A stretch of DNA of 64,000 bases, taken from an uncultured Pseudobdellovibrionaceae bacterium. GTDB taxonomy: Bacteria; Bdellovibrionota; Bdellovibrionia; Bdellovibrionales; JAGQZY01. How positions within the stretch are numbered: the first letter of the stretch is position 1; every line of letters begins with the position of its first letter. Below the pieces are notes generated by a model. The model made no database searches, was not told where the DNA came from, and saw nothing but the letters and a program-made list of their open reading frames with translations. Position numbers and translations under genes: made by a program. The stretch is from positions 13,290 through 77,289 of the forward strand of contig CAYNTO010000012.1 in the NCBI GenBank assembly GCA_964400355.1. Direction: 5' to 3'. Below, one piece after another: positions 1 to 64,000 of the stretch.

Positions 1-1891
1 CGCTCACTACCAGATTGCCTTTTTCGCTATCACCGTGAAAATCGAGCACCTTCCAATAGATTTTTTGCTGGGGTCGAAAAATGCTTCTGTCAGTCATTAC
101 TATGATTCGGCGAAGACCGGTTTGCATTTTATCAGAAGACCAACTGCTGCCCATGTATGCTACGTCCTCACCTTTTTCGGCAATTTGGAAATATTCGTAG
201 ATCTTCGGAATTCTCACAAATTGTACCAAGCCAGACGCGTCGCTGGTCTGGGCGCCCCGATTCACAGCTGGAGCACTCCAGCTGTTTTTCTCATTGCGCG
301 CCCAGTTGGAAACAGTGACGCCAGAAATCGGTTGCCCTGTTTCACCAGAAACCGCTCGCAGCTCCACATTCCCTGAATCTAAATTCCACCTCTGCAACAC
401 GATCCCTGTGAGTACAAACGGCACGGCCTGAATTTGATTTCCCGGTTGATCCGCAAAGCTCGCGTGTACCGAACTCATTATCAAATAGGCGCCATGCTTT
501 TTGAGTTGGGGTTTGGCGTATGCGACATGCTCCACGTAATCTTTCGTTGGCGGTAAGTCTTCGATCCAACTGGCAACAGGTTCACCAAAACTCTGCTTGC
601 GCCATTTTTCCAAAATATGGTGTCCCCACAGTTCGCCAGCAGGCGCGGTTTGAACCTCTTTTTTTAGGTCCATAGCGTATGCGCGAAAATGCAAGCGCGG
701 CACATTTTTGTAATTGATCTGCAAAGACTGTTTCGATTCTCCATCGTGACTCATGGAAACCATAGTGAACTGGGGTCTAAGAATTTCACTTTTTTGTGAA
801 ATGCCTTTTCGAGCACCGTAAGATTCAGGATACAGTTTTATCGCCAAATTTATGGCCTCGAGCGCGTGGACAAAGCGATCCTCGTTCTCGGCATCCACCA
901 TTAGCTGTTGCGCCAGTAATGCTTGCCCCGTCGCCCACCACTGGTGTTTTTTAGAACGATCTGCCGTCTGGAGTTCCAATAACGCCTTCATAACGATACG
1001 CCGATCCTGCTTCTGTTCTAAATGCTGAAGTAATTTTTCGTAAAGAGTGTACTGAGCCTCGAGGGCGGCTCCCCAGCGATCGTGCTTTGCATGAAATGCC
1101 TTATGATTCAAAAGAAGCGAGGCCATCCGAACTAGTGGATGATGCTGAGAATCTGTTAAAGACAAAGACGCAGCTCCCTTGAGCATTGCCGATAGCGGAA
1201 GGCCAGACGTTTCGTTAGATTCACGAGCGGTCCAGAATGACGAGTTGGCTAAGTGATTGGCCGCGGAATAAACCACAAAGTCGCGAACAGTTGGCCGCAC
1301 GTCCTGTGGATAGGTGTTCTTTGCGACGTAGTACTTGTAAAAGTCGGGTAACTTTTTCTGAAGAAGATCCTCACTCTGTAGAGCACTACTATAGGCGCGC
1401 AGAATTTCAGAACTGATCTGTGTGGCTGTCCACGTCTTAATGTCTTTGTCCATGGTCGCGGTTTTCTCGCGATTTTGGATTTCCCAACTGTATGCTGTGT
1501 AGTACGCGCCCAACAGATTGCCGTAGTAAATGTCCAACAAAACACTATGGGCCGCGAGATTCGACTTCGTTGTGCTTTTAAAGAAAACAACGGCGGCCTC
1601 CACCTGACCGAGTCCAACCATCAGATCGGTCGCACGAATAAGCGACTCCGTGATGAGCTGGTAATCTTTTTTTCTTTTGGCCTCTGCAAACATCTCCTGT
1701 GCCTTGACCAAGGCCTCCTGGAACTTTTGCTCACTTTTGAGTTTGTCGACTTCCGCAAAGACGGGATTGGATGGAACTGTCTCTGCGGACTCTTGAGAAT
1801 AGCGGGGAACTTTTCCAGTTTTCGAGTGCAGCGGTACTATAATGAGTAGCGCTGTGACAAATACAAAAATAGTAATAAAGGTTTTCTTCAT
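1..1891 (-). CDS. alpha-2-macroglobulin family protein, N-terminal ~630 codons (3' end runs off the left window edge)
   Basis: The ORF is missing from the track because it has no stop in the window. My hand translation of the minus strand from ATG 1891..1889 stays open to position 1. It begins MKKTFITIFVFVTALLIIVPL (signal peptide) and ends ...VMTDRSIFRPQQKIYWKVLDFHGD. That ending resembles the TDRxxYRPG hallmark of MG domains in bacterial alpha-2-macroglobulins. The translation was done by hand and not machine-checked. Confidence 0.55.
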   Translation of the reverse strand, partial: MKKTFITIFVFVTALLIIVPLHSKTGKVPRYSQESAETVPSNPVFAEVDKLKSEQKFQEALVKAQEMFAEAKRKKDYQLITESLIRATDLMVGLGQVEAAVVFFKSTTKSNLAAHSVLLDIYYGNLLGAYYTAYSWEIQNREKTATMDKDIKTWTATQISSEILRAYSSALQSEDLLQKKLPDFYKYYVAKNTYPQDVRPTVRDFVVYSAANHLANSSFWTARESNETSGLPLSAMLKGAASLSLTDSQHHPLVRMASLLLNHKAFHAKHDRWGAALEAQYTLYEKLLQHLEQKQDRRIVMKALLELQTADRSKKHQWWATGQALLAQQLMVDAENEDRFVHALEAINLAIKLYPESYGARKGISQKSEILRPQFTMVSMSHDGESKQSLQINYKNVPRLHFRAYAMDLKKEVQTAPAGELWGHHILEKWRKQSFGEPVASWIEDLPPTKDYVEHVAYAKPQLKKHGAYLIMSSVHASFADQPGNQIQAVPFVLTGIVLQRWNLDSGNVELRAVSGETGQPISGVTVSNWARNEKNSWSAPAVNRGAQTSDASGLVQFVRIPKIYEYFQIAEKGEDVAYMGSSWSSDKMQTGLRRIIVMTDRSIFRPQQKIYWKVLDFHGDSEKGNLVVS

Positions 1892-1968
1892 CACTCAAGT
1901 ATTGAGAACAGACGAAATCTTGTCTACGCAAAAAGCACAGGCCGGTTCGTGCAAATAAAGCTTAACGA

Positions 1969-2904
1969 TCAAAAACGGTGACGTAGCAGCTTTTCTACTT
2001 CTGAGAAGTCGCCGGCGAGAGCCTTCACCGATCTGCCGGGAGAGTAAGCAACCAAAGTGGTGCCCTTAAGGTGCACCGAGGTTCCCTTGGGAAATAACAG
2101 GCCCTGACGATCATGTATGAGAATTCCATTATATCCCAAGCGTGAGGGCACAATGATATCTGTGGACACAATCGCGCGCTCCTTAAAGCGTTGTGCAAGA
2201 TCTTTGAGTGGTTTTTCTAAGGGGCTGGAATTCAAAAAGGCCTGCAGTGGGAGCACTGGGTTTTTTCGGCCCGAGTAGATAAGTATTTCTACTTCAGAAT
2301 TTTGCGGTGGCGCGACTCGAGCCATATATCCGCTCTCATCCTCGAGTTCAGGTAGATGTGTCATGTTTCCGATGCGCACGTATCCACCATTCTGCTCCGT
2401 TGAATCCATGGGGTAATTTTTCACCTTAAAATAACCGCAGAACTCTGTGTAAAAGCCTCGATCCGCCATTTCAGGATCCGTAATAACGTTATCGCTCTGG
2501 TCCTTCGTCGTCGCATCTGTGGATCCGGGTTTGTGGGACCAAAAGCGGTTGTCGTCGCGCCGATACCAGTGGAAATCATAGCCAGGTGCCACCACGAGAG
2601 CAATGAGCGTGTCCTCAGATTTGCTTTTTTGGGAAAACGCGTCTGTCGAGGTAATTCCCAGATCTTTCGTCGCAGCTCTCGTCACTTCCTCACAACTCAC
2701 ATCCTTATACATCGAATCGCTCGCTTCACCCGGTTGAGCAAAGGAGTGTGTAAGCCGGTTGGTGGAGTAATTGTAACAGTTGTTGTTCCACAGATTGCTG
2801 GTGTCGTTGTTCCAAAATTCCAGATCCACTTTAGGAACCGCAATCGTAGGCTTCTCCACACCGTGAGATAAAAGCAAATGGGACAAAAAAAACACAAGGA
2901 ACAC
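1969..2904 (-). CDS. secreted hypothetical protein (possible Cys/His hydrolase)
   Basis: 311-aa ORF with a hydrophobic N-terminus (MFLVFFLSHLLLSHG). WNNNCYNYS followed by YDFHWYRRDDNRFWSHKPG gives a Cys...His arrangement reminiscent of papain-fold hydrolases. I cannot assign a family. Confidence 0.5.
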   Translation of the reverse strand: MFLVFFLSHLLLSHGVEKPTIAVPKVDLEFWNNDTSNLWNNNCYNYSTNRLTHSFAQPGEASDSMYKDVSCEEVTRAATKDLGITSTDAFSQKSKSEDTLIALVVAPGYDFHWYRRDDNRFWSHKPGSTDATTKDQSDNVITDPEMADRGFYTEFCGYFKVKNYPMDSTEQNGGYVRIGNMTHLPELEDESGYMARVAPPQNSEVEILIYSGRKNPVLPLQAFLNSSPLEKPLKDLAQRFKERAIVSTDIIVPSRLGYNGILIHDRQGLLFPKGTSVHLKGTTLVAYSPGRSVKALAGDFSEVEKLLRHRF

Positions 2905-3019
2905 TATAACCCCCGCGAAAATATGTACTAGCCTAGTGCAGATTTTTCGGAGATGCCAACAAGTCTCACTTGGGCGCTAGAGTGTCATGAACTGATTCAG
3001 TGCGCGCCGTGGCTATTAT

Positions 3020-3997
3020 TTAAGCATATATTCTGCGAGCGTCAGGATGGGTGCTTTTCCACAAAAAAGAATCGAAAAAATAATGGCAGAATAACGGTGT
3101 GAGCAATAGTGCTGTGGTGAATGCCTGACCGTTGGAGCTCAGATCAAGCCACTCGTCCTCGACCCAATATTCGGCACTCCCAAAAATAAACGCCGTCAAA
3201 ACAACAACCGCAAGAGGGACGAAACCTTTGTAGAGAGTGGGTTCTATCCGTCGCAACGAGAGATCGGTGAGAGCCAAGTAGCTAAAGCCGTGACTGACAA
3301 CCAACGGAAAAAGAATTTGCGCCGCCGTTTCGCCGTTAATAAATGCACAACCGTAAAATAACGCCGCAAAAAAAACCGATAGCGTTCGGTTAAAGTCACC
3401 GTACCGGTAGAGGCGATAGGCCTCGAAGCCCAGCCAAGAGAATGAAACCACTGTAAAAAACGCGATCGCGACGACGTATACGGAGCTGTTAGGATAAAAA
3501 AACAGTTCATCTGTGGCGTAATACGCCGCCAACTTCGGCGTTTCCCGAAAATGAAATGCCACAAAGGGGACTGCGCACAGACTGTACAAAAAAATATCAG
3601 AAACTTTACTCCATTGCTTGTTGAGCTTTTGATACCATCTGGAGATTCCTAAAAGTTGCCGCACATTGTGAAAGACTGTCGCATACACAACAAAAGCTGC
3701 CAAATATTTCCATTGGAAGTGAACCCATAGATAAAAGACGGCAAAAAATACTATGGGAACGAGCCAATAGACAGAAGTTCGTTGGCGTTCAGAGGGGCGA
3801 AAGTATGTGCGCCAGAGTGTAGCGTAAACATGGCCGGAATCGAGGACTCCCGCGGAAACAAATGAAAACACCAGTAACGCCGCCGACTGTTCGCTGGAAG
3901 GAATCCAATGGCTCAACACGATAGCCAACACGCCTGGGGCGTAGAGCATCAAGATATCGATGTAGAGCTTGCTCCAGATCATAGTTGAATTGTACAT
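3020..3997 (-). CDS. polytopic integral membrane protein (~10 TM), unknown function
   Basis: 325-aa ORF made almost entirely of hydrophobic helices. Loop motifs rich in His/Arg include GHVYATLWRTYF, FHNVRQLLG, VVSHGFSY and CHYFFDSFLWK. The ATG at 3997 lies back-to-back with the divergent ORF at 3998. An alternative ATG is at 3982. Confidence 0.6.
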   Translation of the reverse strand: MYNSTMIWSKLYIDILMLYAPGVLAIVLSHWIPSSEQSAALLVFSFVSAGVLDSGHVYATLWRTYFRPSERQRTSVYWLVPIVFFAVFYLWVHFQWKYLAAFVVYATVFHNVRQLLGISRWYQKLNKQWSKVSDIFLYSLCAVPFVAFHFRETPKLAAYYATDELFFYPNSSVYVVAIAFFTVVSFSWLGFEAYRLYRYGDFNRTLSVFFAALFYGCAFINGETAAQILFPLVVSHGFSYLALTDLSLRRIEPTLYKGFVPLAVVVLTAFIFGSAEYWVEDEWLDLSSNGQAFTTALLLTPLFCHYFFDSFLWKSTHPDARRIYA

Positions 3998-4990
3998 TTG
4001 GGGCTGAAGGAAACAATGGAATTCATGAAGAAAACGAAATGGCTAAATATTCTCAACCCCGCCCCTGCCGCAGACGCAGAGTGGGATCTCGAAAAGTTGC
4101 ACACAGCTTTTGCGGTGAGCTCTTCTGGCCTTTTTGATTACACACTGATTACATTTGGACATAAACGCCTAAACCCCTGGCCGCTTGCTCAGTATGGCAT
4201 GGGCCGCGATTCACGCTTCTCTCCCCTTATTGCGATCAACCCTATATATAATCATCCCGTGGAAACCGCCCAAAAAGTAGCTACGCTATTAGCACTGTAT
4301 TCAAACAGCATAGGCATCAATTTGATTACCGGATCGTTTTTTAATGAAATGCAATCACTCAACGAAAACACCAGTCCGCAGCAAAAACAGACGCGTCTGG
4401 TGGAGTTTTTCAAAATTTTTAGTGCCTTAATCAATGACGGCGAACTCAAAGGCTTTGCAGGCGAGCACTACAACTTTTCAACAGTACGTATTCACAGGCC
4501 GGTTGCAAGAAAGGTGGCTGTTTTTATTTCGGGGCAGTTCGCAAGCACTGTCAGCGACGAAAATGTTTATTTTATCCACAATCTGCGCCCGCAGGACAGC
4601 CTCCCCGCTGCAACTCAAAAGAATTCTGGATTAGGATTGGGAATCTGCACTCGGCCCTCCGCCGAGGAAGCTCAAGCGGCATTGGATGAACATTGGCCCC
4701 AGTCTCGTGAAGGCGAAATAATGTTTAAGCTGAGCATGGCGAACTCACAAACTCCTTGGAACATTTGGCTCAGGGAACACTTGAAAACATCCTTGCCTAA
4801 AGATGCACAGTTTTGCTTACAACCATTGATGAACTTTCGATCCTCCTCGCCCTACTTGGTAGGAAGTTATGAATTCGTGCGAACACAAATTAAAAATTAC
4901 ACTGCAAAAGGTTATGACACCTTCTTGCTCGATTTCCGCCACGAAGACTTTGCCCATCTCGAAAGGTGCCTCAAGGATTTGGGGAGCTAA
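3998..4990 (+). CDS. LLM-class (luciferase-like) flavin-dependent oxidoreductase
   Basis: The pattern NHPVETAQKVATLLALYSNSIGINLITG...RLVEFFKIFSALINDGELKGFAGEHYNF follows the luciferase-like monooxygenase core (hP..Ak..atLd..s.GR..lNlvtG ... f.GeyY). The track start at 3998 is TTG. ATG at 4016, preceded by GAAGGA, is the more likely start. Confidence 0.65.
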   Translation: MGLKETMEFMKKTKWLNILNPAPAADAEWDLEKLHTAFAVSSSGLFDYTLITFGHKRLNPWPLAQYGMGRDSRFSPLIAINPIYNHPVETAQKVATLLALYSNSIGINLITGSFFNEMQSLNENTSPQQKQTRLVEFFKIFSALINDGELKGFAGEHYNFSTVRIHRPVARKVAVFISGQFASTVSDENVYFIHNLRPQDSLPAATQKNSGLGLGICTRPSAEEAQAALDEHWPQSREGEIMFKLSMANSQTPWNIWLREHLKTSLPKDAQFCLQPLMNFRSSSPYLVGSYEFVRTQIKNYTAKGYDTFLLDFRHEDFAHLERCLKDLGS

Positions 4991-6630
4991 CGGTGAAACT
5001 CCCAACGAGTGGAACCTCAAAGATATTGGCGGCGTCTCTCCTATTTGCGTTGTTAGTCGCAACCCTTGCCAACTACTGGCTGGCAAGCTCGCAAAATATT
5101 TTAGTCCATAATACGGAGTGGGCATCTGGTAAGCCCGAGATGCAATATCTTCTCAACGGCAGTGAAACATATACGTTCACTCGTCCAGCGCTTGCTATGA
5201 ATGTGCTGAACCTTCATCCGTGGTTTGGACGCCAAGAGGTGTATAGTAAAAAACAAGGGGTACTGACGCAGTTTTCATTCGAGTTCCGAATCTCCTACAA
5301 TGTCTATATCGATGTGGAACTTTCGCGCTCAGCGGAGGGTGTGCAAGGAGTTCGAATATACAACTCTCCTTTCAAACACTCGTTTCTCTATGTCGCTAAT
5401 CGCGACGGAGCTTTTTTGGAAAAAAGAGATTTGGGCAATATCTCCATTCACCCGTTCTTGGTTTGGAATAGCGTCGCAATTAATTACATTCCGTCCACTT
5501 CAAAACTTGAAGTTCGCGTGAACGAGAATACAGCATTCAATGGGAATTTCTCTCTACGTTCGGGGAGCATTGGCTTTCGCGGAGGTAACTACCGAGCCCA
5601 GATCGACAACGTGAAGGCCTCCTTTGATAATGGCCAACAGATTCGCGACGACTTTAAATTTCAACTGCCGCGCGGAGTCTGGTGGAAACATTTCTTTCTC
5701 GCGCTTGTGAGTGCAGGATTGCTAATAGCACTTTCGGTGGCATTCGGGCGCAGACGAGGCGCCGTACGCTTTCTCGGCTACGTTTTCACACTTATCGCGA
5801 TCGTTTTTTTGTTCGATATTGTCAACTGGTCTCGACGCTCACTTGCGTTTTACGATGATATTCTTTTAGAACTCTCTACTCCGGTCAGTTACGTCGAATT
5901 TTATCGAAAGCGATTTTTTAAACACTGGTACAAGCTGGTCACAGGGCACGACATTCTAACAGATGAACACATTCGCACTATTTTTTATAGTTTGCACCCA
6001 CAAGACAAACCGGTCATTTTCAAGGGACCGTTTATTTGCGATCAGCGGTTCGGCAGCTCGTGCGAAACGGTGGAGCCTTCACGTCCCATCGCTGTACAAA
6101 AACACGCCTGCAGGATCCTCCTGCTGGGTGGATCGCGCGGTGTGGGCACGGGGGCACGTCTGCGCGACGATCCTTACTTTGTCCAGATCTATCAAAAACT
6201 GCTTACCTATCAGCTTAAATGCGATGTGATGCTATACAATTTTACAGACAACAGAACCGATAATTTTCCAGAACAAGTGGCGAGCGGCATCATCGAGCAG
6301 ATTCAACCCCACGTGATTGTACTGGATTACTTATACCGCACTGACGAAGAAGTCGGATACATGTTAAAAGTTAAAAAAATTGCTGAGACTAATACTAAGA
6401 TATTCATTTTGGACAACTATCCCTCGCGTTACTCGCGAATGCTTGCTAAGAATGGCTATAAATCGATTCCCATCTACGAGATTTTAAACGCAGCAGAGAT
6501 GAAGGGTTCCGGTTTCATAAAATGGGATCAGCATCACACCACATCTTACGGTCACAAACTGATTGCAGAAGCTGCTGTGCCTTACATTTTCGAAGCTCTT
6601 CAGCTCCATCCGGATTACATTAAAAAGTAA
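4966..6630 (+). CDS. membrane-anchored two-domain protein: N-terminal beta-rich (ConA/LamG-like?) domain, 2 TM, C-terminal SGNH/GDSL-type (DltD/AlgJ-like) domain
   Basis: TM1 is ILAASLLFALLVATLANYWL. The N-terminal domain carries RSGSIGFRGGNYRAQIDNVKASF, a lectin-fold-like G.igfr..a.iDNv pattern. Two further TMs are HFFLALVSAGLLIALSVAF and FLGYVFTLIAIVFLFDIV. The C-terminal domain has ILLLGGSRGVG (GDS-like block I) and KWDQHHTTSYGHKLIAEA (SGNH block V, DxxH). The likely true start is GTG 4993, with GGGGAG 6 nt upstream, immediately after the upstream stop at 4988..4990. Confidence 0.6.
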   Translation: MPQGFGELTVKLPTSGTSKILAASLLFALLVATLANYWLASSQNILVHNTEWASGKPEMQYLLNGSETYTFTRPALAMNVLNLHPWFGRQEVYSKKQGVLTQFSFEFRISYNVYIDVELSRSAEGVQGVRIYNSPFKHSFLYVANRDGAFLEKRDLGNISIHPFLVWNSVAINYIPSTSKLEVRVNENTAFNGNFSLRSGSIGFRGGNYRAQIDNVKASFDNGQQIRDDFKFQLPRGVWWKHFFLALVSAGLLIALSVAFGRRRGAVRFLGYVFTLIAIVFLFDIVNWSRRSLAFYDDILLELSTPVSYVEFYRKRFFKHWYKLVTGHDILTDEHIRTIFYSLHPQDKPVIFKGPFICDQRFGSSCETVEPSRPIAVQKHACRILLLGGSRGVGTGARLRDDPYFVQIYQKLLTYQLKCDVMLYNFTDNRTDNFPEQVASGIIEQIQPHVIVLDYLYRTDEEVGYMLKVKKIAETNTKIFILDNYPSRYSRMLAKNGYKSIPIYEILNAAEMKGSGFIKWDQHHTTSYGHKLIAEAAVPYIFEALQLHPDYIKK

Positions 6631-7943
6631 AGGAAGGGCGGAAGAAACTCGTCGTCACTCCAAAGTTCTACCGTGAAAATATATGCAATAACGGCTACTG
6701 CCACTATGCCAACCTGAACCGGGAATGGCCAGCGCAAATAAAAATCCAGGTTTTTTTCTTTTTCCTGTTTGTATTCAATGAGAAAATAAAACGTGAGTAG
6801 GACAGCGAGCAAAAGATAAGGGAATGTACCAATTGGCGCGAATGGACTCCACAAAAGGAACCTGTCCGGTGAAAATAATTTGTAGGCGCGGTAGCTGGAT
6901 GTGATTAATCCATTGAACGACAGCACGCAAATTAATAGCACGCCGCCCAGAATAGCTTGTGCGTGTTTAAAAGTGCTGAACTTGGTTTGAATGTAAGAAT
7001 ATAAAACAACCGCCAGCCCGTTGCCAACACCAAAGGCCAACCAGCTCCAGTCGAATCCATGCCACAATCCGATCAGAACAAACGAAACCATAACTATTAA
7101 ATATTTATTCACCTTCCGACCAAACTGGAGCATGAGAGGGAAAGAAACAAAATCGCGAATCCAGTGGCTTACCGAGATATTCCAACGATCCCAGAGGTTC
7201 AGCGGATTGGCCGCAAACAACAGTGATCGAAAATTATAAGATAAGGTCACTCCGAAAACCGCTGCAGCGCCCCTTCCGCAATCGCTGAGCATCGCAAGAT
7301 GAACATAAATCCCGAGTGTCGTGATTAAACCGTATATTACGGCATTGATGGCCGCGTAGTCCGCAAACTCTAGAAGATTGCGGAGCTCTCGGATCCAAAA
7401 GACTAGTAAGAGATATTTAAATAAACCAACAATAAATATGAGCGCTCCACTGATTATTGATTTTACATTGACGGAATTCGTACGTGTGAAGTAATCGGCA
7501 CTCTGCGACTTAAAGACATGGATGGGGCCCGCCATGAGTGCTGGGAAAAAAGTTACGTTATTGTAAAGATCGAGGACGTGTACCACAGGTTTGGCAGATT
7601 GTGACCGAATCTGCAGTAGGAAAAGCGAAAGCAGGCCAAGAATTGCAAAGCTTAACCCATAAAGGGGGATGTGTTGAGTCTCGATGAGCATTCGCAGTAG
7701 CACGAAAGCAAGCACATCAAAAGTTAAGGCAATGTAGAGCTTGCGCGGCAAAGAGGACTTGAGCAGCCAATAGTTGACAACACATATTAAAAAATGAATG
7801 CCGGCCCATTGCCAACTCCAGCTGGCATGCCACAAAATATTCATGGTAAAAAATTTCCATCGGAACCAGCTGGCCGGGAGTAAGTAAAAGGCAAAGGCGC
7901 TCAAGGCTACAAAAAAAATGAATGCGCTGGATTCGTAAGTCAT
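6615..7943 (-). CDS. MBOAT-family membrane-bound O-acyltransferase (DltB/AlgI-like)
   Basis: 442-aa polytopic protein. WDRWNISVSHWIRDFVSFPL matches the AlgI/DltB WrrWhisLs.WlRDY.y.PL block. LIGLWHGFDWSW carries the conserved MBOAT histidine. Its start forms an ATGA overlap with the upstream ligase stop. Confidence 0.85.
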   Translation of the reverse strand: MTYESSAFIFFVALSAFAFYLLPASWFRWKFFTMNILWHASWSWQWAGIHFLICVVNYWLLKSSLPRKLYIALTFDVLAFVLLRMLIETQHIPLYGLSFAILGLLSLFLLQIRSQSAKPVVHVLDLYNNVTFFPALMAGPIHVFKSQSADYFTRTNSVNVKSIISGALIFIVGLFKYLLLVFWIRELRNLLEFADYAAINAVIYGLITTLGIYVHLAMLSDCGRGAAAVFGVTLSYNFRSLLFAANPLNLWDRWNISVSHWIRDFVSFPLMLQFGRKVNKYLIVMVSFVLIGLWHGFDWSWLAFGVGNGLAVVLYSYIQTKFSTFKHAQAILGGVLLICVLSFNGLITSSYRAYKLFSPDRFLLWSPFAPIGTFPYLLLAVLLTFYFLIEYKQEKEKNLDFYLRWPFPVQVGIVAVAVIAYIFTVELWSDDEFLPPFLYFLM

Positions 7944-9244
7944 AGACGCGGTCTCATCTTTTTTAGCCGTTCTGAAAAAATATCCGCGGCGAAAATTCTC
8001 ACTACTGCGGGAATCATGTAGCTGGGCAATTGACTCTCTGAGAAATCTTTAAAGTAAGATCGAAAATTTGTCTCCTCCTCATTCTCATTGAGGACGATAT
8101 CGACACATACTGCGTTTCCAATCAAAGGATGGCGCTGAGAGTAGGCCATGACATCTTTAACAGCTGTGATTCTGGAAATGATATCTTCCAATTCGGTGGG
8201 GAAGAATTTGCGACCTCCTACATTAATAGTTCCGTCCTGGCGACCGATGATACGGAAAAAATCGTGAGGATCTCTGTCGTCCACCACATCTCCCGTGCGG
8301 AACCAACCATCCGCATCGGCGCCGCCCTCGTGATTGAGGTAACCCAACATCATACATGGAGAGCGAACACTTAGCAGCCCACCTTCGATACGAAATGGAT
8401 TGATTTCTCTGTTCAGAGTCAATCTCCAAGGCCGCTCACCGTCTGTAATGGTTTTAAGAATTCCTACCTCCGTCATTCCATAGGTATGCATCAACTCAGC
8501 TCGAGGCAAGCGCTCCTGATAAGCTCGTAAAGTAGATTCGAGCGATGGCTCCGACCCAAAGGCGATTTTGCGGAGCGGCTGCAATTTATGGCTGCATGCT
8601 GCCAGCTCGGGTCTTAATAGGTTCATAAAACTCGGAGTGGTTTGAAAGTAGTCTACCGTTTGCGCGCTGATGACATCTATGATTTCCCTCGGTGAGAGTT
8701 TGTTATCGCAAAGTGCGAGGCGGGCGCGATGTGCATAGGCCTCGAGCAGGGTTTCCAATCCGGCTATGGAATCTAGGGGTGAAAAGGCCAAAGTGGTTTT
8801 ATAATGGGGGCCGATAGTTTTGTACTTTTTGAGGAATTTTTGTAAATCGTGAAGGACAAATTTGTGACGCACGCTCAGGGAGCCCGACGTTTTGACAATG
8901 CAAGGGCTACCGCTGATCGACGACAGATCGGCAATGACATTTGTTCCACGTCCCATATACGTCATCTTCACGTCACCAAATTCGCAGTCCATTCGAGCCG
9001 CCTCGACGACATCGGCCCTATAATGGGGATCATTGTAGCGGATGGCTGAACAGATATGGAAAGGTTGATGCTCTTCCACGAGAGCAATAACCTGTGCGAA
9101 CGTGTCACGAGCGTGTGCCGCGGGAAGAACTTTTAACGTCGTATTTCCGCGCCAAAGTGTCTTGTAGTGATCCACTGATTTTACAAATTCATTGTATGTT
9201 GTTGTGGAACAGTTCGAAATTAAAAACAAATCAGCCGGCATCAC
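7940..9244 (-). CDS. ANL-superfamily adenylate-forming ligase (DltA-like carrier-protein ligase)
   Basis: Adenylation core motifs are present: KTSGSLSVRHK (degenerate A3), YGMTE (A5), GWFRTGDV (A7) and GRQDGTINVGGRKFFPTELE (A8). At 434 aa it is short for the family. The track start is GTG 9244; an ATG lies at 9241. Confidence 0.8.
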   Translation of the reverse strand: MMPADLFLISNCSTTTYNEFVKSVDHYKTLWRGNTTLKVLPAAHARDTFAQVIALVEEHQPFHICSAIRYNDPHYRADVVEAARMDCEFGDVKMTYMGRGTNVIADLSSISGSPCIVKTSGSLSVRHKFVLHDLQKFLKKYKTIGPHYKTTLAFSPLDSIAGLETLLEAYAHRARLALCDNKLSPREIIDVISAQTVDYFQTTPSFMNLLRPELAACSHKLQPLRKIAFGSEPSLESTLRAYQERLPRAELMHTYGMTEVGILKTITDGERPWRLTLNREINPFRIEGGLLSVRSPCMMLGYLNHEGGADADGWFRTGDVVDDRDPHDFFRIIGRQDGTINVGGRKFFPTELEDIISRITAVKDVMAYSQRHPLIGNAVCVDIVLNENEEETNFRSYFKDFSESQLPSYMIPAVVRIFAADIFSERLKKMRPRL

Positions 9245-9542
9245 TGGCGCCCATTTTTTTTTGGATCAATGGAATTAACGAGTCTACCCGTGCAAAGTAA
9301 TTTGTGGATGTATCTATGATCTCGTCCGTTGCAAATTCCACTTTTGTTCCAACTTTATTGCAGAGAACCTCTTCAAGAACAAAAATAAAAGCAACAAGAC
9401 CCATGGAATCCAGAAGTGCTTGGGACGTTCCATAGAGTTGTGTCGACAACTCAGGACGGACGTCTTTGAAATGCGGCGTGTTCTGCGCACACTTTTCAAA
9501 AGTAGGAACGATAATTTCTTGAAAGATCTCCTGATCTGTCAT
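9231..9542 (-). CDS. carrier protein (DltC-like phosphopantetheine-attachment protein)
   Basis: 103 aa. ALLDSMGLVAFIFVLEE has the LDSxG serine context typical of D-alanyl carrier protein DltC, rather than the DSLD context of FAS ACP. Its start forms an ATGA overlap with the upstream crotonase stop. Confidence 0.75.
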   Translation of the reverse strand: MTDQEIFQEIIVPTFEKCAQNTPHFKDVRPELSTQLYGTSQALLDSMGLVAFIFVLEEVLCNKVGTKVEFATDEIIDTSTNYFARVDSLIPLIQKKMGASDAG

Positions 9543-10264
9543 TGCGAATTCCTCAAGAACAGTGCGATTCGCTGGCGTGTCTCATTGTCTTTGGCCAACT
9601 GTGACGATTGGCGCGCACATTTTACAAGAACCTGTTTGGTAATGCCGGAATTTTTAAGCAGCATCGCTTTAGTGACCGACAACGATCGTGCAGTGGCCTT
9701 TTCAAACTGATGTTGGCAATGTTCGATGTAAGCTTGCGTATTTGCCTCTACCGCGGAGAGGAGTCCGATTTCGAGAGCTCGATCGGCAGATATCACGGGA
9801 TGTAGCAGGGCTAGCTCTGCCAAACGCCGCGAACCCATTCGCCATTGGAGAAGAGGAGTGATAATTCCTGGCGAAAGTCCTAGACGAGTCTCGGTGAGCT
9901 GATAGGAGCTCTCAGGAGTGCCTACCGCGACATCGGCAGCGGCCAAGAGTCCGAGCGCCCCGCCTGTATTTTTGCCTTTAGCAGCACTCACAATAGGCAC
10001 AGCACAAGTAAGAAATGTCCAATACATTTCCGCAAGTGGCAAAAGGTTGGCTTCTTTATAAATCCACGCCAAGTCCGCACCCGACGACAAATTTTTTCCA
10101 CGACCTTCGAGCGCGATACAACGCACCTTAGAGCTGTACTTTTTAATCAGTGCCATTAACTGCTTTGCTATTTTCGAATCCATCGCATTTGCTTTTTCGG
10201 CTCGATCGATAACAATGTGCAAACGATTATTGACCACGGAAAAATCTATATGGCTCATGCCCAC
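9539..10264 (-). CDS. enoyl-CoA hydratase/isomerase (crotonase) family protein
   Basis: LEGRGKNLSSGADL and AAKGKNTGGALGLLAAADVAV match the crotonase oxyanion-hole segments. An ATG at 10258 gives an ATGA overlap with the type III PKS stop. Confidence 0.8.
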   Translation of the reverse strand: MGMSHIDFSVVNNRLHIVIDRAEKANAMDSKIAKQLMALIKKYSSKVRCIALEGRGKNLSSGADLAWIYKEANLLPLAEMYWTFLTCAVPIVSAAKGKNTGGALGLLAAADVAVGTPESSYQLTETRLGLSPGIITPLLQWRMGSRRLAELALLHPVISADRALEIGLLSAVEANTQAYIEHCQHQFEKATARSLSVTKAMLLKNSGITKQVLVKCARQSSQLAKDNETRQRIALFLRNSQ

Positions 10265-11310
10265 CTCAAGATAGCCGTCTCGATAGTTAGGCCAGGTCCC
10301 ATTGTAATCATAACGGCATTCTCATGGGCGTTTAAGGCTTGTGAATCTTGGTACAGCTGGTAGGTAGCCAGAAAGCTCGCGCTGGATATGTTTCCGTAGT
10401 GCTTGAGAGTTTCTCTGGTGTACTTGAGCGCCTCGGGTGGTAGCTCTAGCTTTTTTTCAATAGCGTCCAGAATAGCGGCTCCGCCCGTATGGACAATCCA
10501 GAGAGTCAACTGGTTGAGCGTTAAATTCTCGCGATCGAGTAGAGAGTTTATAGGAATATGTATGTGTCGCGCCAATGTTTCGGGAGTTTTTTTATCTATA
10601 AAAAAGCAGTTGCGATTTTGCGCCGAATTGTAATCAAAACGCAACATCGGTAATGACTCGGGAATAAGATACGATTGAAACTGACTGACACGCGGATATT
10701 TTCCAGCATGTTTGCCTGAAGATTCCAATAGGGCCACCGCTATGCCGTCACCAAAAAGCGAATTGACGAGATCCGTGTTCTCGCTACCATCCAAACAGTA
10801 AATAGCAGAGCAGATCTCCGCACACACCAGCAACCCCTTGCGCCCCGGATTGTCGGCGCACCAGTTTTTAACGGCCTTTAAGCCGTTCAACCCAGCATTG
10901 CACCCCATACTGACAACATCCAGCCGCTCGCAATCAGCGCGGAGTCCTAGGGTTTTGTACAGCAGAGCTGACAAGGACGGCACAATAAAACCCGTCGAGG
11001 TGATACAGCACACAAAATCGATGTGTTGCGAGGATACATTGAGTTTATTGAGCAGTCGAGAGGTCGCTTCCCGGGTGAGCTTTAAAGACTCGTTTTTAAA
11101 TCGCTCGATGAGTTGAGAATTAGTCTCGTTACTGTGTTCCAGTGACAGGTGGCGTTTTTCAATATGAGGGTGGTTGAAAAAACGTTCGAAGCTTTTTTGA
11201 TGAGGGCCTTCGATTCTCAGCTTTTGAAAAACCTCACGTTGCGTGAATGTCTGCACCGGAAATGCACTTTCAACCCCAAGAAAATAGACTTCGCGCGACT
11301 TTTCCATCAC
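10255..11310 (-). CDS. type III polyketide synthase (chalcone/stilbene synthase family)
   Basis: The Cys-His-Asn triad sits in type III PKS contexts. VSMGCNAGLNGL corresponds to the GC.AG Cys motif. WIVHTGGAAILD corresponds to HPGGPAILD. HYGNISSASF corresponds to YGNMSSACV. GPGLTIETAIL is also present. The length of 351 aa fits the family. Confidence 0.9.
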   Translation of the reverse strand: MMEKSREVYFLGVESAFPVQTFTQREVFQKLRIEGPHQKSFERFFNHPHIEKRHLSLEHSNETNSQLIERFKNESLKLTREATSRLLNKLNVSSQHIDFVCCITSTGFIVPSLSALLYKTLGLRADCERLDVVSMGCNAGLNGLKAVKNWCADNPGRKGLLVCAEICSAIYCLDGSENTDLVNSLFGDGIAVALLESSGKHAGKYPRVSQFQSYLIPESLPMLRFDYNSAQNRNCFFIDKKTPETLARHIHIPINSLLDRENLTLNQLTLWIVHTGGAAILDAIEKKLELPPEALKYTRETLKHYGNISSASFLATYQLYQDSQALNAHENAVMITMGPGLTIETAILRWA

Positions 11311-11340
11311 TGAAAAGATTAAAAGAATTTGTCCCGGGCA

Positions 11341-12405
11341 TCAAACAGTATTGATTGAGGACATCATGTCAAATGGCTCGATTCCCACCTGCCGAAGTAA
11401 GTCGGAGTCCATCTGCTTCACCTTGCGCGAACGCAAGTCCATGTTGTCTCCGCACAGCAATTTGTCGCAGACTATGGGCATTGAAGGAAGTTGGAAATGG
11501 GGATCGCGGTAAATATTGCCTACGGATCCACCAACAAAGCAGGAGCCGCGAAAGATCTCTCCTGCAGGATCAATCTTAATGTGATCCAAGCCCGCCCAGC
11601 AGTGCCACCCCTTAAAACTGTTGCGACGATGAAATACCAAATCGTTGTAATGAAATTCCTCGCTGATGAGAACACCATCGCTGCGGGAGAAGAGTTTTAG
11701 TTTTTTTTGCCGCTCCTCCTTCATGAGTCCGATGATGGCTGCGCGCTCACTCTCTGCGAATTTGTCCTCGTACCCCACTCTTTTTACACCGGGCACTTTG
11801 GGTTCTTTATAATTTGGTCCCTTCACCATCCTCAACTCACAACGCTCGAGCTTTTGATCTTTAAATGTTTCAAACAGATACTGCACCTGCTCCGACTGCC
11901 CAGGCGCCACCATAATACGCACAATTAGAGTTTTTTGATGAGTACCAGCGACACGATTCCACTGGTTTTTCCACTCCTCCAGCTGGAGAATTTTTTCCAC
12001 ATACAGCTGAAGACGCGGCGCCATTGCCTCCAAGTGCAAACTAATCACTACACAATCCAGCAGATTAAAGAGTTCCACCAAATACTCAATGGGTCGAAAC
12101 CCGTTTGTTGTAATACTGATTACGGAAGGGTCGCGCTCGCGCATGTAGGAACACAGTTGTAAAAAATCGGGATGGAGGGTCGGCTCACCACCAGTAAGAC
12201 TCCAGCTAATGTTGCGTCCATGATGGCGCGTCAGTATATCTACGACTCTCTGCATATCCGCCAGAGGCACATGAGGTGAGCGTTGGTCATGAATAATATC
12301 ACTGCAATAGGAACAATCAAAATTGCACCTTTTTCCCACGTACCAATCCACCACCATCCCTGGTTTACGCGAAGGATAAAATAGAGCGACGGGTTGGGCG
12401 TCCAT
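11341..12405 (-). CDS. radical SAM protein with Cys-rich C-terminal (twitch/SPASM-like) extension
   Basis: GKRCNFDCSYCS is the CX3CX2C radical-SAM motif, and TGGEPTL is the SAM-binding GGE motif. The C-terminus reads HCWAGLDHIKIDPAGEIFRGSCFVGG...VCDKLLC. Confidence 0.85.
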   Translation of the reverse strand: MDAQPVALFYPSRKPGMVVDWYVGKRCNFDCSYCSDIIHDQRSPHVPLADMQRVVDILTRHHGRNISWSLTGGEPTLHPDFLQLCSYMRERDPSVISITTNGFRPIEYLVELFNLLDCVVISLHLEAMAPRLQLYVEKILQLEEWKNQWNRVAGTHQKTLIVRIMVAPGQSEQVQYLFETFKDQKLERCELRMVKGPNYKEPKVPGVKRVGYEDKFAESERAAIIGLMKEERQKKLKLFSRSDGVLISEEFHYNDLVFHRRNSFKGWHCWAGLDHIKIDPAGEIFRGSCFVGGSVGNIYRDPHFQLPSMPIVCDKLLCGDNMDLRSRKVKQMDSDLLRQVGIEPFDMMSSINTV

Positions 12406-12491
12406 TACTCTCTACGATAAGGGTGATCGATTTCGGTGGTCAAGGCGTGGCATCCTATTAGACATTGCAAAAATGAAATGTCACGGCTAGC

Positions 12492-13751
12492 GTGGAATCG
12501 ACGATGAGTGCTCAAAACCCAGATACTGACATAGTACCCTCAGCGGCCGCTACCGCTGCTCTCACGGACATAGAAAACCGAGCCACGTCGTCCCCTTCGT
12601 TTTGCGGGTTACCCTGGCGACATCTGTTTGTATCCCCCGACGGCAATGTGAAACCCTGTTGCAGGTATATACGCGGCAAAAATTTTCCCGAAGTCAGTAA
12701 CCCCGCGCAAGCATTCCACAGTACCTACTGGGAAAACCTGCGCCGGGATATGCTCCACAACAAAACAATTGCCGGTTGCGCCAAATGCGACCAGGAAGAG
12801 CGATTAAATACAAAAAGTCTGAGAGAAAAAATAAATACAGATGCCGTCTACGCCATCAACCCTTTAGAAGACAAGCCCGAGGCCCACACTCTCGAGGTGG
12901 CGTTTTCAAACACGTGCAATTTGTCGTGTATTATGTGTGATTCTCGCTTTAGCAGTGCATGGACGATGGTGGAAAAACAACTCTTTGGTAAAACGCTATA
13001 TCCAGAGAAAAAATTTCGCTTTAACGCGCAAGATTTAAACGCCTTCCCGGGCCTCCGTTTACTCAAAGTCACAGGTGGCGAACCGTTTTTAGAACATCAA
13101 ATCCATTTGGCGACTCTGAACTATATCGTCGAATTTCTCAAGCCTGAGGGTTTCCGACTGGATTACAGCACCAATCTCACCGTCCTCCCAAAACCGCAAA
13201 TCATCGAACAGTGGGCGAAGTTTGAACGCGTGGAAGTGACGCTCAGTTTGGATTCCATCTTCGAAAACGAACTCAAATACATCCGTTATCCTTCGGATGC
13301 GGCCACCATCCGTACCCATGTGCGATTTTATTTGGAGTTGATGAACCAACTCCCCAACCTCCACGTCGTAGTACGGCCAACTGTACACGTTCTCAATATA
13401 GCCAGCATGCTCTACACGATGCAGTGGTGGTACTCAGAAAAACAAAAATACGCCATTGACGACCGCTGCAAAGACTCGGTTTCTTTCTTAGCTTATCCGG
13501 AGTTTCTGCAGCCCACTGCGCTCTCCCCGGATGAACAACTTCGAGTGCGTCACCTTGTAGAAAATTTTACGATCACAAAAAGTGACCATAAGAATTTGCT
13601 GCACCACCAAACACGGCTTCTCAATTACCTGCATGAAAAGCCATTTGATCCGCGCCATGCTCAGAAACTCAAAGAATTTTTAAAAGCAATGGATTCGCAC
13701 AGAGGAACTCACTTTCGCGCACAGTTCGAATATTTAAATGATGCCCGTTAG
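12492..13751 (+). CDS. radical SAM protein with N-terminal twitch/SPASM-type Cys-rich domain (permuted order)
   Basis: The N-terminus FCGLPWRHLFVSPDGNVKPCCRY...GCAKCDQEE is a SPASM/twitch-type auxiliary-cluster signature. It is followed by FSNTCNLSCIMCDS (CX3CX2C) and VTGGEPFL. The track start is GTG 12492; an ATG lies at 12504. Confidence 0.8.
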   Translation: MESTMSAQNPDTDIVPSAAATAALTDIENRATSSPSFCGLPWRHLFVSPDGNVKPCCRYIRGKNFPEVSNPAQAFHSTYWENLRRDMLHNKTIAGCAKCDQEERLNTKSLREKINTDAVYAINPLEDKPEAHTLEVAFSNTCNLSCIMCDSRFSSAWTMVEKQLFGKTLYPEKKFRFNAQDLNAFPGLRLLKVTGGEPFLEHQIHLATLNYIVEFLKPEGFRLDYSTNLTVLPKPQIIEQWAKFERVEVTLSLDSIFENELKYIRYPSDAATIRTHVRFYLELMNQLPNLHVVVRPTVHVLNIASMLYTMQWWYSEKQKYAIDDRCKDSVSFLAYPEFLQPTALSPDEQLRVRHLVENFTITKSDHKNLLHHQTRLLNYLHEKPFDPRHAQKLKEFLKAMDSHRGTHFRAQFEYLNDAR

Positions 13752-15481
13752 TAGGGCGTGTGACGGAACTCGGTGATGCTCTCTTTACTAGTGTCGGCAA
13801 TCAATCGACCCACGATCGTTGGTCCCAGGCGTATACGACGATCGTCGCCGATATAACGATTAATTTTAAGCATATAGTCTGCCAAGGAGCCATTGTCCAA
13901 AAGGTAACCGTACATATTCTGCATAAACAATTTTGTTTCTGCTTTGCTCAATCCACTTCTTAGAAGTGCATACAGCAAATAATCATTCTGAAAAAACAAT
14001 GTTTTATCGAAACTGTAAATGCTCCACAACATTTCAAGACGTCGTTCCGATTCAGGAACGCGCTCTTCCCAACACATACCACCGATCTCATCGTAGGCAG
14101 CGATGCGGCCGTTGTCGGCCACCGCGCGGATGCGTAGGTTGTATTTTTCTGGGTCCGATGCATAATAGGTGTTAGCAAGCAGGCGAAAAATATTCACTTC
14201 GATACAGTCGTAGAGATCAGTGCGGTCTTTAATAAAATTATGAGTGAGCATATAATCTTCGACAGTTTCATGGGGAAACGCCAGGATGAGATACAATCCA
14301 CTCCAAATTCCAAATTTCTGCGCGGTCTGCAGTGTGCGGTAGACATCCTCGACTGTGGCCTGCTTATTGTTTTGCAAAAGCAGTTTGGGGCTCAAGGTTT
14401 CGGCTCCAAACCACAGCTTGACACATCCGGCTTTAGCTAAAGTTCCAAGAATTTTTTCGGAAGTATGAATCATATTCGCCGAATCGGAAAAAAAGATGCC
14501 GATGTTGGCCTCTATTATTTTTTCCGCCAACTGCACTGGAAAAATAGGCCCCAAATTGACATTGTCATTGTACCAGCGGTAATTCTCGAATCCTTTTTTG
14601 CGAAGCACAGTGAGATGATGAACGACATCATCTGCAGAGTGTGTGCGCACGGCGGTGTCTTTACCAGATTGGCAAAACGTGCATTTGTACGGGCAACCCA
14701 GAGTGTGACGATAGGGAATTAATGTCAGGGGATCTTGATCGCGCAAACGCGGCTCTTGGCGAATGAGATCTTCTGGAAACAGATCCTTGAACTCTACAAA
14801 CAAATCGGCTTTGTTGATGACGTCATATTTGGGCGTAAAATTGCTCTGGCGGAAAAGACTATTATCGACAATAAACCGATCGTTCCCGTGGAGCGGGCCT
14901 TCGCCATTGAAATAATTTTTGAGTGCTACGGGAAAGACGCCATGACTGTTGCGGGTAAAGTAGTAATCGATCGCTCGACCCGCCAATCGATCTGCAAGCT
15001 TCCGCGCATAATTGATACCCACATCTTTGATCAGCTCTTTACCGCCAGCCAAGATGATGGCGGTCGTGCGCTTACGAATTTCGGCCGCTAGCAAATTGGC
15101 GAAATGTAAAGTGCCGCGACTCATAAATGTTTCAAATCCGACCTTATCCATGGAAATGGCAACCGCATCATAGCGCTTTACGTCTCCGACAAGCTCCATG
15201 CAGTGATCCAACCAGCGTTGAACCCACATCGAAGTTTTTGCGCCATGGACTTCGGCAATAACTTGCTCGTCGTTGGTGAGTACACTTTTGTCTCCCTCTG
15301 ACAGATACTCCTCGCCACGTATCTTTGTAAGAGCCGCATTGAGGTCATAAAAATCCACTTCAAACCCGTGATGCTCAAGAGCACCAGCAACCATGGCCGA
15401 CCCCAAGCTCAGTTCCTGATACAGCTTTGGCTGAAACAGAGTGATGTTTGGACTCAAAAGAAACAGGATTTTCTTAGCCAT
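13748..15481 (-). CDS. B12-binding-domain radical SAM protein (class B)
   Basis: The N-terminal Rossmann-like segment KILFLLSPN...LGSAMVAGALEHHGFEVDFYDLN is typical of the cobalamin-binding domain. It is followed by TLGCPYKCTFCQS (CX3CX2C). 577 aa. Confidence 0.8.
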   Translation of the reverse strand: MAKKILFLLSPNITLFQPKLYQELSLGSAMVAGALEHHGFEVDFYDLNAALTKIRGEEYLSEGDKSVLTNDEQVIAEVHGAKTSMWVQRWLDHCMELVGDVKRYDAVAISMDKVGFETFMSRGTLHFANLLAAEIRKRTTAIILAGGKELIKDVGINYARKLADRLAGRAIDYYFTRNSHGVFPVALKNYFNGEGPLHGNDRFIVDNSLFRQSNFTPKYDVINKADLFVEFKDLFPEDLIRQEPRLRDQDPLTLIPYRHTLGCPYKCTFCQSGKDTAVRTHSADDVVHHLTVLRKKGFENYRWYNDNVNLGPIFPVQLAEKIIEANIGIFFSDSANMIHTSEKILGTLAKAGCVKLWFGAETLSPKLLLQNNKQATVEDVYRTLQTAQKFGIWSGLYLILAFPHETVEDYMLTHNFIKDRTDLYDCIEVNIFRLLANTYYASDPEKYNLRIRAVADNGRIAAYDEIGGMCWEERVPESERRLEMLWSIYSFDKTLFFQNDYLLYALLRSGLSKAETKLFMQNMYGYLLDNGSLADYMLKINRYIGDDRRIRLGPTIVGRLIADTSKESITEFRHTPY

Positions 15482-15538
15482 TCTTCAAAAGTCTGTGCCA
15501 GCGCCATTGGAGATACAATGAAAAATAGCCACTGAACA

Positions 15539-16624
15539 ATGCGTCGACATCCCTACCCTTTTTACAGCGTTTACAGAATCAGTAGCCCTAAAGGGTGCGG
15601 ACCTCATATACTCGCCCTTCACACGGAATGGGGTTCAGTGTTTAAATATCTCTCAGTTTCTGGATTCATTTTGAGTAGCATTGTGTTTTCAACCGCAGTG
15701 GCCGATGTGCCCACAATGACTCTTGACCAAATTCTCGCTGAAGCAATAAACAAGAAAAAAACGTACCTACCAGAGTTTCTCCGCGAGTCTGTAGCGCGCT
15801 GCGAACTCCATTTGACTCCAAGCAACCTGGGTCGTTCCTGCTTGGAAGAGGTTCGGGAACAAACATTTAGTATTCTCACCTGCGAGAGCACTCTATCCCG
15901 ATGGCAAGAAATGGGAGCACTCGACGACCATGACATGGATGCGATGCTCGAATCTTACCCCTCTACAGATGTGCCTCCAGACATTAAAACAGTCTTTGAA
16001 GAACTTGTAAATATCGCTGCTCGCCAGTGGCGAAATACCCCAGCGGTTCAAAAATTCCCTCTCCCCCAGTGGAGCATAGAGGCCTATGCGGCGGACTATT
16101 ACAATGCTCATGCAGGTGCCAACGGAAGCATACTCATCTCCAGCCAATTCTGGCAAACCGCTTCGCCATTTTCAGTCGATGAGATTCGTGCAATTTTAGC
16201 TCATGAAGTGGCCCATGTATTATTGAATCATTCTCTCGAACTGGGATGCCTCTACTTTGAGTGGTCCAACCAACCGAGCACCGCTTCTCTTCTGGACGCT
16301 CGGGAAATTATTCACGGTGATTTTTCGGTAACTATGGGCGCAGGCAAAGCGTGGTCCGAGCTCTCTCAAAAAAATGAATTCCGCGCTGATGCGATGGCCG
16401 TGGAGCTGCTTTACAACTTGCACTACGATGGGCTGGCGATGGCCCGCGCGATTCAAAAAATTTATGATCATTCTCCGAAAGGTGGTTTTAGCTCTGGCAG
16501 TCACCCCGACCTCCTCGACCGCGTCGAAGAGGCTCGCCGAAAAGCCACGACCTACGGACCGCCGCGAACGCTGAAAAATTCGCTCTCTAAAATAGCCTCG
16601 GCAGGCCTCACCAGAAAATCCTAA
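15539..16624 (+). CDS. M48-like zinc metallopeptidase, secreted or membrane-anchored
   Basis: ILAHEVAHVLLNH is an HExxH motif, and a downstream NEFRADAMAVELL is present. The hydrophobic segment FILSSIVFSTAVA follows a doubtful N-terminal extension. GTG 15638 is an alternative start. Confidence 0.6.
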   Translation: MRRHPYPFYSVYRISSPKGCGPHILALHTEWGSVFKYLSVSGFILSSIVFSTAVADVPTMTLDQILAEAINKKKTYLPEFLRESVARCELHLTPSNLGRSCLEEVREQTFSILTCESTLSRWQEMGALDDHDMDAMLESYPSTDVPPDIKTVFEELVNIAARQWRNTPAVQKFPLPQWSIEAYAADYYNAHAGANGSILISSQFWQTASPFSVDEIRAILAHEVAHVLLNHSLELGCLYFEWSNQPSTASLLDAREIIHGDFSVTMGAGKAWSELSQKNEFRADAMAVELLYNLHYDGLAMARAIQKIYDHSPKGGFSSGSHPDLLDRVEEARRKATTYGPPRTLKNSLSKIASAGLTRKS

Positions 16625-16778
16625 ATACCCGCCAGGGAGCCAGAAACCAATTAAGGTTATAAAGCCCTACCAACAATAGCGAACGCAAGGGACGGGCAAT
16701 ACGCGCGAAGCGCAAAATTTAATGATCGAAAAATTTAGAAATACTGGACCAGCTACCAACAGCCGGAAAATTTTGAAG

Positions 16779-16854
<76 letters not shown>

Positions 16855-16916
16855 TCTTAAAGGTCAGGGGAATCTTATCTGATATAATCTAGGATTGAGT
16901 CAAGAGAAGGAACGAC

Positions 16917-16940
16917 AAGGCCCACATTGACGCGGGCCTT
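16917..16940 (-). terminator. stem-loop downstream of ORF 16966..17484 (no U-tract)
   Basis: AAGGCCC-N10-GGGCCTT is a perfect 7-bp inverted repeat 25 nt past the stop. It lacks a T-run, so terminator function is uncertain. Confidence 0.3.
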
Positions 16941-16965
16941 CTAAATCGCACTGTTTACTGTAGAA

Positions 16966-17484
16966 TTAGGCGCTGGCGAGTTGAACGCGAACGGGAATAC
17001 ATGCCAAAGTTTTACGCTCTTCTTTGAGGTCAAAACCCACAGCTTCACCACCGCAAATCACTGAGTCATACACCTTGCGAAGAACATCTAACTCTTCTTG
17101 CTCATCATTGGCCTGGAGAGCCTCTTGGATGGCTTCGAAGACACTCATGATGTCGGGAGTTGTTACAACTTTGGGGAGGCGCTCCATATCGAGCCCCATA
17201 AGACCCAATGGACGAAAACCCACTAGAGTTGTCGTGATAAGGATCTTTTTACCAGTTCCAAAATTCACTTGGAGGAACGTTTGTCCCACTTCATCCTCGC
17301 GGTAGAGAATCTCATCCAGATCGAGGCAGTTCAGCGTGATTCTTTTATTATCCAGCTGTTGCTCAATAATGATGTAATCCGACAAAACTGAATCCACCAG
17401 GCGAAGACCCTCAGAACCCTCTACGAAGCGACGAATCTCACTCACAACGTTCTTAAAATCAGCACTCACTTTGGTACGCTTCAA
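16966..17484 (-). CDS. hypothetical cytoplasmic protein
   Basis: 172-aa ORF with a TTG start at 17484 and GGAGG 4 nt upstream. No signal peptide and no motif I recognise. Confidence 0.5.
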   Translation of the reverse strand: MKRTKVSADFKNVVSEIRRFVEGSEGLRLVDSVLSDYIIIEQQLDNKRITLNCLDLDEILYREDEVGQTFLQVNFGTGKKILITTTLVGFRPLGLMGLDMERLPKVVTTPDIMSVFEAIQEALQANDEQEELDVLRKVYDSVICGGEAVGFDLKEERKTLACIPVRVQLASA

Positions 17485-17725
17485 GGCGCCTCCTTAAACA
17501 TTTAGAACTTACAATCCTATTATCGACTTGCGATCACCGGCACTTAACTCGCTGAGACGGAATTAATTAAAAAAAAAGAAGTGATCTCGAAGAGATACAA
17601 AAAGTGTCTCAGTGATACACAGGACAGACTTTATAAAAGTTGGGGATGACTATTTTGTAACCAATACTTGCCATTTTCGCTAATAATCTTTAATACTTAG
17701 AACTGGCCCAAGGTAAGGACACTCA

Positions 17726-18031
17726 ATGCTCGTATACAGATGGCAGGCACCTATAAAACCCACTCGCGAACAAGCGCGCATGATCTTCCTCGCAGAGGAT
17801 CTGGTTCCCCATGAGGAAACCCTGGTCAACGCGGCCACGTACCCGGATCACCGCCACCCGTTTGATGAAGTTCGTATGATTTTAGAGGGCGAAGTGGCCT
17901 TGAACATTTCGGGCAATCAGCTGCTGATGCGCCCGGGAGATAAAATCATGATACCCTCCAACACTCGCCACTCCTACCGCGTGATCGGCAGCTCCGATTG
18001 CATCTGCCTGGTCGCAACCCGACCCTTCTAA
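17726..18031 (+). CDS. cupin-domain protein
   Basis: 101 aa. HRHPFDEVRMILEGEV...GDKIMIPSNTRHSY fits the two cupin motifs. Confidence 0.65.
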   Translation: MLVYRWQAPIKPTREQARMIFLAEDLVPHEETLVNAATYPDHRHPFDEVRMILEGEVALNISGNQLLMRPGDKIMIPSNTRHSYRVIGSSDCICLVATRPF

Positions 18032-18053
18032 AAATACCTCAATGAGCGTGAGG

Positions 18054-19376
18054 TCACGGTTTATCAGGTAGTTCCCGCGGTTCATTTTTAACCCACTCGA
18101 GATATTCCTTCATACGTTTTTCGAAACCGCGCTCACCCGGTGTGTAGAATTTTTCGTTCTTCGCTTCTTCTGGTAAAAAAGTTTGCGCCCGATACCCACG
18201 CTCACCATCGTGCGAGTATTTGTAGCCTTTTCCATAACCGAGTTTTTTCATAAGTGCGGTGCTGGAAGATCGCAGTGCTAGAGGTACCTGCAAGTTACCG
18301 GTCGCCTTTACATACTCAATGGCCTGATTGATCGCCTTATAAGATGAATTCGATTTAGGTGCGCTGGCGAGATAAACCGTAACTTGCGCGAGCGGAATGC
18401 GCGCCTCGGGCATTCCCATGGTGCGCACGGCTTGGTCGCAGGAGACAGCGAGATTTAACCCTTGCGGGTCTCCATTGCCGATGTCTTCAGAGGCTAAAAT
18501 CATAAGCCGCCGGGAGATAAATTTTGGATCCTCTCCACCCTCGAGCATGCGTGCAAGATAATAGATGGCCGCATCAGGGTCACTCCCACGCACGCTCTTA
18601 ATAAACGCGGAGATGCAATCATAGTGAGTGTCTTTATCCTTGTCGTAGGATAGCGCTTTTGTGATATTGAGCTCTTTAAACTGCGCCGATGTGAGTGGCA
18701 AGTCGGTAGGACTTTCTTGAACATGGACTATAACGTCTTCGATCAGATTGAGAAGTGACCGGCCGTCACCGGAGGTCCAGCGAATGATCTCCTCGCGCAA
18801 CTCCTCGGTGAAAAGCGGTTGCGCCAATTCGTAATGGCGCTGCGCACGCTCCAGCAGATCATTGAGTGCGCGATCATCGAGAGGATCAAAAACGATGAGA
18901 CGACAGCGGCTCATCAAAGCGCTATTGAGCTCGTACGATGGATTCTCGGTAGTGGCGCCAATGAGATAAATATCCCCGGCCTCAACAAAAGGAAGCAACA
19001 CATCTTGCTGACTGCGATTGAGGCGATGGATCTCGTCCACAAAAACGAGCGTGGGTTGTCCTTGAGTGATGCGGGTGTATTTGCCCTGCTCACCGATTTC
19101 GCGCAAGCGCTTGGCTCCAAGGTCCGTGGCGTTCTCCTCAATGTAATGAACCTTGGGGAGTTCCTGCACCAAAGCTTTAACAAATGAGGTTTTCCCGCAG
19201 CCTGGAGGTCCCCATAAAATCAAACTGGCCAATTGACCCTTCTTCATGGACTGAATGAGCGGAGAATAGGTTTTAAGGAATTTCTTTTGCCCTAAAAAAT
19301 CCGCAAGCGTGGTGGGCCGTAAACGTGCAGCTAACGGGGCGGTAGAAGATAGGGCTGACTGTGAGAACAATTCCAT
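18054..19376 (-). CDS. rarA: replication-associated recombination protein A (AAA+ ATPase, MgsA/RarA)
   Basis: LILWGPPGCGKTS is the Walker A motif and LVFVDEIHRLN is Walker B. The C-terminal block has DAAIYYLARMLEGGEDPKFISRRL and the YKYSHD motif typical of RarA. Confidence 0.9.
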   Translation of the reverse strand: MELFSQSALSSTAPLAARLRPTTLADFLGQKKFLKTYSPLIQSMKKGQLASLILWGPPGCGKTSFVKALVQELPKVHYIEENATDLGAKRLREIGEQGKYTRITQGQPTLVFVDEIHRLNRSQQDVLLPFVEAGDIYLIGATTENPSYELNSALMSRCRLIVFDPLDDRALNDLLERAQRHYELAQPLFTEELREEIIRWTSGDGRSLLNLIEDVIVHVQESPTDLPLTSAQFKELNITKALSYDKDKDTHYDCISAFIKSVRGSDPDAAIYYLARMLEGGEDPKFISRRLMILASEDIGNGDPQGLNLAVSCDQAVRTMGMPEARIPLAQVTVYLASAPKSNSSYKAINQAIEYVKATGNLQVPLALRSSSTALMKKLGYGKGYKYSHDGERGYRAQTFLPEEAKNEKFYTPGERGFEKRMKEYLEWVKNEPRELPDKP

Positions 19377-19433
19377 AGCCCGTCAACTTAGCGAAAAACA
19401 GACAGGCTGTCTAGGCAATGGGCAGTAACGGAA

Positions 19434-20069
19434 TCAGTCGGTATCGATAATGAGTCGGATCGGAATAGACTGGCGAATGATTTCCTGATTGGCAGAATCA
19501 TCCTGAGCAATAGCTGTGACGCGAATAAAACCGGCGACGGTGGCTCGCGTGTCCTCCGGTAAAGCGAGTCCGCCAAAAGCGAGAGAACACGATATATAAC
19601 CAGTATCTACAGTTCCATCATTGTTAAGATCAAACTGCTTAAGATCGCTGCGATAGGTGTTATCGGGGGCTGCAGTTGCACCCACTCCGCCCTTGCGCGG
19701 AATTTTTACGTCGTTTTTAGCGCCCACTCCAAACATTTGGCCAATTTCATCGGGGTCAACGATGTCTATTTTCGTCGCGAGGATGGTGTTCTCCACGTCC
19801 AACTGAATTTTTACTATAAAAAGATCTCGGCCCGTTTCGCGCCAAGACAGCGAGAACGACGAAAATCCCAAACTGGCCTCGCTCACACTCTCTGCCTCCA
19901 CATCTCCACTTGCGACATCTACACAGCTACGTCTTCCAATGGGTACTGCCGCCACTTGGCTGGGGGTTGCTGAGAGCACGAAAATATTGTCGTACTCACT
20001 GCCCCCGCTGCAGGAGGCGATGGCAAAATACATAACTAAAAGACCGAGTGTGGAGTAACGTTTCATCAT
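19434..20069 (-). CDS. lipoprotein of unknown function, co-transcribed with pilQ
   Basis: The lipobox is FAIASC. A 4-nt overlap with the pilQ stop implies one transcript. FDLNNDGTVDTG is a Ca-binding-loop-like segment. Confidence 0.55.
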   Translation of the reverse strand: MMKRYSTLGLLVMYFAIASCSGGSEYDNIFVLSATPSQVAAVPIGRRSCVDVASGDVEAESVSEASLGFSSFSLSWRETGRDLFIVKIQLDVENTILATKIDIVDPDEIGQMFGVGAKNDVKIPRKGGVGATAAPDNTYRSDLKQFDLNNDGTVDTGYISCSLAFGGLALPEDTRATVAGFIRVTAIAQDDSANQEIIRQSIPIRLIIDTD

Positions 20070-22273
20070 AATGATTCTACCTCATTTTCGATCTCGTCCA
20101 TAGACTCATCGCTGGGCGCGGATTCGCTGGATTGCGGTGAAACGAGCATCGATTCAGATTGAGATTTTACAACGTCTCCGGAAGACGTTATCTCTGTGGT
20201 TTTGAGCATCGATTCCGGATTGAGGATGCGTGGGGTGAGGAAGATCACCAGCTCTGTTTTGGTGATTTCTTTGAGTTTGGTTTTAAACAAATATCCTAAA
20301 ATTGGAATATCTTTGAGCAGCGGGATACCGCCCTCCGCATGGGTTTCGGTTTGATCGAAAATTCCACCAAGAACAAGGGACTGGCCGTCCTTCACGATAA
20401 CTTTAGTTGTCGCTTTCCGCTTATTGATACCACGGCTTGTCCCACCTACAGTGGGGCCGGGAATATCGCGATTCACTTCGATATCCATAATCAGGTCCGA
20501 GTTGAACGACACTTGAGGTGTTACCGCCAAACTCAGTTTGGCATCTTGGAATTGCACCTGCTGAGTTGCGCCCACGCCCTGCACGGCGGTCACGATAATG
20601 TTTGGCACTTGTTGAGTGGATTCGATCATCGCTTTTTCTTTATTGAGCGTTACGATCTTCGGTGAAGATAGTACTTTTACCTTTTGTTCTCGCTCATAAA
20701 TAGACAAGATAGAAGTGATATCGCCAATGCCATCTAGAGTTCCATAACTCAAGCTGGTGGTAAGGCCCCCTGCAAATGTCGATGGGTTGCGATCGGCTTT
20801 AATGTTGTTCCCTAAGGTGAGGGTCTGATCGCCCACCTCTACTGATCCGCCATTTTGTCCCCACTGAACGCCAAATTCGCGTGCGAATTCTTCGCTCGCC
20901 TCGATAATTTTTCCCTCAATCAAGATCTGCACCGGAGATACGTCGAGTGATTTGATCAGTTTTTCCGCGCGCTCCATGGGTCCATTGTAATCATTGATAA
21001 TTATAGAACTTGAGCGCTTGTCCACGATCACTGTACCGGCCGCACCGGTACCATTGGTTGTCTGCGTGAGGAAGGGTCCAACTTGCTTGGCCAAATCATC
21101 GAGATTCGCGTAATTGATCGGGATGACTTTTACAGCGCGTGCTTGCGCCGCTCGTTGCGCGCCCTCTTGGGCGTTGATACGTGCCGCTTCTTGATTGTAT
21201 TCGTCGGTGATTGTTTTGCTTTCAGCAATGCGAAGAATTTCTCCGCGGCGCTCGTACGCCAATCCGTTCGTCTTAAGAATCAACGACAAAGCTTCTTCCC
21301 AAGGAGTGTCCTTGAGTTTAACGCTTGTTGTTTTATTCACATTGTCATCGACGATGATATTTACGCCCACGTCATCAGCGATAAAATAAATAAGATCTTT
21401 AATATTGATGTCCTGCATCTCCAACGAAATCTTTTTGCCGGTCATGCGCGAACGCTGGCCAATAATCGGACCTGCTCCACTGTTCATAACCATGAGCTGG
21501 CTACCCTGAAGCTGAACGGCAGGCTTCAACTTGTCTTTATATTGGATAACAAAACGTGCGGTGGTGGATCCCGATTCTTGGTACGCGTTTACGGTGGCCA
21601 CTGCTTGCTCAAAGTCTTTGGCAATGTACGGAAGTTTAAATCGATCGGGAAGATCGATGTCGGCTATCTCAATGACTGTTTGATTGAATTCCGGTTCGTC
21701 CCGAACCTCATACTCAAAAGGCTGAGCAGCGCTGATAACAACGCTACCGCCAGACTGCTGTGATTTGTACTCCAAGTTTGTGATCGTATTGCCGGAACTG
21801 CTCGATACGCTGGATGCCGCAGCAGAAGTTTCCTCTGACGGACTTGCTTCTGTATCTGCCATTTCTAAATCCAGATCCTCAATCGCACCATTGTCCACAG
21901 AGGCATCGGTTTGCGGCTCGTTGCCAAGCTCCACAGTTCCGGCTGTCATGCTTTCACTGGACAATTCATTTTCTAGTTGGCCTTCGTTGAAATCCTCGAT
22001 ATCCCCGAAAGAGTCATCCGACAAATCGTCCGCACTGGCTTGATCAGTGGACTCTTCGGAAGTTGTTTCATCGGCAGAAGCTGACTCCAGATCGAGATCC
22101 TCGAAGTCGGACTCGCCGCCCTCCGCAGTTTCCACCTCGATGGGATCCGCCTCACCTTCCATTTCCGATGCAGCAACCGATTCATCTTCCGACGAATCAA
22201 ACATCGAGCACGATGTGAGCGAAACAAATAAAAATACTAAACACAGATGAAAGAACATCCTTGTCATTATCAT
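20066..22273 (-). CDS. pilQ: type IV pilus secretin PilQ
   Basis: The C-terminal secretin core reads VLSSPKIVTLNKEKA...VKDGQSLVLGGIF...GIPLLKDIPILGYLFK...ELVIFLTPRI. It lies at the end of the pilMNOP gene order. The N-terminus has a lipobox (SLTSC) and a roughly 150-aa acidic low-complexity region. Confidence 0.9.
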   Translation of the reverse strand: MIMTRMFFHLCLVFLFVSLTSCSMFDSSEDESVAASEMEGEADPIEVETAEGGESDFEDLDLESASADETTSEESTDQASADDLSDDSFGDIEDFNEGQLENELSSESMTAGTVELGNEPQTDASVDNGAIEDLDLEMADTEASPSEETSAAASSVSSSSGNTITNLEYKSQQSGGSVVISAAQPFEYEVRDEPEFNQTVIEIADIDLPDRFKLPYIAKDFEQAVATVNAYQESGSTTARFVIQYKDKLKPAVQLQGSQLMVMNSGAGPIIGQRSRMTGKKISLEMQDINIKDLIYFIADDVGVNIIVDDNVNKTTSVKLKDTPWEEALSLILKTNGLAYERRGEILRIAESKTITDEYNQEAARINAQEGAQRAAQARAVKVIPINYANLDDLAKQVGPFLTQTTNGTGAAGTVIVDKRSSSIIINDYNGPMERAEKLIKSLDVSPVQILIEGKIIEASEEFAREFGVQWGQNGGSVEVGDQTLTLGNNIKADRNPSTFAGGLTTSLSYGTLDGIGDITSILSIYEREQKVKVLSSPKIVTLNKEKAMIESTQQVPNIIVTAVQGVGATQQVQFQDAKLSLAVTPQVSFNSDLIMDIEVNRDIPGPTVGGTSRGINKRKATTKVIVKDGQSLVLGGIFDQTETHAEGGIPLLKDIPILGYLFKTKLKEITKTELVIFLTPRILNPESMLKTTEITSSGDVVKSQSESMLVSPQSSESAPSDESMDEIENEVESL

Positions 22274-22297
22274 CTCCTAACGGACTCTGCCTGACTT

Positions 22298-22897
22298 TTA
22301 TTTTCGTATAGATAATGTAATTGTAGAAGTAGACTTTTGCTGCCCCTCACCCAAAGTCTGTACAATTATGATCTTTCCTTCGCGAATGGCCTGAATGATA
22401 CCAAAGTTCTCACCAAGGTAATCTCCCACGGTAACTTTAACGATGCGGCTCTTCTTTTGTTTTAGTCCCGGAGAATCATCGGGGATTTGAATAAATGCTT
22501 TTGGCTTTACTCGGTCCATAATGATCCCTTTGATCACCACGTCCTGGAGCTTCACTTCCTGAAGAGGGAGAAACGGACCAAAGTAAGATCCAGGAAGTAG
22601 TGGCGCCTCTTTTGTCTCTGGCAATAGGAATGGATCACGTTTGCCTTTGCGCACGTAATTGAAGGGTTCGGTAAGACGCTTGACGAGGGAACCTTGGTTG
22701 GCCAATTGCTCATCGACGGCCATCGCACTATCATCCACCGGCGGAGCTTGATCGGCTTGCGCCTCATCGCCAGTTTCACCCGCATCTCCGGCGTCGCCCA
22801 TCTCGGGAGCAGATTCCTCCACCACCGGCTCGGGAAAGTCACCCTCGCTCGGTGGCTCCTGCGCAAAAATAAGAGAGAGGCAAAATAACCAGATCAT
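22298..22897 (-). CDS. pilP: type IV pilus assembly protein PilP
   Basis: The call rests on its position between pilO and pilQ, an acidic/Pro-rich linker, and a C-terminal beta domain (RDPFLLP...LQDVVIKGII...VTVGDYLGENFGIIQAIREGKIII) that matches the PilP pattern. Confidence 0.75.
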   Translation of the reverse strand: MIWLFCLSLIFAQEPPSEGDFPEPVVEESAPEMGDAGDAGETGDEAQADQAPPVDDSAMAVDEQLANQGSLVKRLTEPFNYVRKGKRDPFLLPETKEAPLLPGSYFGPFLPLQEVKLQDVVIKGIIMDRVKPKAFIQIPDDSPGLKQKKSRIVKVTVGDYLGENFGIIQAIREGKIIIVQTLGEGQQKSTSTITLSIRK

Positions 22898-23496
22898 TTT
22901 ACCGCTCCCGATTTATCTTCAATTTTTACGTCTTTTTTGTCCTGAGCAAAAATTGACAATTTGAGTTTGAACTTGATCATCGACATTTCGTCGGTGGGGT
23001 TTTGGGATTCCAACTCCATAGATCTAAAGTCCACAACGCGATTCATCCGCGTGATCGATGATAAAAATCCCATGATCTCGTGAAAGCCGCCAATTGTATC
23101 GATTTCCACACCGTGCTCGGTATATCCAGGGAAACGCGATTTGGCCTCGACTTCGTTAATGCGAATCAATCTGTTGTCGGTGGCCTTGAGGCGCTCGGTG
23201 AATTCTTTTTGCATCTCGTTGACGTCGAGATTGGCCGGAAAAAACTTTAAGAGTTCTTCAAGTTCCTTAGTGAAGGCCACAACCTTTTGCTCGAATGCCG
23301 CTTTATTATTGAGAGCTTCCTGAACCGCATTCAATCGCTTTTTATAACCCTTAATTTCCTCTTGTACGGCCTGTGAGCTGGCGACAATGTCCTCGCCCTT
23401 GTTGAAGAAAACGAAATAATAAACCACGCAGAGGATAAATCCTATGACCAAACATTTCGCGGGTGTTAATTCCTGAAAATCTTCTTTTAATCCCAT
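22894..23496 (-). CDS. pilO: type IV pilus assembly protein PilO
   Basis: Single N-terminal TM (CLVIGFILCVVYYFVFF), then a coiled coil, then a C-terminal domain. Position in the pilMNOPQ order supports the call. Confidence 0.75.
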   Translation of the reverse strand: MGLKEDFQELTPAKCLVIGFILCVVYYFVFFNKGEDIVASSQAVQEEIKGYKKRLNAVQEALNNKAAFEQKVVAFTKELEELLKFFPANLDVNEMQKEFTERLKATDNRLIRINEVEAKSRFPGYTEHGVEIDTIGGFHEIMGFLSSITRMNRVVDFRSMELESQNPTDEMSMIKFKLKLSIFAQDKKDVKIEDKSGAVK

Positions 23497-23499
23497 TGC

Positions 23500-24114
23500 C
23501 TAATCCTGTAACACGATATCAAATTTAAATTTCTTTACTTCCTGTTTTTGTATATCTTCGGCAGATATATTGGGCGCCCTCACCTTTTCAAAAACAGCCT
23601 TCTCTTGGCTCAATGCCGTGGTAAAAATCTGAATGTCTTCCACACTGGTGCCCATTCCCGACACAGCCACAACGGTTTTTATCCCTGGGCCACCCATGGA
23701 TCCCTGTTCTTCACGCACCGACAGTTTGTCGAGCCACAAGGATGCCAGTATGTGCCGCTGCAGTAAGGAAAGCGCCTGAATTTTTTTCGAACGAAGACCA
23801 AAAATCTGTTCCATAACATGGAGCTTGTCGTCCATCTCGCGCTGTTGCATTTCTACCTGTTTAACAATCTCATCTACCGATTCCTGGTTTTTAAGGTCCG
23901 AATTGAGCTGGTCGCGCTCTACCACAAGGCGAGAGTAGGCATCATTTTTATCTTGCAGATCCATTTTTTCATAATACATGAAGCCCAGCACTGGCGCGAT
24001 GATAAGCCCAAGCTTAATCGCAGCATCACGTATGATCTTGCCTTCGAGAAGATTGACGCCAGCTTTCGAGTCCGATTTCTTTAAAATGGAATTGGCGAGG
24101 TTGACCTTAATCAC
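23500..24114 (-). CDS. pilN: type IV pilus assembly protein PilN
   Basis: An N-terminal IKVNLA motif is followed by one TM and a coiled coil. A 4-nt overlap links it to pilM. Confidence 0.75.
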   Translation of the reverse strand: MIKVNLANSILKKSDSKAGVNLLEGKIIRDAAIKLGLIIAPVLGFMYYEKMDLQDKNDAYSRLVVERDQLNSDLKNQESVDEIVKQVEMQQREMDDKLHVMEQIFGLRSKKIQALSLLQRHILASLWLDKLSVREEQGSMGGPGIKTVVAVSGMGTSVEDIQIFTTALSQEKAVFEKVRAPNISAEDIQKQEVKKFKFDIVLQD

Positions 24115-25151
24115 TTGGCAACTCCACGCAACGCTAATCCAAGAGAAATGGCGGCAAACGGTCTGATCTGTTCTAGAAATTCTGGAGAAATCTTTTTGTT
24201 GTTGTAATCAATGTTTATGAACGGATCAAACATCGCACACTGTACGCCAGTGGCCTCCTGGATTTTTTGCAATAAACCAGGTGTTAGCGAAACGCCTCCG
24301 CATACAAACATTTGTTGCACACTGAGGCCGTTACCGCTGTTGCGATAGAAGTCAAAACTGTTGTTCACTTCCACGCTGAGCATATCATTGACCGATTGAA
24401 TCGCAGCCATCACCTCTTGTGGCGTGGCCTGTTGGTAAGAAACTCCAAGCTTAAGGCTCTCCGCCTCTTGAGCGCCAACGCCCAAATCGCGCGAGATCTC
24501 CGCGTCGTATAAAAATCCACCATAAGGTATATCGCGAGCGAATACGGTGTTGCCGGATTCGAGGATGACCAGGTTCACGACACTTGCACCAATATTCACC
24601 AAAGCAACGGTACCGGGAACGATTCCATAATTGAATTCAAAACAATTAGCGAGCGCAATGTCGTTCACATCGACAACCGAACAAGCCATTCCAGAGGACT
24701 CCACCGATTCAAAGTATCTGAAAATGTGTTCTTGGCGAGCGGCTACCAGCAGCACATCCATGGTTTCCGTGCTCTGAGTTTTAAGAATATGGAAATCGTA
24801 AACCGCTTCTTCGATGTTAAAAGGAATGTACTGTTCCGCTTCCCAGCGCAATTGCTCATTGACGATCTTGGGATCCATCTTTGGCATGGTGATTTTTTTA
24901 ACAATCACCGCTCCACCGAACATACCTACAACCACTTCGCGTTTGGCGTAACCTTTTTTCTCTGTACCGGCTTTTATGGATCCCGCAACGATGTCGGGAT
25001 TAACGATGTCTCCGCCTTCGATCGCACCTTTAGTGATAGGCACGATAAGGAAGTCATTCAACATGGCCCTCTTGCCCTTTAAAGTGAGTTCGGCGATCTT
25101 AATAGAGCTCGACCCAAGGTCCAAACCTAGGGGATTTTTTTTCATAAACAT
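24111..25151 (-). CDS. pilM: type IV pilus assembly ATPase-fold protein PilM
   Basis: The actin-like fold signature GLDLGSSSIKIAEL, together with VVDVNDIALANCF and GGVSLTPGL, is typical of PilM. Confidence 0.9.
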   Translation of the reverse strand: MFMKKNPLGLDLGSSSIKIAELTLKGKRAMLNDFLIVPITKGAIEGGDIVNPDIVAGSIKAGTEKKGYAKREVVVGMFGGAVIVKKITMPKMDPKIVNEQLRWEAEQYIPFNIEEAVYDFHILKTQSTETMDVLLVAARQEHIFRYFESVESSGMACSVVDVNDIALANCFEFNYGIVPGTVALVNIGASVVNLVILESGNTVFARDIPYGGFLYDAEISRDLGVGAQEAESLKLGVSYQQATPQEVMAAIQSVNDMLSVEVNNSFDFYRNSGNGLSVQQMFVCGGVSLTPGLLQKIQEATGVQCAMFDPFINIDYNNKKISPEFLEQIRPFAAISLGLALRGVAK

Positions 25152-25203
25152 CGATGTCGTACCTTTTGCACAAATGTGCTGCGCGCAATCTGTCTCAAAT
25201 TAA

Positions 25204-25232
25204 ATTAAATAGAACGGCACCACCAAAGTCAA
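25204..25232 (-). promoter_or_regulatory. candidate sigma70-type promoter for pilMNOPQ
   Basis: The minus strand reads TTGACT-17 nt-TTTAAT (-35 at 25232..25227, -10 at 25209..25204), about 50 nt upstream of the pilM ATG. This is a sequence match only. Confidence 0.35.
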
Positions 25233-25247
25233 TGTGGTCTGGTTAGG

Positions 25248-26057
25248 TCAGGGGCTGCCGTCCACATTAAGCGGTAGCGGGAACAACCACTGGACTATGG
25301 TAGGATAGTCGAGAAACACCGTCGCCACAGCTCCGATCACGAGGAACGGGCCGAACGGAATGGGGTCTCTCATGCTTTTTCTGTCGACGACGAGGCGGTA
25401 AATAACAAAAGGTATGGGCGTAAGTCCTGCAACCATTAACGTGGGAATTATACTCTGCAAGCCAAAAACGGCACCAATCCAGGCAAGCAACTTTATGTCC
25501 CCGCCGCCCATCACTTCGCGCTTGTAGATCAAGTATCCAAAGTAAGCCACCAAATATAAAAACCCGCCCCCCAGTAGAAACCCTAAAAATGCCGGCATAA
25601 ATGTGCGTTCTGGATTTATAAGCGCGCCTAAAAGCCCGACGGCACATCCACCGAGCGTAAAGGCATCGGGTAAAATCATATGCTCCCAATCAATCACCGA
25701 AGCAACAAATGCCATATAAACAAAGATCAAAAATTCATAGCCAAAGAATGTCAGCTGGAGACTGTTTGCAATTCCGTAGCGATAATAAACCATCATAAAT
25801 AGAGCGCCGCACAGCAGTTCGATCAATGGATAGCGAAATGGAATTGCCTTTTTGCAACTGCGGCAACGTCCACGCAAGAAAGCCCACGACGCCAGCGGTA
25901 TGTTGTCAAACCAGGCAATAGGTGCTGAACATTGTGGGCACTGGCTGCGAGGAACTATGCTTTTTTCTGCAGGTAGCCGCAAGATCAATACATTTGCAAA
26001 ACTTCCAAAGAGAAGCCCGAATAAAAAATAAATGAGGTAAATTAATGGTTCATGCAA
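25248..26057 (-). CDS. pilD: prepilin peptidase / N-methyltransferase (A24 family)
   Basis: CPQCSAPIAWFDNIPLASW...GRCRSCK is the Cys4 motif. The polytopic body carries GGGDIKLLA, which holds an active-site Asp. Confidence 0.9.
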   Translation of the reverse strand: MHEPLIYLIYFLFGLLFGSFANVLILRLPAEKSIVPRSQCPQCSAPIAWFDNIPLASWAFLRGRCRSCKKAIPFRYPLIELLCGALFMMVYYRYGIANSLQLTFFGYEFLIFVYMAFVASVIDWEHMILPDAFTLGGCAVGLLGALINPERTFMPAFLGFLLGGGFLYLVAYFGYLIYKREVMGGGDIKLLAWIGAVFGLQSIIPTLMVAGLTPIPFVIYRLVVDRKSMRDPIPFGPFLVIGAVATVFLDYPTIVQWLFPLPLNVDGSP

Positions 26058-26811
26058 AGTCTTTGCCCCTAAATATCAGTGAGGCGCTCGCTAGAAACAG
26101 AATGATCCACAACGCGGCTATTGCCAACCCATAGAACAAAACTTCCACGGTTACGAACGGCTCAAGCGCATGCAAACGCCAATTAAAATACTCAAAATTT
26201 GGTAAAAACTTTTTTGCCGACGTCACGGTGTAATAAAACAGGCCGTCCTTGGGACCTACTTCTCTCGACGACAATGTCCAATGCGCTAAAATAAATACAC
26301 CTATAGAAAACAAAATTGATAAAAATGATGCACAAAAAGTGGAAAAAAACGTTGTGACCGCCAATAGCGTCACCGCCTCAACCAAAATTCCTAAAAAGGA
26401 AACAAATAAATGGCCAACATCAAACTGAAATCCCATCAGCATGAGATTCACACTAAATACCGCGAAAAATCCAAATGTGAACGCAGCGATCAGTGCGCAA
26501 AATCCAAAATATTTACCGAGCAGAAATTGGGTGCGGCTTATAGGGCGCGACAATATTGTGAGTATGGTGAGTCTTTCGATCTCTTTGTAAATCATGGAGC
26601 CGCCTAAAAATACCGTAAGTCCCATTATACACAAATGGATGGCCGATAACCCCAAACTCAAAGTTAAACGCAGTTGTTCCGTGTAACTCAATTGCCCGAT
26701 GGCGACCATGAGGAATACCAAAAACACCGCAAACACCAGGAACGCATATAGAACACGATTGCGTAAAAGTTCTTTGAATGTATTTTTAGAAATGATCAGC
26801 AGCTTGGTCAT
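26050..26811 (-). CDS. ABC-2-type transporter permease
   Basis: 253-aa, roughly 6-TM protein that overlaps the upstream ATPase gene by 4 nt. Confidence 0.65.
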   Translation of the reverse strand: MTKLLIISKNTFKELLRNRVLYAFLVFAVFLVFLMVAIGQLSYTEQLRLTLSLGLSAIHLCIMGLTVFLGGSMIYKEIERLTILTILSRPISRTQFLLGKYFGFCALIAAFTFGFFAVFSVNLMLMGFQFDVGHLFVSFLGILVEAVTLLAVTTFFSTFCASFLSILFSIGVFILAHWTLSSREVGPKDGLFYYTVTSAKKFLPNFEYFNWRLHALEPFVTVEVLFYGLAIAALWIILFLASASLIFRGKDFA

Positions 26812-27677
26812 GGCTGGGTCCGCTTTCGAAACTCATTGTACGCGTGTTCGAGAGCCATCTTGGGTTCCTGAACCGAGATCAGGCGCCCACCCTTAGCCTC
26901 CACCTTTTGCAAAATGGCCAAAACATCGGGGAGCGAAGCTGCCGTCTCCTGTTCAATCTTGTCGTTGACCATTGTCACTACTTCTAATTGTTTGTCATTT
27001 TTTTTGATAAAATCAGAAAGATTCCCTTGAAACTGTATCTTCCCGGTATCGATAATCACCAACCGAGTACACAATTTTTCGATATCGTCCAACAGATGAC
27101 TGCTGAAAAATATGGTAGTGCCTTTGGCCCCCAGCTCGCGAATCAGCTCAGAGACCTGATGGCGCCCATCTGGATCAAGACCCGACATCGGCTCATCGAG
27201 AATCAAAAACTTAGGGTCGTGAATTATGGCTTGTGCCAGACCTACACGCTGGAGCATGCCTTTGGAGTAACTGCGTAAAAGTTTGTCCTTAGCCGCGATC
27301 ATTCCCACCCGCTCAAGTAGCGCCTCCGCACGTTCACGCAATTGTTGGCGTGGAAGCGAAAGCGACAGCTGCCCGTAAAACGTTAGGAATTCCAAGCCGG
27401 TCAAGTATTCATAAAAGTAAGGTCGCTCCGGCATATAACCAATGTGCTGGCGAAAGTCGGCAAACTGATCGTTAAAAAAACTCACCCGGCCACTCTGATA
27501 TTTAAGCAAACCCAGTATGCATTTCATGGTGGTGGTTTTACCCATTCCGTTGCCCCCAAGGAATCCGGTAATGGATTTTGCAGGAACAGAAAATTCCACG
27601 TCGAAGAGAACCTGACGCTTCTTAAACGTTAGTGGATCGCGAAACGTCTTTGAGAGCTTCCGTACATCTAAAGACAT
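26808..27677 (-). CDS. ABC transporter ATP-binding protein
   Basis: Walker A is GGNGMGKTT, the signature is YSKGMLQRVGLA and Walker B is FLILDEP. Confidence 0.9.
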   Translation of the reverse strand: MSLDVRKLSKTFRDPLTFKKRQVLFDVEFSVPAKSITGFLGGNGMGKTTTMKCILGLLKYQSGRVSFFNDQFADFRQHIGYMPERPYFYEYLTGLEFLTFYGQLSLSLPRQQLRERAEALLERVGMIAAKDKLLRSYSKGMLQRVGLAQAIIHDPKFLILDEPMSGLDPDGRHQVSELIRELGAKGTTIFFSSHLLDDIEKLCTRLVIIDTGKIQFQGNLSDFIKKNDKQLEVVTMVNDKIEQETAASLPDVLAILQKVEAKGGRLISVQEPKMALEHAYNEFRKRTQP

Positions 27678-27693
27678 ACGGATATTATGGTGG

Positions 27694-30600
27694 CTAAAGC
27701 GGGGCTACGTCAAACTGTCCAGTGTGCAATTTCGTCAATGCGAGGAACAAAGCATCTGCCGCATGATCCTCGGTGATGCATGGAATACGGTAGTCGATGC
27801 AACTGCGGCGAATGCTGAAGCTGGCATCAATCGATTGGCGACCCGAAGTGGTATTGATCACAGTGATGACTTTTCCGGAGCGAATGCGATCAACGCAATG
27901 GGGGCGTCCTTCGTGAACTTTCTTTACCGGTATGCAATCGATCCCTTGGTCGTAGAGGAACTTGGCCGTTCCCTGCGTGGCTGAAAACGTGTAGCCCAAT
28001 TTGTAGAGCCCGCGAATCGTGCCGATCAAGGCATCTTTGTCTTTCTCGCGCAAGGACAGGAAGATCTCACCCTGCATCGCTAAGCGATGGTGGCTCGAAG
28101 TGAACGCTTTGAGTAATGCTTCACTGTAGTCGTCCGCTCGTCCCATGCTTTCACCAGTGGATTTCATTTCGGGCCCGAGGATGGAATCGGCTTCCGGAAA
28201 TTTATTGAATGGAAAGACCACGCCTTTCACACAGACCTTCTTGATCGTCTTGTACGAATAATTCTCGGGCTGAACCTCTTTTGCAGTTTTACCAACAATT
28301 GCCGCCACACCGAGGTCAACGATAGGAATTCCAGCGGCTTTTGCCAAGAACGGAACCGTGCGCGAACAGCGCGGATTGGCCTCGAGCACATACACTCGAT
28401 CGTCTTTCACCGCTAGCTGCACGTTGAGATGACCAACGATCTCAAGTTTATTGGCCAGGCGCACGCACATTTCCTCGATTTGCTGGAGTGGACCGGGCTT
28501 AATTCGCTGTGGAGGGATCACACCCATGCTATCGCCGGAGTGAATGCCAGCGGCCTCAATGTGCTCGATCACGCCACCGATGAGGCACCAGTCCATGCCG
28601 CGAATGACATCCACGTCCATTTCCAGCGCACCTTCTAAAAACTGATCCATAAAGCACGGTGTTTCTTTAGAGATGACCACCGCATGGCGAACAAAATAAC
28701 TTTGCAAATCCGCATCAGACTCAATCACTTCCATGCGTCGCCCGCCGAGCACATAACTGGGGCGACAGATAAGAGGATACCCAATCTGTGCTGCCACCTT
28801 CAGCGCCTGGTCGTCGGTGTACGCAAGGCCGGCCTTAGGAACATCGATCTTAAGCTCTTCGCAAGCCTGCTTGAATCGCGAACGATCCTCGGCAATGTCG
28901 ATGGCATTTAGAGACGAGCCCATCAAGTGTATTCCCGCCTCACTCAAGGCCTTAGAAATGTTGATCGGGGTTTGTCCACCGAGCTGAACCACCACGCCTT
29001 CGGGTTTTAGAAATTCGGCGATCTCAACCACATATTCGGCAGTGAGTGGTTCAAAGAATAAATAATTGCTGGTGTCGTAGTCTGTGGACACGGTCTCGGG
29101 ATTGGAATTGATCATGGCCACTTTGCGTCCGAATTTTTGCAGCGCCTTTACGCCACGCACGCAACAGTAATCAAACTCGATACCCTGACCAATGCGGTTT
29201 GGCCCACTGCCAAGAACCATCACCGCGCCCTCAGGTATGTTGTAGTTCTCTTGCGCAGCCTTCGACCAGTAGGTGGAATAAAAATACGGCGTGGACGAGG
29301 CAAACTCTCCCGCGCAGGTATCCACCTGGAGGTAGGTGGGTCGAACATTATAAATGAGGCGGTAGTTGCGAATGTCTTTTTCAGTTTTTCCAGCCAATTG
29401 TGCCAAACGCATGTCCGAGAACCCATTGCGTTTGTACTTGAGAAGTTTTTCCGGATCAAAAATAGGATCCTTTTTTAAAGCTTGTTCGTCGTCAATGATG
29501 TCTTTGATCTGGTTTAAAAACCACCGATTGATCTGCGTGAGTTGATACACCTCATCCACTGATTTTCCATCGCGGAAGGCCTGAGCGAGATGAAACAAAC
29601 GGTGCGAATTGGGATAGGAAAGCTTTTCTGTGGCGTACTCCACCTCTTCCAAGCCACAGTGTGTTTCCATGGAGCTGATGGCCTTTTGAAACGATTCTTT
29701 AAACGTTCGGCCAATGCTCATCACCTCACCCACGCTCTTCATTTGAGTGGAGAGAAGGTCTTTAGAACCCGGAAATTTTTCGAAAGCAAAACGCGGGATT
29801 TTGGTGACCACATAGTCGAGCGCTGGTTCATAACATGATGGTGTCACTTTTGTAATGTCGTTCATCACTTCATCAAGACGAAAACCAACGGCAAGCATAG
29901 CCGCGATTTTAGCAATAGGGAAACCCGTGGCTTTGCTTGCCAGAGCGGAGGAACGACTCACTCGCGGGTTCATCTCGATAACGACGCGCTTGCCGGAATC
30001 CGGGTGGACCGCAAACTGCACGTTGGCGCCTCCGCATTCAAGCCCAACAGCATCGAGAATTTTGCGTGCCTCATCACGCATGTCCTGATACGCGCGCTCT
30101 GAGAGAGTTTGCTGTGGAGCGATGGTGATACTGTCGCCCGTGTGCACACCGCACGGGTCGAGATTTTCGATGGAGCAAATAGTAACAAATGTGCCGGGGC
30201 GATCACGCATAACCTCCAGCTCGAATTCTTTCCAGCCCAAGATGCTCTCTTCGACCAATACTTCAGAGGTCGGGCTTTCACTGAGTGCGTGAGCGATCAT
30301 TTGCTCGTACTCCTCTTTGGAGTAGGCAATGCCGCCGCCGCCGCCTCCAAGAGTGTAGTTGGGGCGTAAGATAATCGGAAAACCGATCACTTTAGCGGCT
30401 TCGATTCCCTGCTGCATGTTGCGCACCATTTCGCTCTTGGGATACTTGGCTCCTACGCGGTCGAGAACTTTGCGGAACTCTTCGCGATCTTCCGCTGCAC
30501 GAATCACATCCTCATTGGCGCCGATCATTTCCACATTGTGCTTTTTTAAAATACCTTTTCTCACCAACTCCAATCCTAAATTGAGAGCAGTCTGACCACC

Positions 30601-30870
30601 TAATGTGGGAATCACCGCATCGACTTTTTCGCGGGCAAGAATTTTGTCGATCACGTCCGTCGTGAGGGGCTCAATGTAAACCGTATTTGCCACATCGGGG
30701 TCTGTCATAATCGTGGCTGGATTGGAATTGATCAGCACAACCTGGATTCCAATGGAGCGCAGAGCTTTACAGGCCTGAGTTCCGGAATAATCGAACTCGC
30801 AAGCCTGTCCGATCACGATGGGGCCACTGCCCAAGATGAGGACTTTTTTATATTTTTGATCCAAAGGCAT
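27694..30870 (-). CDS. carB: carbamoyl-phosphate synthase large subunit
   Basis: 1058 aa. It opens [26 protein letters not shown] and repeats the motif as [20 protein letters not shown]. These duplicated ATP-grasp halves plus the MGS-like C-terminus define the protein. Confidence 0.97.
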
Positions 30871-31514
30871 TAGAACCTCATGTTTGTAGAATCGCTATAA
30901 ATCTGGGTGTGTTTCACATGGGGGTAACGATCGAGTTTAAAATACATTTTAATAAGTTGAACTATGAGCTGCCAGCGCTCTTCATAACTGGACGATGTTT
31001 TCTTAATGCGCTCAGTGATAAATTTGCGCACTTCGAGAGGGTGGCAGACAATGCCCTGAGAGATATAATTATTTTTACCGTCGACAACCACATGGGCGCT
31101 AAAAATAGAGCCTTTATTCATGGCCAAAACCACGCTGGAATCTTTGATCACGATTTTTTTGTTTTCGAGAAGATCTTTGATGTAGTGGTCTTTGCCTTTT
31201 GTTTTATTGTACTCAAAAAGACTAAACCGAGCATCGCCCATGGCTTCAAAAAGTGGGCGCTCCTCATCAGCGATCTCAAACCCGTCCAGATTGAGTGCTA
31301 ATTTGGCGGGAGTCAGCAAAGTGCCCTTGAGAGGACGAGTGAAGAGGTACCAATCGAAAAACAAATTGAGATTGCGCTCGAAATCACCGGTGTCGGTTTC
31401 GTTGAGACCGATATCGTTGAAAAAGCCCTCTTTGGCTTTTACAACTTCGGCTTTGTACTTAGGGCCCGAGAAATATTCCGTCAATTTTTCAAGTGCGCGA
31501 TCGTATGTCATCAT
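30870..31514 (-). CDS. hypothetical protein encoded between carA and carB
   Basis: Open frame of 214-218 aa (the track gives GTG 31526). ATG 31514 overlaps the carA stop as TAATG, and its own stop overlaps the carB ATG as TAATG at 30868..30872. No recognisable motif. Confidence 0.6.
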
Positions 31515-32575
31515 TAGCGAATCCACTCCATAAATTCTTCAAACAGGACTCCAGCGTCCCGCGGACCAGGATAACATTCCGGATGGAATTGAACACTAAA
31601 ACATCGACGATTTTTGCATTCGATGCCGGACACCGTATTATCATTCAAGTTGACATGGCTCACTTTGACATCCGCCGGTAAAGAATCGGTGTTGATCGCG
31701 TAACCATGGTTTTGACTTGTCACATAAATTTTGCCTGTTCTTAAATCTTTGACGGGATGATTGGCACCGTGGTGACCAAATTTTAATCTGTACGTCTCTG
31801 CACCGAGTGCGCGCGCCAAAATTTGATGGCCCATACAGATTCCAAAGATGGGTTTTTCGCCGAGGAATTTTTGAATGGTTTGCACCGTGCCCTCAACCGC
31901 AGCAGGATCTCCTGGACCATTGGAGAGGAGAATGCCGTCGGGATTCCACTTTTGGATGTCGTCGTAGGTGGCACGGGAGGGAAATACCGCCACTTCCGAA
32001 CAGCGCTTTAAAAGTTCACGCACGATATTTTGCTTGGTGCCGTAATCGAGCAATGCAACGCGAGGACCGGATGACGACGCTCCACTGAGCACGCGCTTTT
32101 CCGATTGAGAAACCTTGTACACCCAATCGAGCTCTTGAGCTCTATGCTGCTCAATGAGTCTTTTGGCTTTTTGTTGCGCATCAGCCTCTGAATCGGCTTG
32201 TACGATTGCACCCAACAATGTTCCTTTGTCGCGCAGATAAAGCACCAGGCTGCGAGTGTCCACGGCATTGAGTGTGGGTATGCCGTGCTCTTCCAGTAGG
32301 TTCAACCAGGTGCGATCGTGTTGGTAGATATCGAGCGCTATAAATCCTTCGATCCACAACTTGCGCGATTCCCAAAACGATTTATCGACGCCGTAGTTTC
32401 CCTGCATGGGCGCGCTCATGACCATGATCTGGCCAAAATACGATGGGTCAGTAGCAATCTCCTCGTACCCATTGTGAGAGGTATTAAAGATCACCTCTCC
32501 CGCACGTTCGCGGCCAGCGAGCCACTCACCGGAAAACGCCGTACCATCTTCGAGTATCAAAAAACCTTTAGACAT
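31514..32575 (-). CDS. carA: carbamoyl-phosphate synthase small (glutaminase) subunit
   Basis: SNGPGDP, the GICMGHQ Cys nucleophile and FSVQFHPE are the class I glutamine amidotransferase triad contexts of CarA. Confidence 0.95.
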   Translation of the reverse strand: MSKGFLILEDGTAFSGEWLAGRERAGEVIFNTSHNGYEEIATDPSYFGQIMVMSAPMQGNYGVDKSFWESRKLWIEGFIALDIYQHDRTWLNLLEEHGIPTLNAVDTRSLVLYLRDKGTLLGAIVQADSEADAQQKAKRLIEQHRAQELDWVYKVSQSEKRVLSGASSSGPRVALLDYGTKQNIVRELLKRCSEVAVFPSRATYDDIQKWNPDGILLSNGPGDPAAVEGTVQTIQKFLGEKPIFGICMGHQILARALGAETYRLKFGHHGANHPVKDLRTGKIYVTSQNHGYAINTDSLPADVKVSHVNLNDNTVSGIECKNRRCFSVQFHPECYPGPRDAGVLFEEFMEWIR

Positions 32576-33512
32576 TTTTGCCTCCGGTGATCAGGGAATT
32601 CATCAACGCCGCTCGCACAAAAACGCCGTTGGATTTTTGATGCCACATTCGAAAGTGCTGGAGTTCGCGCACACTTGGATCAAACTCCACGCCCCAGTTC
32701 ACCGGGCCTGGATGCATCAACAATGCGTCGGGCTTCATCATGTTTCCGTGTTTTTTTTGTAGTTGATAGGTTTTAATAAACTCTTCGCGAGAAAACAAAC
32801 TGTGCGCGGCATGGCGTTCAAACTGTATTCTTAAACCCATCACAACATCCGCCCACTCGAGTGCCTCGTCCATTTTGTTCATCACGCGAATGTTGCTCTC
32901 AAGTCCGGCGGTCCACTGTTCCGGCCCCAGCACTCCCAGATTGGCGCCGAGCTTTGGTAAAAGTTCACGATGGGAACCCACCACGCGACTGTGACGGATG
33001 TCGCCGACAAAGAGAACATTTTTGCCCTCGAGAGACGGAAACGATTCACACATGGTGAATACATCGAGCAACGCTTGAGTAGGATGGGAATCCGTCCCAT
33101 AACCACCATTGATAACCGGGCACTTCACCTTATCACGCACATTGTAGAGCGGAAAATCGTCCCCACAGCGAACAATGATCGCATCGGGCATCATGGCGTG
33201 CACGGTCCAAAATGTGTCTTCCAAGGTTTCACCTTTGATGAGACTTGTGCCCTCTTTGGAAGCGCCATCGAAAAAAGTGGAGGCTCCGCCCAAACGCAGT
33301 GCCGCCATTTCAAAGCTCAAGCGCGTGCGCGTGCTGGGCTCAAAAAACAGGAGAGCAATCACGCGTTTTTGAGAAAACTGAGTTGGAAATATCCCCGATT
33401 TGAAAAAATGCTGCTTCATTTTTTTTGCATCGTCAAAAAGAGAAAGTATCTGGGGGATTTCGAGATCGCTGGTTTGCAGGAAGGATTTAATGATTTGGCT
33501 CATTAAAACCAC
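32568..33512 (-). CDS. pyrB: aspartate carbamoyltransferase catalytic subunit
   Basis: FFEPSTRTRLSFE, HPTQALLD and LMHPGP motifs are present. It overlaps the carA start by 8 nt. Confidence 0.95.
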   Translation of the reverse strand: MVLMSQIIKSFLQTSDLEIPQILSLFDDAKKMKQHFFKSGIFPTQFSQKRVIALLFFEPSTRTRLSFEMAALRLGGASTFFDGASKEGTSLIKGETLEDTFWTVHAMMPDAIIVRCGDDFPLYNVRDKVKCPVINGGYGTDSHPTQALLDVFTMCESFPSLEGKNVLFVGDIRHSRVVGSHRELLPKLGANLGVLGPEQWTAGLESNIRVMNKMDEALEWADVVMGLRIQFERHAAHSLFSREEFIKTYQLQKKHGNMMKPDALLMHPGPVNWGVEFDPSVRELQHFRMWHQKSNGVFVRAALMNSLITGGKNV

Positions 33513-33631
33513 AGACTAATCGCCCATGTCCGCTCTGTCAAAACCCGAATGGTTTTTTATTGTGAGGACTTACCTATGATGTAATTTTTAGCACGCGAAG
33601 GGCAATTCCCGAGCACATTTACGAGCCATCG

Positions 33632-34972
33632 CTATTGAGAGCGAGTAGTCCCTGCTTCGGAGGGCGGGATTTCGCGATCCACCTCGGTGAACATACGCAT
33701 TTTGTCGCTGCATTTGCCACCAAATGAGGGCCACGACCCGTTCTTTTCGTATTCGGGGTTTTTACAGCGCACATTCAGGTATTTGCCGTAGGCCGTTTGG
33801 GTGGGATCTCGCGTGTAATCCATGTCTTCCACAAGCTTTGCGTCGTCCTCTTTATGTGCCCAACGCGGCACAAGCCGGCCCTGCTGTTCCCAGTAATTGT
33901 TGTCCTGAAACACGTGAGAGCACTCGGGAGGATAGCCTTCGGGCATACAGTCGAACCCTTTTTTATGAGCGTCGTTTTGCATTTTTTCGCGGTCACTCGT
34001 GCTCAGATAAAAATCGTATTTGCTGGGGCCGTCCCTTCCCACCAATTTGAACACCGGCTCATTGGAACCTCTAATCCCGCCCTTGAGGATAACTTCGCCT
34101 TTATAGGGAACCCGCACACGGCCTCCTGGCATATCTTCTGTGATGGTCACAAAGGAAACATCAGAGAGCGTTCGCTTGTTGGCCTCGCATTTTCCCAATC
34201 CGCCGCGATGGTAATAATGCATCATCTCTTTGAGATAGTGATTTTTCTGAGCATCTTCCACGGGCTTGCCATTGAGCTGTTCCGCATCGAACAGCTGGCC
34301 TAGGTAATCACCCGAGCGCCGTCGCTCGTCTGTTTGATCGTAACCTAGGGTTCGTTGCGTGCGCTTGGTGAGCGCGATAAATTCGTCACGATAAAGGTTA
34401 AAGGCCTTGTCGTCGCCGTTTACTCTTAAGCTGTCTTTTAAAAAACACCGCGTGATGTCCTTTTTTTTAAGTTCACTGTCGGCCCAAATATTGTACATCG
34501 ACGGTGTGGTGGCAGCGCCGACCAGATCTTTTTCGAAGTTACAGCCGTACGATTTCTTTTTGCAATTGGCAATGCGATTGCGCAAAGAGAGCGCGATGAT
34601 ATCCTGTTCACAGTCGATCTGATGGGGATGCATATCGGTTAGTTTTTTGGTTCCTGGAATGTTGGCCTCAAACAGAGCTGTGCGAGTAACAATGTCCACG
34701 GCCATGGCACGCGCTGCAAACTGCTTGGACGCGGGATCGGGCAATGCCTTGATAAAGTTTTCCCAGCGCTCCACCAAACCTTTGCGGCTTCGCGCACCGT
34801 CTTTACAAAACTGGTTGTGAAACTTTCCGAGGGCATCATCGATAGAGGTGAGCTGCATTGTGAGCGTGGGAATGGCATTGGGATCCGGCTTGGATTTGCC
34901 TTTTTTAGCCAACACCGGAGCAGAGTTGACCAGTATGAGGATTATAATGCCTATTTGCAATCGCAGATGCAT
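33632..34972 (-). CDS. secreted Cys-rich hypothetical protein
   Basis: 446 aa with signal peptide MHLRLQIGIIILILVNSAPVLA. Many Cys residues are spread through a charged sequence. IIALSLRNRIANC...MYNIW weakly recalls SleB-type cell-wall hydrolase blocks, but the similarity is not convincing. Confidence 0.5.
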   Translation of the reverse strand: MHLRLQIGIIILILVNSAPVLAKKGKSKPDPNAIPTLTMQLTSIDDALGKFHNQFCKDGARSRKGLVERWENFIKALPDPASKQFAARAMAVDIVTRTALFEANIPGTKKLTDMHPHQIDCEQDIIALSLRNRIANCKKKSYGCNFEKDLVGAATTPSMYNIWADSELKKKDITRCFLKDSLRVNGDDKAFNLYRDEFIALTKRTQRTLGYDQTDERRRSGDYLGQLFDAEQLNGKPVEDAQKNHYLKEMMHYYHRGGLGKCEANKRTLSDVSFVTITEDMPGGRVRVPYKGEVILKGGIRGSNEPVFKLVGRDGPSKYDFYLSTSDREKMQNDAHKKGFDCMPEGYPPECSHVFQDNNYWEQQGRLVPRWAHKEDDAKLVEDMDYTRDPTQTAYGKYLNVRCKNPEYEKNGSWPSFGGKCSDKMRMFTEVDREIPPSEAGTTRSQ

Positions 34973-35071
34973 GGTTCGAGTTTAACAAATGCGCTTGCGG
35001 TTTAGCTATGGAGAATCCGACTAGACCTACCTAAAGTAGGGACAATATCAAAGCGTAATGAGCGAGGTCAT

Positions 35072-35791
35072 CTAGCGGATGGATTTAAAGACGCGATCAG
35101 CGCGAAGATCTTCGCCAAAGCACAACACCCCACCTGCGGGCGCGTCTTCCTCGCAGCTCATCCAGATCAGCTGGGCTTTGCCGAGAATATTCTCCATGGG
35201 CAATGTGCCCCATACTCGACTGTCGGAGGAGCGATCGCGATTGTCACCCATCATGAAGACGTGGCCCTCCGGCACAACAAACTCCTCTGGCTCGGGCGTG
35301 GTTGGCGCATCGGCATACTGCAAAATGTGCGAGCGCTCTCCTAGATTTTCCGAATAAACTTTAAAGCCAGTACTCTCATCACTATCTTTTTTCGCGATGT
35401 CAGGGTCGAGCGCCGTCAGATCGAGAATTTTCCCATTGATCGAGAGCTTTTCCATCCCGTCCGCCGCGACCATCTGAATGCGGTCACCAGGCAAGCCAAT
35501 CACACGCTTCACCATAAAGTAAAAGTCGTCGTCTTTGGCACGAAACACCACCACATCTCCACGTTGAGGTGTGACCGGGCCCACCAGCCACACTTTTGTA
35601 AATGGCACACGCAACCCGTACGAAAATTTGCTCACCAAAATGTAATCTTTAATCAGCAGAGTGGGAATCATGCTTCCCGAAGGCACCAAAAACGGCTCGG
35701 CCAATGCCCAGCGTACTGTACACATCAGCACAATCACAATGATCAGCTCTTTAAATACGTCGAGCCACGTACCCTGCTTATTCTTGGCCAC
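35072..35791 (-). CDS. lepB: signal peptidase I (paralog 2)
   Basis: PSGSMIPTL holds the catalytic Ser and YILVSKF the Lys box. GDNRDRSSDSRVWG is also present. Confidence 0.9.
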   Translation of the reverse strand: MAKNKQGTWLDVFKELIIVIVLMCTVRWALAEPFLVPSGSMIPTLLIKDYILVSKFSYGLRVPFTKVWLVGPVTPQRGDVVVFRAKDDDFYFMVKRVIGLPGDRIQMVAADGMEKLSINGKILDLTALDPDIAKKDSDESTGFKVYSENLGERSHILQYADAPTTPEPEEFVVPEGHVFMMGDNRDRSSDSRVWGTLPMENILGKAQLIWMSCEEDAPAGGVLCFGEDLRADRVFKSIR

Positions 35792-35792
35792 T

Positions 35793-36569
35793 CTACTCTA
35801 CCCAATGCCCAAATCGGCCCCAGCGCAAAGTGGTGGGATCACACAAAAACGGCAGCGCCGTGATGGTTTCTTCGCACGACAGCCATACAAACATGGCGCG
35901 ACCAAGGATGTTGTCCTCCGGCACGAACCCCCAAATGCGCGAATCGCGCGAGCGGTTACGGTTATCGCCAAGAACAAACAAAGAGTTGGGCGGCACCGTC
36001 ACCGGTCCGAATGTGGGCTCATTGAGATAGTACCCCTTGCGCAAGAGTACGTCGTGTTCCACATCACCCAGCTTTTCCTTCCAGTGTTCGTAATCTTTGA
36101 GAGTGTCTGTGGGAGCGCCCTCTTGAAAGTCTTTATCGCGCAGCCACTTGTAGTTGCCCGTAGGATTGAGTGTTGCACCCGCACCATCGGTAGTCGCCTG
36201 TGCCGGGGCCACTAATGGCACCTCAGCATCGTTGATAAAAATCTTTCCCTCTTTAAACATAACTGTGTCGCCAGGCAAACCGACGACGCGCTTAATGAAG
36301 AACGTGCTGGGATCTTCGGGGTACTTAAAGACGATCACTTCACCACGCGTCGGCAGGCGAAAGCGCGTGAGCCACTTTTCACTAAATGGAACACGCAAGC
36401 CATAAACAAATTTGTTCACAAAAATATGATCGCGAATCAACAAGCTCGGAAGCATACTTCCCGAGGGGATCACATAGGCCTCCATGAACGCCCAACGGAT
36501 CGTCAAGGCGAGCAAAATCGCCAACACATAAGAACCAATACCCTCTGTCCAAAATCGTTTCGTAAACAC
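35793..36569 (-). CDS. lepB: signal peptidase I (paralog 1)
   Basis: PSGSMLPSL, HIFVNKF and GDNRNRSRDSRIWG are present. It lies directly downstream of lepA, as in many bacteria. Confidence 0.9.
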   Translation of the reverse strand: MFTKRFWTEGIGSYVLAILLALTIRWAFMEAYVIPSGSMLPSLLIRDHIFVNKFVYGLRVPFSEKWLTRFRLPTRGEVIVFKYPEDPSTFFIKRVVGLPGDTVMFKEGKIFINDAEVPLVAPAQATTDGAGATLNPTGNYKWLRDKDFQEGAPTDTLKDYEHWKEKLGDVEHDVLLRKGYYLNEPTFGPVTVPPNSLFVLGDNRNRSRDSRIWGFVPEDNILGRAMFVWLSCEETITALPFLCDPTTLRWGRFGHWVE

Positions 36570-36572
36570 TCT

Positions 36573-38372
36573 TTAATCCTCCACTTTGAGAATGGCGAGG
36601 AACGCTTCTTGCGGCACATCGACGGTGCCGATTTGCTTCATGCGTTTTTTGCCTTCTTTTTGCTTTTCTAAAAGTTTTCTTTTTCGGCTGATATCGCCGC
36701 CGTAACATTTTGCTGTAACATCTTTTCGCATAGCACTGATTGTCTCACGCGCTACCACTTTTACACCTATCGCCGCCTGAATGGCGATTTGGAACATCTG
36801 TTTGGGAATAAGTTCCTTCATTTTAGCGCACAGCACGCGACCCTTATGAACTGCCTGGCTGCGATGGGTGACCACCGAAAGTGCATCCACCGGATCACCA
36901 TTGATGAGAATGTCGAGCTTTACAAGATCGGCCTCTTCGTAATCCATCATCTCATACTCCATGGAGGCGTACCCCTTGGAGATCGATTTTAGGCGATCAT
37001 AGAAGTCGATAACCATCTCGTTCATCGGCAGCTTGTACTTGATCATGACCTTTTTCTCAGAGAGATAATCCATACTGATCTGCGAGCCGCGTTTGGCCTC
37101 ACACATTTTCATGATAGAGCCAATGTACTCAGACGGCGTATGGAGGGTGATCTTTACGTAGGGCTCCTCGAGGAGCTCGATCTTGGTGGGATCGGGCATG
37201 TCGGTCGGGTTTTCAATTTCGAGCGATTCACCGGTCGTTAGCTTTATACGATACACCACTGTCGGTGCTGTGGTGATGAGATTGAGGTTGAACTCGCGCT
37301 CGAGACGCTCTTGCACGATCTCCATGTGGAGTAGACCCAAGAATCCGCAACGAAATCCAAAGCCCAACGCGGCCGACGATTCCGTCTCAAAGGTGAGGCT
37401 AGAATCGTTTAAGTTTAGTTTTTCCAGAGCTTCTTCCAGATTTTTGAAGTCCGTGGAGTCCACAGGATAAATTCCCGCGAAGACCATGGGTTTGGTTTTT
37501 TGGAAGCCCGGCAAAACTTCTGTCGATGGCTTTTTGGCAGAGGTGATGGTGTCACCCACACTCACATCTTTAATGCTTTTAATGCCGCAAACGAAAAAGC
37601 CCACTTCACCTGCACTCAGCTCGGCCACCTCCAGTGCACTCGGCGTAAAAAAACCGAGCTTGAGCACTTCGTACTTTTGGCCGTTCGACATGAACTGAAT
37701 GAAGTCGCCTTTTTTAACTGAGCCGTCGACCACGCGGCATAAAATAACAACACCTTGATAGACGTCGAACCACGAGTCAAAAACCAGCGCGCGCATGGTG
37801 GCGTTGATATCTCCTTTTGGTGGAGGAACCTTTTTAACCACGGCTTCGAGAATTTCTTCGATGCCGATTCGCGCTTTAGCGGACGCCAGTATCACGTCGG
37901 AGCAATCGATGCCGATGCCGTCTTCGATCTGTTGCTTAACGCCTTCGGGGTCAGCTGAGGGAAGATCAATTTTATTTAGAACCGGAATGATTTCAAGATT
38001 GTTGTCGAGTGCTAGATAAACGTTGGCAAGCGTCTGCGCCTCGACTCCCTGAGCGGCATCCACAACCAGCAGTGCGCCTTCGCACGCCGCGAGCGAGCGC
38101 GAAACTTCATAACTAAAGTCCACGTGTCCGGGAGTATCAATCAGATTGAGTTGGTAAATATTGCCGTCTTTGGCTTTGTAACTCAAACGCACGGTTTGCG
38201 CTTTTATGGTTATACCGCGCTCGCGCTCAATATCCATGCTGTCGAGAACTTGGGCCTTCATTTCGCGATTGGAAAGTCCACCCGTATTGGAGATCAAACC
38301 ATCAGCAAGCGTGGACTTACCGTGATCGATGTGGGCAATGATTGAGAAGTTGCGAATTCGGTTTTGTTCCAT
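36573..38372 (-). CDS. lepA: translation elongation factor 4
   Basis: [19 protein letters not shown] is the G1 motif and [10 protein letters not shown] is G3. The C-terminal LepA-specific domain ends ...[26 protein letters not shown]. Confidence 0.97.
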
Positions 38373-38396
38373 GATGTTTTAGAATCTCGTTTCCAC

Positions 38397-38432
38397 TGAA
38401 AAAATAATAACCCCAAACAAAGTTGGGGTTAT
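38397..38432 (-). terminator. Rho-independent terminator of metK
   Basis: The minus strand reads ATAACCCCAA-CTTTGT-TTGGGGTTAT followed by TATTTTTT, starting 32 nt after the metK stop. Confidence 0.8.
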
Positions 38433-38464
38433 CGTCGCAAAATATACGGTTCTGAAACCCGATT

Positions 38465-39622
38465 TTATTTGGAAAAATAATCCTTTAAGGCATCCACTTT
38501 GTCGAGCTTTTCCCATGTAAAATCAGCGCCGGTGCGGCCGAAATGACCATAAGCAGCAGTCGCGCGGTACTTCGGTTTCATCAAATCGTAGGTTTTAGTG
38601 ATTTCTGCTGGCTTGAGGCCGAACGTGGCCTTCACTGCAGCAGCGAGTTTTTCTCCGCCCACCTTGCTTGTGCCATAGTCATTCACCATAATGCTCATTG
38701 GATGAGCAACGCCGATAGCATATGCAAGCTGAACCAAGCATTTTTCTGCAAGGCCCGCAGCAACGATATTCTTCGCCACGTGACGTGCCGCATAGGCCGC
38801 TGAGCGGTCGACCTTTGAAGGATCTTTACCAGAGAAAGCTCCCCCGCCGTGGGCACCGTGACCACCGTAGGTGTCCACAATGATCTTACGACCCGTCAAA
38901 CCACAATCGCCCTGAGGTCCACCGATGACAAAGCGGCCAGTGGGATTGATGTAAAATTTTGTGTTTTTATCGAGAAGTTCTTTGGGAATCACTTCGGAGA
39001 TCACTTGATCCATGATGTATTCTTTAATCATGGTCTGCGTGGCATCCTCAGAGTGTTGTGTTGAGATCACGATGGAATCCACACGTTTCGCCACACCACC
39101 CACATACTCTACCGTAACCTGGCTCTTGGCATCGGGTCTGAAAAAGCTCTTAGGGTCGTTTTTACGTTTTTGCGCAAGAAGGTGAACGAGCTTGTGAGAA
39201 AGATCGATGGTGAGGGGCATATACTCTTTGGTCTCATGATTGGCGTAACCAAACATGATACCCTGGTCGCCAGCACCCTGCTCTTTAGACGCGTCGGTAT
39301 CTACACCCATGGCGATATCCGGGCTTTGTTTGTCGAGTGTGCTGATCACGGCGCAGGTTTTGTAATCAAAACCTTTGTCACTGGAATCGTAACCGATTTC
39401 TTTGATAGTTCTACGGGCGATTTCTGGCACGCTAAACACGGCGTTCGTAGTGATCTCACCGGCAACAACCACCATTCCAGTAGTGACCAAAGTTTCGCAA
39501 GCCACACGGCCTTTGGGATCCTGACGAAGAATTTCGTCCAATACCGCATCGCTAATCTGATCGGCGATTTTATCGGGATGACCTTCGGAAACAGATTCAC
39601 TCGTGAACAAATAATTAAGCAT
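38465..39622 (-). CDS. metK: S-adenosylmethionine synthetase
   Basis: [26 protein letters not shown] and [16 protein letters not shown] are present. Confidence 0.97.
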
Positions 39623-39723
39623 AAACCCCTTCTTTGTCTAAAACTGTGCCGCACAGCACGATTTGCCTTTTTACAGTGAAAGAGAGTGTTAACAAATGGG
39701 GGGAAAAGGGTCAATCAACATTC

Positions 39724-39758
39724 AGATATCTGATGTCTGATATCCGATATCAGATATC
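39724..39758. repeat. five tandem heptamers NGAT(A/G)TC forming overlapping perfect palindromes
   Basis: The sequence is agatatc tgatgtc tgatatc cgatatc agatatc, with four GATATC cores in 34 bp. Palindromes are CAGATATCTG (39723..39732), TCTGATATC-C-GATATCAGA (39736..39754) and CCGATATC-A-GATATCGG (39744..39760). The repeat lies about 100-135 bp upstream of the metK ATG. Confidence 0.9.
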
Positions 39759-39771
39759 GGAGTTTAAACAT

Positions 39772-39802
39772 AAAAAAAGCCAGGCGGGGGGGACCACCTG
39801 GC
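39772..39802 (-). terminator. Rho-independent terminator of lipoprotein gene 39844..40827
   Basis: The minus strand reads GCCAGGTGG-TCCCCC-CCGCCTGGC followed by TTTTTTT, 41 nt after the stop. Confidence 0.8.
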
Positions 39803-39843
39803 TAAAAAGGGATTACATGTGACGTTCAACAACTTTTTAAAAA

Positions 39844-40827
39844 TTAATCTTCGAGAGTGGGGTCTACAGGAACATGCTCTTCGGGGGCCTGAGGAGCCGT
39901 TACTTTGCGGGCATTCAAAATGCCATCGCGTTCCTGAATGAGTTTGTCCTTTTCCGTCGCGAGAGCTTTTGGCTCATCTGAGGAAATTTTTTGTTCAGCG
40001 ATCTCTTTAAAACGAGCGTCGATCTGTTGGATACGGGCATCGATCGCTTTGAGACGAGCATCTTGCTGTTCGCGGAGTCTTTGCAGTGCGAACTCATCGC
40101 CCGTTTTTGGACGATTGGCGATCTCTTCCTGACGCAATTTTTCTATTCTGTCAGCTTCGCGTTGTGCGGCGAATTCGTCACCAGTCGAGGGACGGGCGGC
40201 GATCTCCTGGCAGGTTTCCACAGCCACTTGCGAGCTGTTCACGGCCATAAAGTTTTTGGATTCGGTAGTGAGCGGCTTGTGCACGCCAGCTTCGTCTTTT
40301 TTCATTAATACAGCAACAGCGCCGCTTTGAATTTCACCATTTGCATGTTCTTCGGTTTTTACTTTGCGACGGGCTTCCATAATTACGAGCAAATGATCGC
40401 ACGAGGTGTCTACACATGTGACACGTCCAAAATTGTTGATTTTATTCATTGTGGCCATGTGCTTCGATTCGAGTTGCGCATGAGAAACGTGGCCTTCGCA
40501 ATTTTCAGATTTATCAGTGAGGATAGAGATATCCACTGCTGTTTTATCTCCGCTCACCGCGAGAGTCGCGGAGATGCCCAAAAGTTCCGATTTTAATATA
40601 TCGGCGACCGCGGAGGTGCGGCTCGAGCTCAATTGCTCATCCGACAACAATAGTTTTTCTGCTTTCGCCTCAATCGACTCTTCCGCTGGTGGATTGACCG
40701 ACTCTGGAGCTGGCATTTCTGTTTTCATCATATTGATTTGAGCTGCTTTATAGCCGCCCTTTTTTCCGCAGGCGGTAACGGCTGCAGCGCTAAGAACAAA
40801 CGCGATAACGATTTTTTTTGATGTCAT
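39844..40827 (-). CDS. lipoprotein with 4-Cys domain and C-terminal coiled-coil repeats
   Basis: I prefer ATG 40827, which has GGAGGA 4 nt upstream, over the track start at 40875. This gives MTSKKIVIAFVLSAAAVTAC with a lipobox. The C-terminus has the tandem repeat RP(S/K)TGDEFA(A/L)QR plus heptad-rich sequence. Confidence 0.7.
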   Translation of the reverse strand: MTSKKIVIAFVLSAAAVTACGKKGGYKAAQINMMKTEMPAPESVNPPAEESIEAKAEKLLLSDEQLSSSRTSAVADILKSELLGISATLAVSGDKTAVDISILTDKSENCEGHVSHAQLESKHMATMNKINNFGRVTCVDTSCDHLLVIMEARRKVKTEEHANGEIQSGAVAVLMKKDEAGVHKPLTTESKNFMAVNSSQVAVETCQEIAARPSTGDEFAAQREADRIEKLRQEEIANRPKTGDEFALQRLREQQDARLKAIDARIQQIDARFKEIAEQKISSDEPKALATEKDKLIQERDGILNARKVTAPQAPEEHVPVDPTLED

Positions 40828-41065
40828 GTAATCCTCCAGATGGCCGTTGCGCACGACCTGAACGTCAGAAAACACTAGAGCAAGGACGATACCAATGTTT
40901 AGTGCCTGTTCAGCACTACCCGAGGCTTATTCAACGACAATTTAGGGCATTCCCAGAGGCAAAAGGCCTAAAATTGTCCCCGCCCCTGTGTTTTTTACCC
41001 TTCCTGCGACTCTATATATTGGCGCTGGATTTGCTCTTACATATATGTGATTCGGAGGGAATTAT

Positions 41066-41758
41066 ATGTTGAGATCCTTAATATATGTGACAATAGCCAC
41101 GGTAGCTCTTATGGGTTGCGGTAAAGAACAAGGCGTAAAAGCCCGTATACCGCTCAACACTTATAACGCCCCCGAAGACGTGATCCAGCAAGGCACTTAC
41201 AACTTAGGAAAAATCGGCACAACCCAATCCTCCATGAACTCTGTATCTAGCCAAGCTATTCGCAGCTACACATTAGGTGTGCGAATCACGTCTCTTCCCA
41301 ATAATAGCGGCGGGGTGAATTTTAAAGTAGAGCATTTCGAAGGCATGGATCAAGATCGCTGCCGAGCCACCACTCAAACTTTGAGTGTCCCGAACAGCAA
41401 ACTCACCGAATCCAATAAAGGCAACGGAATCACGCTTCGCTGTTATGATAACGCCTGTAACTATTTGTTCTTAGTTATCGATCGCACACACAGTTCACTT
41501 CTCGATGCCTCCAACGGATTCGTAGCTGCCTATGTTCCGATGATTATGGGTACTCGCGAATCGGCCGGCGGAAAGCGCAACTACACGCCCAGCCAAGCTC
41601 GTGATCCTTTCCTGAGTATTAAAACTCCCGTGGCGTGCTCGGTTCCCGATGAAAAAGTGACTTACGAAAACCCTGTGGTGATCTCACCCGTAGACACTGG
41701 CACCGGTCCCGACTACACCTATTTCCCCGACGACGACAACAACACCTGGATCTACTAA
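41066..41758 (+). CDS. lipoprotein, paralog of the divergent neighbour (shared 4-Cys domain)
   Basis: The lipobox is VALMGC. LRCYDNACNYLFLVIDR aligns with VTCVDTSCDHLLVIMEAR of ORF 39844..40827, and the flanking Cys residues are spaced similarly. Confidence 0.7.
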   Translation: MLRSLIYVTIATVALMGCGKEQGVKARIPLNTYNAPEDVIQQGTYNLGKIGTTQSSMNSVSSQAIRSYTLGVRITSLPNNSGGVNFKVEHFEGMDQDRCRATTQTLSVPNSKLTESNKGNGITLRCYDNACNYLFLVIDRTHSSLLDASNGFVAAYVPMIMGTRESAGGKRNYTPSQARDPFLSIKTPVACSVPDEKVTYENPVVISPVDTGTGPDYTYFPDDDNNTWIY

Positions 41759-41800
41759 AAGGTGCCAGGCACCTTTTAGTGAAGAATTGCGTCAAAATGG

Positions 41801-41833
41801 AAGCCTGGTTCGTACCGGGCTTTTTTAATTTTT
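41801..41833 (+). terminator. Rho-independent terminator between convergent genes (possibly bidirectional)
   Basis: AAGCCTGG-TTCGTA-CCGGGCTT (one G.U pair) is followed by TTTTTAATTTTT. A weaker hairpin, AAAAGGTG-CCAGG-CACCTTTT, sits at 41757..41777 and overlaps the stop codon. Confidence 0.6.
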
Positions 41834-41847
41834 AAGCGGGTGCATTT

Positions 41848-42360
41848 TTAAGAGGGTTTTGCGGGGATTCCGGTGACCGTGGTTCCAATGGCAACATCTT
41901 TCGTGACGACCGAGTTGGCGCCGACGCGCGCATTATCACCTATGTGAATGTCTCCCAAAACTTTTGCGCCAGCACCGACGAGCACACGATTTCCCAAAGT
42001 GGGATGGCGCTTCTTAACGGAGGGATCGATGGAGACTCCACCCAATGTGACACCATGATAAATGCGGCAGTAATCACCGATAACAGCCGTTTCGCCAATC
42101 ACTACGCCTGAGCCGTGATCGATGAACAAACATTTTCCGATACGTGCTCCGGGATGAATTTCGATCAGAGTGCTCGCGCGCGCGATTTCGCCCAACAGTC
42201 GGGCGATAAAATAAAGACCACAATTGTAAAAAAAATGAGCGATACGATGAATAAAAATGGCGCGTGGACCTGGATACAAAAGCACGACTTCGAGCGAAGA
42301 CTTCGCGGCCGGGTCATTCTCCCGATAATAGCGAATGAATTCAGTCATTAGATTCTCCAT
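41848..42360 (-). CDS. cysE: serine O-acetyltransferase (short form)
   Basis: [43 protein letters not shown] is the CysE hexapeptide-repeat core. Confidence 0.85.
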
Positions 42361-43324
42361 CGGAAGTTGTCTGTTCCACAGGTGATTTGATCAAAAAATG
42401 GCGTTCAAAAAGTGTGGAGTATTGAGACCAAGTGCCATCCCCGGTGGGCAAGGTCATGGCGTGAGAGATCGCATCCACCTTACTATCTAAATCGTCGAGC
42501 ATCCACAAAACGTACGCTTCCAAAGTCTGCGGCAACTTCGGAGAGCCGTATTCCTGTTTGCCGTGATGGCTCAGAATGATGTGCTTGCACAAATCTTTGA
42601 GTCCCTCCGGGAAATTAAAAATCTTTTGGCACTTGCGCTCTACCAGCTCCACCGCCATCGCCATATGGCCGATCAGGCGGCCTTTATCGGTGTAAGCGAT
42701 GCCGTGATCGTCTATACGTAGCTCCCAAATTTTTCCGATGTCATGAAAGATCGCGCCAAATATCAGAAGCTCCACGTCGAGTTGCGGGTAGTTGGTCGCG
42801 ACCAAGCGGCACAGCCGGGTAATGGAAAGTATGTGTTCGAGAAGTCCACCAAGTTTGGCGTGATGTATTGTTTTTGCTGCAGGAGCCATCAGCAACAATG
42901 GTTTGATCGTAGGATCATTGAGCGTGTCGAGGATGAGCTGCTGTAGGGGCTGATTGCGAAAAGTCTCTACAGTTGCGAGGAGATCGCGGTACATGTCTTC
43001 GGGAGCCTGCGAGGCGCTACGCACGTAATCCTTGAGATCCACCGAACCGTCATAGCGCTCCAACTTGTGCACGACAAACTGCATGCGATTTTGGTACGTC
43101 TGTACGTTGCCTTTAACCATGATGATGTCGCCCGCCTGAAAGAGGCCATCGAGAGCATCCACGTTGTCCCAAATTTTAGCGTCCACATCGCCGGTCGAAT
43201 CGCTCAGTAAAAAACTCACATAGGGTTTGCCACGTTTGTCTTTTAAAAGAATTTTATTTTTGGCAAGGAACGTGGATGTGACGGTTTGCTTGTCCTGAAG
43301 CTGAGATATAAAAACTTTTTCCAT
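42341..43324 (-). CDS. OB-fold + HD-domain 3'-5' exoribonuclease (YhaM-like)
   Basis: The N-terminal OB fold is followed by [14 protein letters not shown] and FHDIGK (HD motif), then ILSHHG. Confidence 0.75.
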
Positions 43325-43345
43325 AGTGAATGCCCATTCGGTGTA

Positions 43346-43957
43346 TTAGTAATCGAGTTTGCAAAGCTCATGAGTCCAGCGGGCATCGCGCACCTTAAAG
43401 TAGGACATCTTGAGTCGCTTGGCCTCTTTATCCATGTGCAAAACCAAATAATCTCCACCCAAGATACTAAGATACTGACGAGTATTAGTCATGATGTTGA
43501 GCGCATCGGCATTGAGAAACTCGTTGGCGCGCGTACTGAGCTTATAAACCGTGCCGCAGGGGTAGCCGTACTCTTTCCCAGTTTGCGCCGTAAATGGCTT
43601 GTAGCGGCTAATAAAATACATCGATGTGTTTTGCGGCTCGTACGTAAATGGCGTGCTCATTTTGATTTGCACACCTTTATCCACCGTATTGATATAATGT
43701 GCCAGATCCAAGCTCTCTTGGGTGTCTCCGAGCTGGAGCTTAAAAGTCGCCAAGCGCGTTTTGATCTCCATGTTCACATCAACCATCTCAGGTTGAGTTT
43801 CACTGCGCTCGACGTTGTAGTCTTTTTTTATAGAATCGATAACCTGTTTCGGCAGTTGAATTTTTTGTAGATTGGCAGCGTGGCCAGAGGCGATCACGAA
43901 GATTGAAAACAATATTCCCATTAGCGCGCTCGCAAAAAAGGTAAGTAATTTCGCCAC
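43346..43957 (-). CDS. secreted hypothetical protein
   Basis: 203 aa with signal peptide MAKLLTFFASALMGILFSIFVIASGHA. It overlaps the upstream gene by 37 nt. An alternative ATG at 43921 gives a TAATG junction. Confidence 0.5.
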   Translation of the reverse strand: MAKLLTFFASALMGILFSIFVIASGHAANLQKIQLPKQVIDSIKKDYNVERSETQPEMVDVNMEIKTRLATFKLQLGDTQESLDLAHYINTVDKGVQIKMSTPFTYEPQNTSMYFISRYKPFTAQTGKEYGYPCGTVYKLSTRANEFLNADALNIMTNTRQYLSILGGDYLVLHMDKEAKRLKMSYFKVRDARWTHELCKLDY

Positions 43958-45681
43958 TCCTGAAGACCCGCCTTTAATGCTTGCTCGCGGGATGCGTCGC
44001 TACCAAAATTGGCCTTCGCCAAAGTACCATGAATCGAAGAATTTTTAGCAATCATGGGTGCATTGGTTTCGAGGCATGATTCGTCTTTTAACCGAACACA
44101 GGTTTTGGTTAGAACCTGATAATAGAGTTTGTTGGGAGTTCTCACCAGCTTGCTAGACAAAGAGTCTTTTGCACGCTCCACCTCGCCAAAACGATTTTGC
44201 AATATGGCTTGCGCAATGTGCGGAGCCGAAGACTTATCTACGGATCGGCCGAGCCACCCGCCCAAAATTTGCTGGGCTTCGATCTCGTTACCCATTTTGT
44301 AAGAACAGGTGAAGTCGAGCCACATTACTAAATCGGGCTTGGGGAAATTTTTAAAATCCTTGCAAATAAAATCGAAAGTCTTCCAATTGAACACGCGCCA
44401 ATCCATTGCAGGAGTGTGGTAATGATCGGTGGTGAGATCGGGCTCAATGTTGAGCGCTTTTTCCAACAACACCGCTACCGCCGATGTGTCCTGGCCCATT
44501 TTAAAGGCGGCATAGGCATTGAACAGCGCAATCTCCTGATAACCATCAAAGAAATTGCGATTCACGATTTGCGAGGAGAGATTGTAGGCCTTTTCAAACG
44601 CCTTTGGATTATTTTTGTGATGCCCCTCGTAGAGATAATTTTCTAGAATAAATAAATACGGCGCCATTCCCTGTGCGCCCTTGGAGGTGGCGAGTAAAGA
44701 TTCGGCCTGCGAGTACTTGCCCAACTTCATCAACGCAAAACCTTTATTGAGTTTTGCCATTGCCACGGTTTCGGTGGGCATGGCCTCGTCACTCACCTGA
44801 TTCAAACATTCATCAAATTTTTGCACGGCTTTGACGAAGTTCTTTTTGTCGATTTGACCCTCGTAGGAGTAGGCAAGACCAGCGGCATTACGACTCAAAC
44901 AGATATCTTCCGGGTTAAAGCGAACGCCACCCACCTTGTCCAAAATATTGCGCGCGATGATGGGTTGATTTTCGTATTGCACCAACAATGGAGCGAGTTC
45001 AAAGGCTGTGTAATGATCCTTGGAATTGATGTTCGAAGCGTAACGAAAATTTTTTACCGCTTCCGCCCATTCACCCCGCTGTTTGTGAAGAAAACCACGA
45101 TCAAAATAATCCACCACACTGGATTGATTGGCGTCTACTTGCTGCGCTGGCGTCGATGGTTTCTTTTTTGTAAATACGACCGCGCTCACCACTGCCGCAG
45201 CAACAAGAGCGCCGACGCCGATCAACAACGGAACTGTGCTGCTCTTTTTTTCTTGCGGGCGAAATACCGGTGGAGCAACAAGAGGTCTCGGCGGTGGTGG
45301 TGCCACAGGTGATTGCGGCGGTGGAATAAACGCCGGTGTCGGCGGAGGCGTGGTATCCCGATCGCGCATCGGCGTAGGAGTCATTGTTTCGAAATTGATA
45401 TCGAGAGTGCGTGTAAAACTGGTGCGCTCCGTGCGCGTCATGGTGTACTCGGATGTTTCATCTTGGCGACGCAATTTTTCAACGGCAGCAGCAAAAAGAG
45501 GGTGAGATTGCAGTGTGCGCCAGCGGTCCAGCGGAGCCATCACCTCGTTGTGAGAGTACAATTCGCCAGCGGTGAGTTTAGAGAGCACCTCATTGAAGGT
45601 CATCGGGCCCAATATGCGGGTATCCACTTTGACAAGCCAACATGGATCGTTGTCATCAATTCTGGTGTTTAAATCTATCAT
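43921..45681 (-). CDS. GYF_2-domain / Pro-rich / single-TM / TPR-repeat protein
   Basis: The N-terminal CWLVKVDTRILGPMTFNEVLSKLTAGEL...DRWRTLQSHPLF fits the GYF_2 (DUF4339) pattern. PPPTPAFIPPPQSPVAPPPPRP is a Pro-rich linker, and the TM is VPLLIGVGALVAAAVVSAVVF. The roughly 400-aa C-terminus shows TPR-like helical repeats. Confidence 0.6.
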   Translation of the reverse strand: MIDLNTRIDDNDPCWLVKVDTRILGPMTFNEVLSKLTAGELYSHNEVMAPLDRWRTLQSHPLFAAAVEKLRRQDETSEYTMTRTERTSFTRTLDINFETMTPTPMRDRDTTPPPTPAFIPPPQSPVAPPPPRPLVAPPVFRPQEKKSSTVPLLIGVGALVAAAVVSAVVFTKKKPSTPAQQVDANQSSVVDYFDRGFLHKQRGEWAEAVKNFRYASNINSKDHYTAFELAPLLVQYENQPIIARNILDKVGGVRFNPEDICLSRNAAGLAYSYEGQIDKKNFVKAVQKFDECLNQVSDEAMPTETVAMAKLNKGFALMKLGKYSQAESLLATSKGAQGMAPYLFILENYLYEGHHKNNPKAFEKAYNLSSQIVNRNFFDGYQEIALFNAYAAFKMGQDTSAVAVLLEKALNIEPDLTTDHYHTPAMDWRVFNWKTFDFICKDFKNFPKPDLVMWLDFTCSYKMGNEIEAQQILGGWLGRSVDKSSAPHIAQAILQNRFGEVERAKDSLSSKLVRTPNKLYYQVLTKTCVRLKDESCLETNAPMIAKNSSIHGTLAKANFGSDASREQALKAGLQEWRNYLPFLRAR

Positions 45682-45692
45682 CCCGAAATTTC

Positions 45693-47219
45693 CTAGTGCC
45701 TAAAGTGCCGCTTTCCAGTGAGGACCATGTTGATGTTGGAGCGTTGAGCCGCAGCAATCACCTCATCATCCTTGATGGATCCGCCAGGTTGTATTATCCA
45801 TCGAACCCCACTTTGGGCCGCTATGTCAATAGAGTCTGGAAATGGGAAGAAGGCGTCACTGGCCAGAATCGTTCCCTGAATACCATCATGAAAGTTCTTT
45901 GCACGCTCGAGCGCCTGTTTTACCGCATCGACGCGATTGACTTGGCCCATGCCGAGACCCACCGACTGGCGATTTTTGCAAACGCTGATAGCATTACTCT
46001 TTAGGCTAGCGCACACCTTCCAGGCAAATTCTAGCTCCGCAAGCTCTTCCGTCGTTGGAGTGGCTCCTACAAACTGCCATTCGCTCGACATTTCAGCAAC
46101 TTTGTCTGCCTCTTGAACCAGTAAACCACCGTCCACCGAGCGAATATCCAGATTGGCTTGATACTGCGCCAGCTCGGGCCATACGAGAACGCGCATGTTT
46201 TTCTTTTTCGCAAGCTCGCCAATAGCGTCCTCCGTCACTTCCGGTGCAATCAAACACTCCAGAAAAATATCTTTCATCTGTTGCACATGATCTGCTGTGA
46301 TCGCGAAGTTTGCAGCAACGATGCCGCCAAAAACGCTCACGGGATCAGCATTGAGGGCTTTTTGAAATGCGCGAAGGGAATCGGAGTCCTGAGCCACTCC
46401 ACAAGAATTGTTATGTTTCACAGCCACCGCCGTGGGCTCCGTGAACAGGCGCACAGTGGTGCACGCCGACTGTAAATCGAGAATGTTGTTAAAAGATAGA
46501 GCTTTCCCTTGAAGCACTTTTGCGGTGTGAAGGCCGATGTCTTCGAGGCAGTACCACCACGCTTTTTGGTGGGGGTTTTCCCCATAGCGAAGACTGGACA
46601 CGATATTTCCATTGAGCATTAGCGGCTGGCTATTTTGTGAAAGGCTCTCTAAATTTTTATAGAGATCCTTGGCGATCATTTGATCGTAGGTGGATGTCAT
46701 GCGAAAAACCTTTGCCGCTAAATAACGGCGATCATCGACACTCAACTCACCATTTTTCTCAGCGACCCAGCGATAATCAGCGGGGTCACACACCACACAC
46801 ACGTTTTCGAAATTCTTTGCAGAGGCACGCAACATGGCCGGCCCACCGATATCGATGTACTCAATGAGTTCATCGTCACTCAATCCCTCAGCCTGGGCCT
46901 TGGCGTAGGGATAAAGATTCACAACAACAAGATCGAAGGGTTGAACTTCGAACTTAGTGAGTGTGTCCATGTCGTCTTCGATGTCGGGGCGTACAAGTAG
47001 ACCCATGTGAACTTTGGGATGCAATGTTTTTACACGCCCGCCGAGACACTCGGGAAAACCGGTGTAGTCAGAGACTTCGGTAACCGCCAATCCCGATTGA
47101 GCGAGAAGACTTGCCGTACCTCCGGAGGAAATCACCGTGGCACCCTGCTCGATAAATGGTTTCAAAAAATCCACCAAACCCGTTTTGTCGGAAACGCTGG
47201 CTAAAATACGACGAAACAT
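45693..47219 (-). CDS. purH: bifunctional AICAR transformylase / IMP cyclohydrolase
   Basis: MFRRILASVSDKTGLVDFLKPF...SSGGTA is the canonical PurH N-terminus (MGS-like domain), and the C-terminus is ...GKRHFRH. I place the start at ATG 47219. The 80-codon extension on the track (to 47459) is not PurH-like and would overlap the divergent gene. Confidence 0.93.
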   Translation of the reverse strand: MFRRILASVSDKTGLVDFLKPFIEQGATVISSGGTASLLAQSGLAVTEVSDYTGFPECLGGRVKTLHPKVHMGLLVRPDIEDDMDTLTKFEVQPFDLVVVNLYPYAKAQAEGLSDDELIEYIDIGGPAMLRASAKNFENVCVVCDPADYRWVAEKNGELSVDDRRYLAAKVFRMTSTYDQMIAKDLYKNLESLSQNSQPLMLNGNIVSSLRYGENPHQKAWWYCLEDIGLHTAKVLQGKALSFNNILDLQSACTTVRLFTEPTAVAVKHNNSCGVAQDSDSLRAFQKALNADPVSVFGGIVAANFAITADHVQQMKDIFLECLIAPEVTEDAIGELAKKKNMRVLVWPELAQYQANLDIRSVDGGLLVQEADKVAEMSSEWQFVGATPTTEELAELEFAWKVCASLKSNAISVCKNRQSVGLGMGQVNRVDAVKQALERAKNFHDGIQGTILASDAFFPFPDSIDIAAQSGVRWIIQPGGSIKDDEVIAAAQRSNINMVLTGKRHFRH

Positions 47220-47411
47220 GCACGCCCTTTCGTTAAGCGAGAGACCCCTATATTTAATGGAATGTGACCGAAAAATCACATGTATTCGCAGGTGAAACTC
47301 ATTGACGCGACGTCTGAGGACCACTCTCCGTCGCCGCGGTAGAATCGCGGGTAAATAAGCGCTGGTCGAGAGCCAAAAACACCCAAATATGCAGAGCGCC
47401 AAGGGAGAAAC

Positions 47412-47846
47412 ATGGAAACACAGGAACTTTTCAGAGGTCGCATGATCGATCATATTCAAATTGTGGTTAGAGACTTAGCGAAGACGCGCAAATTCTACGA
47501 CGCCGTATTTGCAACCTTAAAGATCCCCCTCGGCGGCGAGATGAAAGATTTTTTCTGGTATGATGAGTTTTTCGTCTCCACTGCGGACAGCGTGGCCGCA
47601 CAAGGAAAGACCACCGGCCGCGTCCACTTGGCCTTTCAAGCTTCGAGCGAAGACATGGTTCGCGCTTTTTACCGCAACGGCCTTGAAGCGGGTGGCATAA
47701 GCAATGGCGAACCTGGAACACGGCCTTACCATCCTGGTTACTACGCCGCGTTTCTCTTAGACCCTGATGGCAACAACATTGAAGCTGTTTATCACGGCGA
47801 ACACCAGCGCAGCGCCGACGCCGTTAAGATCACCTTTGATGCTTAG
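47412..47846 (+). CDS. VOC (glyoxalase/bleomycin-resistance/dioxygenase) family protein
   Basis: MIDHIQIVVRDLAKTRKFYDAVF...HLAF...YAAFLLDPDGNNIEAV is typical of VOC-family proteins. The true start may be the internal ATG that encodes MIDHIQ. Confidence 0.75.
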   Translation: METQELFRGRMIDHIQIVVRDLAKTRKFYDAVFATLKIPLGGEMKDFFWYDEFFVSTADSVAAQGKTTGRVHLAFQASSEDMVRAFYRNGLEAGGISNGEPGTRPYHPGYYAAFLLDPDGNNIEAVYHGEHQRSADAVKITFDA

Positions 47847-47882
47847 TGAACCCAGCGGCAACAAACGGTTCTATATTTGAAT

Positions 47883-49211
47883 TTAGTTAATATTTATACG
47901 CGCAGCAAAAGCTTTAAGATCTTCGTTGGTCAAGAACACACCGCCGCCAAAGAACCACGAGCGAGTGCGTTCGTTGAGCAGATCTTCTCCACCGGTCTGC
48001 ACGAAAACACCTTTGACGGGAGAGTAACGCACATATGGACGCAACTGAAACGAGCGATCGGAGGCGTCGTCGGGATCGAAGTCGAAAGCGTCAATGCCCA
48101 GTTTTAATGATTTATTAAATGTCACGTACTCTACGCCCAATCCACCTTCACCCTCGATCAAACCGGCTTTAATCCCGAAGTCGTAAAAATTTCGTCCAAG
48201 GAGAGCGGTAAAGCGATACTTGTTCTCTTCTGTGGTTTTCTCGGTAGTAATAACTGGTGGTCCACCGCCGGTTGTGACCTCGCGCGTGTACTCTTTCATC
48301 GGCCCGCCGGGCTTAGACACTAAACCCACCTCGTAAAAACGATCCATTCCCGGGCGAATAGACACACCCAAATAGGTGCGCTGTCCATCTTGGCGTGGAA
48401 TAGCGTTGGTGTGCGCATCGATGCTGATTTCGGTTTTCCAAGCAAGGTCTGCATAGGTTCCAAATGTGGTCAGTGTGTTGTCCAGATTGTCGATCATCTC
48501 TTCGTCATTGATCAAACGACCGATGGTCCCTTTGCCCTCGTTGATCTTTTGCGAAATCTCTTCCACGTTGATCATGGCGCGATCTATACGGACCATCGCG
48601 GACTTCATGGCCGTGATCATCTCCGACACTTCGCCTTTTTTGTTGGCTACGAGCTCCTTAAGATCGCCCGTAAGTTGCTCGATATTTTTTAAAATTTTAC
48701 CAACCGGCTTAGAATCATCGCCTTCAGTGGCATCGCGAAGATTGTCGGCCACAACGACCAGGGATTTCGCCACCCGGCCGGCATCGCCGATGAGTTTATC
48801 CAAACTTGCCGCATCGTCGACGCCAGAAATTTGGTCACCGTCTTCGAGCATCGGATCGGAAGGACTACCGGGAATGATTTCAATGTGCTTATCGCCCAGA
48901 ATCCCATTGGGGCGAATTTGAATTTTTGAGGATTTTGAGAGCTGCACACCTTGTTGAATGACCACATCGATTCGCGCCTGGCCATCGCCAGCCAGACTGA
49001 TCTTTTTGACCACTCCCACGCGAATACCCGCAACGTGTACGGGACCGTTTTTAATGAGACCCGCAGCGTTCTCGATAGAGAACCACAGGTTCTTCCCGCC
49101 CATAAAGCCCGAACTCTCGCTCACTTTGAGGGACATACCGCCGATGAGCGCGCCAACAATAATGACGAGCATTCCGACTTTAAATTCGGGAGTGCGCAAC
49201 AGACTATTCAT
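47883..49211 (-). CDS. mlaD: MlaD/MCE-family lipid-transport substrate-binding protein (long form)
   Basis: An N-terminal TM precedes the MCE domain (GLIKNGPVHVAGIRVGVVKKISL...IRPNGILGDKHIEI). A 442-aa helical/beta extension follows. The gene is operonic with mlaF and mlaE. Confidence 0.8.
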   Translation of the reverse strand: MNSLLRTPEFKVGMLVIIVGALIGGMSLKVSESSGFMGGKNLWFSIENAAGLIKNGPVHVAGIRVGVVKKISLAGDGQARIDVVIQQGVQLSKSSKIQIRPNGILGDKHIEIIPGSPSDPMLEDGDQISGVDDAASLDKLIGDAGRVAKSLVVVADNLRDATEGDDSKPVGKILKNIEQLTGDLKELVANKKGEVSEMITAMKSAMVRIDRAMINVEEISQKINEGKGTIGRLINDEEMIDNLDNTLTTFGTYADLAWKTEISIDAHTNAIPRQDGQRTYLGVSIRPGMDRFYEVGLVSKPGGPMKEYTREVTTGGGPPVITTEKTTEENKYRFTALLGRNFYDFGIKAGLIEGEGGLGVEYVTFNKSLKLGIDAFDFDPDDASDRSFQLRPYVRYSPVKGVFVQTGGEDLLNERTRSWFFGGGVFLTNEDLKAFAARININ

Positions 49212-50019
49212 GGGCTTTATTGACTCCCATATCTACGAACTTTTTAACTAATGGAATATCGGTTTCGAAGAATACCTTAGGTGGGCCCTCGAGCAATACC
49301 TTACCGCTGTCCAACATAACTACGTAATCTCCGATGCGAAACGCTGCGTGCAAATCATGGGAGACGACAATAGTCGACGACCCTTTTTTATAATTATGAG
49401 TCTCAACTATCAGATTATCCACCATTTCTGTAAGAACAGGATCAAGGCCAGTTGTCGGCTCATCGTAGATCAAAATATCTGGATCTAAAGCCAGCGCTCT
49501 TGCCAAGCCACAACGTTTTCTCATACCTCCAGAAATTTCGGAAGGTAATTTGGCGTAATGCTTTTCGTCGAGACCCGCCTGCTTGAGTTTTTTATAGGCG
49601 ATCTCCAGCTTCTTCTCTCTACTTAGGTCGCGACGATGTTCATTGAGCGGAAACATGACATTCTCCAAAACAGACATATCGTCAAATAGCGCCGCATACT
49701 GAAACAAAACCCCAAATTTCATTCGCATTTGAATGTTTTCTTCTTCGCTCAGGCCGGTGATGTCACGACCGAGAATTTTAATGCTTCCCTCTGAAGGCTT
49801 CAATAATCCTAGAATGTGTTTTAGCAAAACGCTCTTACCGGTTCCGCTAAAACCGATGATCACCGTGACTTTCCCTTTGGGAACTTTGAGATTGATGCCG
49901 TTCAATACGTAATCTTTCCCATCATTAAATGTTTTGCGCAGACCATTGATTTCCACGGCGTTTTCTCCGCCAGATTTTTCTTTTGTCTGCGCAGGGGTTT
50001 CGCTGATGTTATGAGCCAT
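49204..50019 (-). CDS. mlaF: ABC transporter ATP-binding protein MlaF
   Basis: GFSGTGKS, EISGGMRKRCGLARAL and ILIYDEPTTGLDP are present. Confidence 0.85.
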   Translation of the reverse strand: MAHNISETPAQTKEKSGGENAVEINGLRKTFNDGKDYVLNGINLKVPKGKVTVIIGFSGTGKSVLLKHILGLLKPSEGSIKILGRDITGLSEEENIQMRMKFGVLFQYAALFDDMSVLENVMFPLNEHRRDLSREKKLEIAYKKLKQAGLDEKHYAKLPSEISGGMRKRCGLARALALDPDILIYDEPTTGLDPVLTEMVDNLIVETHNYKKGSSTIVVSHDLHAAFRIGDYVVMLDSGKVLLEGPPKVFFETDIPLVKKFVDMGVNKAHE

Positions 50020-50851
50020 AGGAAGTGATCTTGTAGTAGAAGTCGATAATATTCATCATAAAAAAGTCGACGACGATAATCATCACCATACTCAGCACAA
50101 CACCGCGATTTGTGGCATCACCCACATCCCGTGCGCCGCCTTTGGTGTAGAATCCGCGATAGGTGCAAATCGTAGCAAAAATAAAACCAAATACGGCCGC
50201 CTTGATTAAACCTTCGTTGATGTGGTGGGGATCGAGCCACAGCGTGGTTTTATCCCAGAACACCGCCTCGTCGAGGGCGAGCACGTATATGCATAAAAAA
50301 TAGGAGCCAATCAGTGCCACAAAATCGAAAATACCGGTAAGAAAAGGCATTGTGAGAAGTGCCGCAACAATTCTTGGCGATACCAAGTAACGGATCGGAT
50401 CCACACCCATCACTTCAATGGCGTCGATCTGTTCAGAGACACGCATCGACCCGAGGTTTGCGGCCATAGCACCGCCAGCGCGAGCCGCCACAATCAGACC
50501 GGATAGGACCGGACCCAGCTCCCGCGCAATACCCATGGCCACAGTGGGACCCACGAGACTTGTTGCATTGATCAATTTAAAACCAAGATAGATCTGAAAA
50601 GACACGGCCATCCCGGTAAATGCGCCGGTAAGAACAATGATGAATACCGACTGATTACCGACAAACTCCATGTGCTGAATAAGATCCGCAACGCGATAAG
50701 GGCGTACAAAAAACAAACGCATGGCTTGCCACGAGAATCTTGAGAATTCGCCAATTTGAAAAATGAAATCGTAGAATAGGTAAAAGATCGCTTTGAAAAA
50801 GTCGTCGATGGCGTCGTTGATTTTTGCGCGAATACCCGTAAGTTGTGTCAA
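50009..50851 (-). CDS. mlaE: ABC transporter permease MlaE
   Basis: The MlaE-type pattern GARELGPVLSGLIVAARAGGAMAANLGSMRVSEQIDAIEVMG is present. Confidence 0.85.
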   Translation of the reverse strand: MTQLTGIRAKINDAIDDFFKAIFYLFYDFIFQIGEFSRFSWQAMRLFFVRPYRVADLIQHMEFVGNQSVFIIVLTGAFTGMAVSFQIYLGFKLINATSLVGPTVAMGIARELGPVLSGLIVAARAGGAMAANLGSMRVSEQIDAIEVMGVDPIRYLVSPRIVAALLTMPFLTGIFDFVALIGSYFLCIYVLALDEAVFWDKTTLWLDPHHINEGLIKAAVFGFIFATICTYRGFYTKGGARDVGDATNRGVVLSMVMIIVVDFFMMNIIDFYYKITSYGS

Positions 50852-50885
50852 CGTTGAAAATCCTCTGTCGTCTGCTCAAAAAGTA

Positions 50886-52028
50886 CTACTCGGCAAAATA
50901 CAATCGCGGAACACGTTCGGATATTCGAGTGAGAATATCGTATGTGTGTGTTCCCGCTTTCTCAGCAACGGTTGTCGCCGACAATTGTGTACCAAAAAAT
51001 TCCACATCTTGTCCAAGCGCATTTTGCACATGGGTAACATCTACCAGTGTGTAGTCCATACACACGCGGCCAATAATTGGCGCTTGCGTTGATCCCACCT
51101 GCACAAAGCCCTTGTTAGAGAGCTGTGTGGGTATTCCATCTGCATACCCCGCCGGCACCACGCCCACTTTCGTGTCTTGCTCGGCCACCCAAGTGCCACC
51201 GTACGATACACGACCGTTCTTCTTTACATTTTGCACTGTTACTATTCTAGAGAGGAAACTCATGGCTGGGTAGAGCTTGAGACTTTGGTCCATAGAAACC
51301 GGCGAATACCCATAGGTTCCCAATCCAATACGTAAACCAAACGGAAACTGCGATGCCAAAACATCGCTCCGGCTCATATGCGCCGCTCCCCCGGTGTTGT
51401 AAGCATGAATCAACGCGTTTTTCACCGGCAACATCTGCAGGAGTCTTGCAAACGACGTGAGCTGCGCAAACGCCGAGCCTTTGTCGCTCTCTAAATCTTC
51501 AGAGGTGGCTAAATGTGTTCCACAGCCGACCACCTCGAACTGAGGTGATTGCTTTAACGCTTCGGCAAGCTTTGGCACGTCGTCTTCGCTGAATCCCAAT
51601 CGATTCATGCCCGTATTGATCTTTAAATGCACTCGCTGCTTGGTTTGAGTGGACGTTTTCGCTACCACGTCTTTTAAAGTTTCCAGTTGTTGCCAGTCAC
51701 TCACCACCGGAATCAAATGAGCACGCAGCATTTCTTCAACAGCTTCTTTGCCGGTAAAGCCAAATACCAAGATTTCCGGGCGAGCGATGCCGGCATTGCG
51801 TAAGTTCAGTCCCTCTTCAACAAGACCCACTCCAAAGTGCTTGCAGCCAGCGGCGAGGAGTTTTTGCGTCACCATGATATCGCCATGCCCATAGGCATTG
51901 GCTTTGACCATCGGACATAAAAAATTTTGCGCCGTCGGCAAGCCTTTAAAAATTTCAAAGTTCTTAGCGATATGATCGAGATGGATTTTTACATATGTCG
52001 GACGAAGCGGCTTCTGCAAGTTGTTCAC
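50886..52028 (-). CDS. alr: alanine racemase
   Basis: MVKANAYGHGD carries the PLP lysine. The C-terminal IIGRVCMDYTLVDV is also present. Confidence 0.9.
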   Translation of the reverse strand: MNNLQKPLRPTYVKIHLDHIAKNFEIFKGLPTAQNFLCPMVKANAYGHGDIMVTQKLLAAGCKHFGVGLVEEGLNLRNAGIARPEILVFGFTGKEAVEEMLRAHLIPVVSDWQQLETLKDVVAKTSTQTKQRVHLKINTGMNRLGFSEDDVPKLAEALKQSPQFEVVGCGTHLATSEDLESDKGSAFAQLTSFARLLQMLPVKNALIHAYNTGGAAHMSRSDVLASQFPFGLRIGLGTYGYSPVSMDQSLKLYPAMSFLSRIVTVQNVKKNGRVSYGGTWVAEQDTKVGVVPAGYADGIPTQLSNKGFVQVGSTQAPIIGRVCMDYTLVDVTHVQNALGQDVEFFGTQLSATTVAEKAGTHTYDILTRISERVPRLYFAE

Positions 52029-52031
52029 TCT

Positions 52032-53465
52032 CTATAAAGAGGCTCCTTTAATTCTTTCTTTAATTCGATCGCGAAGGCTCCCTGAATCTTCAGGAGAATC
52101 GATCATACACACATCAAAGCCGCTGGCCATACCGCACGCGCGTTCCGCAGCATCGAGTAAACTCATCGCATCGGCATGTTGGTCGGGAAACGCGGTCACT
52201 CCCGCCTTTACAACTGCAGTCGCAATTTTGTTCTCTTCGATAGCCGCTTTGACAATCGCCTGTAGCTTGCGCGCTTTACTCACACCTTCGGACATTGGGC
52301 AGTGAGGCAGCAGTACGCCAAATCGATGCTGGCCAACCTTCCCCACCAGATCTGTAACACGCGTGAAGCGCTTTAGAACTTTGGAAACAACTGAAGAGGC
52401 ATATTTTTGATCTGTGCGGCTGGCGCTCGCCACATCAAAAATCAACAGACTCAATGGCGAATCCAGGCGACGCGAGCGGGAAATCTCATCGGAAATTTTT
52501 GAATAAAAAACTTTGTTCGACAAACAGCCAAATTCTTTGTCCACCTGAAGATAGTTGTGAATTGTACGTGTTTTTTTAGCGTTATCAATTTTTACGCCTA
52601 AACCTTGGAGGGTTTTTTCTATCACGCTCGCTCCGATATCGGTTACGGCGGATAAAGCCACTGCAAAACCAAAAGTGTCTTCCCCAGTTTGTACGCGATA
52701 CGTCTGCGCCTCACTTGCAGAAAATACTTCCAGCAAGAAATCTCGATAGATTTTATAATCTGCAGGGTTCTCTATGAATGCCGCCATATCGTCGAGCTGA
52801 TGCATCGGCACTCCAAGCCCTTCCAGATCTTTTCTCATTCCAAAGGAAACGTCCTTGAGCATAAGAACATCGCGCACCGTATCGAGTGCAAAATAAGCAA
52901 ATGCCTTACCGGTAAAACTGCTCAAGCGTTCCAGCGCAACACGAATAGCGTCGGTATCGTCCACAGCCATTAGCACATCGGAAAGTATCGAATCCTGAGA
53001 TAGATCCATCTGCGGCATACTCGAAGTGAACAATGCGGCTTTTTCCGTGGCTGGCACCGGAGACTCGATCTGACTCATAAGCACCCATCGCTCACAGGCC
53101 AAATCTACTCGGTAGGGAATCGAATCGAGAAACTTTAGCGGATCTACGATAAAATCGTTGATCAAGCCTTTGCGCTTGAGCGCAAGCACCGCTTCGTAAT
53201 CCTCTTCTGGCGCTAGCACCATTATTTGGATCTCGCGACTCATTTTACGGATATCCATTAGCAATTTTTCATAACGCTGGGTCGATGGCAAAATCACGAT
53301 GTGCGGCAGCGCCAAATACACCGCTTGGCGCACCAGATTTTCATCGGTATAAAAATGCACTTCGTATTCGGAAGCTGCTAAGCGATCCTTTATGGCTCGC
53401 GCCAGGTAAATGTTCTCATTAAAAATGAAAACCGATATGTTCTTTTTATAATTCTCCGATATCAT
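52032..53465 (-). CDS. pseudo-receiver + degenerate GGDEF domain protein (probable c-di-GMP receptor, not cyclase)
   Basis: The N-terminal REC-like fold lacks the acidic pocket (VFIFNEN replaces DD; HIVILPS replaces the phospho-Asp). In the C-terminal GGDEF fold the A-site reads GQHRF instead of GG(D/E)EF. An RVTD (RxxD) motif is retained exactly 5 residues upstream. Confidence 0.7.
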   Translation of the reverse strand: MISENYKKNISVFIFNENIYLARAIKDRLAASEYEVHFYTDENLVRQAVYLALPHIVILPSTQRYEKLLMDIRKMSREIQIMVLAPEEDYEAVLALKRKGLINDFIVDPLKFLDSIPYRVDLACERWVLMSQIESPVPATEKAALFTSSMPQMDLSQDSILSDVLMAVDDTDAIRVALERLSSFTGKAFAYFALDTVRDVLMLKDVSFGMRKDLEGLGVPMHQLDDMAAFIENPADYKIYRDFLLEVFSASEAQTYRVQTGEDTFGFAVALSAVTDIGASVIEKTLQGLGVKIDNAKKTRTIHNYLQVDKEFGCLSNKVFYSKISDEISRSRRLDSPLSLLIFDVASASRTDQKYASSVVSKVLKRFTRVTDLVGKVGQHRFGVLLPHCPMSEGVSKARKLQAIVKAAIEENKIATAVVKAGVTAFPDQHADAMSLLDAAERACGMASGFDVCMIDSPEDSGSLRDRIKERIKGASL

Positions 53466-54846
53466 TGATCTCCCTTTTCGGCCGGCGAATTGTCGGTGTC
53501 ATATCGAGTATTGCATTGGCATTTTGCATGGCTTTGGCCACCTCTGCTTTTGCCGCGTCTTTTTTAATCACGTCGTTACCCAATTCTTTTTGGTAGGAAG
53601 AAAGTATTGGATTGAATGCGGGCTGAATGCTCGGTGTGGTGGAAATCGTTGCATTTTGCGGGTCTACCAGCTTGCGCAACTCGCGAAGTTCCTGTTCGAG
53701 CAGAGTGATGTGTGGAGACTCCAGTTGAAACTGCGCCTTAATGCGATTCAGATAACCTAAGCAGTTGATTGCACGGGAACGCACACTTTTTGTGAGTTCC
53801 GCCTCGTCGATCATCGGCGCGACGGCTGGAGCGGCAGTAGTCTCCGGAACCGTTGCAGTCGTAGTGGCACTCACCGCAGTGGCGGCGGCACCCAAACCAT
53901 TTTCCTCGATAAGGTCGGCCAGGTACTCCACCTCTACCAATTCATCGTGAGCGGCAATTGGAATTTCCTCGATGCCGCTCGCGCTTCGAATCTTTTCCAC
54001 CGCTACTTGCAGGCGTTCAAACATCGCTTTGAACAATAAATGCAATGCAAACACTGCAATTGCACCTAGGATCAAAGCGAAGACCATTAAACCGTAAAAG
54101 CGCGAGAGCGGAAGCGTTGCCACACGGTTCTGCGGAATTACTTTAAACACGTAGGATTGCAAAAAAGGATGGAACTGATAGAGCACCACTTGATTGCCTG
54201 CGGTTTTGCCCGTAAGCACGCCTTGAGTTTTACCACTAAGGTTTTTGGTGCGACCTTCAATGAGCTTCATGTCTTTTGCATTCGTCGAAAAAATCTCTCC
54301 TGCTTGAGGTGAAACGATATGAAGGCTTTCCACCACCGAACTTTTTTTAAGTATTTGCGCCATGCTCTTTTGGTCCATAAAGAACGAAAAGAAGTGAACC
54401 GCATTGTCCGCCATTTTAGGGATGATGAACGCGTAACCCGTGGAGCGATCATCGTAGCGCACCATGGCCCACGAATTGCGCGACTGCGGAGTAGAATCAA
54501 ATGCAATTTGGCTGGCCAGAGATTTGGCTTGCCCGCGCATGCCCGGAGAGCCTTCGAACCACTGCGCTTTCCATTTTCCCTCGGAAAACATCACGTGGGC
54601 CATCAATGGAATTTGTAGCGCCTTCATTTGCGTTTCCACGTTCTTGCCATTAGCAACGGTTTTAAACCGTTCAAGCTCACTGACAACTCCGCGCACGCGC
54701 TCCTCGAGAATATCCATTTCACTTTGAATAGCGGCTTGAGCATAACTTTCGGAATAAACGCGAAACGCTTTCCACGCGATTATGGAAAATGCTCCAGCCA
54801 TGAAAACGCTCAAGAACACTAAAAACTTTAGTCTATAACCCATCAT
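53446..54846 (-). CDS. two-TM membrane protein with periplasmic sensor-like domain and no recognisable output domain
   Basis: TM1 is LKFLVFLSVFMAGAFSIIAW. A roughly 230-aa periplasmic region follows, then TM2 FYGLMVFALILGAIAVFALHLLF, then an Ala/Thr-rich linker and a coiled coil. It overlaps the downstream GGDEF-like gene by 20 nt. Confidence 0.5.
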   Translation of the reverse strand: MMGYRLKFLVFLSVFMAGAFSIIAWKAFRVYSESYAQAAIQSEMDILEERVRGVVSELERFKTVANGKNVETQMKALQIPLMAHVMFSEGKWKAQWFEGSPGMRGQAKSLASQIAFDSTPQSRNSWAMVRYDDRSTGYAFIIPKMADNAVHFFSFFMDQKSMAQILKKSSVVESLHIVSPQAGEIFSTNAKDMKLIEGRTKNLSGKTQGVLTGKTAGNQVVLYQFHPFLQSYVFKVIPQNRVATLPLSRFYGLMVFALILGAIAVFALHLLFKAMFERLQVAVEKIRSASGIEEIPIAAHDELVEVEYLADLIEENGLGAAATAVSATTTATVPETTAAPAVAPMIDEAELTKSVRSRAINCLGYLNRIKAQFQLESPHITLLEQELRELRKLVDPQNATISTTPSIQPAFNPILSSYQKELGNDVIKKDAAKAEVAKAMQNANAILDMTPTIRRPKREINDIGEL

Positions 54847-55069
54847 TATCCCCGATGTATTAAGGCTTATAAAATTACAAAGACGTCATGTCTTTGCCCT
54901 CACAAATAAGTGTAAGTTCTGCCTAGCTGCTAATCAAGCCGAACGTCCTTTGGACTTTAGAAAAGTCGCCCCTGCTTACAGACCCATCAAAGCACACTTC
55001 GGCTAATGGGCGCTATGCACCCTATTACAAGGTAGACTATGGTCCAGCTCTTCGCTATCCTCCTAGACC

Positions 55070-55912
55070 ATGATACAACGTGCTGAATTTCTTTTAAAAA
55101 CTCCAGACTCTCAGGAAAACCTCTATCTGCAACGCTGGAAAAGGGACGACTGGCCCAGTGACGCCACGATCATCATCACTCACGGCGTGGCCGAACACTC
55201 CGATTGTTACCATCACACCGCGGAGGCCTTGGCCAATCAGCGCTTTCAAGTTTTCGCATGGGATCTCCCTGGCCACGGAAAATCTTATGGCCAGCGCGGC
55301 TACATTAAAACTTTTAGTGAGTTTTCAGATCGATTGGATTTTGTTGTTCAGGAGATTCGAAAACTCACTCTGGATAGCAACCCGATTTATCTCTTCGGTC
55401 ACTCGCTGGGTGGGTTGATTACGCTCAAATATATTTTGGATCACCCCAAGTCGCCTGCGAAGGCATTGCTGTTGAGCTCTCCGGCACTGGGTGTGGCTGT
55501 ACAGGTTCCAAAATTTAAAGACAAGGCTGCGCGCCTACTCAATGTGATAGCTCCAAAGATAACAATTCCTCACGAACTCAACTTCGAAGACCTTAGTCGT
55601 GATCGCACCATAATCGCAAACTATCCAAAAGATCCTCTCCGACACAAAAAGTATTCGGCGCCGTTGTATTTGGGGATTCTGAACACCATGGACGAGGTGA
55701 ATTCTCGGGCACATCACATTGAAATACCTGTATTTATCCAGGCGGCAGGCGTAGACAAGATCGTCGATACGCTCGCCGCTCAGCAGTTCTTCCGCCGCCT
55801 CGGCTCCCACTCCAAAATGATGAAAGTGTACGAAAACAGCTACCATGAAATCTTCAATGATCTCAATCGCCAAGAAGTCGTTGACGATCTTGTTAGCTAT
55901 TTAAGACAATAA
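55070..55912 (+). CDS. alpha/beta hydrolase (lysophospholipase / monoacylglycerol-lipase-like)
   Basis: HGVAEHSDCY, the GHSLGG nucleophile elbow and C-terminal YHEIFND are present. Confidence 0.8.
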   Translation: MIQRAEFLLKTPDSQENLYLQRWKRDDWPSDATIIITHGVAEHSDCYHHTAEALANQRFQVFAWDLPGHGKSYGQRGYIKTFSEFSDRLDFVVQEIRKLTLDSNPIYLFGHSLGGLITLKYILDHPKSPAKALLLSSPALGVAVQVPKFKDKAARLLNVIAPKITIPHELNFEDLSRDRTIIANYPKDPLRHKKYSAPLYLGILNTMDEVNSRAHHIEIPVFIQAAGVDKIVDTLAAQQFFRRLGSHSKMMKVYENSYHEIFNDLNRQEVVDDLVSYLRQ

Positions 55913-55916
55913 CTCT

Positions 55917-56510
55917 ATGAACACATTAAAACGCGTTATTTCTATTTGTGCATTCGCCTCACTCGCAGCTTGTGCGACGAGCTCACCACCGACGGCCACC
56001 AGTGAGTATATCAACTCAGTGGAAGAATTCAGCGCGGGTGATATTCAGTATGAAGGGGCCTACGCCAATTTCAATTACCGTGCGACAATTTTTAGCCCCG
56101 GTATGCAGCGTTTATACATCAATAAAAAAGCGGAACTGTACTTGTGGTCCGACGCCAAGAAGGCTTCGGAGCTTTCCGCTTTGCAAATCAATAATGATAA
56201 GTCCACTCACATTTTTTTGAGCTTTTTTACTCCCAACAAATGGGATGACAATATGAGCACCTCAAAATCGATTTGGACCGTTTATTTGCATGTGGGTGGC
56301 AACCGTTACGAAGGCAAGGTCACTAAAAATCGCGATAGCCGTACTGAAATCAACTCTATATTCCCATTTCACGGGCGTTACGCCAGTGCCTACAGCGTCG
56401 ACTTCCAAGTTCCCGTCTCTCAACTCACCGGGCAGGAACTACAAATCACCATCACTGGCCCACTGGGCGTAAAAACAGTGAAGTTCCCAACGACGGCCAC
56501 AGCTCTTTAG
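55917..56510 (+). CDS. lipoprotein of unknown function
   Basis: The lipobox is ASLAAC. The gene starts 4 nt after the hydrolase gene. Confidence 0.55.
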   Translation: MNTLKRVISICAFASLAACATSSPPTATSEYINSVEEFSAGDIQYEGAYANFNYRATIFSPGMQRLYINKKAELYLWSDAKKASELSALQINNDKSTHIFLSFFTPNKWDDNMSTSKSIWTVYLHVGGNRYEGKVTKNRDSRTEINSIFPFHGRYASAYSVDFQVPVSQLTGQELQITITGPLGVKTVKFPTTATAL

Positions 56511-56568
56511 TAAAAAAATGGCGTGATGGGTTCCACCACCACGCCGCACACGAATTTACTAGAACTTT

Positions 56569-57273
56569 CTAGTGCTTGAGTTCTGCTTTAAAGCGAATGG
56601 CGCCGGCTGTCGGCACCAGGAGCGTGAGCGCTTCTGCGCTCCCATAATGGTCTTCCAAGAACTGAATCACACTCGGCAAATAACCATTAAAACTACGAAC
56701 CGTGTTCATGCCCATAATTGGAGCGGCCATCGCACGTAAACAGTCTACGGCTTTTGTCGCCGATTCGCAGTGAGCTTCCGAGTAGGGAGTGAGCGTGGGC
56801 TCCGTAAAGCCGCCCGATAGGACCACTTGATCTTTGCCAGCCACTTGCGAAACGATATGGCTACTGAGTGCCGTGAGACTGTGGCGATTAACACTAAATA
56901 CTCCGCAGAGATCTTTTGTTTTTCCGTACATTGTTTCAAAGTGGATACCGTTTACGTTTTTGCCGTCGACCTGCACTTCGAAAGTTTTGCTTTCGCCAGC
57001 AGCAATGCCGCCCGTTTCCATAACTGTCACCGTAGACATCTTCTTTCTGAGTTCGGCGGCGCGATCGGCGGTTGCACCTGTCTCACACAGCTTTACGAAC
57101 GGTGCCGTGGTCACTGCACCTAAGTGGCTATCAGCCTCTGCATTTGCACTAGAGTATAGAACACCTGGCGATAAACCCATGGCTGAGCCGTTGGTGATCG
57201 TGATTTTATAAACATCGGCGTGTGCGAGAGTCGCGCCGCTAGCCACTAGACACACAAGAATTTGTTTCAGCAT
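56569..57273 (-). CDS. secreted protein, possibly spondin_N-like
   Basis: The signal peptide is MLKQILVCLVASGATLAHA. YKITITNGSAMGLSPGVLYS...FVKLCETGATADRAAEL follows the bacterial spondin_N pattern loosely. Confidence 0.4.
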   Translation of the reverse strand: MLKQILVCLVASGATLAHADVYKITITNGSAMGLSPGVLYSSANAEADSHLGAVTTAPFVKLCETGATADRAAELRKKMSTVTVMETGGIAAGESKTFEVQVDGKNVNGIHFETMYGKTKDLCGVFSVNRHSLTALSSHIVSQVAGKDQVVLSGGFTEPTLTPYSEAHCESATKAVDCLRAMAAPIMGMNTVRSFNGYLPSVIQFLEDHYGSAEALTLLVPTAGAIRFKAELKH

Positions 57274-57335
57274 ATTTGCTCCTTTGTGAAACGTTGAATC
57301 TGCCGTCTATTTTATAAAAAATACAGTGACTACCA

Positions 57336-57348
57336 TATACTAAAAGTA
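57336..57348. promoter_or_regulatory. candidate LysR-type T-N11-A box
   Basis: T-ATAC-TAAAA-GTA-T-A: a dyad ATAC/GTAT sits within a T-N11-A frame. It lies in the 100-bp divergent region between the LysR gene and ORF 56569..57273. Confidence 0.3.
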
Positions 57349-57373
57349 TTATACCCCTATAACTGGAGGTTAA

Positions 57374-58273
57374 ATGTCTCTCGCAGAACACCTAGAAAAG
57401 TTGCGTCATTTCCATCGCCTCGCTGATTTTCGCTCCATCAATGAAGCATCAAAAGTCATAGGAATTTCTCAAGCCGGCTTGTCGAAAAGCCTCTCCAACC
57501 TGGAAAACATTATTGGTCACTCCCTATTTATTCGAACTCCAGATGGATTGGTGCTGACTCGCGAAGGTGCGATAGTTCTCAGCACCACAAAGACCATCTT
57601 GCAGGAGGCTGCGCTGCTCGAGACGACCCTGCGCTCGACGAGCGACATGAGCCATCCCGAACACTTACACATTGGCCTTTACGACAGTATCGCCGTGTAC
57701 TTCTTTTCGGCACTTTCAAGCTACATGAAAACCATTTACAAAACTGTAGACATTGAACTGCTCGTGGATTCCAGTAAAAACCTTGCACTGGCAGCCGGGA
57801 AAAATGATATCGATCTGGCCATCGGCGTAAATTTTAAAACTAGAATTCCCGCCAACTGTTCCTACCGCTCCTTATTTGAAGATCATTTTTCTTTTTATAC
57901 GGCGGCCAAGAACGTGGACGATGCGGAAAATCTTCCGTTGATTATTCATCCAGGTGCGGAGAGCGGTGACGGCCAGACTGTGGAGTCGCTGATTCAATAC
58001 ACCATTGCCAAACGTGGTGCCCATCGAGTTCATAACTTTGAAACATTGAAAACTCTCACGCTGCAAAATTTAGGCGTGGGCGTTCTTCCCACACAGGTTG
58101 CAAAACCGCTGGTCAATGCCAAGGCGCTCGCTCAAGTCACTCTCAATAAAACCAAGCGGCTTTTTGGAAGTCATGAAATTGGCGTGTTGATTTCTAACAA
58201 GCTCACGAAAGCTCACCCGGAGTTTTCCAATGATATTTTTAGGCTTGGACAACAGTGGGTGGAATCGACCTAG
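57374..58273 (+). CDS. LysR-family transcriptional regulator
   Basis: The N-terminal wHTH reads FRSINEASKVIGISQAGLSKSLSNLENIIGHSLFIR. A roughly 200-aa substrate-binding-type domain follows. Confidence 0.85.
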   Translation: MSLAEHLEKLRHFHRLADFRSINEASKVIGISQAGLSKSLSNLENIIGHSLFIRTPDGLVLTREGAIVLSTTKTILQEAALLETTLRSTSDMSHPEHLHIGLYDSIAVYFFSALSSYMKTIYKTVDIELLVDSSKNLALAAGKNDIDLAIGVNFKTRIPANCSYRSLFEDHFSFYTAAKNVDDAENLPLIIHPGAESGDGQTVESLIQYTIAKRGAHRVHNFETLKTLTLQNLGVGVLPTQVAKPLVNAKALAQVTLNKTKRLFGSHEIGVLISNKLTKAHPEFSNDIFRLGQQWVEST

Positions 58274-58288
58274 CATTGAAAACTCAAA

Positions 58289-61261
58289 TCACTTCACAAT
58301 AAACTTTTTTTGGAAGGGATAGACAACCGCAAGTTGCACCGGTCCCTGCCATTTTAAATATTTTTGGAGTGCATTGCCATAGGCTGAAAGTTGCGACAAC
58401 AATTGTGATTCTTCCACAAACCCGCCCGATTTGTAATCCACCACCCACAACGTGCCGTCTACGATACCCCAAAGATCAATTTGCCCCTGAATAAACGAAT
58501 CACCGTCTTTATTGAGAAAGCTCCATTCCGGCTTTCCCTCTTTGAGCAAACGGGAAAGAGGTGGCTTCTCGAGCTGCAAAATATAATTGAGCGCGTCTGC
58601 CACCTTTTCCGCATCCTCGCCAAACCAGGCTTGGATAGTCGCGCGCAAATCGATCTGCACGGGCTTCGCTAGCACCTCGAGCAATCGATGGAACAAAATT
58701 CCCAAGCGAATCTTGTAAAAATTGGCTTCGGTTTGGCGGAAGGATTTTATCTCCACAAGCTCGGTCACAGCATGAGTGACTTCTTTGTGCTCTTTCGTGC
58801 GGAACATTTCTGGCACATCAATGAGAGGCTGAGTGTCTGCGCTGTCAAACTCGGCAGTGATTTCTGCCGGGTACACCGAGTACTGGCTCTCGCCGAGAGT
58901 GTGCACGCCAGGAGTGCTCGAGAGATGGCTGAGCAATCGTGTCCAGCTGCGCGTTTTTATTTTTTCACACCAGCTCAAATAAATGGTTTTTACAGCGCGC
59001 GTGATGGCCACATAGAAGAGACGAAGATCCTCCTCTTGAAGGCGCGTTTTGTAGTAGGCCAGAATGTCTTTTTCGTAGAGAGAGCTACTGGTTGCCAATT
59101 CCGTCTCGCTGCGTGGAGTGCGGATACACCATTTTTTGCGGACTTCGTCGACAAGAAAATTTTTCGTGTTCTCAATGTACTGTTCATCCGCCAGATAAGG
59201 CATGAGAACATGCTCAAACTGTAGGCCCTTGGCGGCATGAATGGTCATTACCGAAATTTTGTTATTATCAATGGAGCCCGGGGCATCTGAGGTGGATTCA
59301 AGGTATTCCGATTTTTCGCATTCCGAAATAAAATCGTAAAATGTGCCGCTCGCCGTTGCTTCAAAGGTTTTCAGCTTGTGAATGAACATCCACACATTGC
59401 CTTCGCTGCGACCGGAAGGATCGTAAACCAAATGGTTGTCGAAAAATCCTAACTTTTCTAACGCCGCCTGAAAGCCGTAAACATAACCGCGCTCCTCAGA
59501 AACAACTAAAAGACTCACCAATAGCTGAACGGTCGCGGAAGAATTCTTGAGAGTTAGCAGATGAGACCACAAAGGCGCTGTCTCTTGAACCCACCCGGCA
59601 ATGTCCTCATCACTCACTTCCAAAAATGGTGAGCGCAAAAACGAAACCAGATTGACCTCATCGTGAGGATTTAAAAGAAACTTGAGCAATATCACGCAGT
59701 CCAAAACTTCGCGGCGGCGCCAAAACTGCCCGGAGGAGGAGAGATGCGCGGGTAATCGCTTCGCAGAGAGAAATTCTCCCACAGCTTTGAGCTGTTCATT
59801 CTTTCTCACCAATACCGCCACACTGGCAAATGTCGCGCCCTTTGCGAACAAGCGTTGCAAGTGACGGTACATATACTCCAACTCCCGTTCGGCTTCGCAA
59901 CCGGGCTGCAGATACAGCGCATACTCACTCCATGTGTCCGCTTGTGTCGGCTGCATGGGAGAAAACGCACTCCCCAAACCAGCGGTGAGATGATTGATCA
60001 TGCCAAGCATCTTTTTCTCGGAACGGTAGTTGTCCGTAAGCTCAACAAAGTCGCCATTGTTTTTGCGAATGGCCTCCACGGCCGATGCAAAAACCTCCGC
60101 GCGTGCTCCACGAAACAGGTAAATGCTCTGTTGAGGATCCCCCACTAAGTAGTAAGGGCTTTTACCGATCAGTGAGGTTAGGAGCTCCAACTGGAGAGGA
60201 CTGGTATCCTGGAACTCGTCGATCACCCAATAATCAAAAGCGGCGGCATGCTTATCCACCTCTTTTTTGTGGCGCAGAATCAGCTGCTGCGCGAGAACTT
60301 CCAAATCCGATATTTCAATTTTATTAACTGCCTTTTTTTGCTCCTGCAGTCGATCTTTGTACTTGGAAAGTAGCAAACTGAACTGCCCATTGTATTTTCC
60401 GGCAAGATCAATGCATTCTTCGCTGTAATAAGGCTCTTCGAATTTGCGAAGTTGATCGACACACGACTTGAAATCGTCGTACATATCCAGCAGTGACCCG
60501 TCTTTACGAGGCTTCAAGCCATTGAGCTTGATCAAATCCATGCGCTCCACGATGCGTTTTTGATTTTCGGCCCAATTTTCGATGTCTAACAGCGGTACTA
60601 CTTCGTAGAGAACATCAACAACAGACCGCCACTTGTCGGTGAGCTGTTCATTTTTTAACTGTTGCAAAATACCGCTGGTGCGACTGCGTGCCGCCTCTAA
60701 GTACTCTCGCAGCAGCCGGTAGGCATCGTCTTTGGACACAAAAGTATAGCCTTCCAGTGGAAGTTCTTCGGCCTCACTTAAAAGTGTGTGCAATTGAGCA
60801 AACGAGTAGTGTCGCGTGAGATCAGTGAAGGACTCTTCTTCGTCGAGGATACTTTTTAAAACTTTCTTCGATAAAAACAAAGCCTCGGAATTGGACAAGT
60901 AGGAAAAATCGCGGCGAAGCCCCAAGTGCGAGCCGCACTCTTTAAGAAGCCGGTCCAATATTCCGTGAATGGTGCTCACTTGCAGATAATAACCGGAATT
61001 TACGAATGGGAGGATCTCTGGCTCTTCTTTGAGCGCCAGCTGCAAAATGCGCTCAGAGAGCTCTTGTGTGGCTTTTTTTGTGAACGTGGTGACCACCACC
61101 CGCGGCCAGCGCTCGTGCGTTTTATAGAACGACTTCGCAAACGCCGCCACGTCGCGCGTGAGATTATAGGTTTTACCCGCACCCGCACCGGCTTTGACCG
61201 CTTTTGTTTTTACTTGAGGTGCGGCGCTCTGCACGTTTTCCTCCAGTGGCACGTTGGACAC
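58289..61261 (-). CDS. addA: UvrD/Rep-type helicase fused to C-terminal PD-(D/E)XK nuclease (AddA-like)
   Basis: Walker A is AGAGAGKTYNL, DEFQDTSP is helicase motif II, and VMTIHAAKGLQFEHV is motif V/VI. The C-terminal GQIDLWGIVDGTLWVVDYKSG is the nuclease motif. At 990 aa it is shorter than Bacillus AddA. Confidence 0.75.
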   Translation of the reverse strand: MSNVPLEENVQSAAPQVKTKAVKAGAGAGKTYNLTRDVAAFAKSFYKTHERWPRVVVTTFTKKATQELSERILQLALKEEPEILPFVNSGYYLQVSTIHGILDRLLKECGSHLGLRRDFSYLSNSEALFLSKKVLKSILDEEESFTDLTRHYSFAQLHTLLSEAEELPLEGYTFVSKDDAYRLLREYLEAARSRTSGILQQLKNEQLTDKWRSVVDVLYEVVPLLDIENWAENQKRIVERMDLIKLNGLKPRKDGSLLDMYDDFKSCVDQLRKFEEPYYSEECIDLAGKYNGQFSLLLSKYKDRLQEQKKAVNKIEISDLEVLAQQLILRHKKEVDKHAAAFDYWVIDEFQDTSPLQLELLTSLIGKSPYYLVGDPQQSIYLFRGARAEVFASAVEAIRKNNGDFVELTDNYRSEKKMLGMINHLTAGLGSAFSPMQPTQADTWSEYALYLQPGCEAERELEYMYRHLQRLFAKGATFASVAVLVRKNEQLKAVGEFLSAKRLPAHLSSSGQFWRRREVLDCVILLKFLLNPHDEVNLVSFLRSPFLEVSDEDIAGWVQETAPLWSHLLTLKNSSATVQLLVSLLVVSEERGYVYGFQAALEKLGFFDNHLVYDPSGRSEGNVWMFIHKLKTFEATASGTFYDFISECEKSEYLESTSDAPGSIDNNKISVMTIHAAKGLQFEHVLMPYLADEQYIENTKNFLVDEVRKKWCIRTPRSETELATSSSLYEKDILAYYKTRLQEEDLRLFYVAITRAVKTIYLSWCEKIKTRSWTRLLSHLSSTPGVHTLGESQYSVYPAEITAEFDSADTQPLIDVPEMFRTKEHKEVTHAVTELVEIKSFRQTEANFYKIRLGILFHRLLEVLAKPVQIDLRATIQAWFGEDAEKVADALNYILQLEKPPLSRLLKEGKPEWSFLNKDGDSFIQGQIDLWGIVDGTLWVVDYKSGGFVEESQLLSQLSAYGNALQKYLKWQGPVQLAVVYPFQKKFIVK

Positions 61262-63921
61262 TCTTTTTTATCGAAGGGAATCGGCGCATAGTTTCCCTTT
61301 TCGATATTTCGAATCATGTCCTTCAGTTGAGTTTTAAGTTGAGCCACTACGGCCTCGCGAGTGTCCACGCTTATATTTTGTTTGGAGCGTCCAGACGGCA
61401 CAGCGCCTTTGAACCCATGGTCCACGTCGTCGAGAACATAACCACTGCCGCGGCTGCCATCGCGTAAAAAAATGTAGGAGGCCATCACCACCGAGGGCTT
61501 TAGATGGTCGGCACTCAAACCGCGTTCAAGCCCCATTGTGTACAGAGGCATCTGAATCTGAAAGGATTCCGGCCAACTCTCAAAAGATTTAAAATCCGGT
61601 GGCTTACTGGTTTTGTAATCGAACACCGCCAAGTTATCGCTCTCATCCTTATCAATGCGATCTATCTTTGCGGCAAAAGGATAGAACCCCGGCTTCTCGT
61701 CCACAGACATTTGCAACTCGTCGTTCTCTACGCCAATAAAACCCTTCATCACGGTTTCCACAGAATCGACACGGGTTTGCGGTAAAAGCTCGCGCCACTG
61801 TCGCTCTTCGATAAGAAAGCGACGAATCATCAGCAGATGACGATGCTTTTCCCTCTTCCAGTAGGCCAAAACATCGGGACGAATATTTTCGATGACCTCT
61901 TTGGATTCGAGGACATCCTGGTACAGTTTCGATAGCTGATCTTCGCTGACTTGTAAATCGGGATACTGCAAGAGAATCAATTCTAAGATTTTATGTAAGA
62001 AGCTACCTTGAAAAAACGGATCGATCTCCAGATCCAATTCCTTGAGCTCGTCCTGCCCAATCACTCGTGTAGAAAAAAAGATAAACGGGCACTTATGGTA
62101 AGCCTGAAAAGCGCTCACTGAAAAACGACCCTGGTAGGAAAGTTGAAGTGGAGCCCACTGACTGATGTGGTTTTCCCTCGCCATTTTTGGTGTGAGCGCG
62201 CCCTGCTGTTCGGCGCGCTTCATGATGCCGTCCCAACGCGGTTTGCGCTGTGGAATGTATTCTTGAGCACTCTTACTCCACTCGAGCCACGCCTGTGAAA
62301 CCACCGAGGGGTCGCCGTTAAAATCTGTTTCTGCGTAAGACCACACTGCTTCGAGTTGTGGTGAACTCACCGCCCACAGCATATCGTATTCGATTTTTTT
62401 GTCTTCGCTCGGCGGTAAAAAATAACCAAGATCGTTTTCGAGGCGCGACACATCCTCGGGCACAAATGGCGTGTTGTTTGTCACTTGCATGGCTCCGCGA
62501 TGAGCTCCTAAAATATATATGTGCGTGTATAAAAGATGATCGAGTTGGTGCGGACCGGAGAACACCACACCCTCACGGTCGGAGGCCTCAATGCTACTTT
62601 CGAGCCGAGCCAAAACCAGCATCAGATACGAGTTCCACTCAGTAAGCGACAATCTGAGCGGACTCCTAAAATCACGAATGAGAGCATCGACCATTTTGTT
62701 GTACAGCCGGTAATCAGGATGGGTCCACGTGACGTACAAAAAGGACACGAAATCATCGAACGACAATACTTTATCAGGTCGATAGACTTTTGATTCTCCC
62801 AGTAGACTACTTGCTGATTCAATATCGTACAGCCGGGAAAAGTTTTTCTTAAAATCGATGTACGCTTCTTTGTCCTTTGAAAAATGCTCGCGGGCATTGA
62901 GAAAAGACTCTAAGTCCCCCGATGAGTATACTTTGGTGAGCACCTTGATGCGCGAGAGCCACTCCTGAAAATGCGGCAGCGCTGTTACTTTTGCCACCAC
63001 CGCCTTGTCCACTGGAACGCCTTCTTTATCGAAATGGGTTTTTATTAAATCCCAATAGGCTTCTGGATCGGCACATGCCACGGCTATAGTGTGTGCGGGA
63101 ACACCAGCTTCGAGTTTGTCGCGGACGTAGGCCGTAAGGAGCTTGACCTCCGAGAGTACACTCCCGGAGCGAACTGCATAGCGAGTTCCGGCCACCAGGT
63201 GTGTCGTTGCGGTGAGGTATTGAGGGTCGAGTTTTTGGTAACAGCGACCAGAGCGATAAGATACCAGATAGTCCGCACTGGGAGCGATCACCATCACCTC
63301 GAACTCGGTGCTTATTCTTTGGATGAGCTGCACTTCCTCCGGTTGGATCTCGTTACCAAGATCGAACACAAATTTTTTATAGGGTCCAAAATACAATTCA
63401 CTGCCCAACTGTTCGCTCTCGCCCAACATTGTGCTCAGCAGCCACGCCGATCCTACGAAGTTTTGCCGCTGCAGTTCCAGCGAAAACTTTTCTGCGGCCT
63501 GTGTCCAACCCCAAAGACGTTGGGCGCGAATAGGATCCTCTTGGATCCATTCCAGAAACATTTTTTTGCTCGACGAATTGAGAATAGGGAAAATCTGATC
63601 GCAGTAGGTCTTAAAGCGTTGGATGTCTTGATACTCCACGTCCACATTGGCTGCTTTGTACCAGTTTTCGATCAATATATAAATGAGGCTATCAGAAATG
63701 TGCTGCTTCTCAGGACAGTTGGCAACAAACAGCGTGGACCAATACTCGGTGGCTCGCAGAATATTTTGCGTACTGATAATATCAGTGCTTTCAAGACCGC
63801 GCAGCTGCAAGCGGCGCTTGGCCTCCGCCGTAGAAACGATCCAAAGAGTGGAATCATCGAAGTGCGACGAAAACAGCGATTGCTTGTCCTGACTGTGTGG
63901 GATGGTGATCAATTGCAGCAC
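61210..63921 (-). CDS. addB: AddB-like PD-(D/E)XK nuclease subunit with Fe-S cluster cysteines
   Basis: DRIDKDESDNLAVFDYKTSK is the nuclease motif. YHKCPFIFF plus the C-terminal CPTCHWRKTC (CX2CX5C) reproduce the AddB four-Cys iron-staple pattern. The start is GTG. It overlaps addA by 52 nt. Confidence 0.75.
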   Translation of the reverse strand: MLQLITIPHSQDKQSLFSSHFDDSTLWIVSTAEAKRRLQLRGLESTDIISTQNILRATEYWSTLFVANCPEKQHISDSLIYILIENWYKAANVDVEYQDIQRFKTYCDQIFPILNSSSKKMFLEWIQEDPIRAQRLWGWTQAAEKFSLELQRQNFVGSAWLLSTMLGESEQLGSELYFGPYKKFVFDLGNEIQPEEVQLIQRISTEFEVMVIAPSADYLVSYRSGRCYQKLDPQYLTATTHLVAGTRYAVRSGSVLSEVKLLTAYVRDKLEAGVPAHTIAVACADPEAYWDLIKTHFDKEGVPVDKAVVAKVTALPHFQEWLSRIKVLTKVYSSGDLESFLNAREHFSKDKEAYIDFKKNFSRLYDIESASSLLGESKVYRPDKVLSFDDFVSFLYVTWTHPDYRLYNKMVDALIRDFRSPLRLSLTEWNSYLMLVLARLESSIEASDREGVVFSGPHQLDHLLYTHIYILGAHRGAMQVTNNTPFVPEDVSRLENDLGYFLPPSEDKKIEYDMLWAVSSPQLEAVWSYAETDFNGDPSVVSQAWLEWSKSAQEYIPQRKPRWDGIMKRAEQQGALTPKMARENHISQWAPLQLSYQGRFSVSAFQAYHKCPFIFFSTRVIGQDELKELDLEIDPFFQGSFLHKILELILLQYPDLQVSEDQLSKLYQDVLESKEVIENIRPDVLAYWKREKHRHLLMIRRFLIEERQWRELLPQTRVDSVETVMKGFIGVENDELQMSVDEKPGFYPFAAKIDRIDKDESDNLAVFDYKTSKPPDFKSFESWPESFQIQMPLYTMGLERGLSADHLKPSVVMASYIFLRDGSRGSGYVLDDVDHGFKGAVPSGRSKQNISVDTREAVVAQLKTQLKDMIRNIEKGNYAPIPFDKKECPTCHWRKTCRAPHLK

Positions 63922-63953
63922 TGTCGCAAAGTGTATGTGGGACTGCCGTCGGT

Positions 63954-63980
63954 GGCAATACGCTCTGCAAGCGTATTGCC
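63954..63980 (-). terminator. 10-bp perfect inverted repeat upstream of addB (possible terminator of an off-window gene)
   Basis: The repeat is GGCAATACGC-TCTGCAA-GCGTATTGCC. It has no U-tract. A minus-strand TAA at 63990..63988 could be the stop of a gene that starts beyond the window. Confidence 0.3.
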
Positions 63981-64000
63981 TGGGAATTTAGCGTCGCTGC

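Follow-up and report, generated by a model that had tools for sequence, protein, structure and literature searches.

Positions 3020–15481 of the 64,000-nucleotide stretch of DNA that we analyzed (the window) hold a conserved seven-gene cassette encoding a DpgA-like type III PKS (core gene 1), a crotonase-fold protein (2), a putative acyl/aryl carrier (3), an ANL-superfamily ligase (4), an MBOAT (5), a membrane-anchored lectin/SGNH protein (6), and a luciferase-like flavin monooxygenase, or LLM (7). Our best explanation, to which we give about an even chance, is that an aromatic acid made by the PKS is loaded on the carrier, relayed by the MBOAT, and attached to an envelope glycan by the SGNH protein. 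We regard the cassette as a variant of Dlt/MBOAT–SGNH envelope acylation, and our literature search found no description of this gene combination.

The block as a whole comprises eleven densely packed ORFs, in which neighbors overlap by 4–25 nt or are spaced by at most 86 nt, bearing out the original prediction of contiguous genes with little intergenic DNA. Since the strand switches four times across the block, the eleven genes are not a single operon. In the window, the PKS, crotonase, carrier, ligase, and MBOAT genes follow one another in this order and in one direction, and the stop codon of each gene overlaps the start of the next. Profile searches upheld most of the family calls made earlier, namely the LLM, MBOAT, ANL ligase, crotonase, type III PKS, and three radical-SAM proteins (PF04055), as well as the permuted twitch/SPASM architecture of one of the latter.

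Conservation of the seven-gene cassette

We compared the window with the loci of its PKS clade; the cassette genes turned up wherever the identity to the window PKS was 43% or more. The loci come from Bacteriovorax, Bdellovibrio, Pseudobdellovibrio, Bacteriovoracaceae (MAGs), and metagenomes, with five further metagenome loci included. Only seven of the eleven genes proved to be conserved, not the eleven-gene unit that had been proposed; the radical-SAM genes and the gene for a 325-aa protein are limited to the window and one sister lineage. The seven genes co-occur across the 16 loci of the clade, save for a 15-kb contig (L012), which keeps the PKS, crotonase, LLM, ligase, and carrier genes and is without MBOAT and SGNH. 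Bacteriovorax stolpii (CP030035.1), which can be cultured, carries the cassette. Partner genes are present in 16/16 clade loci versus 0/74 outgroup loci, which have more distant DpgA-type PKSs (Fisher p = 5e-18, for loci that are not phylogenetically independent), and in an all-against-all clustering only these seven families were common to at least 10 of 11 clade loci.

Gene order varies, with at least nine arrangements among the clade loci. A check of gene-neighborhood conservation came out in favor of the original prediction: the ligase, carrier-like, MBOAT, and SGNH genes remain linked to the PKS and crotonase genes in about 14–16 lineages despite the shuffled order, and therefore they are not chance neighbors. 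The carrier gene lies directly upstream of the ligase gene in the core loci that reach there, and carrier, ligase, and MBOAT are contiguous in that order wherever all three occur; the exception in both cases is L003, where a 68-aa ORF sits between carrier and ligase. At another locus (L088), MBOAT and SGNH genes of these families stand beside a different ligase gene, and there is no PKS within 10 kb; together with L012, this locus illustrates the modularity of the system. As side observations, the B. stolpii cassette is located inside a gap-pgk-tpiA-secG housekeeping block, and fatty-acid-hydroxylase genes recur close to the cassette in L001 and L007, and also in L088.

PKS, crotonase, and flavin monooxygenase

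The 351-aa PKS (10255–11310, minus strand) matches both Pfam chalcone/stilbene synthase domains, Chal_sti_synt_N and Chal_sti_synt_C (PF00195 and PF02797). Against the NCBIfam DpgA model NF042429 it scores 310 bits over its full length, short of the cut-off of 425, while on the same model Amycolatopsis DpgA, a Myxococcota PKS, and the B. stolpii orthologue score 652, 502, and 387, respectively. Its top match in the PDB is Pks11, at 132 bits only. Thirty clade members share the Cys137/His274/Asn307 triad without exception, and the loops around these Cys, His, and Asn residues are near-identical to those of the DpgA group. These comparisons place the PKS as sister to DpgA. The His loop differs in that it reads HSGGAAILD, as against HSGGKKV(V/I)D in DpgA; this AA-for-KK change beside the catalytic His, together with the missed cut-off, means that the product of the PKS may differ from that of DpgA.

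The 241-aa crotonase-fold protein (9539–10264, minus strand; PF00378, 77.7 bits) is encoded by an ORF that overlaps the PKS stop by 10 nt in the window, and its gene adjoins that of the PKS in 16/16 core loci. Its canonical first catalytic Glu is replaced (GGALGL at residue 101), whereas Glu125 is invariant, which makes it a single-Glu crotonase. DpgA, with DpgB and DpgD, converts four malonyl-CoA to 3,5-dihydroxyphenylacetyl-CoA, and an obligate crotonase neighbor is a hallmark that sets this DpgA/B/D chemistry apart from alkylresorcinol synthases. The kinship of the PKS with DpgA and the ever-adjacent crotonase thus point to DpgA/DpgB-like aromatic acyl-thioester chemistry, and away from the alkylresorcinol or pyrone head groups that had been envisaged.

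The LLM (3998–4990, plus strand; about 320–330 aa), which probably begins at Met7 or Met10, had been treated as peripheral. While its family call stands (PF00296, 48.8 bits), it is a core member, found in 16/16 loci, and 10 orthologues that we aligned are 33–63% identical to the window protein. A profile built from 11 orthologues matches the FMNH2-dependent enzymes SfnG and SsuD (E = 2e-15 to 1e-14).

Ligase, carrier, MBOAT, and SGNH–lectin protein

The set of ligase, carrier-like protein, MBOAT, and extracytoplasmic SGNH protein anticipated by the original prediction is present. The 434-aa ANL-superfamily adenylating enzyme (7940–9244, minus strand), with a short N-terminal subdomain, matches PF00501 and PF13193, and motifs A3 (KTSGS at 118), A5 (HTYGMTE), A7 (TGD at 317), A8, and A10 (Lys429) are conserved in 10 orthologues. 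Its nearest solved relatives are 4-chlorobenzoate-CoA ligase (45 bits), FadD10, and EntE/DhbE, whereas the dlt ligase DltA reaches 28 bits only. Since the enzyme is closer to aryl/fatty-acyl ligases than to DltA, D-Ala is unlikely to be the cargo, in agreement with what had been suggested.

The product of the preceding gene (9231–9542, minus strand; 103 aa) has no Pfam, NCBIfam, or PDB match in our searches, and its AF2 model from the single sequence (pLDDT 53.6) gave no useful fold match. The earlier DltC-like call keeps in its favor the position next to the ligase and an Asp45–Ser46 motif followed by a hydrophobic helix, invariant in 10 orthologues; hhalign places Ser46 on Ser36 of both DltC and E. 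coli ACP in a weak match (P = 0.0014–0.002). It is plausible from motif and position that this ~100-aa protein is an acyl/aryl carrier, with Ser46 as candidate phosphopantetheine site.

The 442-aa MBOAT (6615–7943, minus strand) matches PF03062 (30.2 bits, cut-off 27), and its sole NCBIfam match is DltB (TIGR04091; 76.6 bits, far under the cut-off of 375). The catalytic His295 (in GLWHG) and Asn255 (in RWN) are invariant among orthologues. Close homologues are very rare, with only two clusters above 31% identity among 5.8 billion proteins.

The 554-aa SGNH protein (4966–6630, plus strand) consists of an N-terminal transmembrane helix, a lectin/CBM-like beta-sandwich, a transmembrane hairpin, and the SGNH domain. 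The SGNH call holds at the level of the family: the window protein has no Pfam match of its own, but in its family of 649 representatives, 31 of 41 members match PF13472, and the family profile matches GDSL esterases in the PDB (E = 1e-13). Across the family, Ser390, Asp521, and His524 vary little or not at all. Foldseek searches with the AF2 model (pLDDT 92.8, pTM 0.91) gave CBM66, DUF1080, LamG, galectin, and glucanase folds as matches of the N-terminal domain, whereas the C-terminal domain matched GDSL and acetyl-mannan esterases. Because Arg262–264 are located at the turn of the hairpin, both soluble domains are predicted to be periplasmic by the positive-inside rule. Periplasmic SGNH O-acyltransferases include PatB and AlgX, the latter of which bears a carbohydrate-binding module. 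The SGNH family is also represented where there is no MBOAT: by itself in L092, and within a glycosyltransferase/sulfotransferase cluster in L090.

Accessory genes, alternative explanations, and proposed route

The four remaining genes lie outside the conserved system. On our reading, two to three radical-SAM genes and the gene for the 325-aa protein were added beside the cassette in the lineage of the window, where their products might modify cargo or acceptor. Radical-SAM protein rSAM354 (11341–12405, minus strand; 354 aa; PF04055, 58.4 bits), whose gene precedes that of the PKS in the same direction with a gap of 30 nt, has no specific family match in NCBIfam and other searches. Its orthologues are confined to the sister lineage (L001, L002, and L103), where they occupy the same position; the other 14 core loci lack them. 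Across an 86-nt spacer and divergent from it lies the gene for a 419-aa protein (12492–13751, plus strand) that matches N_Twi_rSAM (NF033640; 251 bits, cut-off 170), with SPASM residues 38–100 preceding the radical-SAM core (138–268); L001 has an orthologue and a paralogue in the same divergent layout, and none is found in core loci beyond the sister lineage. The 577-aa class-B-like protein (13748–15481, minus strand) is a radical-SAM protein (PF04055, 67.9 bits), but the B12 part of the earlier call did not hold, since PF02310 scores 22.4 bits, under the threshold of 32.1. Its weak matches to B12-rSAM methylase families cover the rSAM core only, its sole PDB match is AprD4 (21 bits), and it has no orthologue in any other locus compared, L001 included. 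The 325-aa membrane protein (3020–3997, minus strand), predicted earlier to have about ten transmembrane segments, is indeed polytopic, with about 7–10 hydrophobic segments, and matches no known family, whether in Pfam or NCBIfam, even at E = 5. It is 72% identical to its L001 orthologue, with several His residues conserved, and is absent from core loci beyond the sister lineage.

That the three radical-SAM proteins and the 325-aa protein are integral tailoring or transport parts in this organism, e.g., for C-methylation of the aromatic cargo or the acceptor, is possible, though we doubt it. The placement of rSAM354 and the divergent N-twitch gene speaks for it, as does the retention of this layout and of the 325-aa protein in the sister lineage even though MBOAT and SGNH proteins are there only 53% and 38% identical. 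However, these genes are missing from 13–14 other cassette-bearing lineages, the class-B-like gene is confined to the window, and none of the three radical-SAM proteins matches a characterized rSAM function in Pfam, NCBIfam, or PDB searches. Moreover, window–L001 synteny extends into unrelated flanks (a 311-aa orphan and an alpha-2-macroglobulin-like gene), so the sharing with the sister lineage could be plain synteny explained by common ancestry. Confined as these genes are to the window and one sister lineage, a radical-SAM-tailored or C-methylated cargo, as first proposed, is without comparative support.

The remaining alternatives concern the core itself. Ligase and carrier might feed a fatty-acyl starter to the PKS, as starters are supplied to type III PKSs in CylA/CylB/CylI or ArsA–D, yielding an alkylresorcinol/pyrone-type membrane lipid that the LLM hydroxylates and that MBOAT and SGNH esterify or remodel in the envelope. 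We consider this unlikely. The fatty-acyl ligases FadD10 and FadD5 are among the solved ligase relatives, the nearest solved PKS (Pks11) is an alkylpyrone synthase, fatty-acid-hydroxylase genes lie nearby in three loci, and L012 pairs ligase and carrier with PKS, crotonase, and LLM alone; yet the PKS scores far higher on the DpgA model than to Pks11 and has DpgA catalytic loops, the crotonase marks DpgA/B/D chemistry, the nearly constant carrier–ligase–MBOAT order resembles dlt, and the SGNH partner bears a carbohydrate-binding-type domain. It is less probable still that two independent functions sit side by side, with PKS, crotonase, and LLM making a free aromatic metabolite and the other four genes a Dlt-like modification with an ordinary cargo (amino acid or short acyl). 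The PKS–crotonase pair does stand alone in other phyla (L014–L087; L017 with a close crotonase), L088 has MBOAT and SGNH away from any such PKS, and L012 shows the halves to be separable. Against this, at least nine rearrangements have left the two halves together in 16/16 clade loci, or at the minimum ligase and carrier with the PKS, and no other family is co-conserved. Furthermore, the ligase, carrier, and LLM families of the cassette are found only beside this PKS clade, the halves are translationally coupled in one run in the window, and the ligase is not DltA-like. A cluster for a diffusible secondary metabolite (of the antiSMASH "T3PKS" kind), with MBOAT and SGNH serving self-resistance or (de)acylating the metabolite, seems very improbable to us. 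To our knowledge, wherever a bacterial MBOAT next to an extracytoplasmic SGNH partner has been characterized, it proved to be a glycan or teichoic-acid acyltransferase, and the membrane anchor and lectin/CBM-like domain of the SGNH protein, like the housekeeping context in B. stolpii, also argue against a diffusible product. On the other side, SGNH enzymes are often esterases, and Bdellovibrio genome papers list an uncharacterized T3PKS region (PMC12843806).

For envelope acylation with a PKS-made aromatic acid, the reading that we prefer, we infer three modules, for cargo synthesis, loading, and export with transfer, and the following order of steps. In the cytoplasm, the PKS and its crotonase partner would convert malonyl units to a small aromatic acyl thioester, most likely 3,5-dihydroxyphenylacetyl-like, which the FMNH2-type LLM would oxidize. 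The ANL enzyme would activate the acid and thioesterify it onto the DltC-like carrier at Ser46. Should the PKS release a CoA thioester, however, a ligase would be needed only after hydrolysis, and there is no dedicated thioesterase among the seven core genes. This counts against the route, as do the weak match of the carrier, the scores of PKS and MBOAT below the DpgA and DltB cut-offs, the SGNH family members that have no MBOAT beside them, and the lack of MBOAT and SGNH in L012. The DltB-like MBOAT, via His295, would unload the carrier at the cytoplasmic face and pass the acyl group across the inner membrane, where the lectin/CBM-like domain would bind a periplasmic glycan (LPS, peptidoglycan, or exopolysaccharide) and the Ser390/Asp521/His524 site of the SGNH domain would esterify the acyl group onto it. 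In the dlt system, D-Ala is relayed via DltA/DltC/DltB/DltD, a logic mirrored by the contiguity of carrier, ligase, and MBOAT, often as overlapping ORFs. If this is true, predatory-type (Bdellovibrionota-like) bacteria would decorate an envelope sugar polymer with a small aromatic acid.

Layout and genomic setting of the cluster

The cluster at window positions 3020-15481 comprises eleven ORFs, in which neighbors either overlap by 4-25 nt or lie at most 86 nt apart, and since there are four strand changes these ORFs do not constitute a single operon. The central run is co-directional with stop-to-start overlaps and encodes a type III PKS (10255-11310), a crotonase (9539-10264), a 103-aa carrier-like protein (9231-9542), an ANL ligase (7940-9244), and an MBOAT (6615-7943), with a radical-SAM gene 30 nt upstream of the PKS gene. 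When positions 1800-17000 were scanned for promoters and terminators, we found 22 and 18 sites, respectively, versus 18.3 and 16.8 expected from shuffles, and no operon boundaries could be drawn. Profile searches upheld most family assignments of the original prediction, namely type III PKS, crotonase (PF00378), ANL ligase (PF00501 and PF13193), MBOAT, luciferase-like monooxygenase (LLM; PF00296), and three radical-SAM proteins.

The housekeeping genes found elsewhere in the window (encoding CarB, PurH, LepA, an AddAB-like helicase-nuclease, and MlaD) indicate that the region is chromosomal. A genomic island was considered and appears unlikely: the GC content is flat across the region (0.45-0.49), and no integrase or repeat signals were seen despite a tRNA-Ala (TGC) gene at 16779-16854 on the minus strand. 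This tRNA gene is located ~1.3 kb from the radical-SAM end of the cluster, between a gene encoding an M48 peptidase (15539-16624) and a 172-aa orphan ORF. Just outside the cluster, two minus-strand ORFs are syntenic with L001, a locus from a sister lineage: one encodes a 311-aa orphan protein of no known family (1969-2904), and the other is a partial large ORF (2-1894) homologous to the alpha-2-macroglobulin–like gene of that locus. Also on the minus strand, at 20066-25151, there is a gene for a 735-aa PilQ-type secretin (with Secretin, STN, and Secretin_N domains), after which come four small ORFs in the same direction, resembling pilMNOP. Judging from this secretin and MlaD, the hosts appear to be Gram-negative.

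Conservation of a seven-gene cassette

PKS relatives with 43-52% identity are numerous, and in Bacteriovorax stolpii (CP030035.1) and in a MAG the PKS is accompanied by a crotonase, an LLM, a ligase, a carrier, an MBOAT, and an SGNH protein, with radical-SAM genes absent. We scanned one genome per GTDB species using a PKS alignment (80 loci) and metagenomes using an LLM alignment (9 further loci), and searched all the loci with phmmer and custom HMMs. Wherever the PKS is at least 43% identical to that of the window, which is the case in 16 loci from ~14 lineages, the partner genes are present, contig ends aside, and all the named hosts among these core loci are Bdellovibrionota. The window itself is assigned to Bdellovibrionota from its closest named PKS and MBOAT homologues. 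In contrast, the 74 loci whose DpgA-type PKSs are more remote, which come from Myxococcota, Proteobacteria MAGs, and Actinomycetota, yielded no partner genes. For the association of partner genes with the PKS clade, Fisher p is 5e-18, calculated on loci that are not phylogenetically independent. All-against-all clustering showed that exactly seven families, and no others, are common to at least 10 of 11 loci. The corresponding genes occur in at least nine different orders, in which carrier, ligase, and MBOAT genes are contiguous, as in Dlt, and always in that order, the sole exception being the Pseudobdellovibrio locus L003, with a 68-aa ORF between carrier and ligase. The MBOAT gene adjoins the SGNH gene in 15 of the 16 core loci, and also in L088, a related locus discussed below. 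The original prediction treated all eleven genes as one system; this comparison bore out the co-occurrence of partner genes across the loci of the clade and narrowed the conserved set to seven, which we are confident form one functional unit.

In B. stolpii, the complete seven-gene cassette is found at ~3,311,857-3,319,246 of CP030035.1, between pgk and tpiA. Two Bacteriovorax loci (7708-18686 in L005, which is from B. stolpii, and 43-6845 in L010) both have the cassette between pgk and tpiA-secG, in a gap-pgk-tpiA-secG housekeeping block that is otherwise conserved around the insertion.

The remaining genes have a much narrower distribution. Apart from the window, the radical-SAM genes and a gene encoding a 325-aa membrane protein are confined to a single sister lineage (L001, L002, and L103), where, as in the window, the gene for a 354-aa radical-SAM protein lies just upstream of the PKS gene and is divergent from the gene for an N-twitch radical-SAM protein. 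A 577-aa class-B–like radical-SAM protein is unique to the window, its position being occupied in L001 by a second N-twitch paralogue. The full eleven-gene reading, in which a radical-SAM–tailored polyketide would be the cargo, draws on the arrangement shared by these two lineages; no comparative evidence favors such a tailored cargo. Because of this restricted distribution, and because the synteny between window and sister lineage reaches unrelated flanking genes, we regard the radical-SAM genes and the 325-aa protein as lineage-specific neighbors or add-ons, outside the conserved system. As for their identity, the N-twitch protein belongs to NF033640 (251 bits versus a threshold of 170), with a SPASM domain (residues 38-100) N-terminal to its radical-SAM core (138-268). 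The 577-aa protein, originally considered a B12-type enzyme, does have a radical-SAM core, but its match to the B12-binding domain PF02310 is below threshold (22.4 bits versus a cutoff of 32.1, over 27 residues only), its matches to B12–radical-SAM families lie mostly within the core, and its sole PDB match is AprD4. The 325-aa protein was considered as a fatty-acid-hydroxylase–like enzyme, which was rejected, His-box motifs and Pfam matches both being absent.

Enzymes and membrane components of the cassette

The window PKS matches the NCBIfam DpgA model (NF042429) over its full length with 310 bits, below the curated cutoff of 425, and its best solved relative, Pks11, gives 132 bits only. Scores against the same model decrease gradually from Amycolatopsis DpgA (652 bits), through a Myxococcota PKS (502), a gammaproteobacterial MAG (398), B. 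stolpii (387), and locus L095 (368), to the window, a gradient indicating that the PKS clade is a sister of DpgA rather than an equivalog. The Cys-His-Asn triad (C137, H274, and N307) is invariant in the clade, and the loops VGMGCNAGLNGL, HW(I/L)VHSGG, and YGN(I/L)SS are common to the clade and the DpgA group. In the catalytic His loop, at window residues 274-282 (~10465-10491), the Bdellovibrionota clade mostly has HSGGAAILD and the window VHTGGAAILD, a clade-specific substitution lying directly after the His. All the DpgA-type outgroup PKSs have HSGGKKV(V/I)D at this site, the loops being otherwise nearly identical, and the loss of this Lys pair might relate to handling of CoA versus carrier substrates. 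The crotonase, which lacks the first canonical catalytic Glu and retains an invariant Glu125, adjoins the PKS in every core locus, much as dpgB and dpgD lie beside dpgA. The LLM orthologue profile matches the FMNH2-dependent enzymes SfnG and SsuD (E = 2e-15 to 1e-14). The nearest LLM outgroup relative (27% identity), in locus L100 (613-10879), is encoded directly downstream of an NRPS (A-T-C-A-MT-T), and from this neighbor the LLM branch may act on carrier-tethered substrates. A Lux-like reading, pairing the LLM with an acyl-protein synthetase, was rejected since equivalents of LuxC and LuxD are lacking and the match of the ligase is to AMP-binding, not LuxE.

Motifs A3, A5, A7, and A8 of the ligase, together with its A10 Lys, are preserved across the orthologues. 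In a PDB search, the ligase is nearer to 4-chlorobenzoate-CoA ligase (45 bits), FadD10, and EntE/DhbE than to DltA (7r27, 28 bits), and no DltA model is among the best 25 of its 84 NCBIfam matches. In the ~100-aa carrier-like protein, Asp45-Ser46 is invariant and precedes a hydrophobic helix. This protein remains a plausible candidate for the DltC-like carrier originally described: using hhalign with manually entered DltC and Escherichia coli ACP sequences, Ser46 aligned weakly with their phosphopantetheine Ser36 (P about 0.002), but phmmer against the PDB and profile searches, including NCBIfam, returned no match for the 103-aa protein, and 10 orthologues scanned against Pfam at E = 5 gave none either. 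Its single-sequence AF2 model has a pLDDT of 53.6, and Foldseek found no fold match for it. The MBOAT matches PF03062 just above threshold, and its sole NCBIfam match is DltB (76.6 bits versus a cutoff of 375). Its His295 (in GLWHG) and Asn255 (in RWN) are retained in all orthologues. Only two close relatives were found among 5.8 billion proteins, with the same genes on their contigs.

The 554-aa SGNH protein of the window has no Pfam match of its own, and an exhaustive search yielded 649 cluster representatives that share its length and architecture, whereas a word-indexed homologue search with the 41-member alignment recovered the query alone. Gly388, Ser390, and His524 do not vary in alignments of 41 and 60 members, and Asp521 is fully or almost fully conserved. 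GDSL-lipase Pfam models match 31 of 41 members, and the family profile finds GDSL esterases in the PDB (E = 1e-13). An AlphaFold model based on the 60-sequence alignment (pLDDT 92.8, pTM 0.91) consists of a transmembrane (TM) helix (16-42), a beta-sandwich (52-228), a TM hairpin (236-286), and an alpha/beta domain (~356-552). By Foldseek, the sandwich resembles the folds of CBM66, DUF1080, LamG, galectin, and glucanase, and the C-terminal domain resembles GDSL esterases, one of them an acetyl-mannan esterase. Arg262-264 lie at the turn of the modeled hairpin, which by the positive-inside rule suggests that both soluble domains are periplasmic. No DltD Pfam match was found among 41 family members, and family and architecture are different; the role proposed for this protein is therefore analogous to that of DltD, without DltD membership.

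We considered whether the SGNH-lectin protein might be specific to the cassette, which was rejected since family members also occur alone, as among housekeeping genes in locus L092, or in polysaccharide clusters, as in L090 within a cluster of TPR, glycosyltransferase, and sulfotransferase genes. In L089, a solitary member adjoins gap-pgk. Pseudobdellovibrio locus L003 (12329-15699) encodes two tandem SGNH-lectin paralogues of 560 and 562 aa, and also has an alpha/beta-hydrolase gene besides its extra ORF next to the carrier.

Relation to known systems and proposed function

The original prediction compared the cluster to Dlt (DltA, DltC, DltB, DltD, and DltX of Firmicutes), and the likeness in working stands: both systems have an adenylating enzyme, a small protein of ~80-100 aa (in the cassette a putative carrier) whose LDS motif contains a Ser, an MBOAT whose His is invariant, and an SGNH-type partner anchored in the membrane and predicted in the cassette to be extracytoplasmic. 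Membership is not supported: no component of the cassette reaches Dlt equivalog thresholds, be it for DltA, DltB, or DltD. The ligase resembles aryl/fatty-acyl ligases, the SGNH partner combines a lectin/CBM domain with a TM hairpin, no conserved DltX-like gene was seen in cassette loci (the 68-aa ORF of L003 is unassigned), the hosts appear to be Gram-negative and thus devoid of teichoic acids, and PKS, crotonase, and LLM are always part of the cassette. An inner-membrane MBOAT with a periplasmic SGNH transferase is also found in AlgI-AlgJ-AlgF-AlgX (alginate), PatA-PatB (peptidoglycan), and WssH-WssI (cellulose), and in AlgX the SGNH domain is likewise joined to a carbohydrate-binding module; acetate is the group transferred by these systems, which, unlike the cassette, include no dedicated ligase or carrier and neither a PKS nor an LLM. 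Vibrio cholerae AlmEFG, which adds glycine to lipid A, is a Gram-negative envelope modification system with a DltA-like ligase and a small carrier, but AlmG is an LpxL-family protein acting at the cytoplasmic face, and there is no MBOAT, SGNH protein, or PKS.

The best-supported model builds on the domain identities, catalytic residues, predicted fold and topology, and co-occurrence described above; carrier function, step order, cargo, and acceptor are inferred. In the cytoplasm, the DpgA-like PKS, the crotonase, and the LLM would produce a small aromatic acid, which the ANL ligase would load onto Ser46 of the carrier. The MBOAT would then relay the acyl group across the membrane, and the periplasmic lectin-SGNH protein would esterify it onto a glycan. 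That MBOAT and SGNH proteins make up a module for extracytoplasmic acyl transfer, with a glycan as its target, is probable, and we lean, somewhat less firmly, toward the ligase and carrier feeding the MBOAT. Whether the cargo derives from the PKS is evenly balanced, and a dihydroxyphenylacetyl-like cargo is less likely than not.

Besides the eleven-gene reading, other explanations compete with this model. The seven genes might represent two independent modules, with PKS-dependent synthesis on one side and acyl transfer on the other, and two variants indicate that the cassette is indeed modular. In Pseudobdellovibrio sp. SF1_2_22 (L012, 5105-9516), PKS, crotonase, LLM, ligase, and carrier are kept, the MBOAT gene is cleanly missing between ligase and LLM, and the SGNH gene is absent from the 15.4-kb contig. 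In L088 (9998-14602), the same MBOAT and SGNH-lectin families are found beside an unrelated ANL ligase and a 74-aa DUF6356 protein, with no PKS, crotonase, or LLM within 10 kb, on a contig that ends ~330 bp beyond the 74-aa gene. The co-occurrence of the seven families in the core loci argues for a single unit.

In a phenolic-lipid route, ligase and carrier would instead feed the PKS, for which CylA/CylB/CylI (cylindrocyclophane) and ArsABCD (Azotobacter cyst lipids) are the model, a fatty-acyl-AMP ligase and an ACP feeding a type III PKS in both. These PKSs, however, use long acyl starters to form alkylresorcinols; they fall outside the DpgA-like group and, unlike the cassette PKS, are accompanied by no crotonase, MBOAT, or SGNH protein. 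Fatty-acid-hydroxylase genes (PF04116) near the cassette in three lineages (1-852 in L001; 16528-18029 and 18022-20750 in L007; 795-1886 in L088) may hint at a lipid connection; those of L007 are accompanied by a DUF6999 gene and by a gene for a KASIII/heme-oxygenase–like fusion protein. Finally, the cassette might make a diffusible metabolite. Its PKS is related over its full length to DpgA, and DpgA-D produce 3,5-dihydroxyphenylglycine in glycopeptide/NRPS clusters (Actinomycetota, also Myxococcota). The cassette differs from these clusters in having one crotonase only, with no second ECH and no ~430-aa ECH-fold DpgC dioxygenase, and no transaminase or NRPS, with an LLM and the Dlt-like module instead. 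A role outside the producing cell was also weighed. Acylation of prey peptidoglycan in bdelloplasts belongs to the old biochemistry of Bdellovibrio, its responsible activity being unidentified, and the cassette was rejected as a candidate since its SGNH protein is predicted from the model to be anchored in the predator's own inner membrane, facing its own periplasm.

To our knowledge, acetate and D-alanine are the only cargoes of MBOAT-based envelope acylation in characterized bacterial systems, and D-alanylation is the sole characterized route of this kind that uses a carrier protein. Our full-text literature search, which was limited in coverage, found no description of the gene combination seen in the cassette. 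One Bdellovibrio genome report (PMC12843806) includes an uncharacterized T3PKS region among its antiSMASH results, and "T3PKS" regions in some Bdellovibrionota genomes may be envelope-modification loci like the cassette. The farthest-reaching reading, somewhat less likely than not, is that predatory Bdellovibrionota employ Dlt-like machinery to decorate their own LPS, peptidoglycan, or exopolysaccharide with phenolic esters of the dihydroxyphenylacetyl type, with radical-SAM elaboration in the window lineage. This would be the first carrier-protein–dependent MBOAT relay outside D-alanylation and the first type III PKS product covalently attached to a bacterial envelope glycan.

If the relay is joined to the DpgA-like PKS, envelope chemistry would extend to polyketide-derived aromatic esters, and type III PKSs would have a structural instead of a secondary-metabolite role. 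The cassette is directly testable, since B. stolpii is culturable and its genome finished. As far as sampled, the cassette is confined to predatory-type Bdellovibrionota, and because the surface of a predator must resist its own hydrolytic arsenal, the modification could be relevant to how self and prey are told apart. A phenolic-ester coat could serve as a mark of "self" or as a shield for it against lytic enzymes of the predator; alternatively, it could provide a redox-active or adhesive surface.

Follow-up and report, generated by a model that had tools for sequence, protein, structure and literature searches.

Teichoic acids are D-alanylated by the DltXABCD system in Firmicutes, and dlt-like loci also occur in some Gram-negatives, e.g. 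Bordetella. A ligase and a carrier also serve envelope modification in AlmEFG, and AlgX combines an SGNH domain with a carbohydrate-binding module. The acyl-shuttle motif FxYxxF has been defined and experimentally shown for PatA and DltX, and PatA, a characterised MBOAT acyltransferase with a fused shuttle, uses acetyl-CoA in a type of pathway that operates without a carrier (PMC12148441). The DpgA-D pathway yields 3,5-dihydroxyphenylacetyl-CoA and dihydroxyphenylglycine, and the Ken and Vem pathways to 3,5-dihydroxybenzoate starters are related to it; in the case of venemycin and kendomycin, DpgA-type enzymes yield the free aromatic acid, which an adenylation domain then loads onto an ACP (PMC5132015).

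Here, we describe a gene cluster that shares parts with each of these systems. Its gene content suggests acylation of a cell-surface sugar polymer with an acid of polyketide origin in place of D-alanine.

Gene content and conservation of the cluster

The window, i.e. the whole stretch of 64,000 nucleotides that was analysed, comes from a Bdellovibrio-type genome (predatory, Gram-negative). The first-pass annotation had described a four-gene Dlt-type module at positions 4966-9542. Its ORFs are present on the plus strand at 4966-6630 (554 aa) and on the minus strand at 6615-7943 (442 aa), 7940-9244 (434 aa) and 9231-9542 (103 aa), and they encode an SGNH protein, here assigned as membrane-anchored and periplasmic, an MBOAT, a ligase and a probable carrier, respectively, in line with the four parts proposed. 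The convergent 3′ overlap of 16 nt between the MBOAT and SGNH genes (6615-6630) is real, as are the overlapping stop and start codons on the minus strand (ATGA at 7940-7943 and 9539-9542, and 14 nt at 9231-9244). The label “Dlt-type” is only partly right, because the MBOAT is not DltB-like, DltA is no nearer to the ligase than other solved ANL enzymes are, and the SGNH protein is not DltD.

The proposed extent was also too short. A set of seven genes, i.e. those for the carrier, the ANL ligase, the MBOAT, a luciferase-like monooxygenase (LLM), a DpgA-like type III polyketide synthase (PKS), a crotonase (ECH) and the 554-aa membrane protein, is complete in about 12 distinct loci (the window, L001/L002, L003, L009, L011-L015 and L021-L024). 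The genes are kept together despite protein identities of 20-50% and a reshuffled gene order, and their retention in about 12 independent loci rules out chance ORFs. Because the three overlooked genes (PKS, crotonase and LLM) are conserved with the other four, the feature spans approximately positions 3998-11310. All taxon-named loci with the seven-gene set belong to the Bdellovibrionota (six of the seven genome-contig loci, plus L003, have Bdellovibrionota titles), and the pathway has so far been seen only in this group.

In the window, the minus-strand operon has the order rSAM-PKS-ECH-carrier-ligase-MBOAT, with overlapping stop and start codons, while the LLM gene is co-transcribed with the SGNH gene on the plus strand. 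The ligase gene adjoins the MBOAT gene, often with overlapping codons, in all complete loci but L015, where the MBOAT gene precedes the carrier gene. L010 retains the genes for the carrier, ligase, LLM, ECH and PKS, and the MBOAT and 554-aa genes are both absent. Their joint absence indicates that the latter two behave as a pair, and the persistence of the carrier and ligase genes implies a role independent of the MBOAT. At L016 and L019, a remote relative of the ligase (about 25% identity) adjoins an MBOAT gene and a gene of the 554-aa family; no PKS gene was found in the sequenced flank, and no carrier is visible. No polymer-synthesis genes were found flanking the cluster.

The putative carrier and the ligase

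The 103-aa protein (pI 4.5) is probably a phosphopantetheine carrier, judged by an invariant Asp-Ser pair, by weak profile matches and by its position upstream of the ligase. The DltC-like LDSMG context noticed earlier comprises residues 44-48, of which Asp45 and Ser46 are invariant in 9-10 orthologues. Ser46 (positions 9407-9405) lies within LLDSMGLVAFIFVLEE, and hhalign aligned it with Ser36 of DltC (P 0.002) and of AcpP (P 0.007). Matches of the carriers to NCBIfam were statistically weak and solely to DltC or ACP models (best E=0.0057), the only one for the protein of the window being DltC at E 0.1. The Pfam PP-binding model did not match even at E=10, and a PDB sequence search with the carrier gave no significant match. 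The carriers are acidic (pI 4.2-5.1), and the carrier gene is immediately upstream of the ligase gene in every locus.

The ligase (ATG at 9241) is a short adenylate-forming enzyme of the ANL type, which matches Pfam AMP-binding (1.7e-14) and AMP-binding_C. All adenylation motifs listed in the first-pass annotation were recovered, i.e. A3 (TSGS, 119-122, with Lys128), A5 (YGMTE, 255-259), A7 (TGD, 317-319) and A8 (GRQDGTINVGGRKF, 334-347), and the alignment adds an A10 motif with Lys428/429. The A3 motif had been called degenerate; TSGSLS is present only in the window and in L001, and the other orthologues have TSGSSG. By size and alignment, the FAAL insertion is lacking.

The best solved relatives were a DhbE-like enzyme (4.9e-24), MenE (8.5e-22) and 4-chlorobenzoate ligase (CBL, 1.8e-21), with DltA at 5.5e-19, and DltA is not among the best 25 of the 84 NCBIfam families matched. 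The ligase is about equidistant from aryl-acid ligases and DltA, and its similarity to CoA ligases (MenE, CBL) equals that to carrier-loading enzymes. The A4 region reads SPLDSIAG. In the MenE alignment, Ile160 falls on what we take, from the A4 motif, to be the position of the amino-binding Asp in amino-acid-activating enzymes. An acidic residue at 158 (Asp or Glu) is common among the orthologues, and L012 has Gly. The earlier suggestion that the enzyme need not be a D-Ala ligase is supported.

The MBOAT and its SGNH partner

The 442-aa protein was assigned to the MBOAT acyltransferases by Pfam PF03062 (3.6e-7), a sequence match to the solved DltB, a C-terminal Tyr and its hydropathy. The AlgI/DltB-type block LWDRWNISVSHWIRDF and the conserved His, both seen by eye before, are present, and the catalytic His295 (7061-7059) is in register with His336 of DltB. 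DltB is the only solved sequence relative (5.9e-12), yet with 76.6 bits against a cutoff of 375 for the DltB model, and with a Tyr shuttle that is fused as in PatA and AlgI, classification as DltB-like was rejected. Hydropathy indicates two extra hydrophobic C-terminal helices (aa 367-391 and 405-430), which are followed by the terminal acyl-shuttle motif FLYFLM. Tyr439 of this motif (6629-6627) is encoded within the 16 nt that the gene shares with the 554-aa ORF. Every orthologue has the C-terminal Tyr, and 96 of 120 homologues carry a Tyr at position -4. Instead of Phe, the motif often begins with Pro or Ala. A separate DltX microprotein was not found at the locus.

The 554-aa protein belongs to an unnamed family with 649 representative clusters and no Pfam model. 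It was characterised by an AlphaFold2 model based on a 141-sequence alignment (pLDDT 90.2, pTM 0.90), Foldseek, a C-terminal profile and block conservation. The model predicts an N-in TM anchor (aa 15-42), a periplasmic ConA-like beta-sandwich (aa 50-230), a TM hairpin (aa 236-286) whose cytoplasmic loop reads GRRRGAVR, and an SGNH domain (aa 350-554). Both globular domains face the periplasm. Foldseek related the N-terminal lectin-like domain to DUF1080, CBM66, GH16 and galectin folds, and a ConA-like/CBM-type fold suggests that the ligand is a carbohydrate. The SGNH assignment, first made by eye, holds, since the C-terminal profile matches solved GDSL/SGNH proteins at 5.8e-16. Ser390 (6133-6135), Asp521 (6526-6528) and His524 (6535-6537) are invariant or nearly so in 141 relatives. 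MBOAT-paired members of the family do not retain the oxyanion-hole Gly and Asn; the acyltransferase PatB also departs at the block II Gly (PMC12148441). An identification as DltD was rejected, as the protein is from a different family and has the lectin-like domain.

Polyketide genes and accessory enzymes

The type III PKS (10255..11310, minus strand, 351 aa) matches Pfam Chal_sti_synt_N and Chal_sti_synt_C and has the Cys, His and Asn motifs at about aa 137, 274 and 307. With the NCBIfam DpgA model, it scores 310 bits and three scanned orthologues 299-375, compared with 183 for the control Pks11 and a cutoff of 425. These scores put the PKSs far nearer to DpgA than Pks11, but they do not reach the equivalog cutoff. 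Among solved structures, Pks11 is the best match (1.9e-37), and CylI is a further relative. The crotonase-fold protein of the enoyl-CoA hydratase family (9539..10264, minus strand, 241 aa; Pfam ECH_1 1.1e-21) is not specifically DpgB/D-like; its gene is translationally coupled to the PKS and carrier genes and adjoins the PKS gene in every locus.

The LLM (3998..4990, plus strand; Pfam Bac_luciferase 8.5e-13) is present in every related locus. Its likely true start is the ATG at 4025, and the last 25 nt of the gene lie within the 554-aa ORF. It is probably an FMNH2-dependent monooxygenase, as the orthologue profile matches SfnG/SsuD FMNH2 monooxygenases at 1.8e-16. The first gene of the minus-strand operon encodes a radical SAM enzyme (rSAM; 11341..12405; Pfam Radical_SAM 1.3e-15). 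An orthologue with 73% identity lies beside the PKS gene in L001, the closest relative of the window, and the gene is absent from the other loci, so that it is a lineage-specific accessory. An alpha/beta hydrolase gene is found nearby in L003 and L010. No DpgC-type or thioesterase step was identified within the window.

Proposed pathway and alternatives

In the reading that we prefer, tentatively and at somewhat less than even confidence, the PKS, ECH and LLM would make an aromatic acid, the ligase would load it onto the carrier, and MBOAT, Tyr and SGNH domain would in turn pass it on to esterify a periplasmic glycan. The PKS and the crotonase may condense malonyl units into a small aromatic acyl thioester of dihydroxyphenylacetyl type, and the FMNH2-type monooxygenase may modify it, possibly freeing the acid; this is the weakest step, and the role of the LLM is a guess. 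Based on motifs and strict adjacency, the ligase would adenylate the acid and load the Ser46-phosphopantetheine of the carrier. In a variant, the ligase would load malonate, and the PKS would complete the chain directly on the carrier. By homology to PatA and DltB/DltX, the MBOAT would use His295 to carry the acyl group through the inner membrane to Tyr439 at its own C terminus. The ConA-like domain would hold the glycan in the periplasm, and the SGNH domain, with Ser390-Asp521-His524, would take the acyl group from the Tyr and esterify the polymer, candidates being peptidoglycan, LPS or an exopolysaccharide. The ligase and the carrier would form a bridge between a small polyketide pathway and the MBOAT-SGNH relay. 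The occurrence of the ligase with a PKS but without an MBOAT (L010), and of its remote relative with an MBOAT (L016, L019), fits such a role. Several points count against this reading, i.e. the low profile scores of the carrier (P 0.002-0.007, best NCBIfam E=0.0057), the equal nearness of the ligase to CoA ligases and carrier-loading enzymes, the PKS score of 310 versus the DpgA cutoff of 425 with an ECH that is not DpgB/D-specific, and the DpgC-type or thioesterase step that was not identified in the window.

Three further contrary points at the same time favour an alternative, i.e. that ligase and carrier supply the type III PKS with an acid as its starter unit, while the MBOAT-SGNH pair works PatA/PatB-like from an acyl-CoA, either the DpgA-type polyketidyl-CoA product or plain acetyl-CoA. 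These are the fused Tyr of the MBOAT, given that PatA uses acetyl-CoA without a carrier (PMC12148441), the carrier and ligase that persist with LLM, ECH and PKS in L010 without the MBOAT and 554-aa genes, and the ligase modules of L016 and L019, in which the MBOAT and 554-family genes occur without a visible carrier. A trio of ligase, ACP and type III PKS is documented (Hayashi 2011, as cited in PMC10896814). In the window, the carrier and ligase genes are directly downstream of PKS-ECH. Precedents are FAAL plus ACP for FtpA of Myxococcus and CylA/CylB upstream of CylI, and Pks11 and CylI, the best solved relatives of the PKS, start from acyl or ACP-bound units. However, the PKSs resemble DpgA, with its malonyl-CoA starter, far more than the long-chain-starter Pks11, and the ligase is short and has no FAAL insertion. 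The adjacency of ligase and MBOAT genes in all complete loci except L015, and the remote pairing of the two away from any visible PKS, also argue against priming, and use of acetyl-CoA by the MBOAT would leave its strict conservation with the PKS genes unexplained. We consider this alternative possible but doubtful.

It is unlikely that the product is a secreted or membrane-bound polyketide and that MBOAT and SGNH protein acylate a metabolite or lipid instead of a polymer. The cluster does resemble a T3PKS biosynthetic cluster, and a T3PKS region of Bdellovibrio genomes has been predicted purely by genome mining (PMC12843806). Tailoring enzymes are near (LLM everywhere, rSAM in the window and L001, alpha/beta hydrolase in L003 and L010), and the flanks are free of polymer-synthesis genes. 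Nevertheless, a Tyr-shuttle MBOAT with a periplasmic lectin-like/SGNH partner is an architecture known only from extracytoplasmic polymer acylation, and the ConA-like/CBM-type domain indicates a carbohydrate ligand. Least credible, and in our view highly improbable, is true Dlt-type aminoacylation, in which the ligase would activate D-Ala, Gly or another amino acid, a polymer would be aminoacylated as by DltABCD, and the PKS genes would be unrelated. The carrier motif LLDSMG is like the DltC motifs LLDSFG and LLDSMG, the lone NCBIfam match of the carrier (DltC, E 0.1) and the sole solved relative of the MBOAT (DltB) are Dlt proteins, and Asp or Glu158 is common in the A4 region. Yet the MBOAT is far below the DltB cutoff (76.6 versus 375 bits), DltA is outside the best 25 of 84 NCBIfam families and is not the nearest solved relative, the amino-binding position is aligned with Ile160, not Asp, and residue 158 is Gly in L012. 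Moreover, no DltX microprotein was found, the SGNH protein is not DltD, and about 12 distinct loci keep PKS, ECH and LLM genes together with the module.

Comparison with known systems

With DltXABCD, the cluster shares a ligase of the adenylating type, a small carrier whose Ser lies in LLDS(M/F)G, an MBOAT with a catalytic His, and the predicted acyl route, in which the Tyr of an FxYxxF-type motif hands over to an SGNH protein (Ser-His-Asp) that is membrane-anchored and extracytoplasmic. It differs in the Tyr shuttle, which is fused to an MBOAT far under the DltB cutoff, DltX being missing, in a ligase that is no DltA orthologue and by alignment lacks the amino-binding Asp, in an SGNH partner from another family with an added ConA-like domain and three TM helices, and in the genetic tie to PKS, ECH and LLM genes. 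The AlmEFG system of Vibrio cholerae, which transfers glycine onto lipid A, is similar as a Gram-negative envelope modification with a stand-alone DltA-like ligase and a small carrier. However, AlmEFG uses an amino acid as substrate and has neither an SGNH partner nor a Tyr shuttle, and AlmG is not an MBOAT but an enzyme of the lipid A acyltransferase type that acts on the cytoplasmic side.

The DpgA-D pathway also has a DpgA-like type III PKS beside a crotonase-fold helper, and the Ken and Vem pathways go on to adenylate the aromatic acid and attach it to an ACP. In contrast, the cluster PKSs are below the equivalog cutoff (299-375 versus 425 bits), there is one ECH instead of two, and the LLM and the MBOAT-SGNH relay are found in place of a DpgC dioxygenase, a transaminase and an NRPS/PKS assembly line. 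The FtpD/FtpC/FtpA trio of Myxococcus and the cyanobacterial CylA/CylB...CylI likewise have genes for a free-standing adenylating enzyme and a carrier next to that of a type III PKS, but their ligases are FAALs that supply fatty-acyl starters, and they have no MBOAT-SGNH pair, whereas the cluster has a short 434-aa ANL ligase and a DpgA-like PKS.

The Gram-negative polymer O-acetyltransferases PatA/PatB, AlgI/AlgJ/AlgF/AlgX and WssH/WssI share with the cluster an MBOAT of about 440-470 aa, to which two additional helices and the terminal Tyr shuttle are joined at the C terminus, an SGNH transferase that is periplasmic and has a non-canonical oxyanion hole, and, as in AlgX, the combination of SGNH with a carbohydrate-binding module. 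These systems transfer acetate from acetyl-CoA and have neither carrier nor ligase, whereas the cluster has a putative carrier and an ANL ligase that are translationally coupled to the MBOAT, with a polyketide pathway conserved alongside.

Organization of the gene cluster

The first-pass annotation had read a four-part Dlt-type module, comprising a carrier, a ligase, an MBOAT and an SGNH protein, from the sequence alone. All four ORFs are present just as it had indicated: the ORF of a 554-aa protein (4966-6630, plus strand), the MBOAT ORF (6615-7943, minus strand, 442 aa, Pfam MBOAT), the ligase ORF (7940-9244, minus strand, 434 aa, Pfam AMP-binding and AMP-binding_C) and the carrier ORF (9231-9542, minus strand, 103 aa, with Ser46 in an LLDSMG motif). 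The convergent overlap of 16 nt between the 554-aa ORF and the MBOAT gene (6615-6630) also exists. Successive minus-strand genes overlap by ATGA at 7940-7943 and at 9539-9542 and by 14 nt at 9231-9244, and the minus-strand genes are translationally coupled via these overlaps. However, the proposed extent of the module (4966-9542) was too short. A crotonase gene (ECH, 9539-10264), a type III PKS gene (10255-11310) and a radical SAM gene (11341-12405), all on the minus strand, lie upstream of the carrier gene in the same operon, and a gene for a luciferase-like monooxygenase (LLM, 3998-4990, plus strand) is co-transcribed with the 554-aa ORF. Rfam and promoter/terminator scans of the cluster region gave nothing above chance, and the region was found in metagenomic DNA runs only.

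The PKS gene is flanked by three radical SAM genes at 11341-15481. The first, which belongs to the PKS operon, is of the plain type and is followed by a twitch-domain type (12492-13751; NF033640, 251 bits, above its cutoff) and a B12-binding type (13748-15481). The first two are common only to the window and its closest relative, locus L001, and the other loci have none; the radical SAM proteins may be lineage-specific tailoring enzymes. Two genes without Pfam matches encode a 311-aa protein (1969-2904) and a 325-aa multi-pass membrane protein (3020-3997), the latter divergent from the LLM gene and nearly contiguous with it. These two genes have syntenic counterparts in L001, with 63-72% conservation, and the other loci lack them. 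L001 further has a fatty-acid hydroxylase gene past its radical SAM genes, at the far end of the locus. The remainder of the window is an ordinary diderm chromosome with type IV pilus genes including a secretin, carAB, lepA, metK, purH, mlaD, alr and addAB. Two tandem signal peptidase I (S26) genes stand beside lepA (35072-36569), and the alanine racemase gene (50886-52028) is far from the cluster and has no evident link to it.

Conservation of the cluster

Only three close relatives of the MBOAT were found among 5.8 billion clustered proteins, and the contigs of these relatives carry the same genes. A scan of the GTDB species genomes with the ligase alignment yielded seven loci, six of which are titled Bdellovibrionota (Pseudobdellovibrio, Bdellovibrio, Bacteriovoracaceae), and a metagenome scan with the same alignment added five further loci. 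The co-occurrence of the genes was mapped by local BLAST and HMM. All seven genes, i.e. those for carrier, ligase, MBOAT, LLM, PKS, ECH and a homologue of the 554-aa protein (554-family), occur in the window and in the related loci L001/L002, L003, L009, L011-L015 and L021-L024. These represent ~12 distinct loci, across which the protein identities are only 20-50% and the gene order is variable. In the commonest layout, one strand carries carrier-ligase-MBOAT-LLM and the opposite strand PKS-ECH. In every locus, the carrier gene is directly upstream of the ligase gene, and the PKS and ECH genes are adjacent.

In L010, a Pseudobdellovibrio locus, the MBOAT and 554-family genes are cleanly missing together, while the genes for carrier, ligase, LLM, ECH and PKS are kept (5036-13367). 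Two genes beyond the PKS gene of L010, after a subtilase gene, lies a gene for an AT3-family (PF01757) membrane acyltransferase, which may stand in for the MBOAT as a non-orthologous replacement. In L010 and in L003, a further Pseudobdellovibrio locus, the carrier gene is preceded by a coupled alpha/beta hydrolase gene.

The convergent MBOAT/554-family arrangement recurs in a remote sister module on two metagenome contigs, L016 (3837-8577) and L019 (8001-12602). This module encodes an ANL ligase, a basic membrane microprotein of 73-74 aa (DUF6356), an MBOAT whose C-terminus reads FIYYKF or FIYYRF and a 554-family protein. Neither a carrier nor a PKS gene is visible on the two contigs, both of which end just upstream of the module. 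DUF6356 was considered as a substitute for the carrier and rejected on the grounds of its basic pI of 10.8, its hydrophobicity and its lack of an Asp-Ser motif.

Several loci show local peculiarities. The ligase gene of L003 (8658-10004, Pseudobdellovibrio MAG) contains an in-frame TAA at 8862-8864 (LLA-stop-KRPF), and gene callers therefore split it into ORFs of 68 aa and 351 aa; this could reflect a pseudogene or an assembly error. L003 also has two tandem 554-family paralogues. In L015, three tandem SGNH/GDSL-type paralogues (336-367 aa; 3976-7268) lie directly upstream of the MBOAT gene, with a separate 554-family gene further off.

The 554-aa protein belongs to a large SGNH family

Neither Pfam nor NCBIfam gives a match to the 554-aa protein, and the SGNH call of the first-pass annotation therefore needed testing. 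The call was borne out: among solved structures, the C-terminal profile matches GDSL/SGNH proteins (5.8e-16), and blocks I, II, III and V line up. In word-indexed searches, the protein, used singly or in a four-sequence profile, recovered no homologue other than itself. An exhaustive HMMER search returned 649 representative clusters (50% identity) at E <= 1e-3, showing that the family is large but unnamed. Family members in loci L017 and L020 are not beside an MBOAT gene, so that the family is broader than its MBOAT-paired subgroup.

An AlphaFold model based on a 141-sequence alignment reached a pLDDT of 90.2 and a pTM of 0.90, compared with a useless pLDDT of 38 from the single sequence. In this model, a TM helix (aa 15-42) is followed by a beta-sandwich (aa 50-230), a TM hairpin (aa 236-286), a helical linker and an alpha/beta domain (aa 350-554) that corresponds to the SGNH profile. 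In Foldseek searches the beta-sandwich matched ConA-like lectin and glucanase folds (DUF1080, CBM66, GH16, galectins). The loop connecting the TM hairpin, GRRRGAVR, is positively charged, and both globular domains are therefore predicted by the positive-inside rule to be periplasmic. A TM anchor, a ConA-like domain, a TM hairpin and an SGNH domain together characterize a large unannotated family without a Pfam model (window 4966-6630; proteins P0122-P0270).

Blocks I and V are present, with little or no variation at Ser390, Asp521 and His524. The window protein has Asp428 in place of the block II Gly and Thr459 in place of the block III Asn. Both positions are variable in the MBOAT-paired members and are kept in 110 and 125, respectively, of the 141 sequences of the wider family. 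Their loss suggests a transferase-like variant of the SGNH fold. PatB also lacks the block II Gly, but has kept the block III Asn (PMC12148441).

The MBOAT carries a fused acyl shuttle

The Pfam MBOAT match is above its cutoff, and His295 in a GLWHG motif aligns with the catalytic His336 of DltB, which is the only solved relative by sequence (5.9e-12). Against the DltB equivalog model TIGR04091, the protein scores 76.6 bits, far below the cutoff of 375. The C-terminus follows two extra hydrophobic helices (aa 367-391 and 405-430) and reads PPFLYFLM, which represents the FxYxxF acyl-shuttle motif. All orthologues have the shuttle Tyr at position -4, as do 96 of the 120 homologues; other residues often take the place of the flanking Phe (PAYFKF, PVYFKI). 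In Dlt systems this motif resides on a separate microprotein, DltX, and other MBOATs, PatA and AlgI among them, carry it at their own C-terminus; in PatA the shuttle Tyr is auto-acetylated, and the acyl group then passes to the SGNH partner PatB (PMC12148441). A scan of the ORFs of 25 aa or longer in window positions 1-17000 gave no DltX-like ORF; the MBOAT alone ends in a motif of the FxYxxF type.

The codon of the shuttle residue, Tyr439 (6629-6627), and the rest of the YFLM tail with its stop codon lie within the antiparallel 16-nt overlap at 6615-6630, opposite the last codons of the 554-aa ORF (DYIKK and stop). The functional end of the MBOAT is therefore constrained by the reading frame of its partner.

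Ligase and putative carrier

The ligase has the core motifs of the ANL adenylate-forming superfamily, namely A3 (TSGS at 119-122 with K128), A5 (YGMTE255), A7 (TGD317), A8 (GRQDGTINVGGRKF, reading GRQDGTINVGGRKF334) and the A10 lysine (K428/K429), and these vary little or not at all among nine orthologues. A nine-sequence profile was compared with the PDB. The best match was a DhbE-like aryl-acid ligase (4.9e-24), followed by MenE (8.5e-22, full-length), 4-chlorobenzoate ligase (1.8e-21) and FadD5 (2.9e-21), with DltA behind these at 5.5e-19. Based on these values, CoA ligases and carrier-loading enzymes are at about the same distance from the ligase, which is not an orthologue of DltA. The DltA model is also absent from the best 25 of the 84 NCBIfam families matched, and the earlier remark that the enzyme need not be a D-Ala ligase is thus in line with both the family matches and the nearest solved relatives.

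The alignment with MenE pairs the A4 stretch of the ligase, SP(L/A)(D/E/G)SIAG, with LPLFHISG. The A4 motif of amino-acid activators contains the amino-binding Asp, and the alignment suggests that Ile160 stands where such enzymes carry that Asp. Asp/Glu158 was considered for this role and ruled out, as it lies two residues upstream in the full-length MenE alignment and is Gly in L012.

The carrier is a putative assignment and the weakest part of the cluster annotation. Searches of the PDB by phmmer and with three- and nine-sequence profiles gave no significant match, and Pfam gave none even at E=10. The NCBIfam matches are weak and comprise only DltC (E 0.1) and ACP models, apart from one stray Csx14. 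With hhalign, Ser46 was placed weakly on Ser36 of both DltC (P 0.002; the DltC sequence used was 100% identical to PDB entry 4bpg) and AcpP (P 0.007). The orthologues keep the Asp-Ser pair without exception, and their pI values of 4.2-5.1 are acidic.

PKS, ECH and LLM

DpgA converts malonyl-CoA to 3,5-dihydroxyphenylacetyl-CoA, helped by the crotonases DpgB and DpgD. Against the DpgA model NF042429, the window PKS scores 310 bits and three orthologues 299-375 bits. The values are below the cutoff of 425 yet above the control, M. tuberculosis Pks11 (183 bits), which is also the best solved relative of the window PKS, and the enzyme is thus DpgA-like but not an equivalog. The ECH is generic and present as a single copy, and neither a DpgB nor a DpgD model is among its top NCBIfam matches. 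The cluster differs from the DpgA pathway in the sub-cutoff PKS score, in having one ECH, and in containing neither a crotonase of DpgC size nor an aminotransferase. SfnG and SsuD, two FMNH2-dependent monooxygenases, are the nearest matches of the LLM profile. Venemycin and kendomycin biosynthesis involves adenylation of the derived free aromatic acid, which is then loaded on an ACP (PMC5132015).

A possible acyl relay from PKS to glycan

The favoured reading uses all seven genes. PKS, ECH and LLM would make a small aromatic acid, which the ligase would load on the carrier; in a variant of this step, the ligase would load malonate and the PKS would complete the chain on the carrier. His295 of the MBOAT would then acylate Tyr439 on the periplasmic side, and Ser390 of the SGNH domain would accept the acyl group and esterify a glycan bound by the ConA-like domain. 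We consider the part from the MBOAT via the Tyr to the SGNH domain, taken alone, highly probable, and the whole relay from PKS to glycan a serious possibility rather than a probable one. In the latter, a role of ligase and carrier as the bridge between PKS and MBOAT-SGNH fits the distribution of the genes, because the two remain with the PKS in L010, which lacks the MBOAT and 554-family genes, because a remotely related ligase stays with the MBOAT and 554-family genes in L016 and L019, where no PKS is visible, and because elsewhere all seven genes travel together.

In the main alternative, ligase and carrier would prime the PKS, with the MBOAT using an acyl-CoA as PatA does. Such priming is described for FtpD/FtpC/FtpA of Myxococcus (cited in PMC10896814). 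We regard this alternative as rather unlikely. Acylation of a small-molecule or lipid product instead of a polymer, which would replace the glycan in the last step of the relay, appears improbable. The Dlt-type label of the first-pass annotation holds for the conserved catalytic His and for the kind of enzyme that the SGNH partner represents, but the cluster falls short of the Dlt definition at four components, i.e. DltB, DltX, DltA and DltD. Genuine Dlt-type aminoacylation is very improbable.

The literature searched had nothing relevant on a type III PKS together with an MBOAT, or on Bdellovibrio together with an MBOAT or a type III PKS, beyond one genome-mining study that flagged a T3PKS region in B. 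bacteriovorus (PMC12843806). The cluster is well supported as an architecture, and its chemistry is predicted. It is conceivable, though doubtful, that the cluster encodes the first carrier-fed MBOAT-SGNH relay with a fused Tyr shuttle, a hybrid of Dlt and Pat/Alg, and the first in which a glycan of the periplasm or surface receives an aromatic acyl group of polyketide origin instead of acetate or D-alanine. If so, an MBOAT-SGNH relay can carry much larger acyl groups from secondary metabolism, natural-product biosynthesis would be linked to cell-envelope decoration, and the T3PKS regions flagged in Bdellovibrio would gain a testable function. The decoration could mark self versus prey or shield the envelope of the predator from its own lytic enzymes, since the cluster appears to be restricted to predatory Bdellovibrionota.

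Comparison with known MBOAT-SGNH systems

Two bacterial MBOAT-SGNH designs have been described: Dlt, with a carrier-protein donor, the separate DltX shuttle and D-alanine as cargo, and Pat/Alg/Wss, which transfers acetate from acetyl-CoA via a fused shuttle (PMC12148441). The present cluster is predicted to work like these relays. The 554-aa protein is the same kind of enzyme as DltD but belongs to a different family: the matches of its SGNH domain are to generic GDSL proteins rather than to DltD, and it has an additional ConA-like domain and three TM helices. With PatAB, AlgIJFX and WssHI, the cluster shares the catalytic His, the C-terminal Tyr shuttle fused via two extra helices and a predicted periplasmic SGNH partner with Ser-His-Asp, and it departs from them by having a putative carrier and a ligase, whose genes are translationally coupled to the MBOAT gene. 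As fused-shuttle systems have no carrier protein (PMC12148441), whereas here a putative carrier adjoins a fused-shuttle MBOAT, the cluster fits neither of the described designs.

Follow-up and report, generated by a model that had tools for sequence, protein, structure and literature searches.

Three overlapping genes encoding a type III polyketide synthase (PKS), a crotonase-fold enzyme and a small carrier protein appear to be the upstream part of a seven-gene cassette with two putative modules, and the seven genes recur together across two classes of Bdellovibrionota. The reading we favor, with a probability of roughly 0.4, is that an acid derived from the PKS is loaded on the carrier and crosses the membrane onto an envelope acceptor. 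The identities of the genes, their catalytic motifs and their co-occurrence were observed directly and are described below, followed by the model and the readings that compete with it.

Organization of the locus

We analyzed a 64,000-nt stretch of DNA from an uncultured Pseudobdellovibrionaceae bacterium, hereafter called the window. It is metagenome-derived, and the only runs that contain its sequence are four of metagenome DNA, all from one study. The PKS, crotonase and carrier genes all lie on the minus strand. Their coordinates confirmed both ATGA junctions described in the original prediction: the PKS stop (TGA, 10257..10255) and the crotonase start (ATG, 10258..10256) overlap by 4 nt (GCATGAGC), as do the crotonase stop (TGA, 9541..9539) and the carrier start (ATG, 9542..9540; CAATGACA). 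The range 9539-11310 given there for the three genes covers the PKS and the crotonase, while the carrier falls outside it, at 9231-9542. Close packing runs on beyond this range into the genes for a ligase and an MBOAT protein; the ligase frame, from its ATG (9241), shares 11 nt with the carrier gene up to its stop, and the ligase stop and MBOAT ATG (7943) form another ATGA. Since ATGA-type 4-nt overlaps were found at 7 of 38 same-strand neighboring ORF pairs in the window, for example in the pilus operon, those seen here are not unusual, though they do mark an operon.

Features of the cassette and the adjoining radical SAM gene, numbered from the first nucleotide of the window
Feature	Length	Coordinates	Strand	Remarks
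Radical SAM protein	354 aa	11341..12405	-	Pfam Radical_SAM 58 bits; CNFDCSYC motif
Type III PKS, DpgA sister clade	351 aa from GTG 11310, or 350 aa from ATG 11307	10255..11310	-	
Crotonase-fold enzyme, single-Glu type	239 aa	9539..10258	-	Gly103 at first catalytic position, Glu123 at second
Carrier protein, small family without annotation	103 aa	9231..9542	-	Predicted phosphopantetheine site Ser46
Short ANL-superfamily adenylating ligase	433-434 aa	7940..9244	-	Pfam AMP-binding and AMP-binding_C
DltB-like MBOAT	442 aa	6615..7943	-	Catalytic His295; C-terminal Tyr "acyl shuttle" hexapeptide FLYFLM, Tyr439
Membrane SGNH-type protein	554 aa	4966..6630	+	Gene convergent with MBOAT gene
Divergent luciferase-like (flavin-dependent) monooxygenase	330 aa	3998..4990	+	Pfam Bac_luciferase 48.8 bits

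The earlier description of the cluster overlooked the downstream MBOAT, SGNH protein and monooxygenase, although these define the system. It had also stated that the cluster holds no thioesterase, PPTase or Rossmann-type methyltransferase. Indeed, the ORFs we scanned from 1969 to 24114 gave no Pfam or NCBIfam match to such a domain, but one product of the cassette has a candidate acyl hydrolase/transferase domain of the SGNH type, with a predicted periplasmic location.

Upstream of the PKS lies the radical SAM gene, whose end is 30 nt from the PKS start. The two are neighbors in the window and in its closest relative (L084/L085) alone, and the radical SAM gene is missing from all other cassettes, so we rejected radical SAM genes as core members; this gene is a lineage-specific accessory outside the conserved core. 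Scans for promoters and terminators gave counts at chance level (18 versus 15.8 expected and 13 versus 12.7 expected, respectively). One site ahead of the radical SAM gene, at 12443..12414, resembles a promoter (9/12) but carries no weight. The Rfam search returned one tRNA only and no regulatory RNA.

The PKS is a sister of DpgA

The PKS matched Pfam Chal_sti_synt_C at 74.1 bits and Chal_sti_synt_N at 53.9 bits (cutoff 27 each). FabH models in NCBIfam reached at most 79 bits against cutoffs of at least 249. These scores ruled out a FabH/KAS III identity and bore out the prediction of a genuine type III PKS. GCNAG, HTGG and GNISS were all found in the 351-aa ORF, and the Cys/His/Asn triad is intact as proposed: C136, H273 and N306 (350-aa numbering) align with C164, H303 and N336 of chalcone synthase (CHS) and with the triads of THNS and Pks11. 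The gatekeepers F185 and F235 align with CHS F215 and F265.

DpgA, DpgB and DpgD form the 3,5-dihydroxyphenylacetyl-CoA synthase system of glycopeptide antibiotic clusters. The best family model for the window PKS was NCBIfam DpgA (NF042429), matched over its full length at 310.4 bits (E 1e-92). This is below the equivalog cutoff of 425, and the genuine Amycolatopsis DpgA scored 651.5 bits on the same model. In neighbor-joining trees the window clade and DpgA were monophyletic with respect to CHS, THNS, Pks11 and CylI in 96/100 bootstraps; within this group, the window PKS and its Bdellovibrionota relatives formed their own clade (91/100), sister to the clade with the actinomycete DpgAs, from which the window enzyme differs at 36-41% identity. 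Common to the two are the GCN motif at the active site, the gatekeeper Phe residues, an adjoining crotonase-fold gene and, at CHS position 256, a bulky residue, which is Tyr here and Trp in the relatives. The bulky residue and the GCN motif argue for a small starter. Elsewhere the pocket differs from that of DpgA, with Ile for Ala at CHS position 197, Ala for Lys at 307 and Leu for Met at 254, and the window enzyme occurs in Gram-negative predators, not in actinomycetes. Synthesis of 3,5-dihydroxyphenylacetyl-CoA from four malonyl-CoA is a DpgA trait; for the window PKS a related product is predicted.

The crotonase belongs to a different branch from DpgB and DpgD

Pfam ECH_1 (77.7 bits, cutoff 27) confirmed that the middle gene encodes a crotonase, and the GADL and GGxxG oxyanion-hole segments are conserved in the alignment. 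The gene adjoins the PKS gene in every relative, in either order. A DpgABD-like relationship had been suggested for specific testing. For the PKS the likeness held, as the DpgA score and the joint clade attest; for the crotonase it did not. BLASTP gave 37 bits against genuine DpgB and 40 bits against genuine DpgD, and Gly103 stands where both of these carry the first catalytic Glu, so we rejected a DpgB or DpgD identity. The NCBIfam DpgD model scored 44 bits against a cutoff of 400, and DpgB was absent from the top 25 models.

Single-Glu crotonases include the bacterial 3-methylglutaconyl-CoA and gamma-carboxygeranoyl-CoA hydratases as well as PksH and CurE, the dehydratases of polyketide beta-branching, and Gly in place of the first Glu, with the second Glu kept, is typical of the whole group. 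The window protein resembles these enzymes: its best NCBIfam models were PRK07468 (92 bits) and gamma-carboxygeranoyl-CoA hydratase (91 bits), its best NCBIfam and PDB matches included PRK05674, PRK07112, 4kpk, 4zu2 and 3hp0 (PksH), and the top PDB match, 4kpk (GGALGL), likewise has Gly at the first catalytic position and conserves the second Glu. It nevertheless lies far below the family cutoffs in all scores (92 versus 350 bits). Because this type of crotonase is unlike DpgB and DpgD, the product of the pathway need not be dihydroxyphenylacetate.

The luciferase-like monooxygenase, weakly SsuD/SfnG-like in NCBIfam, was conserved in all cassettes, scoring 214-255 bits (483 bits for the closest relative).

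Carrier, ligase, MBOAT and SGNH protein

The carrier had no Pfam or NCBIfam match, even at E values up to 10, for eight family members, and no PDB sequence match, whether searched as a single sequence or as an eight-sequence profile. We identified it instead by its fold and a conserved motif. The AF2 model (pLDDT 86) has four helices (residues 3-21, 46-64, 72-76 and 86-101) and places Ser46 at the N-terminal end of helix II, and D45, which precedes it, is invariant in 50 homologues together with S46, L49, F54 and E57. The top eight Foldseek matches were acyl or peptidyl carrier proteins (ACPs/PCPs; probability 0.82-1.00, E 0.02-0.25), followed by weaker carrier matches. As modeled, the 103-aa ORF is a four-helix carrier fold with a predicted phosphopantetheine Ser46. 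The carrier had been called DltC-like. The fold and the invariant Asp-Ser support a carrier protein, but at the sequence level no similarity to DltC, or to carriers in the PDB or Pfam, could be detected: the DltC chains in the PDB (6bug complex) were matched by neither the sequence nor the profile and were not among the Foldseek matches.

The ligase, presumed to be the carrier's loader, has the conserved motifs TSGS..K, HTYGM(S/T)E, WFxTGD, GRxxDxINxxGxKFxPxExE and KKxR. The MBOAT scored 30.2 bits on the Pfam MBOAT model (cutoff 27) and 76.6 bits on NCBIfam DltB (below the 375 cutoff), and its PDB matches were DltB structures only, 6bug and 8jem, with which the WHG motif containing His295 aligned. 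Its C-terminus reads xxYFxx in 14/14 homologues, with the Tyr invariant; relative to the canonical FXYXXF, the first and last Phe are not always retained. That motif and its acyl-shuttle mechanism have been shown for PatA and DltX (PMC12148441), and the invariant-Tyr hexapeptide of this family matches that mechanism.

Hydropathy analysis of the SGNH protein gave three hydrophobic segments (residues 17-35, 238-256 and 269-287). A beta-rich domain of ∼200 aa is predicted, from hydropathy alone, to be periplasmic. The putative C-terminal SGNH-type domain contains Ser390, Gly396, Asn425, Asp521 and His524, which, together with G388, are invariant in the family alignment. The family profile matched two GDSL/SGNH structures, 1yzf at E 0.0015 and 6hfz at E 0.004, over the GxS and DxxH blocks, and one family member matched Lipase_GDSL_2 at 9e-5; the window protein itself had no Pfam or NCBIfam family match. 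The predicted SGNH assignment thus draws on motif conservation and on profile E-values of about 1e-3. A homologue search with the 554-aa protein returned the query only, and the single-sequence AF2 model had a pLDDT of 38, too low for use.

The seven genes stay together through rearrangement

All seven genes, encoding the PKS, crotonase, carrier, ligase, MBOAT with its Tyr motif, membrane SGNH protein and luciferase-like monooxygenase, lie within ∼10 kb in 11 of 12 distinct Bdellovibrionota lineages from two classes, in shuffled orders. The 11 are the window, L084, L001, L003-L005, L007, L009, L086, L088 and L089; four of their cassette loci were found by the ligase search and not by the PKS search. 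Bacteriovorax stolpii has exactly these seven genes between pgk and tpiA. The two families match in size, with ∼58 PKS proteins above 290 bits and 62 carriers, and for at least 11 entries of each the longest contig has an identical length. Outside the clade, none of 74 DpgA-type loci contained the carrier, MBOAT, SGNH protein or monooxygenase, and weak AMP-binding ligase matches occurred in four of the 74 (17-34 bits, versus 254-300 inside the clade).

Wherever a cassette has an MBOAT, the order is carrier-ligase-MBOAT. Nine of the 11 other lineages have these genes in a separate operon on the strand opposite the PKS, and crotonase and carrier are adjacent only in the window and its closest relative. 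The stoichiometric PKS-crotonase-carrier complex envisaged in the original prediction is therefore unsupported, because in the relatives the carrier groups with the ligase and MBOAT. Our searches never found this ligase and carrier family without the PKS.

The one lineage without the MBOAT and SGNH protein, L008, keeps the PKS, crotonase, monooxygenase, ligase and carrier. It has an AT3 acyltransferase gene 1.8 kb upstream, and an alpha/beta hydrolase gene overlaps its carrier gene. In this single case, the other known family of transmembrane acyl-transfer proteins may have taken their place.

A two-module model and its alternatives

In the model we favor, the first module would consist of the DpgA-like PKS and the single-Glu crotonase, probably helped by the luciferase-like monooxygenase, and would turn malonyl-CoA into a small acid, cyclic or aromatic and akin to 3,5-dihydroxyphenylacetate. 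The second would be an envelope-acylation pathway combining features of Dlt and Pat. The short ligase would activate the acid and load it on Ser46 of the carrier, the MBOAT (His295) would hand the acyl group to its own C-terminal Tyr439, and the SGNH domain (Ser390), predicted to be periplasmic, would move it onto an extracytoplasmic acceptor. The PKS product, its loading by the ligase, the direction of transfer and the acceptor are what we infer here.

In the Dlt pathway, the DltA ligase, DltC carrier, DltB MBOAT, DltX and the SGNH protein DltD carry out D-alanylation of teichoic acids. To our knowledge, carrier-dependent MBOAT transmembrane acyl transfer has so far been worked out only for this Gram-positive modification. 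The cassette shares with it a ligase, a small carrier, a DltB-like MBOAT with a catalytic His, a Tyr motif and a predicted SGNH-type partner (PMC12148441). It differs in that the Tyr motif forms part of the MBOAT C-terminus, like that of PatA, and does not lie on a DltX microprotein; in a carrier without sequence similarity to DltC; in a ligase that is ∼60-70 aa shorter and no nearer to DltA than to aryl-acid ligases; and in the extra ∼200-aa domain and three membrane segments of the SGNH protein. Moreover, the host is Gram-negative and lacks teichoic acids, and the cassette is tied to a PKS.

PatA/PatB, AlgI/AlgJ/AlgX and WssH/WssI are the MBOAT-SGNH systems that O-acetylate peptidoglycan, alginate and cellulose, respectively. 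Their MBOATs likewise belong to Gram-negative bacteria and carry the hexapeptide Tyr on extra C-terminal helices, and these systems have a separate periplasmic SGNH transferase (PMC12148441). These systems are reported to use acetyl-CoA, with neither carrier protein nor ligase (PMC12148441), whereas in our cassette the MBOAT gene always follows dedicated carrier and ligase genes. One point counts against the model. The product leaves DpgA as a CoA thioester. For PatA-type MBOATs, in which the Tyr motif is fused, direct use of acyl-CoA has been reported (PMC12148441), so the MBOAT could accept the PKS product with no part played by the carrier, and the presence of ligase and carrier would then lack an explanation.

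In a reading close to the original prediction, the carrier could instead act ahead of the PKS, with the ligase loading a small acid on it, the PKS starting from the acyl-carrier and the crotonase working on carrier-bound intermediates, while the MBOAT and SGNH protein esterify or export the product or have some other role. The PKS, crotonase, carrier and ligase do form one tightly overlapping operon in the window and its closest relative, and L008 demonstrates that these four and the monooxygenase can stand together without MBOAT and SGNH protein. Some type III PKSs accept carrier-bound starters, among them CylI, one of the PDB relatives of our PKS. We nonetheless consider this arrangement unlikely. 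The opposite-strand operon in 9 of the 11 other lineages puts the transcription of carrier and ligase with the MBOAT, and the fixed carrier-ligase-MBOAT group unites a trio of components also joined in the dlt operon. Because a type III PKS product does not stay on the carrier, a carrier-dependent MBOAT would have nothing to transfer, and the PKS pocket is small and DpgA-like, DpgA taking malonyl-CoA only.

Alternatively, the cassette may hold two chemically separate branches, one in which an ordinary acyl group, for example an amino acid as in Dlt, is transferred by the ligase, carrier, MBOAT and SGNH protein, and one in which the PKS, crotonase and monooxygenase make either its acceptor or, concurrently, a separate molecule for the envelope or for signalling. 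The A9 motif of the ligase, PxYM(H/I/S/C)P, is NRPS/DltA-like, which makes an amino acid also possible as its substrate; the amino-acid adenylation model TIGR01733 scored 52 bits, DltB structures are the only structural relatives of the MBOAT, and the hydroxyls of phenolic polyketides are open to O-acylation. Against this, the A4-region position expected to hold the alpha-amino-binding Asp varies between Asp, Glu and Gly in the family. The best PDB profile matches of the ligase were 2,3-dihydroxybenzoate-AMP ligase (DhbE-type; 84 bits) and 4-chlorobenzoate-CoA ligase (77 bits), with DltA scoring lower (66 bits); by profile, the ligase thus seems slightly nearer to aryl-acid adenylating enzymes than to DltA, these aryl-acid likenesses being weak (45-84 bits). 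The acceptors known for MBOAT-SGNH systems are extracytoplasmic polymers, not small phenols (PMC12148441), and the ligase and carrier family has not been found apart from the PKS. We regard two separate branches as distinctly improbable.

A canonical DpgABCD pathway to 3,5-dihydroxyphenylglycine for a non-ribosomal peptide would fit DpgA as the best PKS model and a crotonase gene next to it, as in dpgA-dpgB, but is very improbable given the sub-cutoff PKS score (310 bits, versus 651 for genuine DpgA), a crotonase from a different branch that is neither DpgB nor DpgD, and the lack of DpgC, an HpgT-type transaminase or an NRPS in the window neighborhood and in any of the 12 cassettes. Ordinary operon packing of functionally unrelated genes would account for the adjacency and for overlaps as common as those in the window, yet it is scarcely credible for seven genes that stay together despite repeated rearrangement in varied neighborhoods of two classes, four of them missing from all 74 outside PKS loci and a fifth, the ligase, weakly matched in four.

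Significance

Type III PKS products are known as free metabolites, membrane lipids or antibiotic building blocks. In the literature searched we found no link of a type III PKS with MBOAT, DltB or SGNH proteins and no description of the cassette in Bdellovibrio; a genome report on B. bacteriovorus LR3 only lists a T3PKS region. If an aromatic acyl group made by the PKS does reach the envelope in this way, this would be the first type III PKS feeding MBOAT-SGNH transmembrane acylation, as far as that literature goes, and the second carrier-dependent MBOAT pathway, after Dlt. The cassette would also offer a natural test of the choice an MBOAT makes between acyl-CoA and acyl-carrier donors, and its presence in the cultured Bacteriovorax stolpii opens the question to experiment.

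More tentatively, a small aromatic acyl group from a type III PKS may decorate a periplasmic or outer-membrane component of predatory Bdellovibrionota through a hybrid pathway, carrier-dependent as in Dlt and with an MBOAT-fused Tyr shuttle as in PatA. The occurrence of the cassette in Bdellovibrio, Bacteriovorax and their relatives would then point to a new chemical modification of the predator envelope and, because predation happens in the prey periplasm, the prey envelope might also be modified.

A DpgA-like type III PKS outside the DpgA clade

The original prediction had read the PKS as a type III enzyme from its GCNAG, HTGG and GNISS motifs, and all three are present. Both chalcone/stilbene synthase domains of Pfam were found in the protein (74 and 54 bits), and it scored at most 79 bits against the FabH models of NCBIfam, whose cutoffs are at least 249. 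In a MAFFT alignment, C136, H273 and N306 aligned with C164, H303 and N336 of chalcone synthase (CHS), and the gatekeepers F185 and F235 with CHS F215 and F265. With FabH scores this low and the triad aligned with that of CHS, the type III reading therefore stands against the two objections raised with it, clustering with FabH and a misaligned triad.

The PKS matched the NCBIfam DpgA model from end to end with 310 bits (E 1e-92), below the 425-bit equivalog cutoff; the genuine DpgA of an Amycolatopsis dpgA-dpgB...dpgD locus scored 651 bits on the same model. The closest solved structures were much weaker matches (Pks11, 132 bits; THNS, 124; CylI, 105; chalcone synthases, about 100). We ran a neighbour-joining analysis with 100 bootstraps on 84 related PKSs, using as outgroups four sequences reconstructed from PDB alignments. 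The DpgA-like sequences were all monophyletic (96/100 bootstraps), and the window PKS fell with nine Bdellovibrionota sequences into a separate clade (91/100) whose sister was a gammaproteobacterial MAG sequence. Like that of DpgA, the pocket has the GCN motif and, at CHS position 256, a bulky residue (Tyr in the window PKS, Trp in its relatives and in DpgA), but it differs from DpgA at CHS positions 197 (Ile versus Ala in DpgA), 254 (Leu versus Met) and 307 (Ala versus Lys). We rejected orthology with DpgA on the sub-cutoff score and the distinct clade; judged by its sequence, the enzyme is DpgA-like but not a DpgA orthologue.

Two DpgA-type PKS genes, from records titled Klebsiella pneumoniae and Bifidobacterium breve MAGs (loci L046 and L052), clustered with those of freshwater "proteobacterium" and Myxococcota MAGs, and their taxonomic labels are probably wrong.

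A crotonase unlike DpgB and DpgD

The neighbouring crotonase matched Pfam ECH_1 with 77.7 bits. Its top NCBIfam models were PRK07468, gamma-carboxygeranoyl-CoA hydratase and PRK07112 (87-92 bits); the DpgD model gave 44 bits, and the DpgB model was not among the top 25. Leading PDB matches included 4kpk, the isohexenylglutaconyl-CoA hydratase 4zu2 and PksH. By BLASTP the protein scored 37 bits to genuine DpgB and 40 bits to genuine DpgD, and 96 bits to the crotonase adjoining the sister-clade PKS. Alignment placed Gly at the first catalytic Glu position in the window crotonase and in all its clade relatives. DpgB and DpgD, in contrast, both hold Glu there, and the second Glu (E123), kept in the window crotonase, is absent from DpgB. 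Bacterial methylglutaconyl-CoA hydratases and the PksH/CurE dehydratases share this single-Glu pattern. We rejected orthology with DpgB or DpgD on the BLASTP scores and the Glu-to-Gly change. Of the DpgABD-like relationship proposed earlier, the gene arrangement holds and the crotonase orthology does not; given the scores and the Glu pattern, the analogy is therefore limited to arrangement.

Other PKS-crotonase pairs were seen outside the clade. In the gammaproteobacterial MAG (L013, 9935-13300), the sister-clade PKS, which scored 398 bits on DpgA, is followed by a crotonase of the single-Glu type and two ORFs without a family; carrier, ligase and MBOAT are all absent from this stretch. Among Myxococcota/"Deltaproteobacteria" loci (L010-L012, L014), the crotonase lies immediately downstream of the PKS in L011, L012 and L014, and in L010 the one after a DpgA-type PKS resembles DpgB (120 bits, just below the 140 cutoff) and has Gln at the first catalytic position. 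It seems that separate phyla drew on separate crotonase branches to build the pairing.

Gene junctions and neighbouring genes

The window is of metagenomic origin. The ATGA overlaps predicted at the PKS/crotonase and crotonase/103-aa ORF junctions are both present (Table). A 4-nt overlap of an in-frame start with the upstream stop is possible at 7 of the 38 same-strand neighbouring ORF pairs in the window, several of the seven belonging to the pilus operon. The overlaps are therefore signs of operon packing and possibly of translational coupling; they are not unusual, and on their own they cannot support the stoichiometric complex that had been read from them.

Table. Features of the window and of the variant locus L008
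Feature	Position	Strand	Remarks
PKS ORF	11310/11307..10255	minus	TGA stop; ATGA shared with crotonase start 10258
Crotonase	10258..9539	minus	TGA stop; ATGA shared with 103-aa ORF start 9542
AMP-binding ligase, 433 aa	start 9241	minus	11-nt overlap with upstream 103-aa ORF
MBOAT, 442 aa	start 7943	minus	ATGA formed with ligase stop
Radical SAM, 354 aa, MoaA/viperin-like	within 11341-15481	minus	directly upstream of PKS
Radical SAM, 419 aa, N-terminal-twitch type	within 11341-15481	plus	NF033640, 251 bits
Radical SAM, 577 aa, B12-binding type	within 11341-15481	minus	
M48 metallopeptidase gene	15539-16624		
tRNA gene	16782-16854	minus	single gene; no other Rfam match in the window
MgsA-type AAA+ ATPase gene	18054-19376		
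Type IV pilus secretin operon (pilN, pilO, pilP, 735-aa secretin)	19434-25151	minus	several ATGA/GTGA start-stop overlaps
L008, AT3 (Acyl_transf_3) and alpha/beta hydrolase genes	2051-3304 and 9486-10382		

Three radical SAM genes lie directly upstream of the PKS. The trio is common to the window and its closest relative only (L084, 74% PKS identity), and we rejected these genes as core cassette members on that distribution; they may either encode tailoring enzymes specific to the lineage or form a cluster of their own. In L084 the trio is joined by a fourth radical SAM gene, of the SPASM type, by a gene of the fatty-acid-hydroxylase family and by two unknown ORFs.

A predicted carrier protein from a new family

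The 103-aa ORF had no match in Pfam, NCBIfam or PDB, either as a single sequence or as a profile. A profile search of a large protein collection returned just 62 relatives, all of them lacking a Pfam domain, and D45, S46, L49, F54 and E57 were invariant in 50 homologues. An AlphaFold model made from the homologue alignment (pLDDT 86) has four helices, with Ser46, the predicted phosphopantetheine site, at the start of helix II. Its Foldseek matches were acyl or peptidyl carrier proteins (T. thermophilus ACP, RPA2022, PltL, complex I ACPs, the 4h2s carrier), the first eight with probabilities of 0.82-1.00 and E of 0.02-0.25, followed by weaker carrier matches. The modelled fold, the position of Ser46 and the lack of a family match thus identify the ORF as a predicted carrier protein of a new sequence family. 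The carrier half of the predicted "DltC-like carrier" agrees with this model, and the DltC likeness is backed by genomic context only.

A putative acylation module combining Dlt and PatA features

The short ANL ligase downstream of the carrier has the complete set of core motifs, and its A9 motif, PxYMxP, is NRPS-like. Its best profile matches, 2,3-dihydroxybenzoate-AMP ligase (84 bits) and 4-chlorobenzoate ligase (77 bits), ranked above DltA (66 bits), a faint hint that the substrate may be an aryl acid. The only PDB relatives of the MBOAT were DltB, with the His of WHG conserved. The window protein ends in FLYFLM, and an xxYFxx C-terminal end with invariant Tyr was found in 14/14 MBOAT homologues. 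Convergent with the MBOAT gene is that of a 554-aa putative SGNH protein with three hydrophobic segments, whose invariant residues are G388/S390, G396, N425 and D521/H524; its profile matches the GDSL/SGNH structures 1yzf and 6hfz across the invariant blocks. The gene of a divergent luciferase-like monooxygenase lies upstream of the SGNH gene. Two ORFs beside the monooxygenase gene (window 1969-3997) matched no family: one encodes 325 aa and five hydrophobic segments, the other 311 aa. They are kept only in L084 (530 and 416 bits).

Acylation of envelope polymers by MBOAT-SGNH pairs proceeds via an acyl-Tyr intermediate; the Tyr belongs to a C-terminal FXYXXF motif, which in the carrier-dependent Dlt pathway is on the microprotein DltX and in acetyl-CoA-dependent PatA-type systems, where the carrier is absent, is fused to the MBOAT (PMC12148441). 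The cassette module resembles Dlt in its dedicated ligase and carrier and PatA in its fused Tyr motif; on these motifs and gene identities, the predicted module merges the two designs.

Conservation of the seven-gene cassette

We surveyed the neighbourhoods of PKS relatives in a genome collection and by exact-protein look-ups. The cassette comprises the genes for PKS, crotonase, carrier, ligase, MBOAT, SGNH protein and monooxygenase. All seven were also found in Bacteriovorax stolpii, a Bdellovibrio sp., Bacteriovoracaceae and related MAGs, a spread over two classes, Bacteriovoracia and Bdellovibrionia. A second, independent scan, which started from the ligase, added four metagenome loci with flanks, and 4/4 held all seven genes. 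The full set was present in 11 of 12 distinct lineages. All 74 DpgA-type loci outside the clade lacked the carrier, the MBOAT, the SGNH protein and the monooxygenase alike, and four of them had weak AMP-binding ligase matches (17-34 bits, versus 254-300 bits inside it).

Gene order is shuffled between loci. PKS and crotonase adjoin in every cassette, in either order, and the order carrier-ligase-MBOAT is constant; the strand of these three is usually opposite to that of the PKS. In B. stolpii (CP030035.1; locus L001, 7708-18686) exactly the seven genes lie between pgk and tpiA, splitting the otherwise conserved gap-pgk-tpiA-secG row, and this insertion marks the cassette boundaries.

The sole cassette without MBOAT and SGNH genes was that of a Pseudobdellovibrio MAG contig (L008). 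Upstream of its PKS, at a distance of 1.8 kb, is an AT3-family membrane acyltransferase gene, and its carrier gene has a 4-nt overlap with the gene of an alpha/beta hydrolase. Besides the MBOATs, AT3 proteins are the known family for transmembrane acyl transfer, and this single case hints that the transmembrane step may have undergone non-orthologous replacement. In another MAG (L003, 15935-20750) the cassette adjoins two FA_hydroxylase genes, a DUF6999 gene and a gene for a 606-aa protein with ACP_syn_III_C and haem-oxygenase-like matches, possibly extra tailoring genes.

A proposed route from polyketide to envelope

From gene identities, motifs and co-occurrence, we infer that PKS and crotonase, possibly together with the monooxygenase, would build a small acid, cyclic or aromatic, from malonyl-CoA. 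The ligase would load this acid on the carrier, the MBOAT would transfer the acyl group to Tyr439 of its C-terminal hexapeptide, and the SGNH domain would hand it to an extracytoplasmic acceptor. Two points count against the proposed flow: DpgA releases a CoA thioester, and direct use of acyl-CoA is reported for PatA-type MBOATs (PMC12148441). A starter-unit model is the strongest of the alternatives, though unlikely, and a two-branch model, in which an unrelated acyl group is transferred, is a little less likely still. The canonical Dpg pathway and chance adjacency of the genes are both very improbable.

Each part of the cassette is of an already known kind. In the full-text literature that we searched, neither the seven-gene cassette nor a link between a type III PKS and an MBOAT, DltB or SGNH system was described. 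The cassette would be relevant to research on bacterial envelopes, on polyketides and on predatory bacteria.
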